Assembly: GCA_001563335.1 (NCBI GenBank)
Contig: LRSL01000095.1
Location: 1 to 64,000 of the forward strand
Origin: Candidatus Thorarchaeota archaeon SMTZ1-45
Lineage (GTDB): Archaea; Asgardarchaeota; Thorarchaeia; Thorarchaeales; Thorarchaeaceae
Length of the DNA: 64,000 bases
Direction of reading: 5' to 3'
The position numbers and the translations under genes were made by a program. The notes below the pieces were generated by a model that was not told the origin of the DNA, did not search any database, and saw nothing but the letters and a program-made list of their open reading frames with translations. Of the stretch, positions 1-64,000 are shown in pieces; positions within the stretch are counted from its first letter, which is position 1; each line of letters starts with the position of its first letter.

Positions 1-1
1 A

Positions 2-3000
2 TATGACAGCACTTACCTTGGAGCAACTGACTCTGTCACTCTCGATGGAACTGCAATGACCTGGGATAGTGTGAACTCCTGGTTTGATTTGCCTATATCA
101 CAAGCCTCAGTAGGCCTCTGGCAATATTTCGTTAACTCCTCCTCTGATGGAACCTATGGAATCACAGCACTCAACCTCAACTCACAAAGTGTCAGTGTGA
201 TTTGGGATAGAATTGTCGTACAGAGTACTGTGGTCGACGATGCAAGGGTTGACATATCTTCTAATGCTGAGATTCGAGTGACATTATTGCTGGAGTATGA
301 CAGTACCTTCCTTGGAGCTGGTGACTCTGTTATCCTCAATGGCACTTCAATGATTTGGGATGGTGTCAACTCATGGTTCGAATTAATAGTGAGTCACTCT
401 TCTGTTGGTTCGTGGACTTACTTTGTGAACTCAAGCTTGGATTCAACCTATGGAATTAGTTTGTTAAATCTAAATGGAAACAGTGTCAGTGTGATTTGGG
501 ACAGACTGCAGGTCCTTTCATATTCTGTTGGTGATGCGCGGGTCAATATTGGTGATAGTGTAGATATTGATGTTTCACTAGTCTATGATTATGATAACAC
601 ACCAGTGTCAGATGGTACAATCACTGTGAATGGGATAGCAGCAACTCATCAAGGGGCTGGCATTTGGAGATTTACTGACTCTGAAGTTGTAGTTGTAATG
701 AACACCTATGACGTAGTAGCCAGTGTAGGAAATACATATGGGCTCACCATTATAGACCAAAACTCTCGATCAATGAATGTAATCTGGGATCAATTAATAG
801 TCATAATTGGTGTTGACGATGCTTCCTCATTGAACGGTCATCAGGCTAACTTCACTCTCACAGTGACATACGACTATGATGATGTTGTCTGCACAACATA
901 TCAAATCGTGATTGACCGGAACGCATCGTGGTGGCATACATTCCTCGATGCCAACGTGTCCCTCTTTGTTGATAACAACACTAACACTACATACTTATAC
1001 AATGCAAGCCTTGTGTCAGGGGAATCTACGTATGGCATAACTGCGTTCACTACGAACACCTTGCAGGTGACCTGGTCTTTAGCTCCTAATGAGATTCCAG
1101 TGAATGATTCAAGTCCTGTTCTCACAAACGGTGATGATACTGACTATCTCTTTGCTCGATATCGTTACTATGTGATAACCTCATCAGTAAGCGACCTTGA
1201 TGGATACGCTGACATGAGCTATATAGAGTTGACACTTTATTCTGATGATCAGCTAACTCAATACTGGATAATCCGATACACCGTTGGTACCGGTATATTC
1301 TCTGTAGAGACTGGTGGGACGAATGTGGTTATTGGTGCTATGTCTAGCGCTGTAGGTGTTGGTAACACACTCACCATAACTTGGTGCATCAAGATTGGTT
1401 GGAATCATCCAGACATTCTAGACTCTGACATCAATCAGTATATTACTGACGGAACTGCCAGTGACTCCGATTTCTATGAGACCAATTGGAATGTTGAAAC
1501 TCGTCTAGATTATTCAATCGTCCCAGCTCTGTCTGATGACCGTGGAGATGTCAACACTGCAGACTTGATAGGTTCAGGTTCTGTCACGTACTATGGTTCA
1601 AGTCTAAGTCCTCTCTCCAACGAAACTGATGTTTGGGTTGTTCACGATCTTGCTGGGTCCTGGAGTGGAGAGCTCGTGGCTGGCAGTTTCAGCATTTCCA
1701 CTATCGGATCTGCATCAATAGTCCGAATGAACACCTACACATTCAAGATTGTTGTTGAGGGTACTGGTGCAGTTGGCACAGACCTCTATTACACAACTAG
1801 TCTTACTGATACTTTCATTACAGACAGAATTGAGATATACGAGGCTGGGATTGTTGACAGTCGAATTAATATTAACTCGGATTGTGAGGTCTGGTGGAGA
1901 GCAAGATACGAGTACGATAGCACTGAGATACAGAGTGGATTGATCATCGAACTCAATGGGTCAAGAACACTCGTTTGGGATGCTGGTAACCTCTACTGGA
2001 GGTGGCGAGAAACTTCAATCAGTCCTAGCTTTGCTGGATTCGAGATCGCCACTGCTAGTGAATCGACATATGGGTTAACAGCATGGTTTAACACAACTTC
2101 TGCACAACAGGCAATTTGGGACTCCCTCGTCATCACAATAACCGATCCTATTGACCAAAGAATTAATGTTGGTGCAAACGCGAGTGGTATTTTTGTCAGT
2201 GCAGTCTATGCATTTGATGGGGCTCCCTATGATGGAAATCTCATTTTGAACAATACTAACTTCCAATATTCATCTCCGCAGATTCAAGGGTATACAGTGA
2301 TTAGTTGTTCTGGCGACTCATATGATATCACTGTAATCGGAATCAATGATGAAGCATTTTGTATTTGGGATAGAGTCTTGATCGTTTCAGTCAATGCTGA
2401 TGAGATTTATCATGACCCGAACGATGATGTTATGATAACTATCGAGCTCCAGTATGAATATGATGGTCTGCCAGTTACAGCTGGTACGTTCGAAATTACT
2501 AGCTATCCTCTTGCTCACATTGGTTTAGGAGTCTGGGAAGCGCAGATCACCATAGTCACATTTCAAACCATTGACTTTAATGATCTGACAATTTGCAATG
2601 CAACACTCTATGGAATCAACGAATACAACATGAATAGTAATACTGTCACTGTATATTGGGACCGTCTTGGTTTCTATCAAGCTGCAGTGGGTGATGGCAG
2701 AATCAATGTTGGGACTTCAACCACTATCCAATGGAGTGTGCAGCTAGAATATGCCGGTATTTCAATCACATCTGGACTAACGGCTCTTATGACTGGTGAT
2801 ATTGCACTCACACCCTCAGCTGGTGTCTATACTGGCTCTGTTAGTGAGAGCATTGTTGGAAGTATTACTTACAGCATTCTGAGCGCTTCACTCGGAGAGA
2901 TCAGTCAGTTCAATCAGAGTGTATCTGATATCACTGTTATTTGGGATCAAGTCTTGCTGACTTCTATCATAGCCACAACTCTATCACTAGACGTTGGCAC

Positions 3001-3880
3001 TTCGACTGAAATTCGAGTAACGTTGGTATACGAGTTCGATTCTGCTGAGGTCACTGATGGTATGGTCTATATGAATGACAATGGAGCTTCTATAGCAATG
3101 ACCTATAACTCAGCTGGAGGATACTGGAGTGCTTCAGTTTCAAAGAACACAGCGGGCAACTACAGCTTCACAGTTGATAGTGTATCAGGAAATGCCTATG
3201 GAATCACAGCGCTTGATACAGATGATTTGAGCGTGGAGGTTGAGTGGGTTGGAGCACCTGGATTTGTACTTGACACAATGACACTGATGATTATTGGTGG
3301 TGGAGCAGGTATCGGTTTACTTGGTGTGGCAATAATTGCTTCACGACGAAGGAAGGGTGGAGTTGTTACTGATCTTGCTGCAATCGAACCTAGCGACCTA
3401 GAAGTTACTGAACCGGTCGAAGCAGAAGTTCCTATTGAACCGGAAATTTCCGAACCTGAGGTTGAAGAGATTGAACCCTCGGAGCCGGAAACAGTAGAGG
3501 AGCTGGAGATTGAAGCTGAAACAGTCGCTGAAGCAGTTGAACCTGAGGAGGTTGAACTTCCTCCGTTTGATGAAGAACTTGCTGAGCTAGAAATAGAAGA
3601 ACCGGTCATTGAGGCGGAGCCTGAACTAGAGGTTGATGAAGTACCTGAAATCATCGAGGAGCCTGTCATTGAACCTGAAGCAGAACCTGAATATGCTGAT
3701 ATCCCAGAGGAGTTCATTGAACCTGAGCCTGTTGTCGATCTGACAAAATTGACTAAGAAGGAACTCCTTGATCTCATCCCAGATGACATTAAGGAAACCA
3801 CATCGCCCAAGGAACTCAAACGACTAACGAAGCAGGAACTGATAAGCCTAGTCGAATCCTTCAAGAGCTCTAAAGATTAA
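2..3880 (+). CDS. Large membrane-anchored surface (S-layer/Ig-like repeat) protein, 5'-truncated by the window edge
   Basis: The frame is open from position 2 (YDSTYLGATDSVTLDGTAMTW...), so the true start lies upstream. It has beta-rich repeats (YGI..., V(I/V)WDR, RINV), many NxS/T sequons, a TM helix (LMIIGGGAGIGLLGVAIIA-SRRRK), a Glu/Pro-rich tail and a short C-terminal helical motif. Confidence 0.8.
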   Translation, partial: YDSTYLGATDSVTLDGTAMTWDSVNSWFDLPISQASVGLWQYFVNSSSDGTYGITALNLNSQSVSVIWDRIVVQSTVVDDARVDISSNAEIRVTLLLEYDSTFLGAGDSVILNGTSMIWDGVNSWFELIVSHSSVGSWTYFVNSSLDSTYGISLLNLNGNSVSVIWDRLQVLSYSVGDARVNIGDSVDIDVSLVYDYDNTPVSDGTITVNGIAATHQGAGIWRFTDSEVVVVMNTYDVVASVGNTYGLTIIDQNSRSMNVIWDQLIVIIGVDDASSLNGHQANFTLTVTYDYDDVVCTTYQIVIDRNASWWHTFLDANVSLFVDNNTNTTYLYNASLVSGESTYGITAFTTNTLQVTWSLAPNEIPVNDSSPVLTNGDDTDYLFARYRYYVITSSVSDLDGYADMSYIELTLYSDDQLTQYWIIRYTVGTGIFSVETGGTNVVIGAMSSAVGVGNTLTITWCIKIGWNHPDILDSDINQYITDGTASDSDFYETNWNVETRLDYSIVPALSDDRGDVNTADLIGSGSVTYYGSSLSPLSNETDVWVVHDLAGSWSGELVAGSFSISTIGSASIVRMNTYTFKIVVEGTGAVGTDLYYTTSLTDTFITDRIEIYEAGIVDSRININSDCEVWWRARYEYDSTEIQSGLIIELNGSRTLVWDAGNLYWRWRETSISPSFAGFEIATASESTYGLTAWFNTTSAQQAIWDSLVITITDPIDQRINVGANASGIFVSAVYAFDGAPYDGNLILNNTNFQYSSPQIQGYTVISCSGDSYDITVIGINDEAFCIWDRVLIVSVNADEIYHDPNDDVMITIELQYEYDGLPVTAGTFEITSYPLAHIGLGVWEAQITIVTFQTIDFNDLTICNATLYGINEYNMNSNTVTVYWDRLGFYQAAVGDGRINVGTSTTIQWSVQLEYAGISITSGLTALMTGDIALTPSAGVYTGSVSESIVGSITYSILSASLGEISQFNQSVSDITVIWDQVLLTSIIATTLSLDVGTSTEIRVTLVYEFDSAEVTDGMVYMNDNGASIAMTYNSAGGYWSASVSKNTAGNYSFTVDSVSGNAYGITALDTDDLSVEVEWVGAPGFVLDTMTLMIIGGGAGIGLLGVAIIASRRRKGGVVTDLAAIEPSDLEVTEPVEAEVPIEPEISEPEVEEIEPSEPETVEELEIEAETVAEAVEPEEVELPPFDEELAELEIEEPVIEAEPELEVDEVPEIIEEPVIEPEAEPEYADIPEEFIEPEPVVDLTKLTKKELLDLIPDDIKETTSPKELKRLTKQELISLVESFKSSKD

Positions 3881-3964
3881 TTTTCGTGAACAGGGAGATC
3901 AAGACCATGAGCTCCCAGTTGCTTACGAAACCTTTTCATGAGATGATATTACGACTAGGTAGTC

Positions 3965-4297
3965 ATGCCAGGGCAAACAATAACCAGCTCAAAATGCAAT
4001 AGATGCAAGAGAGTGATAGTTCCTCCAAGAGAAACCTGCCCATACTGTGGAAAAAGTGCAGGTCTTATGGAAACGTTGGAATTACCACCTAGAGGAGTCA
4101 TTCAAAGTCACACGACTCTTCGTATGCCTCCAGAAGGTTTCAAAGCCCCTCTCTCAATGGCGCTCGTTGAACTTGAACAAGGCGCTCTAATTCTATGTCT
4201 AGGTAGTGAGCAATCATCACTACCAATCAATATCGGAGATACTGTCGATATTGAACTCGACTCTCAAGAAAGATTCTGTTTCCGAGTCGTTTCCTAG
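3965..4297 (+). CDS. DUF35/ChsH2-type Zn-ribbon plus OB-fold protein
   Basis: CxxC...PPRETCPYC rubredoxin-like ribbon followed by an OB-fold; adjacent to an acyl-CoA dehydrogenase. Confidence 0.85.
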   Translation: MPGQTITSSKCNRCKRVIVPPRETCPYCGKSAGLMETLELPPRGVIQSHTTLRMPPEGFKAPLSMALVELEQGALILCLGSEQSSLPINIGDTVDIELDSQERFCFRVVS

Positions 4298-4361
4298 AAC
4301 TTAGTGCACTGGAAGGTATGTATTTTAGCATGTGTTCTATTAGCAAGTCTAGGTTTCAGCA

Positions 4362-5531
4362 ATGGTTGACTATCTTTCAAATGTACTTTGGACTGAGGAT
4401 GAAATCAACTTTAGAAAAGAAGTGCAGGAGTTCTGCGCTGAAGAGATTGCACCAATCGCGGATGAGATTGATAAAGGTCCCTATCCCAGAGAGCTTCTTC
4501 GCAAAATCGGAAAGGTAGGATATATGGGTGTTCACCATGACAGGTCGGTTGGTGGAACAGAACGTGGTCTCTCCTATGAGATCATAGTTGCTGAGGAAAT
4601 CTCTGCTGTCAATGGTGGTCTCGACATGGCTCGAATGGCATCCACCACTCTTTACGGTATGCCTCTTGCTCGATTTGGTACCGCTGAACAGAAGAAGAAG
4701 TACCTTGAACCAGTTGTAGCTGGAGATAAGATTGGTTGCATTGGAATAACTGAGCCCGATGTAGGCAGTGACACTGCTGGAATGAAGACGCGCGCTGAAA
4801 AGGATGGGGATGATTGGATTCTCAATGGTGAGAAGAGGTTCATCACTAATGGAAGCCAAGCTGACTATATGTGTGCCTTTGCCATCACCAATCCTGATGT
4901 GCACTCCAAGGATGGAATGTCTGCGTTCATAGTAGACACAACCACGGATGGCTTCAGTGTGGTCCAGGACCATGATCTTCTAGGGATGAAGTCTGCAAGA
5001 GTTTCTTGGTTAAAGCTTGAGGATGTCCGTGTACCAGGTAACATGTTACTTGGTAAGCCTGGTGAAGGCTTTCATATTCTGATGGATGAATTGGACTCTG
5101 AAAGAACTGCTATCGCAGGCGAAGCTATTGGATATGCTCGAACTCCCTATGAAATCGCAGTCAAGTATGCAAACGAACGTCATCAATTTGGAAGACCAAT
5201 TCGAGCATTTGAGGGTGTAAGCTTCAAAATCGCTGATATGGCCATGAAACTTGAAGCTGGTCGTGCACTTACACTTACTGCTGCACGAATGTATGATCGT
5301 GGCGAGAATATCACTAAACAAGCTTCTATAGCAAAACTATACACAACCGAAGCAGCTATACAGATTACTAATGACGCAGTCCAAATTCTTGGTGGAATGG
5401 GGTACACCACCGATTATCCTGTGGAACGATTCCTTCGCGATGCACGATTGATGACAATCGGTGGAGGAACTGCAGAGATTCTACGCTTCTTAATACAGAG
5501 AGAGGTCTTCAAAGAATTTTTCCCACTTTGA
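4362..5531 (+). CDS. Acyl-CoA dehydrogenase
   Basis: Motifs GITEPDVGSD, LNGEKRFITNG, RHQFGRPI, QILGGMGY and IGGGTAEI. Confidence 0.95.
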   Translation: MVDYLSNVLWTEDEINFRKEVQEFCAEEIAPIADEIDKGPYPRELLRKIGKVGYMGVHHDRSVGGTERGLSYEIIVAEEISAVNGGLDMARMASTTLYGMPLARFGTAEQKKKYLEPVVAGDKIGCIGITEPDVGSDTAGMKTRAEKDGDDWILNGEKRFITNGSQADYMCAFAITNPDVHSKDGMSAFIVDTTTDGFSVVQDHDLLGMKSARVSWLKLEDVRVPGNMLLGKPGEGFHILMDELDSERTAIAGEAIGYARTPYEIAVKYANERHQFGRPIRAFEGVSFKIADMAMKLEAGRALTLTAARMYDRGENITKQASIAKLYTTEAAIQITNDAVQILGGMGYTTDYPVERFLRDARLMTIGGGTAEILRFLIQREVFKEFFPL

Positions 5532-5639
5532 AAAATTAAAGGCTGAAGAGGATCATTCCCACGCGTCCTCACGAATTCAATTGATTCACAAAATATTTCT
5601 TCATCAACTCATTTGGTAGCGGATGATGGGGTATCATTA

Positions 5640-6200
5640 ATGGGTGTACTTGAATATCTTCTAGTCTATACTGAATCTGGTCTTCCAATCTATAGCAAGT
5701 GCTATGGTACGTTCTGCAAGACAGCCTTTAGGAATCCAGAGCTGCTCTCAGGTTTTTTGTCTGCTCTTCAAACATTACCACTTACAATTTCTTCAGAACT
5801 AAGTCTTGAAGCTGTGAAGCTAGGTCCCACACAGATGCGCTTCTCGAAATCAATACCGAGCGGCCATTCAATTGTTGTAGGCATGGGTGAAGACAAGCCT
5901 GAGGTCGCTGAGCGGATTTTCGAAGATATATCAAAAATACTGGCGGCAGATAGATTCCTTAATGTTGATTGGTCATATATCACATCTGACATAATGAACG
6001 ATTTTGAGAAAGTGTTGCTGAAGTCAACCCTTGTAAATGCATTGAAGGATCATGGTGGATTTGAAGACCAGTGCTCTCTGGGAGACCAGTGTCCTATTCA
6101 TACGAATGCTCTACTCTATAAGACCCGCCGTGAGAAAGTATGGAGTCTTATCAAGGGCAAATACGCTGCATTGCGAGAACGTATGCGAAGCAAAGAATAA
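5640..6200 (+). CDS. Longin/roadblock-like domain protein with a C-terminal Cys/His motif
   Basis: LLVYTESGLPIYSK...PELLSGFLSALQ...LEAVKLG matches the Asgard longin-like pattern. ATG at 5640 is preferred over the track's TTG at 5613. Confidence 0.6.
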   Translation: MGVLEYLLVYTESGLPIYSKCYGTFCKTAFRNPELLSGFLSALQTLPLTISSELSLEAVKLGPTQMRFSKSIPSGHSIVVGMGEDKPEVAERIFEDISKILAADRFLNVDWSYITSDIMNDFEKVLLKSTLVNALKDHGGFEDQCSLGDQCPIHTNALLYKTRREKVWSLIKGKYAALRERMRSKE

Positions 6201-6225
6201 TTGGAAGGGGCTCACCCCCTCCCAA
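6201..6225. terminator. Hairpin between convergent genes (putative terminator)
   Basis: TTGGAAGGGG...CCCCTCCCAA inverted repeat filling the gap between two convergent stop codons. Confidence 0.55.
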
Positions 6226-6228
6226 TTT

Positions 6229-8016
6229 CTAGTTCTTGACAATTGCAATAATTCGGTACATGTCGCCTACAATCTGGATTGTAGCTGTGAAGTTGTCGTT
6301 CACATCAATATCATTGAGTAATGTATACCAATCTGCCAAGCTCATCCAGTTTCGAGCCCCCTCAATGAACGGGTATGTGGAGTTATCAGTCCGTAGAACT
6401 ATGTGAGTGTCACCACCGTCAACATATGAAGTCTTATTGACAACATTAGCTGTGATATTGAACACCCCTGTGGGCTCAGGTTCCACAGTGCCACCAAGGA
6501 GTTCTACGTATGCTGTGCGGACTGAGTACACAAGCTCTTCACCTGAGAGTGTTCCTCCTAAGGGGACCCACACAAAACGATCTATGTTTGAAGCATCCAC
6601 CATCCCCAGTGCATGGAGCCGCATATTAGTTGCAGTATATTCCTCGAGATCTTCATCATAATAAGTATCTGCCCAATAGATAGGAGTGTACCATGTCCAC
6701 TTGGTAAGTGATGAATTGATGACGACTGGGTAGAGTAAAGGCATCGCACCATAGTAATCGCCACTTGCTGGTTTTCCAATGTCTGCAACTACATTAGCAG
6801 CAGCAGCGTCTCCACTAACATAACCTTCAGCACTAAGGTCATGATAGTAGACAGCATCCTTCGTTGCTCTGAAGACCCCTGCTAGTGTTCGAGTGGCTGT
6901 GATAGGATGAACTGCGATGAACGCCTCAACTCGGTTTGTATCAGGATTAACGATGTATCGGGTGTCTTCAGTGATCTCCAGTCTATCATTCGATGGTGCA
7001 ATGAACCAGAGTAGTCCTCCTGCAAATAGATCGAAACCATCACCACGGCGATATTCTCCCCACCTGGTGATTTGACGTTCAAGCCATTCTTCTGCATATG
7101 CTTGTGTTATCCAGTCGGGAGTATTTTCAATTGTGTCATAGCTAAAGACTGAACCATTCTCTGCGTATACTATTGGACCACTTGCTCTCTCAACAAAGTC
7201 AAACCCAATTGGAGTTCTCGTCTGGACATATACCATAGCACCAGAGGGATCCCAAGTTGGATATGCGTACTGATAACTAGCTGTCATATCATTCAAGTAA
7301 TTGCCAAACTGAATGTTCTTGTCCCAGAATAAACCCTCTCCCACAGGAATGGTCGTTTCTGAAATAAGATGCGGTTCCACTGATTGTGGGTCATTTGCAT
7401 CAACTACGATGAATCCTTTGATATAGTTCTCAGCCAGAACATTCGTTGATACAATAGTACAAACCCATACAAGTGTCCCGTTTGGATTTGTAGTTATATG
7501 TGCAGCTGCAACCTCAACATTGGAACCAAATGGTGAAATGTGCTGACGGGCGACGTATTTAGCATATTCTTCTGTGACCAATCTCACCTTGTCATCCGGG
7601 ATTGTGCTATTGAAGAGATCTTCATCAGTCACAATTATCATGGAGTTGAAATACTCTGCATTGGACACGTCTGAAGTCCAACTAATTATTCCAGAGAAGA
7701 TTGGCATAATGATCAAAATGATCAAACCAATACAGGTGAGTGGCACTCTAATGCCTTCGAGTACTTCCTCAATACGTCCTCCACGAAAACCACTGGAAAC
7801 CACTAAAAGAGCTGCAAAGCTCATTATTAATGTAATAATTGCCCAAGGGAGCGTGGAAACAAGTAGCAAACAGATGATAACCCATGCTGCAGTTCCCCAA
7901 ATTAATCGGAATGGAAGCCATTTGATTAGTCTATTTGGCCTCAACAATTCTTGTCTAAATGGGATGGGTATGGCATGAACTATCAGACTTATCATAAGAA
8001 AGACTAGTACGTTCAT
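6229..8016 (-). CDS. Membrane protein with about 4 N-terminal TM helices and a large extracellular domain
   Basis: Long ORF with hydrophobic N-terminus. The likely start is ATG 8016 (MNVLVFL) after GAGG, which avoids overlap with the upstream small-subunit gene. Confidence 0.65.
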   Translation of the reverse strand: MNVLVFLMISLIVHAIPIPFRQELLRPNRLIKWLPFRLIWGTAAWVIICLLLVSTLPWAIITLIMSFAALLVVSSGFRGGRIEEVLEGIRVPLTCIGLIILIIMPIFSGIISWTSDVSNAEYFNSMIIVTDEDLFNSTIPDDKVRLVTEEYAKYVARQHISPFGSNVEVAAAHITTNPNGTLVWVCTIVSTNVLAENYIKGFIVVDANDPQSVEPHLISETTIPVGEGLFWDKNIQFGNYLNDMTASYQYAYPTWDPSGAMVYVQTRTPIGFDFVERASGPIVYAENGSVFSYDTIENTPDWITQAYAEEWLERQITRWGEYRRGDGFDLFAGGLLWFIAPSNDRLEITEDTRYIVNPDTNRVEAFIAVHPITATRTLAGVFRATKDAVYYHDLSAEGYVSGDAAAANVVADIGKPASGDYYGAMPLLYPVVINSSLTKWTWYTPIYWADTYYDEDLEEYTATNMRLHALGMVDASNIDRFVWVPLGGTLSGEELVYSVRTAYVELLGGTVEPEPTGVFNITANVVNKTSYVDGGDTHIVLRTDNSTYPFIEGARNWMSLADWYTLLNDIDVNDNFTATIQIVGDMYRIIAIVKN

Positions 8017-8095
8017 TAAATGACCTCTCAGAAGCTGTCTATTGCGTGTTGAAGATTGATGCCTTTTAGTGTTTTCCAGTAAGAACTTACAAGAC

Positions 8096-8599
8096 TCATT
8101 TTTTCTTCTTATACCAAGGGACCGCTCCACCTGCTTTGAGAATCTCTAACATTCTCTCTGGTAGAGGTTTTCCATGAATAGTCTCTCCTTTCCCTTTTAC
8201 AGTCAGTGTTCCTTTCAAGAGGTTGACAATCACAATCTCTCCATCCTTGATGAGTTTTGAAATATTTGGTATTGTAATTAGGGGCAGTCCAATGTTGAAC
8301 GAGTTTCTATAGAAAATCCGAGCGAATGATTCAGCCACGATGCAACTTATACCACTATGCATGAGCACTTTTGGTGCCTCTTCACGAGATGAGCCACCAC
8401 CAAAATTCCTTCCTGCTACTATGATGTCGTTCTCTTTTACTTTTGATGCAAATACAGGTCTTCGTATCTCGAAAGCATGTTTTACCATTTCATCATAATC
8501 AAGGAGGGTTAGATACTGTCCCTGAATTATCTGATCTGTGTTGATATTGTGGCCAAAAACCCATGCCCGTCCACTGATATTACTAAAATCCTTGCCCAT
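8096..8599 (-). CDS. leuD: 3-isopropylmalate dehydratase/homoaconitase small subunit
   Basis: INTDQII, AGRNFGGGSSREEA, ESFARIFYRNSFNIG. Could equally be hacB. Confidence 0.9.
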   Translation of the reverse strand: MGKDFSNISGRAWVFGHNINTDQIIQGQYLTLLDYDEMVKHAFEIRRPVFASKVKENDIIVAGRNFGGGSSREEAPKVLMHSGISCIVAESFARIFYRNSFNIGLPLITIPNISKLIKDGEIVIVNLLKGTLTVKGKGETIHGKPLPERMLEILKAGGAVPWYKKKK

Positions 8600-8602
8600 G
8601 AC

Positions 8603-9868
8603 CTATACTCTCCTCGGGTCAGTAATCACTCCTTTAAGGGCACTAGCAGCAACCGTTGCTGGTGAAGCGAGATATATCCGAGAATCAGGATGTCCCATCC
8701 TTCCTTTGAAGTTTCGATTTGTACTTGATATGCAAACTTCCCCCGCTCCCAGTACTCCGAGATGTCCACCCACACAAGCACCACATGTAGAGTTTGTGAC
8801 AATTCCCCCGGCTTCCATGAGGATCTTGATGATTCCACGTTCCAATGCCTCCATGTAAGTTGCTTTACTTGCAGGTGTTATTATGAGTCGAACACCTTCG
8901 TGCACCTTCTTGCCCTTGAGGATTTCTGCCGCCATTATCAAGTCACCAATTCTGCCATTTGTACATGAACCAATGAACGCCTGATCAATTGGAACACCCG
9001 CGACCTCAGCAACAGGTTTTCCATTTGTGGGCAAGTCGGGTGGTGCGACAATTGGCTCAAGAGGGTCAGTATGAAGATCAAAACGCAGAATATCTACAAA
9101 CTCTGCATCATCATCACTTGTGACTTCTTTCCATTTCTTTGTGGGAGCATAATCCTCCATCCAAAATTTGACATCCTGATTGATAGGCATGGGAGCGCAT
9201 TTTGCTCCGGCTTCGACGCTCATGTTACACATAGTCATTCTCTCGCCAACGCTCATGGTTTCAATTGTTGAACCATGAAACTCCAGAGACTGATAATTGG
9301 CTCCATCTGGACCTAGTTCATTGATTATCTTCAATATCAAGTCCTTACTCATTACACGCTCTGACATCTCTCCCGTGATTTCAATCTTCAATGTTTCAGG
9401 GACTCTGAACCAACATTCTCCAGTAGCTAAGATGAGTGCTGTATCAGTAGCAGCGAGACCGGTGGAGAATGCATTGAATGCTCCATAAGTTGTGGAGTGA
9501 GAATCGCTTCCAATAATAGTGGCACCTGGAACAACAAGTCCTCTCTCAGGAAGAACCTGATGCGAAATGCCACAGTCCACATCACAGAAATTTACAATTC
9601 CCTGTTCTTTCACGAAATTCCTATTTCTCCTATGTATCTCTGCGCTATTGATATCTGATGCAGGTGCCCAGTGGTCGTTAACAACAAGAACTCTATTTGG
9701 GTTCCACACTTTCTTGAAACCCATCTCTTTCAAAATTGGAATAATCCTGGAGCCTAAAACCTCATGAACCATTAATAGATCGACTCTAGCTTCAATCACC
9801 TCTCCTGCACTAGCTTTTCCATCATTTGTGTGGCTAGCCAGAATCTTCTCAGCTATTGTCTTTCCCAT
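8603..9868 (-). CDS. leuC: 3-isopropylmalate dehydratase/homoaconitase large subunit
   Basis: GSDSHSTTYGA, FIGSCTNGR, CGACVG (4Fe-4S Cys ligands) and STNRNFKGRMG. Could equally be hacA. Confidence 0.92.
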   Translation of the reverse strand: MGKTIAEKILASHTNDGKASAGEVIEARVDLLMVHEVLGSRIIPILKEMGFKKVWNPNRVLVVNDHWAPASDINSAEIHRRNRNFVKEQGIVNFCDVDCGISHQVLPERGLVVPGATIIGSDSHSTTYGAFNAFSTGLAATDTALILATGECWFRVPETLKIEITGEMSERVMSKDLILKIINELGPDGANYQSLEFHGSTIETMSVGERMTMCNMSVEAGAKCAPMPINQDVKFWMEDYAPTKKWKEVTSDDDAEFVDILRFDLHTDPLEPIVAPPDLPTNGKPVAEVAGVPIDQAFIGSCTNGRIGDLIMAAEILKGKKVHEGVRLIITPASKATYMEALERGIIKILMEAGGIVTNSTCGACVGGHLGVLGAGEVCISSTNRNFKGRMGHPDSRIYLASPATVAASALKGVITDPRRV

Positions 9869-9872
9869 GAGC

Positions 9873-11021
9873 TCACCCCATTTTTCTAATTATCTCATTT
9901 GTCACCTGTTTAGTTGTTGAAGGTTTCACTTTGGACCACCTACCAAGACATAGGTCCATAGTTCTTATTTTCCCTTCACGTAAGACCTCTTCAATTGATT
10001 CTCGAATTCGCTTTGCGCATCCTAATGGTATTTTATCATTATACTTCTTACTCAACCATTCAAACATCATAGCTGCTGAAAGTAGTGCTGCGATTGGGTT
10101 TGCTTTTCCAGTTCCAGCAATATCTGGTGCTGAACCATGAACTGGTTCAAACATTGCTCTCTCAATACCAATATTGCCCGAAGGTGATACACCAAGACCT
10201 CCCTGCAATGCGCCTCCAAGATCGCTTATTATGTCTCCAAAAGCATTCGTTGTCACTACAACATCATAATACTCAGGTTTTCTGAGCACCATAAGTGTCC
10301 AAGCATCAACATATGCATAGTCTCTTGTTATCTCTTTGAATTCTTTTCCGACCTTATCGAAGGACTCTCGAAAGAGTTGACACCCTGCAAGGAGGTTGCT
10401 CTTATCGACACATGTTACACGTTTCACATTATCAATAGGAGCTCCAGTCCTTTCCTTTGCATGTTCAAAAGCAAATCTCGCAACTCGCTCAGAGCCCCTA
10501 GCTGTAATCAACCTTAAATCATAGGCAAAATCCTTGTCAGGTCTCTTGATTCTTCCTCTTGCTGGATAATATAACCCTTCCGTGTTTTCACGAACAATGA
10601 CCATATCAATGTCTTCTGGTTTCTTGTCAGCCAAAGGCGTTGGTACGCCCTCATATAGTTTCACAGGTCGAACATTAGCAAATAGTTCCAATTCCTGACG
10701 AAGCCCAACAACAATACTATACCCTGCAAGATTTCCATCAGGCCGTCTAACGGTCTTTCCATCTAGTCCTTTTGCGCCAATTCCACCAAGTAGTATTGCA
10801 TCTGCCTTAGTCCTAGTGAAATATTCAGCCTGTTCTGACCATTCTCGACCTGTCTTAAGGAAATAGTCACCACCACATTCAAACTCATGAATTTCTAAAG
10901 CAATTTCATCAACTGTTACAATAGCATCTTCAATTACTCTTCTAACCTCTGGAATGACCTCTCTCCCAATGCCATCACCTGGTAATATAACAATCTTGTA
11001 GATGCGACCCATTTGATTCAC
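9873..11021 (-). CDS. leuB: Isocitrate/isopropylmalate-family beta-decarboxylating dehydrogenase
   Basis: LPGDGIGREV, RENTEGLY, NAFGDIISD and EPVHGSAPDIAG; substrate specificity not determined. Confidence 0.88.
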   Translation of the reverse strand: MNQMGRIYKIVILPGDGIGREVIPEVRRVIEDAIVTVDEIALEIHEFECGGDYFLKTGREWSEQAEYFTRTKADAILLGGIGAKGLDGKTVRRPDGNLAGYSIVVGLRQELELFANVRPVKLYEGVPTPLADKKPEDIDMVIVRENTEGLYYPARGRIKRPDKDFAYDLRLITARGSERVARFAFEHAKERTGAPIDNVKRVTCVDKSNLLAGCQLFRESFDKVGKEFKEITRDYAYVDAWTLMVLRKPEYYDVVVTTNAFGDIISDLGGALQGGLGVSPSGNIGIERAMFEPVHGSAPDIAGTGKANPIAALLSAAMMFEWLSKKYNDKIPLGCAKRIRESIEEVLREGKIRTMDLCLGRWSKVKPSTTKQVTNEIIRKMG

Positions 11022-11363
11022 CTAGTAACTCCCTAACCAGCCAAGATCTTTCCCTTTGTCATCAATCAGATATACCCTTGTTTCTAATCTCTCACCATCT
11101 AAAAAATGAATTATGCATCGAATGATGAATTTACGATTACACTTTGTGCACTCAACTAGCCAGTTCTCCTCCACCTCTAAGTTGCCTTTGTCTGGGATTT
11201 GGTTTTCTGTTGGAGGTTCTATGAGTTTGAGCTCTTGTCCACCGCACTCATATGTACACTCTTTCAATGCTAATGGTTCCATTCCTCTTCTTCCAAGAGC
11301 AACATATACCTGATTAGGCAGTTCATCCAAAGACCGGTCCCCAGTCAAATAATTCACCTCCAT
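11022..11363 (-). CDS. Small Zn-ribbon-like hypothetical protein, first gene of the leuBCD-like operon
   Basis: CTYEC...CTKC motifs; directly abuts leuB. The true start may be TTG 11348 after GGAGGTGA. Confidence 0.65.
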   Translation of the reverse strand: MEVNYLTGDRSLDELPNQVYVALGRRGMEPLALKECTYECGGQELKLIEPPTENQIPDKGNLEVEENWLVECTKCNRKFIIRCIIHFLDGERLETRVYLIDDKGKDLGWLGSY

Positions 11364-11412
11364 CGAACTCGTAACCAGTACGGATAAATGAGATGGTTGT
11401 TACGAAAACATC

Positions 11413-12318
11413 ATGCGACTCGTCACATATTCGAGGTTGGGTGTCCCTTCTATTGGTGTAGAATTGGAATCTGGTATTCTCGACATCCCCGATTCTGCTT
11501 CCCATTTTGGTAGAAAATATCACGTACGAGGACATAGCTTTCCTACAACAATGATGGACCTTTTGAACTGGGAATCAGGAGTCGATGTGGTACGCCAAAT
11601 TGTACAAAGATACAAGAAAACCCCTATTGGTGAGCGAATAATGACCCGTCCTCTGAGTTCTGTGACTCTTGAGGCACCGATATCACGTCCGGGTAAGATT
11701 GTGGCATTAGGGAAAAACTATCTAGATCACGTTGAAGAGACCGGTTCGGATGTACCTGAATTTCCTGTCGTTTTTGCGAAATTTCCCTCAAGTGTCATTG
11801 GTCCAGATGATCCAGTTCCAATTCCAGAGGTTTCATCTATGATTGATTGGGAGGTGGAGTTAGGTGTTGTCATTGGGAAGACTTGCAGAAATATCAGTGA
11901 GAAGAAATCACTAGATTTTGTTGCAGGATACACAATCATCAATGATGTATCTGCCCGCGACCTACAGCTAAATGATGGTCAATGGGTGCGTGCTAAATCA
12001 CTTGACGGATTTTGTCCCATGGGCCCTTGTATCGTTACACAAGATGAACTTGGTGATGCCTCAAAGTTGAAGATGCACACAAAAGTGAATGGGGTTATAA
12101 AACAGGAGTCTTCCACCTCCAACATGATGTTTAATGTTCGAAAGATAGTTTCGTATCTGTCCAAATCATTCACTCTCGAACCTGGGGACATAATTGCGAC
12201 AGGTACGCCATCTGGTGTTGGTTTTGTGAGAAACCCTCCTGAGTTTCTGAAACCTGGTGATAAAGTAGAGCTCTTTATTGAAAAGATTGGTTATTTGCGA
12301 AATAAAGTCATTCAGTAG
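11413..12318 (+). CDS. Fumarylacetoacetate hydrolase (FAH) family protein
   Basis: GKNYLDH, DWEVELGVVIG, NDVSARDLQ, AKSLDGFCPMGP and GDIIATGTPSGVG. Confidence 0.95.
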   Translation: MRLVTYSRLGVPSIGVELESGILDIPDSASHFGRKYHVRGHSFPTTMMDLLNWESGVDVVRQIVQRYKKTPIGERIMTRPLSSVTLEAPISRPGKIVALGKNYLDHVEETGSDVPEFPVVFAKFPSSVIGPDDPVPIPEVSSMIDWEVELGVVIGKTCRNISEKKSLDFVAGYTIINDVSARDLQLNDGQWVRAKSLDGFCPMGPCIVTQDELGDASKLKMHTKVNGVIKQESSTSNMMFNVRKIVSYLSKSFTLEPGDIIATGTPSGVGFVRNPPEFLKPGDKVELFIEKIGYLRNKVIQ

Positions 12319-12362
12319 ATTTTGAGAATCTTACACGAATTCTCTGTTAGAAGCCTACAGCA

Positions 12363-12905
12363 TCATAGGCTATCTGCTTTATCTAGAGCATCCTGCGCTT
12401 CTTCAAACTCGAAAAGTCTCTTATGAGCTCGATTAAGCATTTCCCAGACTTCTTTATCCTTTGGCTTTAGTTTTAGATATGCCTTACAAAAAATCTTCAC
12501 ATTCTCCCAATCACCAAGCGCTTCGTAACATCTTGCACCGTAATATAATGCTCTCTTGTGATTCATCCTAGGACCTGCTAACATTTTGAAAATCTCAGCA
12601 GCTGCTGTATATTCCCCGTCATCGAAATGTGACTTTGCCTCATCAAATCTAATCTCCATCTCGCTAAATTCTGGGATTCGTGAGGAATATGATGTAACCA
12701 TCGTAATTGCGCTACAACATACTAAAATTGTAATCAAAAGAATAGCCATCCCCATGGTCATTACTGGGTCCACGGCGATGAAACCCTGTCCAGCAAGAAT
12801 GGAGATGATGAGACCTCCAATAAATATGATAACAACAGCAATACTAACATATTTTGGAGGTAGCATTCTCATGCTTTCCTCATCATCAGCAAACTGAGAC
12901 ATCAT
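12363..12905 (-). CDS. Membrane-anchored TPR protein
   Basis: Two N-terminal TM helices followed by TPR-like helices (ALYYGARCYEALGDW...). Confidence 0.75.
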   Translation of the reverse strand: MMSQFADDEESMRMLPPKYVSIAVVIIFIGGLIISILAGQGFIAVDPVMTMGMAILLITILVCCSAITMVTSYSSRIPEFSEMEIRFDEAKSHFDDGEYTAAAEIFKMLAGPRMNHKRALYYGARCYEALGDWENVKIFCKAYLKLKPKDKEVWEMLNRAHKRLFEFEEAQDALDKADSL

Positions 12906-12969
12906 AAGTAAACGAGTATTTAGACTGCTTTTAGGTCTGGCGAATCAATCAATATTGCTGATACCGAGC

Positions 12970-13623
12970 TCAAGACTCTCTAGAACTGCTTTCCTCAAGC
13001 TGTTTTTTCTTATACTCTACATTCTCTCTTCTAGATGTAAGTCGGTTCCTTGCAACATTGATCCATTGATTGACCATCTTTCTAAGTTCTGGATTCAGCT
13101 CAACAGCAAGCTCAGCGTATGCAATAGCTTTCTCATCATCTTCTTCTATAAAATGAGCATTGGCTTTGTTATAGAATGCTTCAGCATAGTCTGGTTTGAG
13201 TGCCACCGCTTGTGTGTAGGCTTCAATTGCTGCTTCTCCATCTGCGAGTCGTGAATGACAGTTCCCAATATTGTTCCATGCTTCAGCATCATCTGGATTG
13301 ATCTCCAAAGCCTCTTCGTAGCATTCTCGAGCAGCCTCAAAGTCTTTCATAGCATAGAGTGCTGCACCTTTATTGAACCAGATTTCAAAAATGAAGTTGT
13401 CAATAGATAGAGCTTCATCATATGCCTTGACAGCTTCTTCATATTTTTCTGCTTCTGCTAAGGCATAACCTAGATTGTACCAACCTTCAATAAGATCCGG
13501 TCTTTCTTCGACTAGTTCATTTAGAACCTCAATTGCTTTTTCAACTAGGTCCGCTTCTATGAATCTTAGAGCTTTGTTCAACTTCTCAATATCATTGTCG
13601 GACACAGTAACCAAGTATCCCAT
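12970..13623 (-). CDS. Tetratricopeptide repeat protein
   Basis: Canonical TPRs (WYNLGYAL, WFNKGAAL, AWNNIGNC, AFYNKANA). Confidence 0.92.
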   Translation of the reverse strand: MGYLVTVSDNDIEKLNKALRFIEADLVEKAIEVLNELVEERPDLIEGWYNLGYALAEAEKYEEAVKAYDEALSIDNFIFEIWFNKGAALYAMKDFEAARECYEEALEINPDDAEAWNNIGNCHSRLADGEAAIEAYTQAVALKPDYAEAFYNKANAHFIEEDDEKAIAYAELAVELNPELRKMVNQWINVARNRLTSRRENVEYKKKQLEESSSRES

Positions 13624-13656
13624 CCCTTAGTGAGGAATAAGGATTCCGGAGTGGAC

Positions 13657-14079
13657 TCATTCAGATTTTATTATTCTTCGAGCCATTATGGACATGATCA
13701 CGCCAATCCATGCAATGGATTGTGATATTAAGGTGAGAACATCGGTAAGAGCGTCCATACCTCCAGCTAGGTATGCTTCCACCAGCATAATGATTAGTCC
13801 TATTAGACCTATACCAGCACCCAACCCTATTACAAACCTCGCTGTTCTAATTCGACTCAATGCTATTAGTATTCCACCTAATATCACTGCTATACCTCCT
13901 AATGAGGCTATATATAGTAAGATTGTCAGAATTAGTGTTACAGCTTCAGCTGACGCAGGAAAGTAGAGATCTGCATAAGCGGCAATATCTGCAATAAAAC
14001 CAATGCTTCCAACCCAGCCTACTTGGAATAACAATATCCCTCCAATGAGGGCAAAAGCAACAGAGAGACCGTTTCTCAT
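13657..14079 (-). CDS. Gly-rich integral membrane protein (about 4 TM)
   Basis: Hydrophobic ORF; start ATG 14079 follows a GGTGA RBS. Confidence 0.7.
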   Translation of the reverse strand: MRNGLSVAFALIGGILLFQVGWVGSIGFIADIAAYADLYFPASAEAVTLILTILLYIASLGGIAVILGGILIALSRIRTARFVIGLGAGIGLIGLIIMLVEAYLAGGMDALTDVLTLISQSIAWIGVIMSIMARRIIKSE

Positions 14080-14113
14080 CCTATCACCAGCTGAATTAAT
14101 GAAAAAAACCAGT

Positions 14114-14983
14114 TTAATTCTCTTTCTCATCAGTTAAGTCTGACCAAGGCACAAAAGTTGCTTTTCTCCTCCGATAGACCGAAAGACCTTCAAATCCTGA
14201 TTCTTTGATCATATCCAATGCAGTCTTGATGCCTTTGCCAATGTCTGCTGGGAAATGAGCATCAGAACCAACTGTAACTGTGTCAATACCTGCTCTTCGT
14301 AGGGCTTTTATGATACGCTCCTCTGGCATGGGTTGTTGCATCCCTTTTCTTAGCGGTGACGTATTGACTTCAAACCCAACATTCTTTGAAAGCATCTTTT
14401 TCGATAATCCTTCTAAATGAGGTTTCCATATCTCATGGATTTTGTTGCCATAGAAAATCTCTCCAAACCGTCTATAAAGGTCAATATGAGCCAATATGTC
14501 AAAGATTTCGAGATCCATGGAATCGATTAGGATGGTGTAATATCTCTCTCCAAGCTCCTCTACTGAAAACTTTCTGAATGCCTCATTCGCCCTTCCATTT
14601 GCTGAGATTGCTATATGATCAATCAGATGAACCGAACCAATAATGAGATCAAAATCAGTCGAATAAAACTTGTCTGGAAGAGCGTCTTGCACACCTGGAT
14701 AACAGTCTACTTCCACTCCAAGAATTACTTGAAGGCCTAGGTCTTTATAGTGGTCTCCTGCTGTTCGAATTGTAGACTCATAGTCTTCAAACCAAAAGCT
14801 CGAACCAACATCAACCCTCTTGCCCCGCACATTCACATAGCAATCTTCCGCCACTCGATCTGTATCCATATGTGTTGTGAATGCAATCTCTTTCAAACCT
14901 ATATCAAGCGCAACTTGGCAGAACTCATCTACTTCTCCTTCAGCATCAATCGAGTAGTTGGGATGGATGTGGTAGTCAAACAT
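14114..14983 (-). CDS. Histidinol-phosphatase-like PHP family phosphoesterase
   Basis: DYHIHPNYS, GVEVD, IGSVH, LAHID, FEVNTS and GSDAH motifs; start ATG 14983 after GGAG. Confidence 0.85.
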   Translation of the reverse strand: MFDYHIHPNYSIDAEGEVDEFCQVALDIGLKEIAFTTHMDTDRVAEDCYVNVRGKRVDVGSSFWFEDYESTIRTAGDHYKDLGLQVILGVEVDCYPGVQDALPDKFYSTDFDLIIGSVHLIDHIAISANGRANEAFRKFSVEELGERYYTILIDSMDLEIFDILAHIDLYRRFGEIFYGNKIHEIWKPHLEGLSKKMLSKNVGFEVNTSPLRKGMQQPMPEERIIKALRRAGIDTVTVGSDAHFPADIGKGIKTALDMIKESGFEGLSVYRRRKATFVPWSDLTDEKEN

Positions 14984-15038
14984 TGTCTTCTCTCCATGAA
15001 TATTCATATTTCAGATTGTCTAGAGTTAGATCATTGAG

Positions 15039-16280
15039 CTACTCTGGTTGAACTGCAGGGTCCAAGTAAAGATACGATTCGCCTGTTTGGTCTTTTGGTT
15101 TGATCTCTCTCAAAAACAATGCTACAATTGTGGCAAGAGTAGTTGTAACAACAAGGAACAGAATTGAAGCAGAAAGACCATAGGCATCACCAATCAATCC
15201 GAATATTATTGGTGAAATTGCTCCAGGAATTGCACCCACAGAGAATAACAAACCAAATGCGAGTCCCCTTGAGGCACGTGGGCTAACTTCAGTCAAAAAT
15301 GCTGTGTTGGGAGGTACTCCAAGATAGAAGAAGAATCCTATCACGACCAGCATAAGTATCAATACTGTCTGACTAAGTGAATAATTAAGTAAAAGTAGTG
15401 CTGGTGTAGCCAGTCCTGTTGATACTACCAGAAATGGTACTCTCCTGTTCAATCTGTCTGAGAGTGGAGCAGACACGATTTCACCAACCAATCCAGCACT
15501 AAGCATTATTGTTGTTAGGTATCCCGCCCATATCGGGTCTTCTGTGTAGGTTGCAACCAAATATACTGGCATGAGTAATGATGTACATCTGAATGACATC
15601 CCCCGAAGGCCCATAAGAGTCAAGCCTAGCCAATAGTCACGTGTCCATCCATCTGTGCCCTTACATTCATCATCAACATCCATGAATCCCTCTTTGTATC
15701 CATCTCTTGACGATCTCATCAAAATGATTACTGGTATGAAAATAGCAAACCCCATTAAGCTAAGAGCAACAAGTGATGGTCTCCAACCCCCTAATGCTAC
15801 CAGAAGTGTAACACCTAGGAATGGAATCACAGCCATTCCAACCAATCCCCCCATTGCTTGAATTCCTGTGGCTTTAGCCAAAGCCCTCTGTGGGAACTTC
15901 TCTGCCAATGCAGGAAAAACACTTGGATGATATCCTGATGCTCCAATCCCAAGAAATGCTTGAAAGACTGCAAGTATCAGAAAATTGCTTGAATAGCTAA
16001 TGAGGAGCATAGCGACAGCACTCATGAGAATGCTTGATGAAATGAAAGCATCACGCCAGCGCCACCCTCTATCTCCCAGATACCCTACAAGTAGATGGGA
16101 TATTGTCATCGCCACTACAGCTGCACTAGTGATGATTCCAATCTCTGTATAGTTCAGTGAGAGTTCGATTTGAATCAGTGGTAGAAATGGAGAAAGGGCT
16201 CCTGTATACACATGATTCAAGAAATGTGTCATCGTGACGGCTGCAAGAGTAGCATAGGATGCTTTCGTTATTCTTGACAA
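15039..16280 (-). CDS. MFS transporter (FSR-like)
   Basis: About 12 TM helices; HFLNH, GYLGDRG and GYHP motifs. Confidence 0.9.
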   Translation of the reverse strand: MSRITKASYATLAAVTMTHFLNHVYTGALSPFLPLIQIELSLNYTEIGIITSAAVVAMTISHLLVGYLGDRGWRWRDAFISSSILMSAVAMLLISYSSNFLILAVFQAFLGIGASGYHPSVFPALAEKFPQRALAKATGIQAMGGLVGMAVIPFLGVTLLVALGGWRPSLVALSLMGFAIFIPVIILMRSSRDGYKEGFMDVDDECKGTDGWTRDYWLGLTLMGLRGMSFRCTSLLMPVYLVATYTEDPIWAGYLTTIMLSAGLVGEIVSAPLSDRLNRRVPFLVVSTGLATPALLLLNYSLSQTVLILMLVVIGFFFYLGVPPNTAFLTEVSPRASRGLAFGLLFSVGAIPGAISPIIFGLIGDAYGLSASILFLVVTTTLATIVALFLREIKPKDQTGESYLYLDPAVQPE

Positions 16281-16364
16281 ATCGTAATTTCACAACCAGA
16301 CAATTGTTGCTCCTATATTTCACTATGTTAAGCGTGCTGGTATAGATACTTGTACAAAAATTGA

Positions 16365-16477
16365 AGAAAAAAAGTCGGTGAGCCGATGACATGAAAATAG
16401 TCCATGTCACCAGCATATTCCGACTTCGACTCGGAAAGGTTGTTAGTGAAGAATTCAAGCTTCTTTTAATATTTAAA
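16365..16477 (-). promoter_or_regulatory. Structured leader or small RNA with TATA-like box, long hairpin and U-tract
   Basis: Minus strand reads TTTAAATA, then AAGTCGG..GCTGGTGACATGGA/TTCATGTCATCGGC..CCGACTT running into a T7 tract. G-U pairs complete the stem only on the minus strand. Confidence 0.55.
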
Positions 16478-16521
16478 GACCTAAATACCGGCAATCATAG
16501 TGTTCCCTAGTACACCTTGTA

Positions 16522-18504
16522 TTAGACAAGCAATCCAGCTGTCCATAGTACTATCCGTAATGCGATGAGTGCATCGTCACCAGCACCATAATCTCCTAAC
16601 AAGGCGTAATTATCTATGAAGAAATTAGTCCCAGTTACAACGATTCTCCCACCCCCAGCATCCTCCTTGCATCCAAGGACTGGTGCAGACGGGTGATACC
16701 TTGCTAATCGGCTTCCATCAACTGGTATATTCAGAGTCGCTCCAGAATAATGAAATCCACTCACTCCAGAAGTGATAATGTGAGAATCGATCTCAGAAAT
16801 CAAGGCAGGATCATTTCCAGAAGGAACCTCTGTATTTGTAAGTTCAAAGCCGGTGAAGCTCAAGAAATCGTTCACTTGCGATATGTTCGTGAAACTAGAA
16901 CCAAGAGTCGCTAGAAATATTCCGCCTCCAGAATTGTAATAATCCTCGTAGGCTTGTTTTTCGGTGTCAGAGAATGGCAACGAGTAGGTGATAGGTGAGG
17001 TTGGTGTTGTTTCATTAGTACCATAGACACAAGGGTCAAGAATGATGACTGAATCAAACTGCTGCAAAAATAAAAGCGAGGTTGCTGTGCTGTTTCTTAT
17101 CTCACTAACAGAGATATCATTCATTGTTAGCTCCTTATAGAACTCTCTAAACTGTCCATAATATGAGTCAATTGACCACGAACTATGGCTTATGTCAAAA
17201 GCAACTCTTGCAATTGCAGATGATAACTCGAATGAAACCTCAAGGCTTGTTGTTCCAAAGTCAGCTGACATGAATTGAATTGTGTTGTTGAGTAGCGAAG
17301 GTCCTGATGATGGCATGTTTGCTACGAGTTTAATGAGACGGCTCTGATTCACTTCGATAGTCGAAGGAATGTCAAAAATCTCAGGGGAGTTACCTGATAT
17401 TGAAACTATGAATGTTGTACTTCCGGATGCTAGTAATCTAACACTAAACTCATAGATATCATCATAGAACAACTTCTCATAATCAATAGGAAGAGTCGCT
17501 GGAAAAACCAGACTAAGAGCTGGTAATTTACCCTCTTGAGAAGATGATTCAATCAATGCGACTGAGTTTTGGACATTCAATTTACCAGTTCCTACAACAT
17601 AACTTGGATAGAGTGGCATTGGTTCTGCTCCTTTCATAAGTGCAGTCATGATTGAACCTGGAGTGTATGTGATGTTATTGTCAGCAGAATATCCAATAAG
17701 CAACGCAGCTGCGCCTGCAACACGAGGTGCAGCAAAACTTGTGCCATAGTATCTTGATGATAAATAGGTGGCCCATCCGTACGCACTTATGTCTGGCTTC
17801 ATGTATCTGTCGAATGTTGGACCAGTAGATGAGAACTCGGTTGGTGTGTCATCTTCATATAAGGCTGCGACCGATATGCAGTTTTCAAAGACACTTGGTG
17901 ATGAGATACTAGTACCAGCCAGACCACTATCACCTTCATTACCTGCTGAGGAAACAACCACAACTCCCATACCAAAGGCCCAATTTATTGCCTCCTCAAT
18001 AGGATCTCCCAGCACTGGACTTGATCCAAGACTCATTGTGATTACACTGCAATTTTGCTCAACTGCCCAATAGATTGCTGCAGCGAGAGCAATCGAAGTA
18101 GCTGATCCAGATTCACTCAGCACCTTACCATTCACAATCTCTGCATTGGCTGTTTCCGCGACAAGAGTTGCAACTAAAGTACCATGAGGTACATTTTCAG
18201 GATATGAATCAGCAGTTGTTTCATCCGTTTCATTGTAACCGTATTGAGTTTCGATGAAACTCCGCTGTTCCACAACACGCCCTTGTAGTGCTACACCAAT
18301 ATTGATTCCTGAGTCTAAAACAGCAACTCTTACTTTGGTGCTCGGACCATCTGCGAGAGGTCCCGTCTGAATAATGAAAACTAGACCTGTTGATATAACA
18401 AGCATTAGGATAATGATGACAGCGATAATTCGAGTTCCGCTCGATTTCTCCTGTCTAGGTGGTCCATGCCAATAGTAGTCATCCATCATCTGTACCATAC
18501 TCAT
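16522..18504 (-). CDS. Membrane-anchored S8 subtilase with site-1-protease-like domain architecture
   Basis: Catalytic triad VLDSG / HGT / GTSFAAP, oxyanion AGN, N-terminal TM, Ig-like middle, and a C-terminal alpha/beta domain (RVAFDISH...GGGRIVVTG). Confidence 0.85.
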   Translation of the reverse strand: MSMVQMMDDYYWHGPPRQEKSSGTRIIAVIIILMLVISTGLVFIIQTGPLADGPSTKVRVAVLDSGINIGVALQGRVVEQRSFIETQYGYNETDETTADSYPENVPHGTLVATLVAETANAEIVNGKVLSESGSATSIALAAAIYWAVEQNCSVITMSLGSSPVLGDPIEEAINWAFGMGVVVVSSAGNEGDSGLAGTSISSPSVFENCISVAALYEDDTPTEFSSTGPTFDRYMKPDISAYGWATYLSSRYYGTSFAAPRVAGAAALLIGYSADNNITYTPGSIMTALMKGAEPMPLYPSYVVGTGKLNVQNSVALIESSSQEGKLPALSLVFPATLPIDYEKLFYDDIYEFSVRLLASGSTTFIVSISGNSPEIFDIPSTIEVNQSRLIKLVANMPSSGPSLLNNTIQFMSADFGTTSLEVSFELSSAIARVAFDISHSSWSIDSYYGQFREFYKELTMNDISVSEIRNSTATSLLFLQQFDSVIILDPCVYGTNETTPTSPITYSLPFSDTEKQAYEDYYNSGGGIFLATLGSSFTNISQVNDFLSFTGFELTNTEVPSGNDPALISEIDSHIITSGVSGFHYSGATLNIPVDGSRLARYHPSAPVLGCKEDAGGGRIVVTGTNFFIDNYALLGDYGAGDDALIALRIVLWTAGLLV

Positions 18505-18685
18505 TTAATTAACATGCGGCTTGTGAACCCTAACTTCAGAGCACATGAACCTATCGAATACTGAACCGGAAAGCTTCAAAAGGTACAGAAAGGAAACTGC
18601 CTGTGTCGGACTTGAGGTAGGAACATTCGAGTTTGATTTATCTATGAAAGAAGCGAAGCATGATTACCCTTGAGAGGTAACAGCA

Positions 18686-21601
18686 TTGTTTAATGAAGAC
18701 GCCATCACATCGGAGAGTAACATAACTAATGCATATCATGCAATGCCTCTTGAGGAAGTCCTAGCGAGTCTTCAGGTTGATCCTGAAGAGGGGTTGACCG
18801 CTGATGAGGTAAAATTAAGGACCCAGAAGTATGGTCAGAACGCGATACCAAAAATTCGTGGTCCGTTTTGGCAAGTCTATATTGCTCCTATTATGAACTG
18901 GTTGATTACTATCTATATACTCAGCTCCTTTGGACTTATCATAATCGCACAGTTACTTCCTCCAGGTCAGAATGAGATGGGGCAGGCTTTGGTCTGGTTG
19001 GGGATTGTAACAGTTAATGCTCTTGTGGCTATCTTTCAACAGTATCGGGCACAGAAGAAATTGGAGGCTCTTGAGAAACTCTCAGCAGGAGAAGCTCGTG
19101 TCATTCGTCAAGGATCAGAAACTGGCATTCCTCCATTTGAGATAGTCCCCGGTGATATCATAAAACTAGATTCAGGTGACAGAATTCCATCTGATGCAAG
19201 AATAATCAGCTCATCAAATCTTACTACTAATGAGGCATCCCTGACAGGTGAGAGTGTGCCAGTGGCAAAGGAAGAGGTAGTTCTTGGTAAGCGTGAATTA
19301 CCACTCACAGACATGAGGAATATGGTGTTCTTTGGAACTTATGTTTCAACAGGAATGGCAACTGTGGTGACTACTGCGACTGGAGGTTTTACAGAGATCG
19401 GGAAAATCCAGGGAACCCTTGAAGCATTGAATACTGGTGATATACCACTCAGAAGGAAAGTGAACCTTCTAGCCAAATATCTTGGAATCGCTGCATTAAT
19501 TTTGATGAGTGTGTCGGTTCTGTGGCAAGTCTTTGTATATGATTGGCTCAACAGTCAACCCCTCGACTTGGGTTTTGAGAATATACTGCGACAGACGCAA
19601 GAGGCAATCACTCGCGCCATGACCATCATGCCAATCAACATACCACTTCTAACGACAATTGTTTTGCTAACTGGTGTCTTGGCCATGGCAAAGAAAGGTG
19701 TCATCATTAGAGACCTTTCCGCTGTGGAAAGTCTCGGTCGAGTAAGTGTCATATGCAGTGACAAGACTGGAACCATGACTCGCAATCAGATGACTGTCAA
19801 GTATTGTTGGGACACACACAACATGTATTCAATCAAGGGAGATGGGTACGACCCTACAGGTGGCATCTATCTTTTGAAAGGCGCTGATGATGTTGTTACA
19901 CTTGAGGTCAATGAAGAAAAAGTACAGGATGTCTTCAAATGGAAGGGTCTCTTCCGCCTTATTGTCTGCGGTGGTATCAATAATGATTCTGAGATTGTCA
20001 AAGAAATAATACCAGGCCAGGGTGAAATCTGGAAACCATTAGGAGATCCCACAGATGCTGCTTTGCTTACATTGTTTCGCAAGAGCGGGATTGATGAGGA
20101 AGTTGTTACTAAGAAATATGAAATAGTTGAGGAGTTTCTATTTGAATCTGAGCTTAAACGAATGACCAAAATCTGTAAGGATGGCAAGAAGTTTGTTTCT
20201 TTTACCAAAGGCGCAACAGAAGTCCTCTTACCAAAATGCACAATGGTGGACGGAAAGGAGTCTCCTACAAAGATAACACCTGATACTGTTAACAAGGTTC
20301 GGATGCTCACTACCGATTTTGCCTCGAAAGGATATCGTATCATCTCACTTGCATATCGGCAATTGGACAAGATACCTACTGGTAAAGATGCTCGAGATGA
20401 AACCGAGAATGATCTCATCTATCTTGGATTCGCTTGTATTGTTGACCCACCAAGGGAGGGCGTGAAAGAGGCGGTTGCAGCCTGTCATAGCGCAGGTATC
20501 AATGTTATAATGATCACTGGAGATGCAGCAGCTACTGCGAAAACCATCGCAGAAGACCTTGGTATCTTTGCCCCAAACTCATTGGTTGTTGAGGGCAATG
20601 AAATCGATGATGTATCAGATGAAGATTTTGCTAGAACCAATGTTTTTGCACGAGTAAATCCGGATCATAAACAAATCATTGTCGAACGATATCAGGATCA
20701 ACAGCGTGTTGTTGCTATGACTGGTGATGGAGTCAATGACGCACTCGCTCTTGCTATGAGTGATGCTGGTATAGCCATGGGCATCACAGGGACAGATGTG
20801 GCGAAGGAAGCAGCTGACCTTGTAATAACGGATGATAGTTTTGCATCAATTGTTTCAGGTGTGCATCAAGGGAGAGGTCTCTTCAACAAGATACGCATGA
20901 TGATATATTTCTACATTGCAATCAACTTGTTTGAGAGCATGATTTTCTTCGGAGCCTTATTCTTCCTTCCAGACACAATTACCATGTTATCAGTATGGCA
21001 AAGTATCTACTTGGTTGTGACAACTCACTCGTTCCCTGGACTAGCACTTGTTTTTGATAGAACATCGCCATACGCTATGGAAGACAAACCGCGTGATAGT
21101 CAAGCGCTCATCACACGCAACCTGGGAAAGTTCATGGCATTGAATGTCATTCTCATGACACTTGGAGCAGCAGCAGTCTATATGCTCACCCTCACTGAGT
21201 GGGGTGGTATTGTCGAAGTCTATCCAGAAAACCTCACTGGTTACTACGGAGCCATTGTTGACTCTCCATACAAAGCTACTGTTATGCTTCTCTCATTGAT
21301 TCTACTTGTTGAGAGCACTATTGTCCTCAGTATACGTAGAATCAACATGCCTATACAGCGGGGCCTCAGAGAGCCTGGAACCTGGATCTTTGTAATTCTA
21401 CTAGGTCTAATTTATCTAGCTCACTATCTCCTCATGTATGTACCACTCGCACAAGAAATCTTGACAATATATAATCTAGATTTCTATTTCGCACCACTCA
21501 CCATGTATGATTGGTTCATTGTCCTTCTTGGGGCTTTGCCATCTATGGTTGGCGTTGAGCTGTACAAATGGCGTTTCAGGAAGCAGGACATTGACCTATA
21601 A
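18686..21601 (+). CDS. P-type ATPase, P2A-like scaffold with atypical ion-binding motifs
   Basis: LTGES, CSDKTGT, GDPTD, KGA, DPPR, MITGD and TGDGVND all present; TM4 reads MPINIP instead of IPEGLP. Confidence 0.93.
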   Translation: MFNEDAITSESNITNAYHAMPLEEVLASLQVDPEEGLTADEVKLRTQKYGQNAIPKIRGPFWQVYIAPIMNWLITIYILSSFGLIIIAQLLPPGQNEMGQALVWLGIVTVNALVAIFQQYRAQKKLEALEKLSAGEARVIRQGSETGIPPFEIVPGDIIKLDSGDRIPSDARIISSSNLTTNEASLTGESVPVAKEEVVLGKRELPLTDMRNMVFFGTYVSTGMATVVTTATGGFTEIGKIQGTLEALNTGDIPLRRKVNLLAKYLGIAALILMSVSVLWQVFVYDWLNSQPLDLGFENILRQTQEAITRAMTIMPINIPLLTTIVLLTGVLAMAKKGVIIRDLSAVESLGRVSVICSDKTGTMTRNQMTVKYCWDTHNMYSIKGDGYDPTGGIYLLKGADDVVTLEVNEEKVQDVFKWKGLFRLIVCGGINNDSEIVKEIIPGQGEIWKPLGDPTDAALLTLFRKSGIDEEVVTKKYEIVEEFLFESELKRMTKICKDGKKFVSFTKGATEVLLPKCTMVDGKESPTKITPDTVNKVRMLTTDFASKGYRIISLAYRQLDKIPTGKDARDETENDLIYLGFACIVDPPREGVKEAVAACHSAGINVIMITGDAAATAKTIAEDLGIFAPNSLVVEGNEIDDVSDEDFARTNVFARVNPDHKQIIVERYQDQQRVVAMTGDGVNDALALAMSDAGIAMGITGTDVAKEAADLVITDDSFASIVSGVHQGRGLFNKIRMMIYFYIAINLFESMIFFGALFFLPDTITMLSVWQSIYLVVTTHSFPGLALVFDRTSPYAMEDKPRDSQALITRNLGKFMALNVILMTLGAAAVYMLTLTEWGGIVEVYPENLTGYYGAIVDSPYKATVMLLSLILLVESTIVLSIRRINMPIQRGLREPGTWIFVILLGLIYLAHYLLMYVPLAQEILTIYNLDFYFAPLTMYDWFIVLLGALPSMVGVELYKWRFRKQDIDL

Positions 21602-21711
21602 GCACCGTCAGTTAGGAATTCTCAAAAAATCCAGATTGTATATACATTATATATTTTGAAATGGAACTCTATAAATGATGGATTTCACACAGTATTTATG
21701 GAGATATCAAT

Positions 21712-22569
21712 TTGGCTCGGAAGACAACTCATAGCATCCGTCTTATGAAGAAGAAACGCAAGAAGATCGTCATGCTTACGGCATATGATGCACCAACTGC
21801 TGCAATCCTCAGTGAAGTTGGTGTTGATATGATTCTTGTAGGGGACTCCGTTGGAAACTCATTACTAGGTTATGAGAGTACAATTCCTGTCACTCTTGAT
21901 GATGTTATTCATCATAGTGCAGCAGTTGCTCGAGCCCGACCAGACTGTCTTATTGTGGGTGATATGCCCTTCATGTCTTACAAGATAAGCTCAGAACAGG
22001 CACTAGAAAACTGCAGTTTAATGCTTCAGCAGGGTGGAGCCGAAGCAGTGAAGATCGAAGGTGGTTCTGACTCTGTTGTTGAAATTGTGAAGACCATTGT
22101 AGATGCAGGAATTCCTGTCATGGGTCATATTGGTCTCACACCCCAATCCATCTATCAGTTGGGCGGATATCGCATTCAGGGTCGTACCGCAGAAATGGCT
22201 GAAGTCCTAGTGCAACAAGCTGTCAAATTAGAGGAAGCTGGCGCTTTCTCCATGGTCGTAGAACTAGTTCCCTCTGAAACCGCTAAAATCATCACCGAAA
22301 CAGTAGGTATACCTACCATTGGAATTGGTGCTGGTCCGTATTGTGATGGACAAGTCCTTGTACTCTGGGACATGCTGGGTCTCTTCGAAGATTTCAAACC
22401 TAAATTCGTAAAGAAATATGCAAATGTTCGGGATTTAATCAAAAATGCTGTGTCTGAATATTCTAATGAAGTTCGAGCAGGCATGTTTCCTGATGAAAAA
22501 CATAGTTTTGAGATGTCTGAAGAAGAAACCGGTCGACTCTATGGTCGCACAAAACCTAAAGATGATTAA
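21712..22569 (+). CDS. panB: 3-methyl-2-oxobutanoate hydroxymethyltransferase
   Basis: MLTAYD, LVGDS, GDMPFMSY, VKIEGG, MGHIGLTPQ, IGIGAG and DGQVLV. Confidence 0.96.
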   Translation: MARKTTHSIRLMKKKRKKIVMLTAYDAPTAAILSEVGVDMILVGDSVGNSLLGYESTIPVTLDDVIHHSAAVARARPDCLIVGDMPFMSYKISSEQALENCSLMLQQGGAEAVKIEGGSDSVVEIVKTIVDAGIPVMGHIGLTPQSIYQLGGYRIQGRTAEMAEVLVQQAVKLEEAGAFSMVVELVPSETAKIITETVGIPTIGIGAGPYCDGQVLVLWDMLGLFEDFKPKFVKKYANVRDLIKNAVSEYSNEVRAGMFPDEKHSFEMSEEETGRLYGRTKPKDD

Positions 22570-22591
22570 TTATTATTAAATCAGGAGGAAT

Positions 22592-22614
22592 CAAGCCCCC
22601 ATTAAGAGGGCTTG
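22592..22614. terminator. Hairpin between convergent panB and DUF1858 genes
   Basis: CAAGCCC-N9-GGGCTTG perfect 7-bp stem. Confidence 0.5.
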
Positions 22615-22624
22615 CTTTCAGAGT

Positions 22625-22846
22625 CTATTTCTCTTTCTTTTCAATTGTTTCGTTTAGAGCTTTAACTAGCTGCTCTGCATTAATGCCATGTGCCTGAGCC
22701 CCTTGCTCAATGGTTTCAAATCTTGCAGCAGCGCAACCAAAACACATCAATCCGTGTTCTAGGAATGTTCCAGCTGTTTCAGGCCACTTCATTACTACTT
22801 CGCCAATGCTCATGTCTTTCGTTACTGCTTCTGCCATTGTATTCAC
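22625..22846 (-). CDS. DUF1858 family small protein
   Basis: TKDMSIGEVV..PET..F...GLMCFGC..A.FETIEQGA..HG pattern. Confidence 0.85.
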   Translation of the reverse strand: MNTMAEAVTKDMSIGEVVMKWPETAGTFLEHGLMCFGCAAARFETIEQGAQAHGINAEQLVKALNETIEKKEK

Positions 22847-22919
22847 CGTGTTAACAATAATTAATTGTCTTAGTATGTTGATGACTTGAAATCTGCGAAT
22901 ATATACTTTGCTTTTGCTA

Positions 22920-23342
22920 CTAAAGCAACATATGATTGAGACCCATCTCTTTTAGAATTTCTGGATACACGTCATACAGGGGTTTAATCTTTGATAGCAA
23001 TCCCAGTGCTTTTGCTACCGAGCCATCCAGCTTGACTTGACCTCTGGCCATTGCTACTGTTGTGTTGAGTTTTCCTTGCCAGAACTTGTTTGTAGTTTCA
23101 GACTTTGACCAGACTGATATCTCTGGTTCAACATCGCTGTCAAAAGTCAAAGTTCCAATCTCACCACTTGGTCCGGGGTCTCTAAAGTTGATGGTCATAT
23201 GAACCTCGGGATCTTCTATATCAAAGCGAACCACGACCTGCGATTTGGCAAGCTTCTCCATAATCTCTGTATGTTCCTTTGCCTTAGTCCAGAACTTGTT
23301 GAAGATTTCCTGAAACTGCTCTTTACTTTCAAAACCAGTCAT
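22920..23342 (-). CDS. SCP2 sterol/lipid-binding domain protein
   Basis: KFWQGKLN...AMARGQVKLDGSVAKAL SCP2 signature. Confidence 0.85.
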   Translation of the reverse strand: MTGFESKEQFQEIFNKFWTKAKEHTEIMEKLAKSQVVVRFDIEDPEVHMTINFRDPGPSGEIGTLTFDSDVEPEISVWSKSETTNKFWQGKLNTTVAMARGQVKLDGSVAKALGLLSKIKPLYDVYPEILKEMGLNHMLL

Positions 23343-23410
23343 TATTACTGATCTCCTGATTGAAAAATAATACTTCTGTTCGATAGAAATCTTTTGGATT
23401 CTCTGATAAA

Positions 23411-24715
23411 CTAGTTCACATGCATATATTTCTCTATTTCCCAGTCTGTTATTTCTGAGGCTCCAGGATCTCCTGTAGACTCAACATACTCATTCCACTC
23501 ACGTTTCCTCATTGCAACCAAGGACTCGATAACAGAATCACCAAGCATCCTTTTCATAAGGGTGCTTCTTTCCAACTTCTCAAGCGCACCCTCCAAGGAT
23601 CCAGGAAGGGACTCCAGAGCGACTCCCGATTCATATAGGTCCTTGTCTGTAGGCTCAGGTGGCTCTAATCCTCTTTCGATACCATCCAGCCCTGCAGCAA
23701 GGATGCATGCAACAACTAGATGTGGTGAAGAAGTTGCATCAGGACAGCGAAGTTCAATTCTCGCAGCTTTTTCTGACCCATTGAAGAATGGAATACGAAT
23801 CATAGTGCTTCTATTTCTATACCCCCATGCAACTCGTGTCGGAGCTTCAAAACCTGGGACCAATCTCTTGTATGAGTTCACTGTTGGTGCCAGAATCGCG
23901 GCCAAGTCAATTGCATGCTCAAGAAGACCTCCTACATAAGCCAACGCCAATTGAGAGAGAGAACAATACCCTGATGCAGCAAACAGATTTCGCGAGCTAT
24001 CAAGTCCCCATATACTCTGATGAAGGTGCATACCAGACCCATTCATATCTGGAAACGGTTTTGGCATAAAGGTCGCAATCATCCCTCGTTTATGCGCCAT
24101 CTCTGAGATGAGAATCCGAGACAGCATTATGTTATCTGCTGCAGTTTCGGCCTCAACAAATTGGAGTCCAATCTCTTGCTGTCCTTTTGCGACCTCGTGA
24201 TGATGAGAGGTTGTTTCAATACCTATAGCTCTAAGGGCTCTTATGATATCTCGTCGAAAATCAAGAGAAAAATCATGAGGTTGGGATGAGAAATAACCAC
24301 CATGGTCAAGTGGTTCAAACCCATTCTCTGACTTTCTAGCAACTGTGAAGAATTCCAGCTCACATCCAACCATCAGCTTCAATCCCTTTTCCGCAGCCCT
24401 TGAAGTGATCTTTCTTAATATGTTTCTAGGATCTCTCGGATGGGGATTTCCAGAAACCTCATGAATCCTGCCTAGGAGATATGCCGCAGATGGGTCCCAA
24501 GGTTGGATGATTGGGGTGGCGCGAGATGGGAGGAGAAGAACATCACTTTCATTCACTAATGCATAACCGGGAACTGAGGATCCATCAATCACAAGACCAT
24601 GTTCGATAATTTCACCCAACCTATCATAGCCAACCTCTATACTTCTAGTATATCCGAGAAGGTCTGAAAAAATCAGTCTTAGAAATTCAGGTTGTCTATG
24701 ATCTTTATACATCAA
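23411..24715 (-). CDS. glnA: Glutamine synthetase (type I)
   Basis: DGSS, ELEF, GGYF, HHEVA.GQQE, FMPKP...NGSGMHLHQS, NSYKRLVPGFEAP (Glu flap kept), NRS..IRIP and RIELR. Confidence 0.85.
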   Translation of the reverse strand: MMYKDHRQPEFLRLIFSDLLGYTRSIEVGYDRLGEIIEHGLVIDGSSVPGYALVNESDVLLLPSRATPIIQPWDPSAAYLLGRIHEVSGNPHPRDPRNILRKITSRAAEKGLKLMVGCELEFFTVARKSENGFEPLDHGGYFSSQPHDFSLDFRRDIIRALRAIGIETTSHHHEVAKGQQEIGLQFVEAETAADNIMLSRILISEMAHKRGMIATFMPKPFPDMNGSGMHLHQSIWGLDSSRNLFAASGYCSLSQLALAYVGGLLEHAIDLAAILAPTVNSYKRLVPGFEAPTRVAWGYRNRSTMIRIPFFNGSEKAARIELRCPDATSSPHLVVACILAAGLDGIERGLEPPEPTDKDLYESGVALESLPGSLEGALEKLERSTLMKRMLGDSVIESLVAMRKREWNEYVESTGDPGASEITDWEIEKYMHVN

Positions 24716-24748
24716 GGGTGCCCTCGAACATTTGTGTCAGTATTGTTG

Positions 24749-24840
24749 GAGAGATTGCATTGCCTCCAGTGCGGCCCTGGTGGGGTGATGAAACTCAAGT
24801 GGTTTCCATAATTCTAGTTCTGAGGCAATGATCTCTCTCG
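24749..24840 (-). promoter_or_regulatory. Structured 5' leader of glnA (riboswitch/attenuator candidate)
   Basis: Inverted repeat GAGAGATCATTGCCTC / GAGGCAATG(CA)ATCTCTC enclosing smaller hairpins, downstream of an AT-rich TATA-like tract at about 24861-24873. Confidence 0.55.
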
Positions 24841-24921
24841 AAAATTCAGTACTCGAAATGGCTATATTTTTTTCCTGTTGAATACAGAAGATTTTTCATA
24901 TTTTTCGTTACTATTTTAGTT

Positions 24922-25440
24922 ATGGCCGAAAAAATTTCGAAAAAGAAGAAGCTTGATGATAAGGATGAAAAACTACTTTATCTTCTCCAGAAAGACAGTA
25001 AGCAGAGTATATCAAACCTTTCGAAATCTCTTGGTATTGGGATTTCTTCAGTCCATGCCAGAATGAAGGCTTTGAAGGAAACTGGTGTCATCAAACAATA
25101 TACAGCGATAATCAATCCTGATTCGGTCAATCGTGAAACCTTGGCTTTCATTCTTGTTACAGTCAGATACAGAGCCCCAGGGAAAAAAGGCGTTCTTTCG
25201 CAAAGGGAGTTCTGTGAGCAGATTGCGGTTCACCCTTTAGTCCAAGGCGTATATGTACTGAGTGGGGAATATGATGTATTGTTGAAAGTGCGCGCTGAGA
25301 ATATAGGTGAGATGAACAAGTTCATAGTTGACTTTCTGAGAGAGCTACCAGAGGTCGATAGGACACTGACGATGTTTGCTATGGACACCTATCTTGACAC
25401 ACTCGAACTTCGTGACCTTTCGAATAGTCACAGACTCTAG
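24922..25440 (+). CDS. Lrp/AsnC family transcriptional regulator
   Basis: LDDKDEKLL..LQKDS HTH, GVIKQY, and SGEYDVLLKV RAM domain; divergent from glnA. Confidence 0.93.
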   Translation: MAEKISKKKKLDDKDEKLLYLLQKDSKQSISNLSKSLGIGISSVHARMKALKETGVIKQYTAIINPDSVNRETLAFILVTVRYRAPGKKGVLSQREFCEQIAVHPLVQGVYVLSGEYDVLLKVRAENIGEMNKFIVDFLRELPEVDRTLTMFAMDTYLDTLELRDLSNSHRL

Positions 25441-25748
25441 ATTACTCTCATTTGGAGACCCGTCATTATTCGAAGTCGTTCGATCTCAGCTTCAACTTCT
25501 CGAATTCTCTCAATATTAGGATGATAGAGTGGTTTTCGCATATCCATCAAATTGGGTGTTTTGTTTAGAAGTCTCATCCTCACTAACTTTTGGAGTGCAA
25601 ATGTAACAGTCCTAAGAGGTATCTTTGCTTTCTTTGACAAATCTCTTGGAGCCATTGGCCCATGCTTTGTGAGATGATCAAGAAGAATGATGGCACTTCT
25701 TGGGACATCATGTTGAGTGAGCATTTTCCCATCACATTCCACTATCAA
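25437..25748 (-). CDS. Small winged-helix DNA-binding protein
   Basis: LTKHGPMAPRDLSKKAKIPLRTVTFALQKL HTH and a DMRKPLY wing. Confidence 0.75.
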   Translation of the reverse strand: MIVECDGKMLTQHDVPRSAIILLDHLTKHGPMAPRDLSKKAKIPLRTVTFALQKLVRMRLLNKTPNLMDMRKPLYHPNIERIREVEAEIERLRIMTGLQMRVI

Positions 25749-25868
25749 ATCGGCAATATATTTGTTATATTATTGCCAATCCTACGGTAATGTAATATCG
25801 ATGGCAATTTATAAAGGTTAGTTTCTCCGTAAATAAGGAACAAAGGGAAGATATCAACTGGAGAGAGC

Positions 25869-26975
25869 ATGATGGTCACCAAAAAGAAACGTAAACTTAC
25901 CGATGCTTTGCTTCTTGATGCACTCACACGATTTGGTGGAAAAGTCACAGCCACAGAATTGGCTCAATTATTAGGCTTTCCAGATAGAACGATCAGATAC
26001 CGATTGAACCGTCTCAAAGAGAAAGGATACCTAGATCGAATATGGACCCAGACACTTGACACTAAACTTGGACTGGGCGAAGTTGGCATCTTTCTTGAGA
26101 TGTCTAATGAATATCGATCACTACCCAGAGAGTTTCTCTTTTGTTTTCGTAACTTTTATGCCAGCTATGCTACCTATGGACGCTATAATGGCTATTTTAT
26201 TGCCGGAGGTTATCCAATAGCAACACCTCAAATCATTGAAAGGATACTTAGGGCTCTAACACAGATGAACATCATCAGGGACTTCTATAGATTCTATACC
26301 CTTGACTTCATTTCGCTGCCAGCAGACTTGTCAAAATATAGTCCTTCAGCTGGATGGAGATGGGATTGGAAAGAATGGGTCGAACAGTCAGAGAAGACGA
26401 TCAAAGATGGCGAGCCCTCTGGTTTAGAATTTAATATGAATCCAGGTACAATGGACTATGACCATAAAGACATCGCAATTATTGCTGAGTTGAAGGCGTA
26501 CGATCGAATCACGCTCAAAGAAATTAGTAGGAATGTTGGCTTGTCAGAAACGCAGGTGGGTGTTCGGATTCGACGACTCAAAGAGGCAGATGTGATCAGA
26601 GGTTCGTTGTGGCTGATAAGACCCACTCCAGAATCTGTTGTTTTGTATACTTTTGTTGAACTCAATGAACCTGATGATCCTGCCTTGTCCTGCTTCAGGT
26701 ATCTTCCTTTTCGAAAGGAGATATTCATCGAATCACCTGATAAGGTAGGTGTCAGAATTACAATGAACTCCAGTGATATTGTCGATTATATGAGAGCGTT
26801 TGAATCTCTGAGGTCCTATTTCCGCTCATATTTCATTCAGACTGCTGTGAATCTCCAAGTTGCTCCAGGAGGGATGCATAGATTCTATCATCTTCACAAG
26901 GAGTCTACAGGTCGATGGGAAATGCCTGTTGAGGAGTATATCAGGAACCTAGAGGAGTTCATGAAGAAGCATTAA
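25869..26975 (+). CDS. Tandem Lrp/AsnC-like winged-helix regulator
   Basis: Two HTH modules (ELAQLLGFPDRTIRYRLNRLKEKG and LKEISRNVGLSETQVGVRIRRLKE). Confidence 0.8.
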   Translation: MMVTKKKRKLTDALLLDALTRFGGKVTATELAQLLGFPDRTIRYRLNRLKEKGYLDRIWTQTLDTKLGLGEVGIFLEMSNEYRSLPREFLFCFRNFYASYATYGRYNGYFIAGGYPIATPQIIERILRALTQMNIIRDFYRFYTLDFISLPADLSKYSPSAGWRWDWKEWVEQSEKTIKDGEPSGLEFNMNPGTMDYDHKDIAIIAELKAYDRITLKEISRNVGLSETQVGVRIRRLKEADVIRGSLWLIRPTPESVVLYTFVELNEPDDPALSCFRYLPFRKEIFIESPDKVGVRITMNSSDIVDYMRAFESLRSYFRSYFIQTAVNLQVAPGGMHRFYHLHKESTGRWEMPVEEYIRNLEEFMKKH

Positions 26976-27040
26976 GACTAGAACGCTTACATTTATGGCA
27001 CAGGGTAACTCCTAAGTCATCATAGCGAGGTGAATTCCAG

Positions 27041-30000
27041 TTGGAGTCAAGAGATCATGAGAGACCGAATTATACAGTAGATGAAGCACACGATATTGTC
27101 AAATCACTCTATGGTTTCTCGAGTGAGATTGTAGAACTACCAAGCGAACGAGATCAGAATTTTCACGTTATTGCAGATACAGGTGAAGAGTATGTTCTGA
27201 AGATTGCAGCAGAATCAGAACGAAGAGAAACTCTTGAGATGCAGAACAGCGCCATGCACCATCTCTCAACTGCTCATGGTAAGATCAATTCTCCAAAGAT
27301 CAAAAAAAGCATCAGTGGTCTTGAGATTGAAACAAGCACTCGAGATCGAACAACTCATTTTGTCAGGCTCGTATCGTATCTTCCAGGTAGGGTTTTTGCT
27401 CAAGTCAATCCTCACACACCAGAACTACTTCTTGACCTCGGACGATTTGTGGGCTCAATCAGTAAATGTCTTGCTGATTTTGATCACCCCGCCGCTCATC
27501 GTGAATTCTATTGGGACTTGAAAAACGCAAGTTCGGTAATTAGGAAAAATAAAGAAATCATCACTGAAGATAATAAAAGGGAGCTTGTTGATTACTTCTT
27601 GCATCTCTTTGAATCCCTAGTTTTTCCTAAGTTGAAGGAACTGAAGAAAAGTGTCATTCATAATGATGCAAACGACTATAATGTGATCGTTAATCGTCCA
27701 CATGACGAAGATTCACGCTCTTTTGGAATCTTAGACTTCGGAGATATGGTGTATTCCTATACTATTAATGAACTTGCTATAGCAATCGCATATGCAATAC
27801 TTGACAAACCTGATCCAATAAGAGTTGCTCAGAAGATTTTGTCTGGCTATCATGCTATATTTCCACTGTCAGTAGTTGATTTAGAACTGTTGTATCCCCT
27901 TGTCTGTACACGATTATCTATGAGTGTGTCAATCGCTGCACATCAACAACAACTTGAACCTGACAATGAATATCTTAGCATTAGTCAAAAACCTGCATGG
28001 AAAACGCTGACAATACTCAAGGAGATACATCCTCGATTTGCATCATATTGCTTCAGAGCTACTGTTGGTCTTGAACCATGTCAGAATTCTAAAGTTGTAG
28101 TGGATTGGATTAAAAATAATCAAAAGCAATTTGGTAGTCCTCTTGGGATGCCTATTGATGGAAAAAATAGTATTGTATTAGATCTAAGTGTAGGCAGCTT
28201 GGATGTAACTTCACCTCACCACCTCGCAGATCACAGAACCTTTGGAGATCTGATCAACAAGAAACTAAGGGCTGCTGGGGTCGACATAGGTGTCGGTAGA
28301 TATGATGAGCCCCGTTTGATTTATACTGGTGACCAATATATTGCATTTAACGGAGAGAAACGCACGGTTCATCTTGCTATGGACCTCTTCGTTGATAGTG
28401 GCACTCCAGTATTTTCAGTCTATGATGGGACTATCCATAGCTTTCAGGACAACGCTCTACCATTAGATAATGGACCAACCATTGTTATTGAGCACACGAC
28501 AACTCCAGATGTTCCACCCTTCTACATCCTCTATAGCCATCTGACTCGAGATTCACTTGAAGGACTGTCTATTGGAGAACATATCAAGAAAGGGCAGCAG
28601 ATTGGACGTGTTGGTGAATATCCCGATAATGGTGGGTGGCCTCCCCATCTTCATTTCCAGCTAATTGTAGATATGATGGATGAGAAAGGAGATTTTTATG
28701 GTGTTGCTCCACCTAGCAAACGTGATGTCTGGTTAAGCATATGTCCGAATCCCAACTTGATTCTTCAGATTCCCGCAAATATGTTTCCAGAACCAGACCT
28801 ATCCAAGAATGAAATCTTGGAGATTAGAAGTAAGTCAATTGGGCTTTCTCTAAGCGTTTCATACAGAAAACCTCTGAACATAGTTCGAGGATTCATGCAG
28901 TATCTCTATGATGAAACTGGTCGCGAGTATCTAGACATCCGCAACAATGTCCCTCAGGTTGGTCATAGTAATCCCCGAGTAGTGAAAGTGCTTAGTCAAC
29001 AAGCGGCAGTCCTAAACACGAACACTCGATATCTGCATCAAAATCTCGCGCTGTACGCAAAGCGATTGACAGCGAAACTACCCACAGACCTCAGTGTCTG
29101 TTTCTTTGTTAATAGTGGGAGTGAAGCAAATGAGCTTGCATTGAGATTGGCTCGAACCCATACCCGTCAAAAGGATGTTATTGCTATCAGAGGAGCCTAT
29201 CATGGAAACACAGCCGAGCTTATAGACATTAGTTCATACAAGCATGATGGTCCTGGCGGTGAAGGTTCACCTTCACATGTACATATCGTGAGAATGCCAG
29301 ACACGTATCGCGGAGAATACAAGGGTTCTGATGCAGGAAAGAAGTTCGCAGAAGACATTCTTAAGGCGACTAAGAGGATTAAAGAAGATGGTCGGGGTTT
29401 CGCTGCCTTTATCTGTGAGCCACTTATGGGCTGTGGTGGTCAGATTGTTTTCCCCAGAGACTATCTAAAAGAAGCATTCAGATATGTCCGTGAAGCTGGT
29501 GGGGTTTGTATTGTGGATGAGGTGCAAGTGGGTTTTGGAAGAATGGGCGATTACTTCTGGGGGTTCGAAACTCAAGGAGTCGTTCCAGATATTGTAACGA
29601 TGGGCAAACCAATTGGTAATGGTCATCCGATTGGAGCTGTGGTCACGACTCGCAAGATAGCAGATTCATTCACTACTGGTATGGAGTTCTTTAGTACAAC
29701 AGGCGGTAACACTGTTTCGTGTGCAGTAGGAATGGCTGTCTTGGATGAGATAGACCAAGAAAATCTGCAAGGGAATGCCAAGGACGTGGGGACATATTTA
29801 CTCAAAGGCTTGAAGAGTTTAATGAAAGCTCATCCAATCATTGGAGATGTCCGTGGATTTGGTCTCTTTATTGGTGTTGAACTCGTTCGAAACCGTGAAA
29901 CCCTAGAACCTGCGAGGGAGGAAACTAAGTATGTTGTGGAACGTTTTTGTGAACTTGGACTTCTCATCAGTGTTGATGGCCCTCTTCAAAATGTCCTCTT

Positions 30001-30106
30001 GATTAAGCCACCTTTGGTCTTCAATAAGGATAATGCCAATAGGTTAGTTGAAACACTAGACACAGTCCTTCGGGAAGATCCGATAACTCACTGTCAAGAA
30101 GAGTGA
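27041..30106 (+). CDS. Fusion: hydroxylysine-kinase-like phosphotransferase + M23 peptidase-like domain + class III PLP enzyme (phospho-lyase-like)
   Basis: Kinase [21 protein letters not shown]; M23 HLAMD and PHLHFQ; aminotransferase [31 protein letters not shown]. Confidence 0.9.
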
Positions 30107-31257
30107 TGGACATCATGCAAACAAGACCTGACTATTCTAGAAGTATTGTTAATCTCATGAGTTCAATAGGTTCCGCCTCAGGAGTAAATAGCCCATATCC
30201 TCCTCTTGATTCACTAGACTCTCTGAAGGAGTCAAAGAACATAGTCCTCATCATCTTAGATGGGCTTGGATTCAATTACCTTCGAAAACATGGGAATGGA
30301 ACTACACTTCAGAAGAATCTCAAAGGTTCTATCACTTCTGTCTTTCCTCCCTCCACAGGTTCTGCGATTACCTCTTTCCTCTCAGGGCTCCCTCCACAAC
30401 AACATGGTGTTATTGGCTGGTATGTTCACCTGAAGGAGTACGGCCTTGTTTCTCGGATTCTCCCATATACTAATGCAATTGATGGAAATGTTATCGATGC
30501 TCCGATTTCAAGGGTGATTGATGTCAAGAGTATCCTCAGTGACATCAACCGAGAGTACTCGATGATTTATGACTATCAAATCGTGGACTCTGAATACACA
30601 AGGAATCTCGCAGGTAGTGCCCGAAGGATTGGTTACTCTGACATTGACTCATTCTTCAGTAGTATCCGTAGTGCCATAACAAAGTCGAAAAAACAAAGCT
30701 ATGTTTACTCATATTGGCCCACCTTGGATAGCATTAGTCATTTTCTGGGTTGCGAAAGTCATGAGGCAAAGAAACACCTCATAGAGTTTGATGAAATGCT
30801 TTATTCGTTCATTGAAACCTTGACTGATTCAGACACGACATTGGTCATCACCGCGGATCATGGATTCAATGATGTTCCTCCAGAAAACATAGTGTACACA
30901 AGAGATCATCCAAAACTCGAAGAATGTCTACACCTCCCAGTGTGTGGTGACACCAGAACTGGATTCTGTTATGTGCGACCATCTAAAGTGTCGGAGTTTG
31001 AGAGATATATCAAGAATGATCTTGGTGATATTTGCAACCTTCATACAAGCAAAGAGTTGGTCCATGAGAACTGGTTTGGTTTTCATGACCCCCATCCGCG
31101 ACTGCTTGATAGAGTAGGTGATTACACTCTAACCTTCAATGAGGGTTTTGCGCTTTTGAACTGCTTCCCAGGATTTGAGCCTCCTGAGTTGAGTGGACAC
31201 CATGGAGGAGTGAGTTCCGATGAGATGAACGTCCCACTTATCATCATTGATTGTTGA
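30103..31257 (+). CDS. Alkaline phosphatase superfamily (NPP/phosphodiesterase-like) protein
   Basis: ILDGLG, VFPPST, LDSISH, TADHG and GHHGG; overlaps the upstream fusion stop by 4 nt. Confidence 0.88.
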   Translation: MMDIMQTRPDYSRSIVNLMSSIGSASGVNSPYPPLDSLDSLKESKNIVLIILDGLGFNYLRKHGNGTTLQKNLKGSITSVFPPSTGSAITSFLSGLPPQQHGVIGWYVHLKEYGLVSRILPYTNAIDGNVIDAPISRVIDVKSILSDINREYSMIYDYQIVDSEYTRNLAGSARRIGYSDIDSFFSSIRSAITKSKKQSYVYSYWPTLDSISHFLGCESHEAKKHLIEFDEMLYSFIETLTDSDTTLVITADHGFNDVPPENIVYTRDHPKLEECLHLPVCGDTRTGFCYVRPSKVSEFERYIKNDLGDICNLHTSKELVHENWFGFHDPHPRLLDRVGDYTLTFNEGFALLNCFPGFEPPELSGHHGGVSSDEMNVPLIIIDC

Positions 31258-31301
31258 AAACAACGAAACTTACTGAATCTATGAAGAAGACCCGAATTCT
31301 G

Positions 31302-33182
31302 CTAAGTTCTTCTCCTCTGAATCAAGACAACCGCGATTATGACAACTCCTGCACCAACTAGGAGAGCTCCTACGATGATTTCTGTGTTATCTGGACCCAG
31401 CTGTGTAAGATTCTCTAGATTCATCATATAGAACCTGTAGTGTATCTTGTCCGGGATGTCAGTGGTGAAGGGATTATCAGTTAGCCACTCTTCAATGACA
31501 TAACCATCGATAGCATATCCAGACTGATTTTGGAAAACTCTGTTTCGAGGTAGCGAATCCCATGCGTCCTCAGGAACCTCAGAAGCAGAAAATGAACTCG
31601 TGTTTGCCTCGACCATATTTCGTCCCCAAAACTGAAAGACTGCATTATCAAAGGACTCAGAAGTGGCATGAACATCAATGGTAACATTGTAAATTGGAGT
31701 TGGTAAAACAGTGCTCTCAAAAGGAATAATCATACGTGTTGTGTCAATGTCTGATTCAATCGATTCTGCTACGGATTCTGCATTGGGTATTCCCGGTCCA
31801 ATTATCCAATCTATCTGGTAGTCAATAGCTGGCGCAAAGTCAGACCAATCAGATGATTGTCTAGGCACAGATAGCTCAATCGAAATTTGATCACAAACAG
31901 AATCCGCTTCATACAATAGAAGACGTAGCTGAGCTATATCAGAGGAAATCAACAAATTCGGTACCGATGACAAGCTGTCCTCAAGAGCTTGTAGTTCAGT
32001 TTGTTGAGACGTGTTTAGAGAGAATCCTCTGAAGTAATCAATCTCATCTAGATAGCGTCCCCAGAGTTGCAACCCTTGCCCATTATTTATGAGGTCCATG
32101 TCAAATCTATCAAAGCTTGTGGGTTGCTGATACGAACACATCACTGACATACTAGTGCTAGCAAAAACCCATCCAAACATTGTATGTATGTCCGTTTGAC
32201 CAATACAATGACCCAATTCATGAATAATCGTTGGAGTGATAGAAGCACGTGGGTGATTTGGATCGCCACCATAGAAGTATGAAAATTCACTTCTACCGTT
32301 CAAACACCATGCATCAATCTCTGGAAAGGTCGAATTGATGCCGCCTAATCCGCCAATCGCCATCTGATAGAATACTGACCACAATGGATTGTGCTGAAGC
32401 ATGACCAATGCAGGAAGTACCAGATCAGAAGAAGTGTATCTTAGGTCTGAGCAGATAATGTCATGAAGAATATAGTCCGTCCGATTCAGATAATCATCAT
32501 CAATTATGATTCGACCATCTTGCGTCTTCTCCATCATAAAATCTGCAAACTCGGTATGGTTGTCATAGTCGAACCAAAATAACTCAATTTCCCAGGTAAT
32601 GAGCGGGAATGCTTCATTCAGTGTATCTTCGATGATGTCTGGATGTATCACCCAGGTGTGCATCATAGTATCATCATATGTTTCGTTCAACCCGTACATC
32701 ACGATTAATGGAATGAATGCCTCATATGGTGCATCGAAGTCCTTCACATAATCCACTACAGAATCCACTGCATAATACTCATCCACATAGTATGGAGGCA
32801 GCTCAAGACGCTTCGTCGTTTTTTCGAAGAGATATTCAAGCTGACCCGTCAAGTTCTGAAGGTTCAGGTCCTTCTCGTGCTCATGAACTGGCCACTCATA
32901 GCCATACTCAATCCATTCAGAAAGCCAATCCACAGCTCCAAAGTCTAGAAAGTAGTTCCTGCTATCTGAAATAAAACCTCGAAGAGGAAGGGAGTAGGGG
33001 ATATCACAAAGGGCGAAAAATGGAACCCACAAATCTTGATGATTGATATCGAAGTTGTTCCCAGTGTACCAGTATGTGGACCTCGTTTCATTATCTACCG
33101 CGCTTGTCTGTTGAATAATAGTTGTGCTAAGAAGAACGAACAGTGTGATTATCGTAATCACCTGAACTCTTGAATCCCTCAT
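31302..33182 (-). CDS. Secreted, C-terminally anchored zinc metalloprotease-like protein
   Basis: Signal peptide, IIHELGHCIGQTDIH zincin motif, SVM Met-turn, C-terminal TM followed by RRR. Confidence 0.75.
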   Translation of the reverse strand: MRDSRVQVITIITLFVLLSTTIIQQTSAVDNETRSTYWYTGNNFDINHQDLWVPFFALCDIPYSLPLRGFISDSRNYFLDFGAVDWLSEWIEYGYEWPVHEHEKDLNLQNLTGQLEYLFEKTTKRLELPPYYVDEYYAVDSVVDYVKDFDAPYEAFIPLIVMYGLNETYDDTMMHTWVIHPDIIEDTLNEAFPLITWEIELFWFDYDNHTEFADFMMEKTQDGRIIIDDDYLNRTDYILHDIICSDLRYTSSDLVLPALVMLQHNPLWSVFYQMAIGGLGGINSTFPEIDAWCLNGRSEFSYFYGGDPNHPRASITPTIIHELGHCIGQTDIHTMFGWVFASTSMSVMCSYQQPTSFDRFDMDLINNGQGLQLWGRYLDEIDYFRGFSLNTSQQTELQALEDSLSSVPNLLISSDIAQLRLLLYEADSVCDQISIELSVPRQSSDWSDFAPAIDYQIDWIIGPGIPNAESVAESIESDIDTTRMIIPFESTVLPTPIYNVTIDVHATSESFDNAVFQFWGRNMVEANTSSFSASEVPEDAWDSLPRNRVFQNQSGYAIDGYVIEEWLTDNPFTTDIPDKIHYRFYMMNLENLTQLGPDNTEIIVGALLVGAGVVIIAVVLIQRRRT

Positions 33183-33301
33183 CGAAATCGCCGTTTATTT
33201 ATGAAACAAATATATTATCTATCTCTTCGACGCACCTAGAAGACATTTTCGGTCATACACTTATAATTCCATGTGTTTAAAGCCAAAAGTCAGATGGTGA
33301 T

Positions 33302-34258
33302 TTGCTGATGGTTTCCTTCGAAGATATTGAACATGCGCGCAAATGCATCAAGGGTCATATCAAGACCACTCCATTGCATCATTCACCGCACCTCAGTGAA
33401 ATGATTCAGGGGTCAGTGTATTTGAAATTGGAAAATGAACAAATCACTGGATCGTTCAAGGTTCGAGGTGCTTTGAACAGGCTGATGACTCTGACGAAAG
33501 AACAAGCCTCAAGAGGAGTAATTACTGCCTCAACGGGAAATCATGGATTAGGCACCGCATATGCTGCAAAGAAATTGGGTATTTCTGCAAAAGTTGTATT
33601 TCCCAAAGAAGCATCACGAGTCAAGATGGAGAAAATGCAGAAGGCTGGTGTTGAAGTCATCCAGGATGTGGGGTATGCTGATATTGAGTCCTATGCTCGT
33701 AGACTTGCGAAAGAGAGGAGTTTGACCTACGTAAGTCCTTACAATGACCCCATGATAGTTGCCGGTGCTGGTACGACCGGTCTTGAGATTGTTGAGCAAC
33801 TAGGTAACATTGATGCTGTGATTGTACCAATTGGTGGGGGAGGTCTCATCTCGGGAATTGCTACTGTGGTGAAGGTCATGAGTCCACATACTGAGATGAT
33901 TGGAGTGCAATCTGAAGTTTCTCCAGAAGTCTACGAATCGTGGAAGGCAGGTCACTGGGTGGATGCTGAAGAATCTGATTCTGTTGCCCAAGGACTGATG
34001 GGCGGCGTTGAACCTGATTCAATCACTCTTGATATCATTCAGGAACTCTTGGATAGGATTGTTCTTGTAAAGGAATCCTCAATCATTGAAGCTATGCGTG
34101 TTCTGTATGAAAATGAGAACCTCATCATCGAAGGCGCAGGCGCTGCTTCGACAGCAGTCATCTTAGAAAGAGCAGATGAGTTCCAAGGGAAGCGTCTAGT
34201 CGCAGTTGTCACTGGTGGCAATATTAGCGAAGACGAATTAGTTACTCTTCTCTATTGA
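33302..34258 (+). CDS. Threonine/serine dehydratase (PLP fold II, no ACT domain)
   Basis: KLENEQITGSFKVRGA, STGNHG, PIGGGGLISG and TGGNI. Confidence 0.92.
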   Translation: MLMVSFEDIEHARKCIKGHIKTTPLHHSPHLSEMIQGSVYLKLENEQITGSFKVRGALNRLMTLTKEQASRGVITASTGNHGLGTAYAAKKLGISAKVVFPKEASRVKMEKMQKAGVEVIQDVGYADIESYARRLAKERSLTYVSPYNDPMIVAGAGTTGLEIVEQLGNIDAVIVPIGGGGLISGIATVVKVMSPHTEMIGVQSEVSPEVYESWKAGHWVDAEESDSVAQGLMGGVEPDSITLDIIQELLDRIVLVKESSIIEAMRVLYENENLIIEGAGAASTAVILERADEFQGKRLVAVVTGGNISEDELVTLLY

Positions 34259-34268
34259 ATTCCTATAT

Positions 34269-34829
34269 CTAACTCGTTGAACCTTCATCAACAATCCTGA
34301 TTGTGGCTGCTATTCTTGTTAGAAATTGGCTCTCATTTGGAATCATTCCCACGAAGGAGAGTCTATTATTGATTGATATAATTGGTGCAGAAGCCCCTAT
34401 GAATGCAGAGAATCCTTGTTCATCTAATACAGTTGAATCCCCACTCCCGCGCAGAGCTGCATTTAACCACTCCATAGCATCATCTATTTTCTCAGGAGTT
34501 TCATAGCCTGCCCATCTTATACAGATATTCTCTCCAAACTTGACTTGAGCCTGCTCCAATAATTGACTGATTTTCTCCATCGGGTCACTGGATGCAAGCT
34601 TCACAACAACAGTGTCTGCTTGAGGAGTGACTACAGGAGCAGTAGTATCTCCACATGCATCTTCATCTTTCACAACCGGGTCTGCTTCAACAATCCCAAT
34701 CCCTGACATTGGGGGGAAAACTGTAATTGTGACCTTCTCTATGCATTCATCATCCTTCATAGTCTTCTCGTTATGCCGTTTGGGTAATATCTGTATGGTT
34801 GTTACAATTTTAGACAGAAGCAACGGCAT
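34269..34829 (-). CDS. Hypothetical protein, possible thioredoxin-like fold
   Basis: ORF whose C-terminal APIISINNRLSFVGMIP resembles a thioredoxin cis-Pro strand; start uncertain. Confidence 0.5.
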   Translation of the reverse strand: MPLLLSKIVTTIQILPKRHNEKTMKDDECIEKVTITVFPPMSGIGIVEADPVVKDEDACGDTTAPVVTPQADTVVVKLASSDPMEKISQLLEQAQVKFGENICIRWAGYETPEKIDDAMEWLNAALRGSGDSTVLDEQGFSAFIGASAPIISINNRLSFVGMIPNESQFLTRIAATIRIVDEGSTS

Positions 34830-35421
34830 CTTTTGAAAATTCTTTATACACTACATCTGACTGTATGATTTTGAATGTTTGATCAAACCACTTGTACTCG
34901 CTCTCTGCAGGATTCAGACCTTGAACTACAGAGAACGGTTGTTTTACTTGCGTCTTCAAAGATCTTCGAACAAAATCACTATTCTCAAGAAGTCCCGCAT
35001 ACTTCCAAGACGGTAGCTTCAATTGTTTGCTCCCTTGAGTCAGGTTCTCGACAAGTGGTCGGAATAACTTGACCGGGAGAACTGGGTTGTTCTCTGGGTT
35101 GTCTAGGGCATATCCATAGAAAGCTGTCACTACTTGCGTTTTTGTCAACTTAATTTCTGGTTTCATTCCAGCTAGTATTTCGATTTCTGGAATGCCTATA
35201 TCCATTAGGTAGCAGTGAATGTTATTTATCATTGTACCAATGAAATCACTAACATTCTTTTGATGGAATGTTGATTTTAGCTTGAACACTACCGAAAAGG
35301 CTGTGAACTAAACCCAGTTCTTGGGGGAATCTTTCGGTGCTGAATCCTCCTTTCCAAAGCCCCTGAAGCCATCCAACCATAAGCTTGTTGTGTTCTCTCT
35401 CTCCTCATCACGCTCTTTCAT
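34810..35421 (-). pseudogene. Hypothetical gene interrupted by one in-frame TAG (pseudogene or readthrough)
   Basis: ATG 35421 reads MKERDEE...PKNWV, then TAG (35308-35310), then FTAFSVVFKLKS in the same frame as the track ORF 34810..35289. Confidence 0.55.
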
Positions 35422-35472
35422 AGTTTCACAATCCGTATGGGATTATTGTGCCTTTGTGAAGAATGTTGCTCT

Positions 35473-36405
35473 CTAGAACAACATCAAGTATATACCCAGA
35501 GCCGCTAAGACCAGAGCAACTAGGAGTATGGGAATGGACATTATATCTTTGTCAATCGCTGTTTCTTTGCCCAGGTCAACCTGAAGTGCAACTATCTGAT
35601 TCTCAAGCTTCTTCTCATCAATCCGACCTGACATAACTGTGGCAAGCAACATGGCTACTGTGATTAATCCCACACTAGACGATATTCTATCAGCTTCTGA
35701 TTCTAGTTGTGACACCTCATTCAACATCACACTAATTTGACTCTGCAATGATTGAACTTGGCTGAGTAGGAAGGACTCGCAGAAGAACTCAATACCTACA
35801 TTCTCAAAGATGAAGATTTCTTCATTAGTTTCTGGATCAACTGGACGGAGTCCCTCTCCACGTGCTTGAATCATGTCATAAGCGAAGAAATGTCCATAAT
35901 ATTGTTCAGGGGTCATGACTATCACAGGTGAACCAAACTCTGTTTCAAAAGATTGCCACATCTGCCACGTTATCGAGAAATTGTACCCCTCATTATTTTC
36001 ATGTGCAATGTAGTATGTGTTGGTACTTTGGTTGAAGTGTCTAAACAGGTGGAGTACCAAGAGATTGTTTTGATATCCTTGCATTTGGATTAACGTATCG
36101 ATGGTTCTCCTGAGATATACTTCTCTCTCTTCGGGTGTAAAACTTGCATTGAGCATTTCAAATTCTACATCTAGAAGTGTGATTTCTGCTAGCAGATCAA
36201 GGTACTCCCTTACTCTGGTAACATCTCGACCCATTATGTAGTATGCATGGTCCTCCATTCTCTCTAAATCATCCTGTAGATCTTGCACCGTTTCCTTCTC
36301 ATGAAGTGCTTGTGTAACATAGGTTTCTTGTAGACTCCCTGCTATGAACGCTATTCCTGAAATCATGAGAACAACAATTGTAGCTACTATTTGCGATCTA
36401 TCCAT
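35473..36405 (-). CDS. Membrane protein with coiled-coil extracellular domain
   Basis: One N-terminal and two C-terminal TM segments with heptad-rich helices; GAGGTGA RBS upstream. Confidence 0.7.
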   Translation of the reverse strand: MDRSQIVATIVVLMISGIAFIAGSLQETYVTQALHEKETVQDLQDDLERMEDHAYYIMGRDVTRVREYLDLLAEITLLDVEFEMLNASFTPEEREVYLRRTIDTLIQMQGYQNNLLVLHLFRHFNQSTNTYYIAHENNEGYNFSITWQMWQSFETEFGSPVIVMTPEQYYGHFFAYDMIQARGEGLRPVDPETNEEIFIFENVGIEFFCESFLLSQVQSLQSQISVMLNEVSQLESEADRISSSVGLITVAMLLATVMSGRIDEKKLENQIVALQVDLGKETAIDKDIMSIPILLVALVLAALGIYLMLF

Positions 36406-36526
36406 CTACTCTTCACCTCACAGTCACTCAGAGTCCACTAACTAAGTGACACTATGCAACTGACAAAACTAGAATATGTGGGGTGCGATTTCGTGTAAAT
36501 GCAAAGAAAGGCAATGCTTTACTGAC

Positions 36527-36811
36527 TCAGTACTCCACATCCCAAATTTCGTGTTCCTGAGCATAATCACGAGCTTGTTGCATGTCATCGAAGCACTTCA
36601 ATACATCATATGTGAAGTACTGTTGATCCTCCCGGTCAAGCTCGATAACCAGTCTAGGTTCTTCACTAGCTTTTTTGTAGATACGAATCAGACAGAGCTT
36701 GTTCTGAATTCCAGCATCAGCACATTTCTTGCATCCCTTGGGACCCTTGGCGCAATGGACCCCCTCGATGACCCGAATGATGTCTTCAAATTCCTCTGAA
36801 TCACTGGTCAT
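36527..36811 (-). CDS. Small hypothetical protein with a His/Cys cluster
   Basis: HCAKGPKGCKKC motif, possibly metal-binding. Confidence 0.55.
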   Translation of the reverse strand: MTSDSEEFEDIIRVIEGVHCAKGPKGCKKCADAGIQNKLCLIRIYKKASEEPRLVIELDREDQQYFTYDVLKCFDDMQQARDYAQEHEIWDVEY

Positions 36812-36901
36812 AGCAAATATGTCACAATTTCATATCTAATAATGTTCGTTGGATGGTTTCTCTGCCAATTTTCGCTACTTGACACACTAAATAGTCAAAC
36901 C

Positions 36902-37212
36902 TTATTCTGAAATATCCATGGTTTCTCTCAGTACAACCATAATTTCATCATGTCCTTCCCGCACAGCGTAGGATAAAGCTGTCATCCCCTCTTCACCTTC
37001 AGCACCTTCGATTTGTATAGTGGGATCCACACCTGCATCTAATAACATTCTCACGATTTCTAAGTGCCCTCTACTTGAAGCAAGGTGAAGTGCAGAGTCC
37101 TTCATGTATTCATTTTGAGCGTCAATATTTGCCCCAAACAGAGAGCATCTTGGACACTATCAAGGTCACATTCTGCAGCTGCATCTAGAAGGTTCTCATT
37201 CGCATTTGTCAT
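36902..37212 (-). pseudogene. Frameshifted ankyrin-repeat gene
   Basis: ATG 37212 gives MTNANENLLDAAAECDLDSVQDALCLG. A frame change at the G4 run near 37135 continues ANIDAQNEYMKDSALHLASSRGHLEIVRMLLDAG...TALSYAVREGH. Confidence 0.75.
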
Positions 37213-37379
37213 GTCTGCACTTTCCAGATGAGTTCTAATTAACGAGTACAATGTGGTCAAAAATGATGTTTGTGTCTATTTTTCCAAAACTGCATTGAAG
37301 GTTCTGATAATTAATTCAAAAGATTCATGTGCAAGATATGCTGAATATTACCAATTTCGTTGATTGAAGGTATTTGAGA

Positions 37380-38870
37380 GTGAAGCCACTTGGCACAATA
37401 ACCATGTGTTTCCCACATATTGACAAAGAAACAAGATCTGTGCTTCAGTCGGTCATGGATGAGGCAGAGAATTTCGGAAACTTCACAAAGAAACTGTGTT
37501 ACAGAGTGTGTTCTGAGCCTTCATCACCGCTGCTAGAGTACTTCACCTTCTATTTCTCTTTTCATATTCATGACTATAATCTGACTGACAGGTTAAAGAC
37601 TTCAGGAAAGCTGTCCGATATTGCAAAACCTCTATACCTTATAACGCTGGTTCAGAGGGGTGAAATGATTAGTTGGGAGGAGATGAAAGGTTCCCTTGTT
37701 GAAGCACTAGCAGCGGCTCCAAATGACTGGGTTACGACTCACCTATATACTAAGTGGAGACAGCTTGCTGACCGTATTTATCCTGAGTGTGATATCGATA
37801 TCAAACCCATTGAAGTCGTCACAAGAAGCATAAATGAGAAGAAGGAATTAGGCTTTTTTAAATCATATCTTCTCGTGATACAAGCTCAAAACCTTCTAAG
37901 AGAACAAAAGCTAAAAGAGATGATTGAGCTAGTGAAACAGGCAATCATCATAGCAAGAAAATACGATGACAAAATTATGCTTGCGTATCTCCTACATTAT
38001 ATGGCTAATAAGGTCAAACACACCGATGTAAAACGGGCAATGGATATTCTACTCACAACAAAAGAGTTGAGTGAGCAACTTGGTTATCTCTTCAATATAG
38101 GTAATGTCAAATCCGAATTAGGTCATATCATGGGAATCAGAGGAGAGTATAACACTGCAGTCGAAAATAATCTTGAGGATGCAGAAATCGCGAGGTCGCT
38201 CTCATGTCCGGCGGCACTCGCATATGCAGTTGTTGCCTCCTATCTCAATCAAAGTGGAAATGGAGAAGAAGCCTTGGAACGAGCTAGGGTCTCAATTGAC
38301 CTACTCGAGTCCTCTCCGCGTATTGCTCCTTATGCTCATACGCAGATGGCATATGCGTGGATCAATCTACAAAGATATGACGAGGCAAAAGCAGAACTGG
38401 CAATTGCTCAGAAATTGGTAACAAAGTCAGGAGACTCTTTGCAACTCCTGTGGCATCGGTTGGTTGAAGGCATTCTCGACAAAGCGGAGGGCAGGTTTGA
38501 TAGTGCCATCGAATGCTTTAGCGAAGTGATGAAGCATCTAGAAGAAGACCCAGTTCCTCTCTATCAGAACATTTGTTTACTCAATCTCACTGATATTGAA
38601 ATCGCTAGACTCTCGAAGGACTCGTTAGACAAGGTAACTGTCTCTTCTGGACCGTGGATGAGGAAGCTGGAAGAACATGCAGAGAAGAATGACCTCCCAG
38701 GCATCGCAGCTCAATCTCTTCTTCTCAAGGCAAAACTCCTCCAAAAGCAAGGTCTGTTTGATGAGGTTCGAAAGATTATCAAAGAGGTTCACAAGACTGC
38801 TGAAACTCCAAGTATGAAGTATCTCAACGATATAGCAATCTCCATGTTTCCTGACATCATAGTTTCCTGA
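37380..38870 (+). CDS. TPR-like helical-repeat protein, tandem paralog 1
   Basis: Begins VKPLGTITMCFPH and ends MFPDIIVS; TPR-like helices. GTG start chosen by alignment with the paralogs. Confidence 0.85.
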   Translation: MKPLGTITMCFPHIDKETRSVLQSVMDEAENFGNFTKKLCYRVCSEPSSPLLEYFTFYFSFHIHDYNLTDRLKTSGKLSDIAKPLYLITLVQRGEMISWEEMKGSLVEALAAAPNDWVTTHLYTKWRQLADRIYPECDIDIKPIEVVTRSINEKKELGFFKSYLLVIQAQNLLREQKLKEMIELVKQAIIIARKYDDKIMLAYLLHYMANKVKHTDVKRAMDILLTTKELSEQLGYLFNIGNVKSELGHIMGIRGEYNTAVENNLEDAEIARSLSCPAALAYAVVASYLNQSGNGEEALERARVSIDLLESSPRIAPYAHTQMAYAWINLQRYDEAKAELAIAQKLVTKSGDSLQLLWHRLVEGILDKAEGRFDSAIECFSEVMKHLEEDPVPLYQNICLLNLTDIEIARLSKDSLDKVTVSSGPWMRKLEEHAEKNDLPGIAAQSLLLKAKLLQKQGLFDEVRKIIKEVHKTAETPSMKYLNDIAISMFPDIIVS

Positions 38871-38937
38871 CTTCCAAAATACTGATGTAGAAGTTCTGCC
38901 ATATAGTACCGATTTGGCCGGTTTGAGGTTTGAATGA

Positions 38938-40428
38938 TTGAAGCCACTTGGAACAATAACCATATGTTTTCCACATGTCGATGAGGAAACAAGATCTATG
39001 CTTCAGTCAGTCATGGATGAGGCAGAGAATTTCGGTGTCTTTACAGAAACACTCTGTGAAAAAGTATACTCAGAACACTCATCACCGTTGTTAAAGTACT
39101 TCGCCTTCTTTTTCTCTTTTCATATTCAAAACTACAATCTGACTGACAGGTTAGAAACTGTGGGAAAGGTGTCCGATATTGCTAGACCTCTATACCTTAT
39201 ATCAATGACTCATAAGGGTGATACAATTAGTTGGGAGAAGATGAAACACTCGCTTATTAAAGCAATAAGAGCCGCTCCTAATGATTGGATTGCAAGTCAC
39301 TTATACCTTACTTGGAGATTGAGAGGGGAACCATTCTTCCCAGAGGTTGATACTGATGTCAAGCCTATTGAATTAATCACCTCTAGTGTGCATATAAACA
39401 AGGAGTTGGAATTTTTCAAATCTTACCTCATGCAAATTAAGGCGCGGAGCTATTACCGTGAGGATAAGATCCAAGAAAGCATCGAGTTGGAGCAAGAAGC
39501 TCTCGCTATATTAAGAAAATATGATGAACAGATTCTTGTAGCTAATATTCTCTATTCTCTTGGAAATAAATGTAAACACACAGATTTGAAACGAGCAATC
39601 GATATTCTACTCACGGCAAGAGAGTTAAGTGAAACCCTTGGTTACAAATATCTCCTTGCCTTGATTCAACACGAAATGGGTCATATCACAGCACTACGAG
39701 GAGAATTCGATGCTGCGATTCAACATCAATCTGAATATATTAATTATCTAAACTCCTTGGGTCATAACAGCGTCTTTGTATACTCTATTATTGCTCATTA
39801 TTACAATCAAATGAAACAGGGGCGTAAAGCTCTAGAAAATGCGATTGTTGGATCAAGAATTGGAAGAGGTGTAGCTCGGTTAAGTGCATATTTTCCTCTA
39901 CAGATTGCTTGGGCATTGATAAACCTCCGCAGATTCGATGAAGCTAAAACTAAGCTTGCAGAAGCCCATCAGATAGCATTAAAGTCAGGAGACTCAAATG
40001 TAATCCTATGGTGTCGAGCAGTAGATTGTATTCTTGATAAAGCTGAGAATAATTTTGAGACTGCCATTGAGTGTTTTGAAGAAGTTCTGAAAGATTACAA
40101 AGAGAGTCCAACTCCTCTTTGGCAGAATCCCTGTTACCTCAATCTTACAGAAATGGAGATTGAAATGCTCTCAGAAGAATCTTTGAAGGAGAAAACCGAA
40201 TCTTCTGGACCTTGGATGCAAGAGTTAGAACAATATGTGCAAAATTATGATTTGCCTGGCATTGCAGCTCAAACTCTTCTTCTTAAGGCAAAACTTTGTC
40301 ACAGACAAGGACAATTTGATGAGGTTCGTAAGATACTCAAAGAGGTCAAGAAGAGAGCAGAGGCCCCAAGTATGAGGTATCTTAACGACTTGGCTATTTC
40401 CATGTTTCCTGATATCATAGTGATCTAA
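38938..40428 (+). CDS. TPR-like helical-repeat protein, tandem paralog 2
   Basis: Same conserved N- and C-termini; TTG start after GAGG. Confidence 0.85.
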   Translation: MKPLGTITICFPHVDEETRSMLQSVMDEAENFGVFTETLCEKVYSEHSSPLLKYFAFFFSFHIQNYNLTDRLETVGKVSDIARPLYLISMTHKGDTISWEKMKHSLIKAIRAAPNDWIASHLYLTWRLRGEPFFPEVDTDVKPIELITSSVHINKELEFFKSYLMQIKARSYYREDKIQESIELEQEALAILRKYDEQILVANILYSLGNKCKHTDLKRAIDILLTARELSETLGYKYLLALIQHEMGHITALRGEFDAAIQHQSEYINYLNSLGHNSVFVYSIIAHYYNQMKQGRKALENAIVGSRIGRGVARLSAYFPLQIAWALINLRRFDEAKTKLAEAHQIALKSGDSNVILWCRAVDCILDKAENNFETAIECFEEVLKDYKESPTPLWQNPCYLNLTEMEIEMLSEESLKEKTESSGPWMQELEQYVQNYDLPGIAAQTLLLKAKLCHRQGQFDEVRKILKEVKKRAEAPSMRYLNDLAISMFPDIIVI

Positions 40429-40495
40429 ATTGCAAAACATTGATGTGGAAGGTCAGCTGAATAATACCGAATTCGCTGGTCTGAGGTGCGTGAGA

Positions 40496-41992
40496 GTGGA
40501 GCCAATCGGGACCATAACCATGTGCTTCCCACATGTGGATGAAGAAACAAAATCTATACTCCAATCAGTGATGGATGAGGCAGAAAACTTTGGAGATTTC
40601 ACGGAGAAGTTATGCGACAGAGTCTGTACTGAAGCGTCATCTCCCTTACTGGAGTATTTCGCTGTCTACTTTGCTTTTTATCTTGATTGCTATACTTTGG
40701 TCAATAGATTAGCCTCTACTGGAAAGGTAACGGACTTAGGGTTGCCTCTGCTCCTACTAACGAGGGCTCGAAGAGGTGACGTAGTCAGCTGGGATGAAAT
40801 GAAAGAATCAATGAAACGGGCATTAATGGTTGCTCCAAATGACTGGATAACAAGTCAACTCTATTTAAGTTGGAGACACGAGGCTATGGCATTCTACCCG
40901 GAGTCTGATGTAGACATCAAACCAATTGAGGTAATTGCATCCAGTGTGGAAAAGAATACCGATCTTGCCTTTTTCAAAGCATTTCTTCTAAATATGAGGG
41001 CCTTTGGGTACGAAAGCGAGCACAAAGACAAAGAAGCAATAGATCAAAGAAAACAAGCTATTGCGATTGCGAGAAAGTTTGATGAGCCAATATTAATGGT
41101 AGGTACCATCTGTCACATGGCTGGTTCCATCAGGGCGACCGATGTAAAACAGGCAATTGATCTCTTTATTTCAGCTAGAGAACTCAGCGAAAGATTAGGT
41201 TATAAAAATGGAGTTGGTGCTGCTCTACAAAATTTGGGATTCATCATGGCAATTCGCGGAGAATTCGATGCGGCAATTGAATATTCCTTAGAATACAGAA
41301 GAATCAGAGAGTCACTCGGTCTACCTACACAATATAGCGACCAAATGATTGCATCGATGTACAACCAAATGGGAAACGGAGAGGAAGCCTATCAACTAGC
41401 TAAGACTGTAGTCGAATTTGCCACTAGTACATCTGTAATGCGGCATAATGCCAACCCTCATCGCGATCTGGCTTGGGCTCTAGTCAACCTTGGTAGATAT
41501 GATGAGGCTGAAGCAGAGCTCGCAATTGCAAGCAAAATAGCAACAAAATCTGGGGATTCCAGACAAATGATAACGGTTCAATTAGTGGAAGGTATTCTTG
41601 ATAAAGCAGAGGCTAACTATGATAGTGCCACCCTGGTCTTCAAAGAAGTGCTGGACTATCTAAAAAACAATCCAATTCTCCCGGTTCAGAATATATGCCT
41701 CCTCAACCTCACTGAAATCGAAATCGAAATGCTCACAGACGAATCCCTGAAAAAGAACTTAGATTCCTCTGGTCCTTGGATGGCAAAATTAGTGGAACAT
41801 GTTGAGAAGAATGATCTGCCTGGTATTGCTGCTCGTGCGTTGCTACTAAAGGCTGAACTTCGCAGGAAACAAGGATGGAATGATGACATGCGGAAGTTGC
41901 TCAAGCAGGTTCAAGGAATAGCCAAGGCTCCAAGCATGAAGTATCTCAATGATCTGGCAGTTTCCATGTTCCCTGATATCATATTTACCTGA
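40496..41992 (+). CDS. TPR-like helical-repeat protein, tandem paralog 3
   Basis: GTG 40496 (VEPIGTITMCFPH) after GAGGTG; ends MFPDIIFT. Confidence 0.85.
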   Translation: MEPIGTITMCFPHVDEETKSILQSVMDEAENFGDFTEKLCDRVCTEASSPLLEYFAVYFAFYLDCYTLVNRLASTGKVTDLGLPLLLLTRARRGDVVSWDEMKESMKRALMVAPNDWITSQLYLSWRHEAMAFYPESDVDIKPIEVIASSVEKNTDLAFFKAFLLNMRAFGYESEHKDKEAIDQRKQAIAIARKFDEPILMVGTICHMAGSIRATDVKQAIDLFISARELSERLGYKNGVGAALQNLGFIMAIRGEFDAAIEYSLEYRRIRESLGLPTQYSDQMIASMYNQMGNGEEAYQLAKTVVEFATSTSVMRHNANPHRDLAWALVNLGRYDEAEAELAIASKIATKSGDSRQMITVQLVEGILDKAEANYDSATLVFKEVLDYLKNNPILPVQNICLLNLTEIEIEMLTDESLKKNLDSSGPWMAKLVEHVEKNDLPGIAARALLLKAELRRKQGWNDDMRKLLKQVQGIAKAPSMKYLNDLAVSMFPDIIFT

Positions 41993-42058
41993 ATTCCAAA
42001 ACACTGATGTAGAAGGTCAGTGTAATACTACCAATTTCGTTGATTGAAAGTATTAAGC

Positions 42059-43528
42059 TTGGAGCCAATCGGGACCATAACCAACTACTTTCCCTTCTTA
42101 AAAGAAGAAACAGTCGACGTTCTGAAGGAAGTTATGGACCAAGCAACAAATTACTATGACTTTGTGGTCCGACTGGGTAGCAAAGCCTGCGATGAGGATG
42201 TCTCCCTTGAACTTGCCTACATGGCCGCCTTACATGTGTGGCGTTCCGAAGAGAGGAGTCTTCAGGACAGACTGCGGGAAAAATTCAATGACACTCCTGA
42301 AATATTGGTATGGACATTTTCACTGATTGATATTCCATACACATTTGTTTATCGTGACAAGATATCAGGAGTTCTGAGTAGAGTGTAAGAAACAAATCCT
42401 CCAGATTGGATGCTCATGGATCTGTATTATGATATCGAGAGTTATCTGATTGGGAATACCCCATCAGAATTCGCTGAGTTGTCGATAAAACTTGAAACCA
42501 TTTTAGACAATAATCCGAATCTTGTATGTTTTGAGTCATATCTCTCAGTTATTCAATCTTTTATACACAGTTTGGAAGGAGATCATGTTCTTTCCTTTCT
42601 TACAAAGCAAAGAGCTTTGGAGCAAGCACGAAAAGCAAATGATGTCCTTTCGGTGATATCAATAACAGGAAGCCTTGCATATATGCTCAAGGATCACAAT
42701 GCTATGTATGCACTGGAATACGCTGAGGAGTTTTACAAACTCGGTGTCTTGTCTGGTCTACCAAGGAAAATAGAAGCTGCAAGACACTACATGGGATTGA
42801 TACATGCAGTCAGGGGGGTGTATGATATGGCCGTTGAATGCCAAGTAGCCGCTGCTGAGGTGTACAATAATGACAAAGGACCTCCCAGTTCAAGATGTGC
42901 TATTGTTTCAATTTACTATTCTGACTTGGAGGATGCAAGACAGGCGTTGTACTGGGCAAATGAATCGTTTCGAATAACAGGCGGAAAAGGCGACGTTCAG
43001 ATGCATTATGCAATGCTACGTGCATTGCATCTACTTCATAGAATAGATGCTGCAGATTATCACCTGAATGAATTGCACAAGCTGAGTCTGGAGAGCGCAG
43101 CTGATTTCGATCAAGCACTGTTCTTGGAAGGAAGAGGTATCCATGAGTTGAAGTCAGGGGATCCGCAAGCTGCAATTGCTAGTCTGGAGCAAGCACTTGC
43201 TGTAGTTGAACCGCTCAATCTTCATATTGGAATCAATCGGTGTCTTGTTGCTCTAACACAGGTCGAGATTCAACTGGCTGATGAATCCAGTAAAGACGAC
43301 TCATCAGGTCCATGGATGGTGCGGCTTGAGAGCCACGCACAGAAAAGAGACTACCCTGGAATCCAGATGCAAGCTGCACTTCTCAGGGCGGAGTTCCTTG
43401 TAAAGCAGGGCCGAAAGAGCGAGGCACGAGAGGTCTTGCAGGATGCTCTCGAAATCCTCGACTCGCCAACTGTGAAGACCCTCCGCACTAGGATTCAGAA
43501 TATGCTTGGTGACCTCATTGTTGCTTGA
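42059..43528 (+). pseudogene. TPR-like paralog 4, split by an in-frame TAA
   Basis: ORFs 42044..42388 and 42410..43528 share a frame. SRV*ETNPPDWML aligns with AAPNDW in the paralogs, and SSGPWM...DYPGI is conserved. Confidence 0.8.
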
Positions 43529-43570
43529 TTGATTTTGTTGGAGTTTCATCAGCTAAAGTTACCGGAAGCC

Positions 43571-43629
43571 TTTATAGGAGGCCCAAATCCATCCCGATTC
43601 CTCCGGGCTGAGGAGGTCATATCCCGGAG
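43571..43629 (+). promoter_or_regulatory. TATA box and 5' leader hairpin of the thiolase-like operon
   Basis: TTTATA at 43571-43576; stem CTCCGGG (43601-43607) / CCCGGAG (43623-43629). Confidence 0.5.
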
Positions 43630-43654
43630 ATTTTGATAGAAGGAAGTATTCCCC

Positions 43655-44806
43655 ATGACTGTTGCTGTTGTTGGTGTTGGATATACTGATTTTCGAAGTG
43701 CAACTCCCGACGTTACATTCAAGGAACAGATGTTTGAAGCTGCTGTCAAGGCTTACACCGATGCTGGCGTAAGTCCTAGAAAAGACATTGGTAGCTTCAT
43801 CACAGGGGCTGAGGACTACTGGGAAGGCTACTCAATCTTCGACGAGTTTGTGCCTGACCAGCTTGGTGCCACTCTCCGTCCGGTCTGTACAATAAGTGGA
43901 GATGGACTGCAAGCTTTGATGACAGGAGTCATGCAGGTAGAAACTGGGATGTTCGATATTGTGGCAATCGAAGCACATAGCAAGGCATCTGACATGCTTT
44001 CATTCACAGGGATTGTAAGCCATGGACTTGATCCAGTTTATAATCGAAGCATGAATGTGAGCCCCTTCTTTGTTGCAGGGCTTGAGATGAGAAAGTATCT
44101 CTCTGAGACAAAGACAACTAGGGAGCAATGTGCACGAGTTGTAGTTAAGAACAAGAAGAATGCGTTGGACAATCCCTTGGCAGCATATCCAGCTAGTATG
44201 TCTGTTGATGAAGTGATGAACTCTGAGATGGTTTCTGACCCATTGTCTCGACGAGACTTAAGTCCCTTAGCTGATGGAGCCATTGTTTTTGTACTTGCCT
44301 CTGAGAAGAGGGCAAAGGAGCTCTCGGATTATCCCATCTGGTTGAAGGGACTGAGCTGGATCTCAGAAACACCGTGGTTGGAGTCACGAAACTGGAGTGA
44401 AGCCACTTACGCCAAGCTCGCATCGAAAAAGGCTTACAAGATGGCAGGTATCATAGATCCCAAGAAACAACTGGATCTTGTAGAGGTTGATGACTGGTTC
44501 TCATACAAAGAGCTTCAACATCTTGAAGCAATTGGAATATGTGAGAAAGGTCAGGCTGGGAAACTACTTGAACAAGGTAAATTTGACAGAAACGGAGAAA
44601 CTCCCGTCAATGTGTCAGGTGGGCGATTGGGAGCCGGCAACCTCCTAGAAGCCTCCTCACTGCAGTCAGTTCTTGAATGCGTGCTGCAGCTTCGAGGTCA
44701 TGCAGGAAAGAGGCAGATTAAGAACGCCCGGACAGCAGCTGCTCAATCATGGCGCGGAATTCCAACAGCCACTGGTAGCATGCTGATTCTTAGCAATGAG
44801 AAGTAG
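43655..44806 (+). CDS. Thiolase-like (SCP-x type) protein lacking the catalytic Cys
   Basis: Thiolase fold (KNKKNALDNP, SPLADGA, PVNVSGG); no ACASG nucleophile motif, and the HD motif reads EVDD. Confidence 0.85.
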   Translation: MTVAVVGVGYTDFRSATPDVTFKEQMFEAAVKAYTDAGVSPRKDIGSFITGAEDYWEGYSIFDEFVPDQLGATLRPVCTISGDGLQALMTGVMQVETGMFDIVAIEAHSKASDMLSFTGIVSHGLDPVYNRSMNVSPFFVAGLEMRKYLSETKTTREQCARVVVKNKKNALDNPLAAYPASMSVDEVMNSEMVSDPLSRRDLSPLADGAIVFVLASEKRAKELSDYPIWLKGLSWISETPWLESRNWSEATYAKLASKKAYKMAGIIDPKKQLDLVEVDDWFSYKELQHLEAIGICEKGQAGKLLEQGKFDRNGETPVNVSGGRLGAGNLLEASSLQSVLECVLQLRGHAGKRQIKNARTAAAQSWRGIPTATGSMLILSNEK

Positions 44807-44819
44807 GAGGAGATGAAAG

Positions 44820-45983
44820 ATGACAATAAAGAGAAGAGTTGCAGTCATTGGAGCTGGCATCACACTGTTCAGAAGAAGGTTGAAAGAAACTGGGAAAGAA
44901 CTCTCCTACCATGCATCGAAGATGGCATTGGATTCTGCAGAGATGAACCTCAGTGAGATTGAGAGTGTTGTGATGGGAACCGCGCCCGACGCGTTCGATG
45001 GAATTCACATGAAATCGGAGAACCTGCTTGATGGAGCAGGAGGAACCGGACGACCCTATATGCGCCCCTTTGTGGGTGGTGGTACTGGTGTGTTTGCACC
45101 CATTGCTGGATGGTGGCATGTAGCTTCAGGTCTTTATGATACATGCCTGGTCGTGGCTGAAGAGAAAATGAGTCCAGTACAACCACATCCCCAGACCGCC
45201 TTTCGTACTATCTGGGACCCAATCATCACGAGACCGCTTCAACCTAATCTTGTCTGGATCTTCGCCCTCGAGATGAACCGATACATGACGAAACACAACA
45301 TCCCAAAGGAGCACATCGCTGAGGTTGCAGTTAAGAATAAGAGCAACGCCCTGGACCATCCCAGTGCTCAACTAGCAGCAAAGATTACTGTTGAGGACGT
45401 AATGAACTCAGAAACAATGGTCTGGCCAGTGCAACGACTGGATATCAGTCCACCAAGCGATGGAGCTGCAGCATTGGTTCTGGCATCTGAGGAGGTCGCC
45501 AAAAAATACACCGACTCGCCAGTCTGGATTGATGGTGTGGGTTGGTCACTCGATAGTTCGTACTGGACAAATCGAGACCTATACTACCCTCAATACGTTG
45601 AGGAGGCTGCAAAAATGGCCTACAAGATGGCAAAAATTGATGACCCACCCAACCAGGTATCCTTCGCTGAACCATATGATCCGTTCACCTACAAAGAGCT
45701 TCATCACATGGAAGGGCTTCTCTTGGCAAAGAAGGGAGAGGCACCAAAACTCACCCACGAGGGAGTAACTCAACGTGATGGAAAACTACCGATTTGTCCA
45801 TCTGGTGGTCTACTTGGCGTTGGTAACCCAATAGCCGCTGCTGGATTGATGAAGTGCTGCGAGGCATTCTGGCAACTGCGAAATGAGGCTGGGAAACGAC
45901 AGGTCGATGGAGCAGAGACCGGTGTGTGTCAAGCATGGGGAGATCTCATGCAGGTTGGTACAGTGACAGTGTTCAGGAGATGA
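44820..45983 (+). CDS. Thiolase-like (SCP-x type) protein, probable aldolase subunit
   Basis: KNKSNALDHP, SPPSDGAAA, CPSGGLL; the nucleophile loop reads VGGGTG with no Cys; EPYDPFT carries Tyr. Confidence 0.85.
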   Translation: MTIKRRVAVIGAGITLFRRRLKETGKELSYHASKMALDSAEMNLSEIESVVMGTAPDAFDGIHMKSENLLDGAGGTGRPYMRPFVGGGTGVFAPIAGWWHVASGLYDTCLVVAEEKMSPVQPHPQTAFRTIWDPIITRPLQPNLVWIFALEMNRYMTKHNIPKEHIAEVAVKNKSNALDHPSAQLAAKITVEDVMNSETMVWPVQRLDISPPSDGAAALVLASEEVAKKYTDSPVWIDGVGWSLDSSYWTNRDLYYPQYVEEAAKMAYKMAKIDDPPNQVSFAEPYDPFTYKELHHMEGLLLAKKGEAPKLTHEGVTQRDGKLPICPSGGLLGVGNPIAAAGLMKCCEAFWQLRNEAGKRQVDGAETGVCQAWGDLMQVGTVTVFRR

Positions 45984-45988
45984 TGACA

Positions 45989-46507
45989 ATGAGTGAGAAG
46001 ATGAAAGAAGTTCCAGGAATATACCTCCGGGATGCTGAACTCAAGGCAAAAGACGCCATCACGTTCAAGTGGCGTCCAAATGCTAAATATGTCTGGGCTG
46101 GGGGAATTGCATATAGTCGATACTTGGAGGAACTCAAGAATGGTCGTATCATTGGCAGACATTGCAGTGAGTGCGAACGAATTCTTGTTCCACCAAGGAT
46201 GTTCTGCGACAAGTGTTTCCGTGCCACAGATGAATGGGTGTATGTCAAGGACACAGGAACCATCAACACCTATTCAGTGTCATATCTAGATGCTGATGCC
46301 AACCGGATTAAAGAGCCAATCCTCGTTGCAGTCATCGAACTGGATGGTGCGAGCGAGGGCATTGGCATACTCCACTATGTTGACCCGAAAGTAGATCCGA
46401 AAGACCTGCATGTTGGGATGAGACTCAAGGCTGTCTGGAAACCTGAGAAAGAGCGGACTGGATCAGTCACTGATATCGCTTATTTCGAACCAATAAAGGA
46501 GGGCTAG
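45989..46507 (+). CDS. DUF35 Zn-ribbon plus OB-fold protein
   Basis: HCSEC...PPRMFCDKC, GTINTYS and GMRLKAVWK; start ATG 45989 inferred. Confidence 0.9.
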   Translation: MSEKMKEVPGIYLRDAELKAKDAITFKWRPNAKYVWAGGIAYSRYLEELKNGRIIGRHCSECERILVPPRMFCDKCFRATDEWVYVKDTGTINTYSVSYLDADANRIKEPILVAVIELDGASEGIGILHYVDPKVDPKDLHVGMRLKAVWKPEKERTGSVTDIAYFEPIKEG

Positions 46508-46511
46508 AGAA

Positions 46512-46982
46512 ATGTCTTTTGATAAGAATACTAATCCATTGAAACTTCATCACGTAATTGGAGATATGGAGGCTGACTATATCTATACACCTGGAATTGC
46601 AGGTGACAAGTTCTTCAAAACACTACGAGACGAAGGGAAGTTTCTCGCAACTCATTGTGAATCATGCGACCACACCTACCTACCTCCTCGAATGTACTGC
46701 GAGAGGTGCTTCTTAAAGCTTGACAAATGGATCGAAGCAGAATCCACTGGCGTTGTCGACACATTCACCTTAGTGAGTGAAGACAGTAATGGCGATAAAT
46801 TAACCGAACCTGTTCTTGTTGCCTTCATCAGGATTGACAAGACGAATGGTGGTGTGATTCATAAACTTGGTGGGATTGATGCTGAGTCAGCCAAGGTTGG
46901 TATGAAGGTCAAGGCGGTTCTGAAGGACAAATCAAAACGCACTGGTGGTCTGACAGATATAGCCCATTTTACACCTCAATGA
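46512..46982 (+). CDS. DUF35 Zn-ribbon plus OB-fold protein
   Basis: HCESC...PPRMYCERC, GVVDTFT and GMKVKAV. Confidence 0.9.
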   Translation: MSFDKNTNPLKLHHVIGDMEADYIYTPGIAGDKFFKTLRDEGKFLATHCESCDHTYLPPRMYCERCFLKLDKWIEAESTGVVDTFTLVSEDSNGDKLTEPVLVAFIRIDKTNGGVIHKLGGIDAESAKVGMKVKAVLKDKSKRTGGLTDIAHFTPQ

Positions 46983-46999
46983 AATAACCAAATATAGAC

Positions 47000-47021
47000 A
47001 GAGCTGGTGTGAACCAGCTCT
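47000..47021 (+). terminator. Hairpin after the thiolase-like operon
   Basis: AGAGCTGG-TGTGAA-CCAGCTCT followed by a pyrimidine-rich tract; degenerate copy at 47144-47175. Confidence 0.55.
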
Positions 47022-47299
47022 CCTCTAATTTCACTTACAAAACTACGTGTATAGATTGCGATGAGTCAACATGAAATCGTGAAGGAGATGTGCGCACCTG
47101 TCTAAGAATGGGTCAAGACCATTAAGTAGAGATTAATCACAATGAGCTTGTAATCACCAGCTCTCTCTTCTATTTCTCACCGAATTTCCAGTTAGCATCC
47201 AGTTCAACTAGCATCTTATGCCCAAAAGAAGAAATTATGAATTAGAACGTTTGCTTTTACCGCAAACGTTTTTAATATCCGCAAACGTCAGTCCGTTTC

Positions 47300-49105
47300 A
47301 TGTCATCAATCAGTCAGGATCGATCTGGAAAAAGAACGCAGATTGCGTTCGCTCTCGTGCTGATTATAACTCTTAGCAGTATCGGGGTCGCTGTTCATTT
47401 CATACCTGTCGCCACCAATAATTTTGACATACAGTGTATGGCTATTGGAGATGATGGAATGGGACCCAATTGTATTCGGGTTGTTGGACTCTTTGCTCCA
47501 TTTGATGAAGATCTCACACTTCAAACACTTACATGTGAACCCTCCGTTACTGGACTCAATCCATTAGATACTAAAACGAATGAATCATCTTATACTACTC
47601 CTTTTCATGGAATCTTATCAATCGATGTCTACGGTGATTTCGTAGCGGGAACTGAGTATCAGTTTACCTTTCAATTCCTCTATGATAGCGACAAGGTGAG
47701 AACAGTATATTTCGCACCTGTGTTCACGCCAGGTATCCTGAGTACCTACGAAAATACTACTGAGTCCTTTGGTGAACAACGCGTGTTCTGGACACCTCTA
47801 TCACAGCCAGAATCCACAGAGTTGAGTGAACTGAATGCTACTCTTCTCGCTGTTGGTGATTCCTGCTATGTCTACATGGCAAACGAATCGATAGATATCC
47901 TCGGAGAAAGCGCAGCAGTATCGAAATGCAGCCAGTTAGGGCAAATATTCGATGATGTAATTTACCCTAAGGCGGTTGAGCTTGCTGGAAGCCCTGACGG
48001 TCATCTCGGAGATATTGATGGCGATCCAAGAGTGACACTCTTCCTTGCACCATTAGTACGGTATATGGGAAATGCGTATTTGGGATTTCATGTTCCATGG
48101 AATGAATGCCCGTTTCCATTTTCTAACCGGAGAGAAATGGTTTACATTGAAGCTGAAAGGGACTTTGATGAAACTGTATGCATTACTATTCATGAATTCA
48201 ATCACTTGATTTGGGATAATTATGAAACGGACGAAGCAGACTTCCTGATGGAGGGCTTAGCAAATCTTGCTATAGATTACACAGGGTACTGGTACTATAT
48301 TACAGATGCAGTCACGACTACTTACACATATCATCCAGAAGTTTCTCTCCTCCATTTCAATAGGTTCTACGGTCGCCTTTGGGATGCAAGCTACGGTCAA
48401 GCATATCTCTTTGTGACCTATCTTGCTGAACGGTTTGGCATGAGTGCAGTGAGGGATCTTGTGAGCATATGCGAGGATGGTCCAGCAGCAGTCGAGATTG
48501 CGCTTACCAATGCAGGGTATGATCTAACATTCAATGATGTCTACCTTGATTTCATTACTGCATGTGTTTTAGATAACATTGAGATTGAGGATGGCATCTA
48601 TGGATTCGAGTCATGGAACTATACAATCCAAAGTTACACAACCCTACCGAGCAATTACCCAATCATAAGGGAGAACGTCAAGCATTATCATTATGGTTTC
48701 AATGTATACAGATTGTTCGCACTACCAGACAACTTCACAATTAATATTGAAAAACTACGTCCATACGCCATGGGAGTGGTTGTAGCTATGAGAAACTCCA
48801 GTGGGTGGTATGTGTTTCAATCTCAATTCCATTCAACATCTGGAGCAATCTCCAAGTATATTCAGAGCAACGGGGCTGAAGAAGCGTATGTGATAACCAC
48901 TCTAATGTCAGATGAAACTCCGACTGATTTTGAGGATGTATTCGAGCTTGCTGAAATACCATCAGCGAGTCTGGACCTCTCAATCACAGAGGGAGATACA
49001 GAAGATCAACCAAGACCTGACTTGATTATCATCCCCGTTTCAATTCTGGCAATCGCAGCACTTAGTAGCATCTTCATGGTCGCTAAAAGGAAAAGATGGA
49101 AGTGA
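47300..49105 (+). CDS. Membrane-anchored zinc metallopeptidase (M30/M6-like)
   Basis: N-terminal TM, DIDGDPRV, IHEFNHLI...LMEGLA gluzincin motif, C-terminal TM followed by KRKR. Confidence 0.8.
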   Translation: MSSISQDRSGKRTQIAFALVLIITLSSIGVAVHFIPVATNNFDIQCMAIGDDGMGPNCIRVVGLFAPFDEDLTLQTLTCEPSVTGLNPLDTKTNESSYTTPFHGILSIDVYGDFVAGTEYQFTFQFLYDSDKVRTVYFAPVFTPGILSTYENTTESFGEQRVFWTPLSQPESTELSELNATLLAVGDSCYVYMANESIDILGESAAVSKCSQLGQIFDDVIYPKAVELAGSPDGHLGDIDGDPRVTLFLAPLVRYMGNAYLGFHVPWNECPFPFSNRREMVYIEAERDFDETVCITIHEFNHLIWDNYETDEADFLMEGLANLAIDYTGYWYYITDAVTTTYTYHPEVSLLHFNRFYGRLWDASYGQAYLFVTYLAERFGMSAVRDLVSICEDGPAAVEIALTNAGYDLTFNDVYLDFITACVLDNIEIEDGIYGFESWNYTIQSYTTLPSNYPIIRENVKHYHYGFNVYRLFALPDNFTINIEKLRPYAMGVVVAMRNSSGWYVFQSQFHSTSGAISKYIQSNGAEEAYVITTLMSDETPTDFEDVFELAEIPSASLDLSITEGDTEDQPRPDLIIIPVSILAIAALSSIFMVAKRKRWK

Positions 49106-50010
49106 ATGGATTGGGCAATTGGAATCTGCGAGATTATATTGAAACAATCAAGCTTAGCGTTCGCTTCACAAAAACATACTATCTCTCTATCTTCTTAGCG
49201 ATACTAGGTGTCTTCGTGATAACCATAAGCTTGTTTCTATTGATAGTATTCATTGGAACCATTCCCATTTCGATTGTCTATGGGCCTTTTGATGAGATAT
49301 TCGATGCCTTCGACTATATAGGAGTTGCATTGTCTGGAGCGAACAGTGTCGAAGCAGTCGGAATTGTTCTGTTTGTGGGTTCCGCACTTTTTGCACCGTT
49401 TTTAATTGCTCTGGGTGCACTGTTTGGGATTGGGCAGGAAATTTTTGAGAGTGGATCAACAACTGCTGAGGATGCGCTGCTCTGGTATCGGCAGAAATTC
49501 ACTCGTCTGGCAGCTGGAGGAATTGTCCAGTTTCTCTATATAATTGGTCCAATCGGGATAGAGTACATCCTTACAGTATGGTATTTCGGAAACCAGGTGG
49601 TGGATAGTACCTCGCTAATGCTTCTGATCATCATAGCTATTGTCTGGTTTTTAATTAGTTCAGGAATGCTGTCAATGGTATTTCCCTTGATAGTTGATGG
49701 CATGTCTATTTCCGCATCCATCAAACACTCAATAAGGCTGACTTGGAACAACCTTAGTGCTGTATTCTCAATCTGGATTACATTCTCATCTTTGGGTTTG
49801 CTGATACTCGGACCCATCATTGCCCAAGAGCTTGCTGATTTTCCAATAATTGCAGAACAATGGTATGATTTGTATGTGCTTACATCAGCTGTCCTGATTT
49901 TTCTGTTACTACTACCGGTCTATGTGCTCTCTACATCGAGAACTTACCTCATTATTTCAGACCCGAATATCAAAGAAGCACAGGAAGTTCACACTAAGGA
50001 GGTTCAGTAG
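49096..50010 (+). CDS. Integral membrane protein (about 6 TM)
   Basis: Hydrophobic ORF overlapping the end of the peptidase gene. Confidence 0.75.
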   Translation: MEVNGLGNWNLRDYIETIKLSVRFTKTYYLSIFLAILGVFVITISLFLLIVFIGTIPISIVYGPFDEIFDAFDYIGVALSGANSVEAVGIVLFVGSALFAPFLIALGALFGIGQEIFESGSTTAEDALLWYRQKFTRLAAGGIVQFLYIIGPIGIEYILTVWYFGNQVVDSTSLMLLIIIAIVWFLISSGMLSMVFPLIVDGMSISASIKHSIRLTWNNLSAVFSIWITFSSLGLLILGPIIAQELADFPIIAEQWYDLYVLTSAVLIFLLLLPVYVLSTSRTYLIISDPNIKEAQEVHTKEVQ

Positions 50011-50011
50011 G

Positions 50012-50644
50012 ATGAATCACGTGAATGAATCTCATCAGATGAAAGACCTTGAGATTATTTCCGATCCAAACACTATCAAAGTTCTCTTTGATAAGATACG
50101 TGCACTGATTGTTTTCAAATATCTTGTTAATCAGGAGATGACAGTCAAGCAGCTCGCAGATGCCATAGGGAAGAATCCAGGAAATGTATTACGTCATATC
50201 GAACGGCTAAAGAGTGTTGGTCTGGTTCAGCAGGTTAGGACTGAAAAGACTACAACTGGAATTGTTCAGCGATACTATAGAGCTACAGCACGAGAATACC
50301 GTTTAGGTATTGCAGATATGATAAAGGCAAATGGTGGAATTAAGACTTATGCGAAAGACCGACTCCGCAATATGATATTGGGGCTTGAAGCATATGGGGT
50401 TAGTATTCCTGAGTCAAGGATGAACGCTGCACTTAGTATACTTGAGGAGTTAATTGAACGAGAGAACCAAATCAGCTCTGAAATTGCAATCGTCAATGAA
50501 GAATTTTGGAACATCTTGCCAACACACCAACAGGAAGATGCATCCCGACTGATGAGAGATGTAATGCTGACACGAGATGATGAATATCTGAAACTAAAAG
50601 ATGAATGGTGGTCTTTGGTAATGTCGTTTCACAAAACCAAATAA
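50012..50644 (+). CDS. ArsR-like winged-helix transcriptional regulator
   Basis: MTVKQLADAIGKNPGNVLRHIERLKSVGLV...RYYRATA; ATG 50012 after AGGAGG. Confidence 0.85.
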   Translation: MNHVNESHQMKDLEIISDPNTIKVLFDKIRALIVFKYLVNQEMTVKQLADAIGKNPGNVLRHIERLKSVGLVQQVRTEKTTTGIVQRYYRATAREYRLGIADMIKANGGIKTYAKDRLRNMILGLEAYGVSIPESRMNAALSILEELIERENQISSEIAIVNEEFWNILPTHQQEDASRLMRDVMLTRDDEYLKLKDEWWSLVMSFHKTK

Positions 50645-50765
50645 GAAGAAAATAATGAACCTCGAGAAAGAGTTCTCAAGCTCTATTCTCATATTCTTCC
50701 TTAGCATCATAATTTCCGACAAACTTACAAGTGAAAAGCAGGTTGCGCTCTGGTAGGCGAAGCCT

Positions 50766-51155
50766 TTGACTTCTATTGAAAATCTCAATAAGACACTCGG
50801 AAATATCCTATTAATTTGGAGTATCTCTTGTATCATAGTTGGTATTGCACTCTATTTCTTCTCTTTTGATCCACTACTTCAAGGAATAGGCTTCGAAGCA
50901 ATGCTCTGGGGTTTGATTAACCTCGTAATCGCGTACAAACTACTAAAACGGAAAGAGCACGTTCTAGAGAAAATCAGACGAGAACTATCCATAAGCCTTG
51001 GTCTAGATCTCATCTACCCGATCATCGGTCTACCACTTATCTTCTTGGGGCAAGATGCATATCTCGTAGGAAATGGATATGGAATAATCATCCAAGGAGC
51101 GTTTCTATTAGTACTAGACCTATCCTATCACAGGAGATTCAAGCAACTTGCCTGA
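50766..51155 (+). CDS. Small 4-TM membrane protein (paralog of 63019..63429)
   Basis: Shares LxWS, GIG...LWGLI, LD..Y and GNG.G.IIQG.FL..LD motifs with the paralog. Confidence 0.75.
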   Translation: MTSIENLNKTLGNILLIWSISCIIVGIALYFFSFDPLLQGIGFEAMLWGLINLVIAYKLLKRKEHVLEKIRRELSISLGLDLIYPIIGLPLIFLGQDAYLVGNGYGIIIQGAFLLVLDLSYHRRFKQLA

Positions 51156-51332
51156 AGAAGAAGTCGGTTTCTAATTGAAAATGTGGTCAGAAAAATGATT
51201 CTGTCTTTGAATAAATTAGGTGTTGCGGACAAAAGCTAGGATTAGATTCCGCCAACTCTCGTGATTTTACAAAGACATATCTAGAGTTTCTTACAAGCGG
51301 TTACAAGATTTCGCAATAATTGGGGGATTAAT

Positions 51333-53069
51333 ATGAAGCGAGCGAGTTTGGTTTCTTTAGGTATGCTAATCATTTCAACACTCTATGTTACAAGTGGTTT
51401 CCAATTAGCCATATTCCCGGGATTCGAATATACAACTCCTTACAATTTAAAAGATGTTTTCGCGGAGTCGTACATTGGTCATGATCCAATCAATATTCGT
51501 AATGACACAGATTTTAAGAGTCAAGCTGATAGCGAAGGCTGGGAGGGCAACGGTACCTTATCATTTCCATATGTCATCGAGTCATATACGATTATTTCAG
51601 GTGTTGAATACTCTATTCAAATCACCGATGTATCATCATACTTTGTGATACGCAATTGTATTTTTACAAACAGCTTCAGGGGTTCATATGGGGTTAGATT
51701 AGAAAATGCAACCTACGGCCACTTATTCGATTGCGAAGTCAGCAAACAAGTTTATGGTGTCTATGTTTATGAATCGCCGGGACTTGCTATTGATAATGTG
51801 ACCGTTTGGGACTGCAATGATACTGGTTTATACATCACATACTCTGCAGGTTGTAGCATAACTGCATGTAATGTGACTGATTCTGACATAAATATAGCAA
51901 TTGACAACTCTCCATCTTGCGAAGTCATTAATAATGTCATATATGGGAGTCTGAACGGTCCGGGTTTAGGTGTCACATATTCTGGCTTGACTATAGTGAG
52001 TCAGAACCAAATCTATGATAATTCTGAGAATGGTGTCTGGTTGACAAACTCAGACAATTGTATTCTTACAAATAATATGATTTACAACAATACTATTCAT
52101 GGTTTGTATAGTGAAACATCAGATTTTGTTGAAGTAAACGCGAATGAAATCTGGGGTAATGGATGGTATCCAACAGAATCACTGTCCAATGGTATCCATA
52201 CAGAGTCTTGCGATTATTGGACCATTCTTGGTAATCAAATATGGAATAACACAGAGAGCGGAGTTTTTCTGATGTCCTCCGAATATGGGAATATTGTTAG
52301 TAATGTTGTTTTTGATAACAATTTCACAGGTATTTTCTCTGATCATTCATTATCGCAATTCATCAGCGATAACATCGCATATCGAAATGAAATTGGAATC
52401 TATAGCACTGACATGAATGCTCGAATAATAGACAATATTGTTTTTGACAATGTATTCGGGATTGGCATGTTGGGTAGTTCGACTTGCTGGGTCCATAGTA
52501 ATGATATTGGGTGGAATTTTGATGATAACGCCTATGATGTTGGTGGATTTGATAATAATTGGTATATGAATTGGTATTCAGATTTCTCTGGTCAGGGAAA
52601 CTATACAATCACACAACCTGATGTTTTCGATATGTATCCATCCAAGAGTTTGGAAATCAATTCATCGACTCCTCAAGAATATAATTATGGCACGAGTGGA
52701 AACAGAATCTTCTTCCCAGCTCAAGCTTTGAATCCGAAGGAGTATGAAGTATATGTAAACGATAATTTACTCTATCACAAAACCTGGGATGGTACTGATA
52801 TTGAGATAGATGTTGATGGGTTTGATGTAGGTAACTATGAGATTACAGTTGCAGTTTATCATGTATCGGGTCATTCTACTAATGCAACTTCAGCGCTGTA
52901 TGTACTGGCTCCTACTACAACTGCTCCTACTATCCCCACAACAACTTCTCCCATAACACAACCGCCTCCCGATGGTATCAATTTGATAATTGTCGTTATT
53001 GGTGGAGGTGCTATCGCTGTTGTCATTATTATTGTAGTACTGATGCGAAGGCGCCTTAGTCAGGATTGA
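51333..53069 (+). CDS. Right-handed beta-helix (NosD/PbH1) surface protein with C-terminal TM anchor
   Basis: HDPINI...GNGT..PYVI leader domain, Asn-ladder repeats (NQIYDN, NMIYNN, NEIWGN), Thr/Pro linker, TM followed by RRR. Confidence 0.88.
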   Translation: MKRASLVSLGMLIISTLYVTSGFQLAIFPGFEYTTPYNLKDVFAESYIGHDPINIRNDTDFKSQADSEGWEGNGTLSFPYVIESYTIISGVEYSIQITDVSSYFVIRNCIFTNSFRGSYGVRLENATYGHLFDCEVSKQVYGVYVYESPGLAIDNVTVWDCNDTGLYITYSAGCSITACNVTDSDINIAIDNSPSCEVINNVIYGSLNGPGLGVTYSGLTIVSQNQIYDNSENGVWLTNSDNCILTNNMIYNNTIHGLYSETSDFVEVNANEIWGNGWYPTESLSNGIHTESCDYWTILGNQIWNNTESGVFLMSSEYGNIVSNVVFDNNFTGIFSDHSLSQFISDNIAYRNEIGIYSTDMNARIIDNIVFDNVFGIGMLGSSTCWVHSNDIGWNFDDNAYDVGGFDNNWYMNWYSDFSGQGNYTITQPDVFDMYPSKSLEINSSTPQEYNYGTSGNRIFFPAQALNPKEYEVYVNDNLLYHKTWDGTDIEIDVDGFDVGNYEITVAVYHVSGHSTNATSALYVLAPTTTAPTIPTTTSPITQPPPDGINLIIVVIGGGAIAVVIIIVVLMRRRLSQD

Positions 53070-53375
53070 GTGAAGATGAGGCTTTCTTGTGAAAATCTGA
53101 CTTCTTGATTCATGGGACATAGTTTTCGGGATACCAGTGAAGGTTGTCTGGACGCCAAAGAACGAACGATAGGGAACCGTCACTTACTTCTGGTTCGAAC
53201 CAGCTGATGGTTAGAAACCAAGACCGATGAATCCAGAGAAGGAGCGTATGAAGGAACTCTGCTCTAGGCGACGAATTTATCAAGTCCATGTTATAGAACA
53301 ACCGGAAAAGGAGCTTACACTCATTTTCTCTTAATTTGCAAATATACAATAGATACGACTTGTGTGTGAGTCAAT

Positions 53376-54055
53376 ATGCCAAGTGATGAGTGGAACTACT
53401 TTGTCGAGAACTACTTTGGCGACCCCTATATGATGTGGCCTGATGGGATTGATGAGAAATCAGTCATCCCACTCAAGGATAAAGAGCGGGAAACTGCTGA
53501 AGACATGCTCATCAAGTCTCTTGAAGAAGGGAGCCACTATGGTGCTATAGGTCTCCGAGAGTTGAGATCCACAAAGGCAGTTCCAATCCTCGAGGAACAA
53601 TTAGGGATGAACAATGGGACTCTCGCGGTTGAGATTGCTGTAGCCCTTTGCATTATCAAAAATACTCTGGAGTACCTTCCTCACATCCTTGTGGCTCTCA
53701 AGTTATCCCCTTTTGGTCGGATAGGATTTATGTAGCATGAGCACTGCGACGTTTTCCCACCGAAGAGATTGTAGAGGCTTTGTTTGAATCTGTTGCAAAG
53801 GACCATGAGTATTTAGTCCGGAATCACGCCTCGGAAACTATACTCTTCCTCCACGGTCTTCAACCCTCTATCACTATGCATGAAGAAATCTTCAAGCACA
53901 TGATTGTCGAGTTTGACAAGGCTAATGATGCGTCGATTGATAATGCACTCGCTTACTACAAGATGTGTGCTGATATGTTGCGTGATCTGATTGAGAAGAA
54001 AGGAATTCTAAGGACCGGTCCAATAATTGAGAATATCTGGAACTGGGAACAATAA
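53376..54055 (+). pseudogene. HEAT/PBS-lyase repeat gene with a frameshift and a TGA
   Basis: A frame change at CCCCTTTT (53707-53714) gives PFWSDRIYVA*ALRRFPTEEIVEALFESV, joining the two track ORFs; TGA at 53738-53740. Confidence 0.7.
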
Positions 54056-54432
54056 TAGCTTAAGAAAGAGAGAAGAGGTGAATACTCCCTGTGAACTCTC
54101 ATAGAGAGATCTGTTCCTCACTCCTGATGCATGACAAAACCCCGCTATGGTAGTACTCAGAATTTCTTAGTGGGATAATACTCCTTGACATAATTCGGAT
54201 ATGAGTCTGAAAAACCAAGAATCTCATATCTTATGATAATGCGCAAACGTCCTAGCTAGAACTGCATGCAACTCGTGCTTCAGATATTCATCTTATAACT
54301 TTCATATTCTTCAGCACAATCTGATCAATCCTCTCGGTGATAATTACGAACTCATAATACAAGAACCTACATTATTAACAGCAGATATGAAGAAAGCTAG
54401 AGTTTTTAGTATGATATTATCGCAAATGAGGT

Positions 54433-57237
54433 ATGGTTTTAGATGCTAAACACAAAAGAATGGCATTCACGCTTCTATGCCTGCTTGTGTCTAGCACAAT
54501 TTTCTCGAGTTTCTTGATTTTCATCGACTCATATTCCTACAACATTTGGGACTACGAAACTGATGTGGGGCCGGCATCGATGGTGATTCTTGGTTCAGAA
54601 GGACTAGACTTCATTGATGAGATTCTAGCACTACCAGAGATTAATAGAGTTTCATCGCTCAAAACATCAATGGCATCTGTTATTGCATATCCTCCTGAAT
54701 ACAATGCCTCATTCGCTTGTTCAGAAGCCATGATTGAAAATACAAATGGTTACACTATTCAAGGCCCCTTAGATGAGGTATCAAATAGGACTATTAGAGT
54801 GGGATATATCGATGAAACATTTCAGGATAATTTCCCTTCAATCATAAATATAACAAGTGGAAAATTGCCTGAGAGTGACTCAGAAATTGCATTTTCAGAA
54901 TGGTTGGCTAGTATCTTCCAAGTGACAGCAGGAGATATTGTAAGTTATGAACATGGTGTGAATAATCCACACTATTCAACTCTCCGTCTTGTAGGAGTCT
55001 ATTCACAAGATGAGGCGGATACAAGAAGCGGTCATTATTATAGACTTGCAGATGCTGTAGTTCCTCCAGCGCTCTTGACCAACGATAGTCGAGAAGACTA
55101 TCTTTTCTTGGATGTAGAACCCCGTCATCATCCATTAATCCCCTCTACTGGAGTTTCTTATCTAGCCGATATCGAAGAAAAAATCAGAGAGCTTGATCCC
55201 CAATACAGTTTATTTCATCATACATCGTTCTACATTGATGATATCTTAGCCAAAGGAATCATTAGGTATCAAGCTTGGCTCTTGTCTACAAGGTTTCAGC
55301 AATCTACTAGAATTATTGGTTTCATATTTTTTGCTCTAGTTTTCGCGGGATTTGGAATTAGATATAACATAAAAGACAAGAAGACAGAGATTGAGATGCT
55401 TAGAGCAAGAGGGGGTTCGAGCGCTCAGATTACCTTGTTATATCTTCGAGAGTTACTATTTCTTGGAGTTTTATCAACTATTATTGCTGTGGGCCTTGGC
55501 TTTTCGATAAGCAGAATCGGTTTCGCGACTATAGGATTCTTTCATTTTGAGCAATTAGTTACTAGTCCATTTCTGCTTTCACTCGATTCTATTATTATCT
55601 TGATCATATTGAGTATAGTAGTCCCTTTGAGCCTGTATTCGATTCTTCATAACAATTCGAATATTGTTACAAAAGGATCTATTGGTTTTGGAGGTCATGC
55701 AAAATTAGCAAGACTAGTGCGGTTGTTTCGTTGGGACATTTCATTATCACTAGTTTCACTTGTAATTCTCCTGAGTATCTGGGGATCAAATAGTCTAATC
55801 ACTCAGAGTTCTATCTTTTCTCTTCTCTCATATGTTACCCCATTTACATTTTTCATTGGACTTGCAGGTATGATATCCAGATCATTAAAGATTAGCTCAA
55901 ATTGGCTCTCTTCAAGACTCAGAAAACCAATTGGAAAACTTGCTTCTGGATTGGGAATAAGACGAATAAGCTCGAATGTGTCGACTTCTGGTACAACAGT
56001 ACTAATCCTTGCCTTAGCAATCAGCCTTGCTTGGAATGGTGCTGTTTTCGAGGTCACATTGCCCAATACAATACTCAATCAAACGAGATTTGCAATAGGC
56101 GGAGATTTAACACTCCGGTTAGAAGATGATAGTAGGGACCTCTGGGATGATTTATTCCAAAACGTAACTGAGAGTCCAATAGTGGAAGGACTTTCAATCG
56201 TCACAACCTATGGACTCTCACTGTCTTCAGAAATGCAAAATCTTGTTGAGTTTGTATCCATAGAACCAATGCTGTACGCTGATGTTGGTTATGACTCACT
56301 CGGTGCTCCATTAGCACAATCAAACTTAATGCCTTCACTTTCTATACTAGATAAGAATCCAACTGGAGTTATCATGACTTCTGATATAGCAAGGAGTTAT
56401 GGGTTGTCTGAGGGTGACACACTTAGAGCCTTTCGTGCCAATGGGTCAGAAGTAGATACGCTAATCTTTAACATTCTCTCTATTGTTGAATCTCTACCGG
56501 ACTCTATGGTTGGACCTGATGGCTACACACCGCCTCCATTGGGCTCTTCTGATAGAGTTGGTCGTGGTCAAATCTGGATGCATATACAACATGCTGAAAC
56601 GGTATTTCTGCATAACTCCTCTATAGCAACGACTCTATGTGTTCGAACGCGTGAGGGTGCAAATGGACAAGAACTTGTGGATGCAGTTCTTGACTCCAAT
56701 CTGGCAGATGCCATCTTGGGGTATGCAGTTGCGAGTGTAATAGCAGAACAGTCATCACTGCAAAATCTGTTTATCTTCGAGAGTTCTATCGATACAATTC
56801 TTATAATCATAGCATTGGGTTCAATACCAGTTGCATTTCTCATGCACTTCTATGAACAATTCGAAGACAAAAGAAAGGAATCAGCCCTTTTGAGGGCAAT
56901 TGGAATGGAATCTATGCAATTACACAAGTACCAAATGATAGAAACACAGAGTGTTGCTCTATATGGCATACTTCTCATTACTTTAGGATCTCCCATTTTA
57001 ATAACAACTTCATTGAACGTGTCAATGTATAATTCGCCAATCGCGTTTAAGGCATTCCCATATCCGATTCTTCTCTCAATCCCTTGGATTCCTCTAGTGA
57101 TTCTAATAGCCTACTTAGTTCTATGCGCGGGTGCAATAGGATTCATCGTTTCTTTTCTTAACGTTAAGAAAACTATTGGTAAAGTAACTAGAGACATCTG
57201 GTTAGATAGCTTAAACAATAGGGGGCAAACCGAGTGA
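54433..57237 (+). CDS. FtsX/MacB-like ABC transporter permease
   Basis: EIEMLRARGGS and ESALLRAIGM FtsX motifs, IGGDL, two large extracellular loops. Confidence 0.85.
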   Translation: MVLDAKHKRMAFTLLCLLVSSTIFSSFLIFIDSYSYNIWDYETDVGPASMVILGSEGLDFIDEILALPEINRVSSLKTSMASVIAYPPEYNASFACSEAMIENTNGYTIQGPLDEVSNRTIRVGYIDETFQDNFPSIINITSGKLPESDSEIAFSEWLASIFQVTAGDIVSYEHGVNNPHYSTLRLVGVYSQDEADTRSGHYYRLADAVVPPALLTNDSREDYLFLDVEPRHHPLIPSTGVSYLADIEEKIRELDPQYSLFHHTSFYIDDILAKGIIRYQAWLLSTRFQQSTRIIGFIFFALVFAGFGIRYNIKDKKTEIEMLRARGGSSAQITLLYLRELLFLGVLSTIIAVGLGFSISRIGFATIGFFHFEQLVTSPFLLSLDSIIILIILSIVVPLSLYSILHNNSNIVTKGSIGFGGHAKLARLVRLFRWDISLSLVSLVILLSIWGSNSLITQSSIFSLLSYVTPFTFFIGLAGMISRSLKISSNWLSSRLRKPIGKLASGLGIRRISSNVSTSGTTVLILALAISLAWNGAVFEVTLPNTILNQTRFAIGGDLTLRLEDDSRDLWDDLFQNVTESPIVEGLSIVTTYGLSLSSEMQNLVEFVSIEPMLYADVGYDSLGAPLAQSNLMPSLSILDKNPTGVIMTSDIARSYGLSEGDTLRAFRANGSEVDTLIFNILSIVESLPDSMVGPDGYTPPPLGSSDRVGRGQIWMHIQHAETVFLHNSSIATTLCVRTREGANGQELVDAVLDSNLADAILGYAVASVIAEQSSLQNLFIFESSIDTILIIIALGSIPVAFLMHFYEQFEDKRKESALLRAIGMESMQLHKYQMIETQSVALYGILLITLGSPILITTSLNVSMYNSPIAFKAFPYPILLSIPWIPLVILIAYLVLCAGAIGFIVSFLNVKKTIGKVTRDIWLDSLNNRGQTE

Positions 57238-60041
57238 ATGTATTGAGTCGGCTTATATCAGATGCCCCACAGGTTCTTGCGACACTTCTTATTTTCTCAT
57301 TATCAGCAGGAGTTTTTGGTGGAGTTCTAATATACATGGATAGTGCTGGGCCTTATGTGTTGACTGAAATGGCTGATGATGCACCAATTCATATGGTGGT
57401 GGATTTCACAGATTATTTCTATGATCAGGATCAATTCACTTCAACTGATATTATTGAAATAATTGAGTCTCAGAATGGAATTCATAACGCTGAACATCTT
57501 CTTATAATTGACGCATCATTTGGCAATCTTCTTTGGACATCTTATTTCAAGAGGTATGTATACCTAGGTGTTGGCGAGTCCTTCTTTGATGAATTCTCTG
57601 ATGCTATACAATTACCTGAGGGGACACCTGCTCTAACTGATAATGCCTGCTACCTAGAGAGAAGCATCTTTGAAGGAGCGAATATCAGTATTGGCGATTA
57701 TTGTAACATATCAGTCGTTGTAGATATACCTTGGTGGAATGAGGTGGTTTTGGAAAGTCGTGAGTTCCTTGTGTTAGGCACATTTGAAACTGACCTGTGG
57801 GGCTCAATCGAGATTGAAGGTCACATCTATCCTAATTTGAGAGCAATTCTAACCAAAAATGCATTGCAATCTCAATTTGGTTTTGTTGGAATCGGAGAGA
57901 GGAATGGAATCATTGACAGTATTTGGGCAAAGTTTGATAATGCATTCCTTCAGTATTTCAATCCCTCTGAAGCCGAGGAGAATCTTCTGAATGCCAGGAG
58001 GAAAATAGAACAAAAAACAGCACCATTAGCGATTATTGGTGAGTATAAAGCTCTAGGTATTGTGCGTGGCTATTCAAGCTGGCAAAGTAGCATGACATCA
58101 ATCGCAATTGCATTCTCAATACCCACATTAGTCATGGGGATCATACTTGTTCACTACTCTACCAAACTTCTTTCTGATAGGCTTCGCCGCGACGTAGGCA
58201 TGTTGAGAGTCAGAGGCGCCAGTGGACGTCAATCACTCTGGTGGGTTCTAAGCACGACCACATTCACTGGTATAGTAGGAGGAATAGGTGCGATTCTCAT
58301 AAGTACATTAGCTGCAGTTCTATCCGGATCGGTTAGAGAGTTGTTCGTTTTTGATCCACTAGCAGAATTTGGCATCGTTCTACACTCCGCTGCAGTAATT
58401 GCTGTTTTTCTCTTCTCATTTTTCATTGGTTTTGTAGCATCAACAGCATCAACAATCAGGGTATTGCTTATGATGCCAACCAAGACACACGATGAGATGG
58501 AAACAGAAACATCAGAGAGTGAATACATGACCAACCCTTTTGTGGATGTTATTGCCCTCATTTTCTCTGGGATTGTATCTATGCAGTTACTTCTCCTTCT
58601 GGGTCAAGGAATGAATGCAAGCTGGCAGATTTTAGGACTTGTAATCTTGATGATTGGCGTGTTTGTGGTTTCCTTCACTAGATTCCTATCTCGTTTCGCA
58701 GGACCAATCAAATATCGATTAATGGAAAGGATTCATCGGCGGCAGCTACTTGTAGGCACAAGAGTTGTGGGCAGAACAGCTAAGATGAAAATTAGTAGTG
58801 AAGCCCTTGGAGTGATGTTCATCGCATTGGTCTTTACTGCAGGTACATTTTCTGCAATTGCCTCAAGCACAGGATCTATGCAGATACGAAATCTAAGGTC
58901 ATTTGAAATTGGTGCCGACATTGTTGCAGAAACGCATCCATTTCAAAATAATTTCACTTTAGATATTTTCGATATGATATCTACTATTGAAGGAGTAAAA
59001 GAAGCCAGCGCTATGCTAGAGGTTCATGCAACAGTCCACTATTATACTGTAGGTCCTGTTATAACTATTCTTCATGACCGGGTGATAACAGTATATGGCG
59101 TGCAACCTAGTAAATGGGCCCATACTGCTTTTCTTCTTCCTTATTTTACTGCTGAACATGAACCTAAAGTTGCATTGGAGATAATCGAAGAGGAAGAGAG
59201 TAATGTCATATCATCATTCAAACCTGTATTAGGTTACAATATAGCTCCAGACGGTATGTACAGCAAGATCTATGGAGATCACATAGAGATTGACCTTCAA
59301 GATGGAATACCTGAAAACTACCTCAATTTGACTATAATAGATATTATGTCTGAAGACGAGGAGATAGATAGCGCAGCATATATGCCAGGATCTCCCGATA
59401 ATAGTGATTTTATCATAATGAATCTAGAGCTGCTACATGACCAACTGAATTCAACAAAAGTGAGTAGAATTTATGTCGATATTGAGGAGGGGGCAAATTA
59501 TACTCGAATAATGGATGACATTAAGAAAATAGCACCTTATAGCTTCTCCATAATCCGCTCCTCTTTACAGGCCATTGATGAGGTCTTTGATTCAAGAGGT
59601 GCAAGTACAATTCATGGAATCTACACATTGAATGTTCTTTTCTCTGTACTTTATTTGACAATAGGGATCTCAATTATAGCTGGTGATAAGAACCGCCTGT
59701 ACAGGAAACAATTTGCGATTCTACGAGCAATGGGGTCCGATTCCACCACAATTCAGTCAGCAATGCTATTTGATATTATAATCAATATCGTTTTGTCATC
59801 TGTGATTGGGATGGTGACTGGTCTAGTATTGAGCGGCATGGTCCTAGGAACGCCTCTAATGTATATGGGTGTATCAGAAACCTTGCCCTGGAATCATCTG
59901 CCTATTTCACTATCAATTCCGTTCATCCAGTTGGGAGGAGTATATCTTATTGGTTATTCTTTTCCCCTGATTGCCACGCTTCTTGTTACGAGAAGAAATC
60001 TTCGTAATGACATCGCTGAAAGATTGCAAGATGCTGATTGA
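57234..60041 (+). CDS. FtsX/MacB-like ABC transporter permease
   Basis: DVGMLRVRGAS, FAILRAMG and IGADI motifs; overlaps the upstream permease by 4 nt. Confidence 0.85.
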   Translation: MNVLSRLISDAPQVLATLLIFSLSAGVFGGVLIYMDSAGPYVLTEMADDAPIHMVVDFTDYFYDQDQFTSTDIIEIIESQNGIHNAEHLLIIDASFGNLLWTSYFKRYVYLGVGESFFDEFSDAIQLPEGTPALTDNACYLERSIFEGANISIGDYCNISVVVDIPWWNEVVLESREFLVLGTFETDLWGSIEIEGHIYPNLRAILTKNALQSQFGFVGIGERNGIIDSIWAKFDNAFLQYFNPSEAEENLLNARRKIEQKTAPLAIIGEYKALGIVRGYSSWQSSMTSIAIAFSIPTLVMGIILVHYSTKLLSDRLRRDVGMLRVRGASGRQSLWWVLSTTTFTGIVGGIGAILISTLAAVLSGSVRELFVFDPLAEFGIVLHSAAVIAVFLFSFFIGFVASTASTIRVLLMMPTKTHDEMETETSESEYMTNPFVDVIALIFSGIVSMQLLLLLGQGMNASWQILGLVILMIGVFVVSFTRFLSRFAGPIKYRLMERIHRRQLLVGTRVVGRTAKMKISSEALGVMFIALVFTAGTFSAIASSTGSMQIRNLRSFEIGADIVAETHPFQNNFTLDIFDMISTIEGVKEASAMLEVHATVHYYTVGPVITILHDRVITVYGVQPSKWAHTAFLLPYFTAEHEPKVALEIIEEEESNVISSFKPVLGYNIAPDGMYSKIYGDHIEIDLQDGIPENYLNLTIIDIMSEDEEIDSAAYMPGSPDNSDFIIMNLELLHDQLNSTKVSRIYVDIEEGANYTRIMDDIKKIAPYSFSIIRSSLQAIDEVFDSRGASTIHGIYTLNVLFSVLYLTIGISIIAGDKNRLYRKQFAILRAMGSDSTTIQSAMLFDIIINIVLSSVIGMVTGLVLSGMVLGTPLMYMGVSETLPWNHLPISLSIPFIQLGGVYLIGYSFPLIATLLVTRRNLRNDIAERLQDAD

Positions 60042-60236
60042 TACGCATAAGATATGTGCGAAGTTACTCTTGAAAAATGTTGAACTTTCTGACTTCTTAC
60101 ATAATTTTGATTCCCGAGTTGGTTTGTATTTTTAGCTCTTGATTCTTTCACAATATATCTAATGAAACCATGAGGTTGCAAGAATAATCGATTATATTAT
60201 GGTCGATGAAAATATTCCATCATCTCTATTGAGCCG

Positions 60237-60851
60237 GTGATTATTATGGCTGACGAACTGCTCTATAGAATACTCTTTGTTGCACTCTATGCTTTATTTT
60301 TCAGTGTCAGAGGATACTATCGATTCGTAAAATCAAGACGCGAAGGACCAGAAATAGTCGATGAACGAAAGCCATTTGGAAAGGCTGAAGCAGTGATGAG
60401 CTTTGCAATCATTGGATACTTTGCTTCAATAATTCTGTACCTGCTCAATCAACCCTGGTTTGCATGGTCTCAGTTCCCAAATTATCCAGAATTTGTGCGC
60501 TGGGTTGGTGTTTCTTTGGCTCTCATAAGCACACCTTTCCTATGGTGGATTCACAAAACATTGGATCGTCAATATTCTGCCTGTCTGCAGATCAAGGAGA
60601 GCCATATGCTAATCACCGAAGGCCCATATGCGCGAGTCCGGCATCCAATGTATACTGTCCTTAATATGTTCTCTTTTGGACTCGCTTTAGTAACTGCGAA
60701 TTTCCTTGTTGTTGTCTTTGCAGCACTTGTCGTTATTCCATTTCCATTTGTAGCACGGAAAGAGGAACTGATGCTGTTAGAAACATTCGGTGAGGAGTAC
60801 TCCGAGTACATGAATCGGACTGGTCGATTTTTTCCCAAATTAAGCAAATGA
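60237..60851 (+). CDS. Isoprenylcysteine carboxyl methyltransferase (ICMT/PEMT) family membrane protein
   Basis: HMLITEGPYARVRHPMY, EE..L...FGEEY.EY...TGRFFP. Confidence 0.9.
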   Translation: MIIMADELLYRILFVALYALFFSVRGYYRFVKSRREGPEIVDERKPFGKAEAVMSFAIIGYFASIILYLLNQPWFAWSQFPNYPEFVRWVGVSLALISTPFLWWIHKTLDRQYSACLQIKESHMLITEGPYARVRHPMYTVLNMFSFGLALVTANFLVVVFAALVVIPFPFVARKEELMLLETFGEEYSEYMNRTGRFFPKLSK

Positions 60852-60887
60852 TATCGCGTGTCAAATCTAATGGACTAGCTGTCTATC

Positions 60888-61616
60888 TTACATCGGTCGA
60901 TAAATCTCAGTGGGCGGGTCAATCTCAACAATTGTTTGATTATCGGTGCTCCAAGATTCAATATTACCTGCCCAACTCGGTTGGATCTCTCCTCTAGGCC
61001 GCAGGTAGACTTGCACCCAGTCATGAGGTGCAATCATGACGTGCCACGCAAGCTCCATCTCCCATTGAGCAGACTTGAAGAGATAGTGCCCCACTATCAA
61101 GATGCCTGCTCCATTATGGATTGGTGTCCATGAAGTGGTTTCATTGATACCAAACTCTGGGTGAGTCGATTTAAGATAATCAATGAACACATCTTGTTTT
61201 TCAAGGACCTCAGTTAGTCCTTCGAAGGTCCAGTTCAAAACATGGAGGAACGCAGAATCATGAGCAACCAACTCTCCCCATGTGAAAACAACCTCGACCT
61301 CAATGCACATGTCTATGTGACTTGAATTAGGATAGAGGAACACCTCCAGAAGTGGTGTCTGAAACCAATATCTGTAATCCGTATCTATGGATGCATTAGT
61401 CTGAATTACAACATCATAGTCAGTAATTACAGTTGGTGAATCAATCTCAACTAGAAACCATCCAATTTCACCAGGACTTGTGTTTACGTTTTCTGGGATG
61501 AAGCTAACATCAAGCCGCACTGGATTTGAATCCAAGTAAAACAAAATTGCTACAAATGCACTAGATATTACAATCAATAATACAACGCCTGCAAGCAAAC
61601 GCTTGGTATCACTCAC
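60888..61616 (-). CDS. Membrane-anchored hypothetical exported protein
   Basis: N-terminal TM followed by a beta-rich domain. Confidence 0.7.
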   Translation of the reverse strand: MSDTKRLLAGVVLLIVISSAFVAILFYLDSNPVRLDVSFIPENVNTSPGEIGWFLVEIDSPTVITDYDVVIQTNASIDTDYRYWFQTPLLEVFLYPNSSHIDMCIEVEVVFTWGELVAHDSAFLHVLNWTFEGLTEVLEKQDVFIDYLKSTHPEFGINETTSWTPIHNGAGILIVGHYLFKSAQWEMELAWHVMIAPHDWVQVYLRPRGEIQPSWAGNIESWSTDNQTIVEIDPPTEIYRPM

Positions 61617-61701
61617 TCTCTACACCTGATGCGAATAGGATTTTCGAACAAATAAAATGATACTGAATTCAGCATTCTACAATGGCTATCAAACGAGGTC
61701 T

Positions 61702-62331
61702 CTATAGAAATTCAGCAGGAATTCGAACTGCATGGGTACAACGTTCATCTCCTTGAAGGAGTGACTCTGTCAGTTTGACCTCAATAGGTTGACCCAATAC
61801 TCCTTCCCAAAGCTGTTTCACCCAACCTCCAGAGCAACAACAGAAGGTTGATGAAATCTCATCATTGCTTCTTTTCACCAGACCACAATGACAATATGCT
61901 AGTCGTTTTTCCTCGTTGGTTGTTGCCTTCTTGTATGCCTTAGGATTATAGGGCACTTTAGTTATGTATATCCAATCATTTTTCCTGACCGGATAGTCAT
62001 AGAACGAACCTCCACCCCACGATGTGTCCTCCCACATCAGTTTCAGAAGATCGTCTAAATTTCCAAGTCGCTCGAGTGCAGCTCTCATCTCCTTGATTCG
62101 AGTCTTGGGATATTTGTGAGGACATGTGTCAATCATCACTAGATTTCTAATTTTTTCATCACATAGACTATCGAGTTTTTCCATTGCTGACTTGATCCAC
62201 CTGGTACGTTCTTCCTTTGCACGCTCACTCGAACCGGATGGTAGCTCATCCCACCCCTTAGCCACAATTTTCCTCACATCTTCTCCTGCTTGCTGTTCCA
62301 GGCTTTCAGCAAACTTTTGAAACCATTTCAT
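61702..62331 (-). CDS. Cys-rich V4R/DUF6144-like protein
   Basis: YCHC, FCCCSGGW.K..WE..LG.P..V.L.ESLL.GDERC pattern; start ATG 62331 after GAGGTGA. Confidence 0.7.
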   Translation of the reverse strand: MKWFQKFAESLEQQAGEDVRKIVAKGWDELPSGSSERAKEERTRWIKSAMEKLDSLCDEKIRNLVMIDTCPHKYPKTRIKEMRAALERLGNLDDLLKLMWEDTSWGGGSFYDYPVRKNDWIYITKVPYNPKAYKKATTNEEKRLAYCHCGLVKRSNDEISSTFCCCSGGWVKQLWEGVLGQPIEVKLTESLLQGDERCTHAVRIPAEFL

Positions 62332-62494
62332 TTTACTCACCTCATGGGGTTGTGACGGCTCAGAATTGCAATTGATGCATACTGAATATTCATAACCTCC
62401 TTTTTGTCTATATAGCTCGCAAGTTCCGAGAATTAGTTCCTCATAAGTGATCACTACCCAAAGATATTTAACAATAGTTAATTATTATCGGAAC

Positions 62495-62920
62495 ATGACT
62501 GTTTCGGAAAACATTGAATTGGTCAAGCAAGCAACTGGCGCCTATAACAGAGATGGTGCCGAAGGAATGGCAGAGTTCATGGATGATGATGTTGTCGACC
62601 ACTTTGCTAGTGGTCGAACGCCTCTAGAAGGTAAAATAGCATTTATTGAGGACAACATTGCATTCGCCAAGATCTTCGCGAATCTTCGGGCTGATATTAC
62701 CAACAGCTTCGGTCAGGATGATTGGGTGTGTATTCAGGGTCATATAACAGGTACTCACCAAGGAACCTTTACACTCCAGAGTGGAAAACAACTCGCACCA
62801 ACTGGAAAAACCATTCGAATTCCATTTTGCAATGTAATCAAGCTGAAGGATGGAAAGATAGCCGAAATTCACGAATATTTTGATCAGTTGAATTTCATGA
62901 CTCAACTCGAAGCAGCATAA
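62495..62920 (+). CDS. SnoaL-like/NTF2 ester cyclase family protein
   Basis: TGTHQG.F...APTGK and DGKIAE..EYFD; likely start ATG 62495. Confidence 0.88.
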   Translation: MTVSENIELVKQATGAYNRDGAEGMAEFMDDDVVDHFASGRTPLEGKIAFIEDNIAFAKIFANLRADITNSFGQDDWVCIQGHITGTHQGTFTLQSGKQLAPTGKTIRIPFCNVIKLKDGKIAEIHEYFDQLNFMTQLEAA

Positions 62921-63018
62921 TTGGTTTCTTTCAAGGATCCAATATTACAGTTGTATTATTGAACAGTGTGCATACTGGCTCATTCTATGTAACTATCTTG
63001 CGTTATGGAGGGTAAAAA

Positions 63019-63429
63019 TTGGCATCTAACACGGGATTGACACAAGGTCTAGGTAGACGCCTTTTGACCTGGAGCATTCTGAACGTCATTATTGGTGGTC
63101 TGTTTTTCTTCATCTCTCCTTTTTCTTTTTTGAAAGGTATTGGCCTTCAGGGAATACTCTGGGGGTTAATTGATGCAGTAATTGCTTTGTTCACTTTATT
63201 CAAACAAAATACTCAACTAATAGAGAAAATTTCAAAGGTTCTACGTATTAACATCGTATTAGACATCGGTTATCAACTAGTTGGAATAACATTACTGGTT
63301 TTTTTCTGGCAGGACGCTTTTCTCGCTGGGAATGGACTTGGAGTGATTATTCAAGGATTATTTCTATTTTTTTTGGATCTTTATTATTACTTAAGATTCA
63401 ACCAACTATCTCACAATGGAAAATCATAG
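63019..63429 (+). CDS. Small 4-TM membrane protein (paralog of 50766..51155)
   Basis: Shared motifs with the paralog; TTG start after GGAGG. Confidence 0.75.
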   Translation: MASNTGLTQGLGRRLLTWSILNVIIGGLFFFISPFSFLKGIGLQGILWGLIDAVIALFTLFKQNTQLIEKISKVLRINIVLDIGYQLVGITLLVFFWQDAFLAGNGLGVIIQGLFLFFLDLYYYLRFNQLSHNGKS

Positions 63430-63504
63430 TGTCATGTAAATGAATGCTCGGCACTATTTTAGTGCATAATTTATATTCCAGTAGACTGATGTTTCTTGAT
63501 TATT

Positions 63505-64000
63505 ATGAGTTCTAATGAAACGTATGAAGTACGTTCCAGCGGTGAATCTCCAATTTCCTTTTCTTATTTGAAGAAGTTCAATCTTTACGCTGGCGTTCTT
63601 CATCTTTTAACAGGCGTGTTGATGCTCTTCCTAGGTCTTACCTTAGAGTGGTCACAGGATGTATACACTATCTACCTTGATTTTGAGATTATCAGCTTTG
63701 ACCCATTTGAGTTTCTAGTGCAACCCACACCAGCAGTTCTCTTCACTTTGACTAACATAGGAGTTATACTTGCATCTTTTCCATTGATGTCTGCACTAGC
63801 TCATTTTCTCATTGCATTTCCGCTAAATGACAAATATGTGGAGAATCTAAAGAAAGGTATGAATCCCTACAGATGGTACGAGTATTCTGTGTCGAGTTCC
63901 GTGATGATTTTCCTAATCACATTTCTCCTTGGAATATGGGACCTCTGGTCACTTGTGATGATTGTAGTGCTCAATGCCATGATGATAATGTTTGGTTATC
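63505..64000 (+). CDS. heR: Heliorhodopsin (3'-truncated by the window edge)
   Basis: Manual translation: MSSNETYEVRSSGESPISFSYLKKFNLYAGVLHLLTG...LMSALAHFL...KGMNPYRWYEYSVSSSVM...NAMMIMFGY. Shows the RWxEY counterion motif and conserved His residues; the retinal-binding Lys is outside the window. Confidence 0.9.
   Translation, partial: MSSNETYEVRSSGESPISFSYLKKFNLYAGVLHLLTGVLMLFLGLTLEWSQDVYTIYLDFEIISFDPFEFLVQPTPAVLFTLTNIGVILASFPLMSALAHFLIAFPLNDKYVENLKKGMNPYRWYEYSVSSSVMIFLITFLLGIWDLWSLVMIVVLNAMMIMFGY

Follow-up and report, generated by a model that had tools for sequence, protein, structure and literature searches.

The gene at positions 18686..21601 on the forward strand of a 64,000-nucleotide window (the whole stretch of DNA analysed here, from Candidatus Thorarchaeota archaeon SMTZ1-45) encodes a 971-residue P-type ATPase of an Asgard archaeal clade that we term PxNxP/His. 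We consider it probable that this protein is a working Post-Albers P-type pump that carries, at a single site, a small cation other than Ca2+. The intact catalytic motifs, the substitutions in the transport site, the conservation of these substitutions, the clade and its distribution among genomes are all clearly seen. In public records the protein is named Ca2+-transporting ATPase, an automatic label that is probably wrong. This Asgard archaeal sister branch of the Ca2+ pumps is undescribed: full-text searching on Asgard and archaeal P-type ATPases found no description of a PxNxP/His clade, and PMC7997004 lists Asgard proteomes with a 'putative Ca2+ ATPase' only. Six P-type families are counted in the 2023 review by Palmgren (PMC10654040), which expects more prokaryotic ones and in whose text the word 'Asgard' appears 0 times.

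Catalytic core and transport site

Translation of positions 18686..21601 reproduced the reading frame described from the sequence alone letter for letter, with a TTG start and an in-frame ATG at codon 20. The catalytic motifs that had been called intact in that description are all in place, namely the A-domain dephosphorylation motif TGES, of the P2/P3 type (19244..19255, forward strand, as for all features below), the phosphorylation motif DKTGT with D359 (19760..19774) and the P-domain hinge motif TGDGVND (20720..20740). Together with a score of 264.2 bits against the P-type superfamily (HAD-IC) model TIGR01494, whose cut-off is 62.3, these motifs make the protein a member of the P-type ATPase superfamily. 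The Pfam domains E1-E2_ATPase, Cation_ATPase_N, Cation_ATPase_C, Cation_ATPase and Hydrolase likewise score over their cut-offs, and G188 and E189 of TGES are invariant in 31 clade representatives. Directly after TGDGVND, the alignment has a clade-specific AL (L687) where canonical pumps have AP. In the AF2 model of the protein (pLDDT 83.1, pTM 0.73), the TM4 helix breaks at residues 315-317, with unwinding at P316.

It is in the transmembrane region that the protein departs from Ca2+ pumps. The TM4 motif MPINIP (19628..19645) places I317 at the position of SERCA E309 and N318 at that of G310, and in TM6, QSIYLVVTTHSFPGLAL (20999..21049), V777, T780 and H781 (codon 21026..21028) take the positions of N796, T799 and D800, respectively. 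The site-I ligands N768 and E771 are kept in the TM5 stretch N747-L-F-E750 (20924..20935), and E876 in TM8 (21311..21313) occupies the position of SERCA E908. An HMMER alignment to Listeria LMCA1 (9euq/6zhf), in which P-I-N-I of TM4 stands opposite P-E-A-L and 'ylvvtthsfp' of TM6 opposite 'finlvndslp', gives the same register as MAFFT, in whose alignment 98 of 99 rows of the canonical P2A type have Glu at 317, 96 have Asn at 777 and 94 have Asp at 781. With the two registers in agreement, the replacements of E309 by Ile, N796 by Val and D800 by His proposed in the sequence-only reading are borne out, as is the retention of the TM5 Asn and Glu and the TM8 Glu. Its further claim that Ca2+ site II is lost also holds: the P2A site-I ligands have their equivalents in N747, E750 and E876, but I317, V777 and H781 stand in place of the site-II ligands and leave no room for a canonical Ca2+ mechanism that uses both sites or site II.

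These substitutions are characteristic of the clade. Among 56 clade rows aligned with MAFFT, E750 is present in 56 (and in 61/61 rows of a second set) and H781 in 55 (60/61 in the second set), and these two are the only near-invariant site residues of the clade. N747 is found in 52/56 rows and E876 in 51/56, with Ile replacing the latter in all three loci of the GTDB family f22. The listed counts for the 56 rows are 47 Ile, 3 Val, 3 Phe and 2 Trp at position 317 and 49 Asn, 3 Ser, 2 Met and 2 Thr at position 318, where Asn gives way to Met, Ser or Thr in the GTDB family f5. In the same alignment, the N796 position is hydrophobic or aromatic (21 Phe, 10 Tyr, 9 Val, 5 Ile), and the T799 position, Thr in this protein, varies across the clade (14 Thr, 13 Ala, 13 Val, 5 Ile), so that the clade has not simply preserved the old site I. 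The site residues E750, H781, N747, N318 and E876 are under strong constraint across clade proteins down to about 35% identity, and few positions of the clade are better conserved than the membrane-buried polar residues E750, H781, N747, N318 and Q772.

The alignment also reveals changes in the TM1-TM2 entry-funnel region (18887..19042). P68 (18887-18889) is Pro in 93% of clade rows, as opposed to Gln in 89% of canonical rows, and Q119 (19040-19042), at a position that we take, by our own register, to be that of SERCA E109, is Gln in 91% of clade rows, as opposed to Glu in 96% of canonical ones. With Q119 replacing the canonical Glu, the acidic entry funnel is neutralised.

Distribution and phylogeny of the PxNxP/His clade

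When checked in orthologues, the motif proved to be conserved: in a set of 121 proteins, made up of the query and its 120 best matches (66-92% identity), MTIMPINIPLLTT is found in 120 and the TM6 His likewise in 120, a degree of conservation that lies far beyond chance. Counted at E<=1e-285, the clade is present in 203/301 Asgardarchaeota genomes and 13/30 GTDB families, often in 2-4 copies per genome, and in 0/452 genomes of two other archaeal phyla; the clade is Asgard-restricted. This count replaces a looser tally at E<=1e-150 (282/301 genomes), which was not clade-specific; in hmmsearch, canonical pumps score 669-889 bits and clade rows 1036-1350 bits. Copies of the gene have multiplied and have diversified at pocket positions, and Loki-like genomes hold tandem paralogues of two types, D313/Q754/S777 and N313/F754/F777. 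Two canonical PEGL/NxxTD pumps, one P3B and two P1B pumps are encoded alongside it in this genome, so that the PxNxP/His protein is an extra, differentiated pump. A search of genome contigs with the generic DKTGT and GDGVND patterns brought up nothing beyond generic P2A genes from a range of phyla, at <=37% identity, and a search of the ESM Atlas only generic cation-ATPase clusters.

The clade is monophyletic, with an SH-like support of 100 in a 131-row tree and of 99/100 in a careful IQ-TREE analysis. In the latter, a 41-row tree, it does not branch inside the canonical PEGL group but is sister to the main part of that group (96/98), with the join at 72/85, so that the sister position to the canonical PEGL Ca2+ pumps has moderate support; the stem of the clade measures 0.3 substitutions per site. 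The best tree pairs P3A with P3B (95/93) and the clade with P2A. Constraining the clade to group with P3 costs 7.7 lnL (p-AU 0.165), and this grouping is not rejected. A quick AU test on 57 rows, in which a constraint joining the clade to P3A beat the free tree and thereby exposed the quick search as poor, gives way here to the careful analysis of 41 rows, for which a separate AU test was run. All trees are without eukaryotic P2B, P2C, P2D, P4 and P5 sequences.

Across 38 loci from 11 GTDB families, no partner gene recurs outside one taxonomic family, and Pfam scans of 95 neighbouring genes gave anecdotal matches only. Among these are a ZIP transporter at one locus (L093) and, at another (L098), a DtxR-like repressor together with NiSOD. 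In L098 the gene immediately upstream belongs to the YhhN family; in L100 a gene of this family stands one place further upstream, beyond an FAD oxidoreductase. In L104 a VTT/DedA gene is flanked by two clade copies; each of the lipid-related neighbours comes from a single genus. The hints from gene neighbourhoods are few and point both ways, to metal and to lipid.

Taken as a whole, this is a large, old and well-conserved branch. Among the genomes sampled from the closest archaeal relatives of eukaryotes, two thirds hold it. If its substrate were identified, a textbook enzyme family would gain a new specificity and the conversion of a Ca2+ site into something else would be shown; the result would also bear on how Asgard archaea manage ion or metal homeostasis.

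Proposed mechanism and alternative readings

In a single-site pump of the kind that we favour, centred on the E750/H781 pair, the replacements of E309, N796 and D800 by Ile, Val and His abolish Ca2+ site II and leave, at the old site I, a pocket formed by E750 and N747 of TM5, H781 of TM6, usually E876 of TM8 and the new N318 of TM4, as judged from the alignment to SERCA numbering from which its geometry is taken. One small inorganic cation other than Ca2+ would be moved per cycle, borne by E750, with two possible parts for H781, that of an in-built counter-ion or proton shuttle and that of a metal ligand. For in-built counter-ions, P1B-2, P3A and P4A pumps provide precedents with a Lys, KdpB with its Lys-586 and P1B-4 pumps with a His. 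Pumping itself, the geometry of the site, the direction of transport and the ion are what we infer from the sequence.

As to the nature of this ion, H+ or a monovalent cation, with the His as in-built counter-ion, is a real but tentative candidate. An acid-base pair such as E750/H781 fits a proton or in-built counter-ion mechanism, a concept set out in part of PMC10654040. P3A proton pumps occur in 45/301 Asgard genomes, most of these from families in which the clade is found, and among the 301 genomes no complementary distribution of the two was seen. That P3A pumps co-occur with the clade and do not replace it weakens a role as a simple proton pump. A borderline divalent metal (Mn2+, Fe2+, Co2+, Ni2+ or Zn2+), with the His as ligand, is a more doubtful cargo. 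His and carboxylates together are also the chemistry of transition-metal sites. For a divalent metal, the neutralisation of the entry funnel is a point against.

It is unlikely that the protein is still a Ca2+ (or Ca2+/Mg2+) pump, with a modified site I in which N747, E750, E876, N318 and backbone carbonyls hold a single Ca2+ and H781 does no more than tune affinity or pH dependence. Ca2+ pumps are its closest relatives by both sequence (LMCA1, 1e-116) and fold, with SERCA and SPCA1 as the top Foldseek matches; the N768, E771 and E908 equivalents are retained, and the automatic name in public records agrees. However, E309 and D800, represented by Glu in 98/99 and Asp in 94/99 canonical rows, are both replaced, and the imidazole nitrogen brought in with H781 is a poor Ca2+ ligand. 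The protein also falls under every NCBIfam Ca2+-ATPase cut-off, scoring 440.2 against 798.3 bits for PMR1 (TIGR01522), 401.6 against 703.4 for SERCA (TIGR01116) and 381 against 507 in the remaining comparison, and the genome is already supplied with two canonical pumps. Furthermore, the one-site Ca2+ pumps PMCA and SPCA retain site II, not site I, according to a section of PMC4937031.

Equally improbable is a separate, Asgard-born P-type family ('P7' in Palmgren's counting) whose Glu-His site would handle a substrate class new for P2-like pumps; this substrate could be a transition metal, or something non-ionic or bulky accommodated by the hydrophobic lining of TM4 and TM6. If this were true, the multiplied paralogues with diversified sites in Loki-like genomes would bear witness to early archaeal trials of new pump substrates, of the sort from which the P4 and P5 pumps of eukaryotes later came.

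The sequence-only reading took the Glu-to-Ile change in TM4 as a hallmark of P4 flippases and suggested a lipid or organic substrate. Its view of an uncharacterised subtype with intact catalysis and a rewritten transport site stands, and a substrate other than Ca2+ is favoured here too, but the Ile as the mark of a flippase is not supported: P3-ATPases have Ile or Val at this TM4 position, as stated in part of PMC4937031, and all ten archaeal P3A pumps that we fetched read IPVALP. A pump in which a hydrophobic TM4 gate passes a lipid head group or an organic molecule (e.g. a polyamine) along TM1-2-4-6 seems very unlikely. In its favour are the Ile in place of the PEGL Glu, which matches the P4 motif PISL (PMC4937031, in part), the hydrophobic or aromatic residues at the N796 position, the neutralised entry funnel, and the YhhN and VTT/DedA genes beside some copies, the last being the two isolated lipid-related neighbours beyond which nothing was found for a lipid or organic substrate. 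Against it, the absence of the P4 motif DGET and of the TM5 Lys was correctly noted from the sequence alone, the A domain having TGES and TM5 residues 736-765 no Lys, and the hydrophobic TM4 residue is common to P3A proton pumps. Scores reach 98.3 bits against a cut-off of 431.25 for the P4 model TIGR01652 and 213 against 618 for the P5 model. The 47 Foldseek matches listed (ranks 1-50; TMq 0.57-0.75) are without exception P2 pumps, namely SERCA, SPCA1, LMCA1 and Na,K-ATPase, and include neither P4 nor P5 chains. No recurrent subunit-like gene was found among the neighbours in the 38 neighbourhoods from 11 GTDB families, though P4B pumps lack a CDC50-type subunit (PMC10654040, in part); the lipid-related neighbours are confined to single genera, and an invariant buried Glu/His pair is a typical feature of ion sites.

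Finally, a non-transporting ATP-hydrolysing sensor, scaffold or regulator, which would have kept the cycle and lost its ion sites, is highly improbable, for although both classical sites are altered and transport-independent roles are raised for some P4B pumps in part of PMC10654040, the strong conservation of the buried polar residues E750, H781, N747, N318 and Q772 is unexpected for an unused pocket, and the copies have multiplied and diversified at pocket positions.

Comparison with known pump families

The protein can be set beside several known systems. Its best sequence and fold matches are the P2A Ca2+-ATPases (LMCA1, PDB 9euq/6zhf/6zhh; SERCA1/2; SPCA1/PMR1), with which it shares the ten-helix P2 architecture, the Cation_ATPase_N and Cation_ATPase_C domains, the three catalytic motifs, the TM5 N..E pair and the TM8 Glu. 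It differs from them in having Ile, Asn, Val and His for E309, G310, N796 and D800, Pro for Gln in TM1, Gln for Glu in TM2, and GDGVNDAL rather than GDGVNDAP.

The P3A pumps, to which plant AHA2 and fungal Pma1 belong as H+-ATPases, have, like the clade, a TM4 PxxxP motif that is hydrophobic where PEGL has its Glu (IPVALP, as compared with MPINIP here), and a single-site acid-base logic is plausible for both. Unlike the clade, with its hydrophobic residue and His, P3A pumps keep Asn and Asp in TM6 (LNDAP), the TM6 Asp of P3A being the residue that accepts and donates the proton, and the protein scores 309.5 bits against the P3A model TIGR01647, below the cut-off of 615.5. The P4 pumps (ATP8A2, Drs2) share the Ile directly after the TM4 Pro (PISL, here PINI), and P3A pumps are also hydrophobic there; as described in parts of PMC4937031 and PMC10654040, P4 pumps are confined to eukaryotes and have DGET in the A domain, a Lys in TM5 and mostly a CDC50 subunit. 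The present protein differs in its TGES, its TM5 without Lys, its low P4 score and the lack of a subunit-like neighbour.

In P6 pumps, represented by M. tuberculosis CtpE, a P2-like enzyme has lost the TM6 Asp to Ile, with a changed function, and has kept PEGL (PMC10654040, in part); the clade has likewise replaced the TM6 Asp, but with His rather than Ile, and has PINIP in TM4. Lastly, a basic residue within the canonical site has been proposed as a counter-ion stand-in for the His of P1B-4 and Lys-586 of KdpB (PMC10654040, in part), and by analogy H781 could play such a part. These are unrelated subfamilies of other topology and motifs, and the likeness would be a functional one only.

The pump and its membrane site

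The reading frame at 18686-21601 (+) runs for 971 codons without interruption, and its product contains the five usual P-type domains (Pfam). Translation recovered each of the catalytic motifs that the sequence-only reading had described as intact, namely TGES (19244-19255, +), DKTGT (19760-19774, +) and TGDGVND (20720-20740, +). The same translation places MPINIP in TM4 (19628-19645, +), NLFE with N747 and E750 in TM5 (20924-20935, +), QSIYLVVTTHSFPGLAL in TM6 (20999-21049, +), including H781 (21026-21028, +), and E876 in TM8 (21311-21313, +). The protein lies above the cut-off of the general P-type model TIGR01494 (264 bits versus 62) and below that of every NCBIfam subfamily model: PMR1 type (440 bits versus 798), SERCA type (402 versus 703), P2D (397 versus 645), PMCA (381 versus 507), P3A (310 versus 616), P3B (309 versus 611), P5 (213 versus 618) and P4 (98 versus 431). 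The closest solved structures found by HMMER are the Listeria Ca2+ pump LMCA1 (1e-116), SERCA1a (about 1e-104) and SPCA1. In the AF2 model (pLDDT 83.1, pTM 0.73), TM4 is broken at residues 315-317, and each of the 47 matches that Foldseek listed for it at ranks 1-50 is a P2 pump.

The HMMER alignment with LMCA1 pairs P-I-N-I with P-E-A-L in TM4 and V-V-T-T-H with N-L-V-N-D in TM6; the replacement of the SERCA ligands E309, N796 and D800 by Ile, Val and His is therefore correct as first proposed. The 120 best database matches are 66-92% identical to the protein and, where named, come from Thorarchaeota or Promethearchaeota MAGs. Together with the query, 120 of these 121 proteins keep MTIMPINIPLLTT, and 120 keep the TM6 His, so that the TM4 motif is conserved in orthologues. 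Among 1.84 billion cluster representatives searched with HMMER, relatives grade from 1327 to about 500 bits, after which comes a plateau of ordinary PEGL pumps. In the alignment of the best 150, relatives share P-[IVLFW]-N-[ILF]-[PVI] in TM4 and N..E in TM5, with His at the D800 position and the TM8 Glu.

We compared 56 rows of this clade of Asgard 'PxNxP/His' ATPases with 99 rows of canonical, PEGL-type P2A pumps (counts as listed; SERCA positions in brackets). Residue 317 (E309) is I47 V3 F3 W2 in the clade versus E98, 318 (G310) is N49 S3 M2 T2 versus G93, 777 (N796) is F21 Y10 V9 I5 versus N96, 780 (T799) is T14 A13 V13 I5 versus T94, and 781 (D800) is H55 versus D94. The TM5 N..E pair and the TM8 Glu, previously described as retained, are indeed kept: 747 (N768) is N52 versus N95, 750 (E771) is E56 versus E93, and 876 (E908) is E51 versus Q57 E35. 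Relative to the canonical rows, the clade also shows Gln to Pro in TM1, Glu to Gln at the end of TM2 (a position that, in our own register, we take to be SERCA E109) and AL after the hinge motif (GDGVNDAL) in place of AP. Only E750 (61/61) and H781 (60/61) are near-invariant within the clade; E876 is Ile in the GTDB family f22, and N318 is M, S or T in family f5. Judged from these residues, and as predicted, site II cannot exist in the query or its clade.

Phylogenetic placement

FastTree recovered the relatives as a single clade of 31 among 131 full-length rows (SH-like support 100). For a second tree we fetched archaeal P3A (TIGR01647 above cut-off) and Asgard P3B sequences. This IQ-TREE analysis used LG+G4 on 861 columns of 41 rows, with the two P1B pumps of the genome as root. 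It grouped P3A with P3B (95/93), and recovered the clade (99/100) and the main canonical P2A group (96/98) as sisters (72/85). A tree constrained to keep the clade with P3 is 7.7 log-likelihood units worse, and the AU test does not reject it (p-AU 0.165); a sister relationship with the Ca2+ pumps is thus preferred without being secure. The tree covers clade, P2A, P3A, P3B and P1B rows, and the relation of the clade to eukaryotic P2B-D, P4 and P5 is judged from the NCBIfam profile scores and the predicted fold. Full-text searching of the literature found no description of the clade. A 2023 review counts P-type families from P1 to P6 and anticipates more in prokaryotes, and the word 'Asgard' is absent from its text (PMC10654040).

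Two canonical pumps that keep PEGL and N..TD (G000:C92:4227-7013 and C19:5383-7761) are encoded elsewhere in the window's genome (3.54 Mb, 88% complete), as are two P1B pumps and a P3B pump of MgtA type (C86:56865-59330; 762 bits versus 611 for the cut-off), so the PINIP gene is an additional, differentiated pump. Of the two canonical copies, the one on C19 is highly divergent, with a branch length of 1.0, and belongs neither to the clade nor to the main P2A group (58/45).

Distribution, copies and neighbours

Thirty clade representatives were looked up, and eight clusters carried organism names, seven of them Asgard (four Promethearchaeota, two Helarchaeota, one Odinarchaeota) and one Korarchaeota. 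A count of 282/301 genomes of the window's phylum at E<=1e-150 was set aside as not clade-specific, canonical pumps scoring too. A clade profile (local hmmsearch) gave 1036-1350 bits on 56 clade rows, 31 of them from its training set, versus 669-889 on 97 PE-motif rows and 657-862 on canonical pumps from five non-Asgard genomes. At the stricter threshold of E<=1e-285, the clade occurs in 203/301 genomes (two candidates scored per genome, many genomes incomplete), in 69/90 high-quality genomes, 51/70 genera and 13/30 families (for example f1, 58/76 genomes; f9, 64/68; f5, 24/28). At that threshold the remaining 17 families in the sample yielded no match (among them f27, 0/11; f20, 0/7; f19, 0/6). 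It is therefore widespread, yet not universal, among Asgard archaea. Two other archaeal phyla gave 0/251 and 0/201 genomes, in a sample that leaves Thermoproteota, including Korarchaeia, outside.

The number of copies differs among genomes. Members of f9 commonly have tandem pairs, as Loki-like families often do (loci L101, at ~5.9-12 kb, L102, L103 and L106), and in f24 one genome has three copies and another four; the positions in a four-copy genome are G213:C1, 244080, 839826, 1387574 and 3486975. Tandem copies represent two site types, N313/A751/F754/F777 and D313/G751/Q754/S777, the latter with extra polar residues near old site II, which suggests sub-functionalisation of the pocket.

An S8 protease and panB flank the PINIP gene in Thorarchaeal genomes, an arrangement not shared by other families, and no neighbour recurs across families except a generic ABC ATPase (38 loci, 11 GTDB families). 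On the metal side, a ZIP transporter lies two genes away in L093. In L098 (9051-12010), from an f22 genome, a Ni-SOD (Sod_Ni, 1.7e-43) with its S26 peptidase, a DtxR-type metal repressor and an alpha/beta hydrolase stand beside the clade ATPase; this repressor family is also nearby in the two other f22 loci. On the lipid side, a YhhN gene is the immediate upstream neighbour in L098 and stands at one gene's greater distance in L100, and a membrane protein with a VTT/DedA domain lies between two clade copies in an f9 genome (L104:9112-11750). A NUDIX-domain protein is encoded there as well. These isolated neighbours point both to metal and to lipid, and we treat them as anecdotes.

Elsewhere in the window, a 1021-aa frame (27041-30106, +) unusually fuses APH-type phosphotransferase, M23 peptidase and class-III aminotransferase domains, and two tandem thiolase-like genes (43655-45983, +) lie in the G+C maximum (0.487). 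At 1e-8, Pfam matches neither the adjacent, overlapping frames at 54433-57237 and 57234-60041 (+; 934 and 935 aa) nor that at 56-3880 (+; 1274 aa), and Rfam detected neither rRNA nor any other family within the window.

Candidate substrate and comparison with known pumps

The catalytic cycle is expected to be ordinary. At the old site-I position, the invariant carboxylate E750 and the invariant imidazole H781 would form a pocket usually completed by N747, E876 and N318. In-built counter-ions complete the cycle in several pumps described in Palmgren's review (PMC10654040): His in P1B-4, and Lys in KdpB (Lys-586) as well as in P1B-2, P3A and P4A. By analogy, our preferred reading is a single-cation pump whose E750 would carry the ion and whose H781 would substitute for a counter-ion or shuttle a proton. 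H+ or a monovalent cation would suit this reading, and the neutralised entry funnel and the restriction of invariance to the Glu-His pair are consistent with it. Alternatively, H781 might be a ligand of a borderline divalent metal, as His-plus-carboxylate chemistry and the two metal-related neighbours could suggest. Against a plain proton pump stands the presence of P3A in 45/301 Asgard genomes, mostly in lineages that hold the clade. One P3A match (G272:C11:6953-9079, 963 bits), from the same genus as the window, lies inside a 1731-aa open frame of about twice the usual length, possibly through fusion or read-through.

According to a review of P4 pumps (PMC4937031), the Ile of the PISL motif occupies exactly the PEGL Glu position, which is Ile or Val in P3-ATPases, and DGET in P4 replaces the TGES of P2 pumps. 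TM4 reads IPVALP in 10/10 fetched archaeal P3A genes, so that a hydrophobic residue at this position is not the flippase hallmark it had been taken for; with TGES, a TM5 that lacks Lys (both as noted at the outset), a P4 profile score far under cut-off and no subunit-like neighbour in the 38 loci, a P4 flippase identity is not supported. One-site Ca2+ pumps, in the same review, retain site II (PMC4937031); in the clade it is the other way round.
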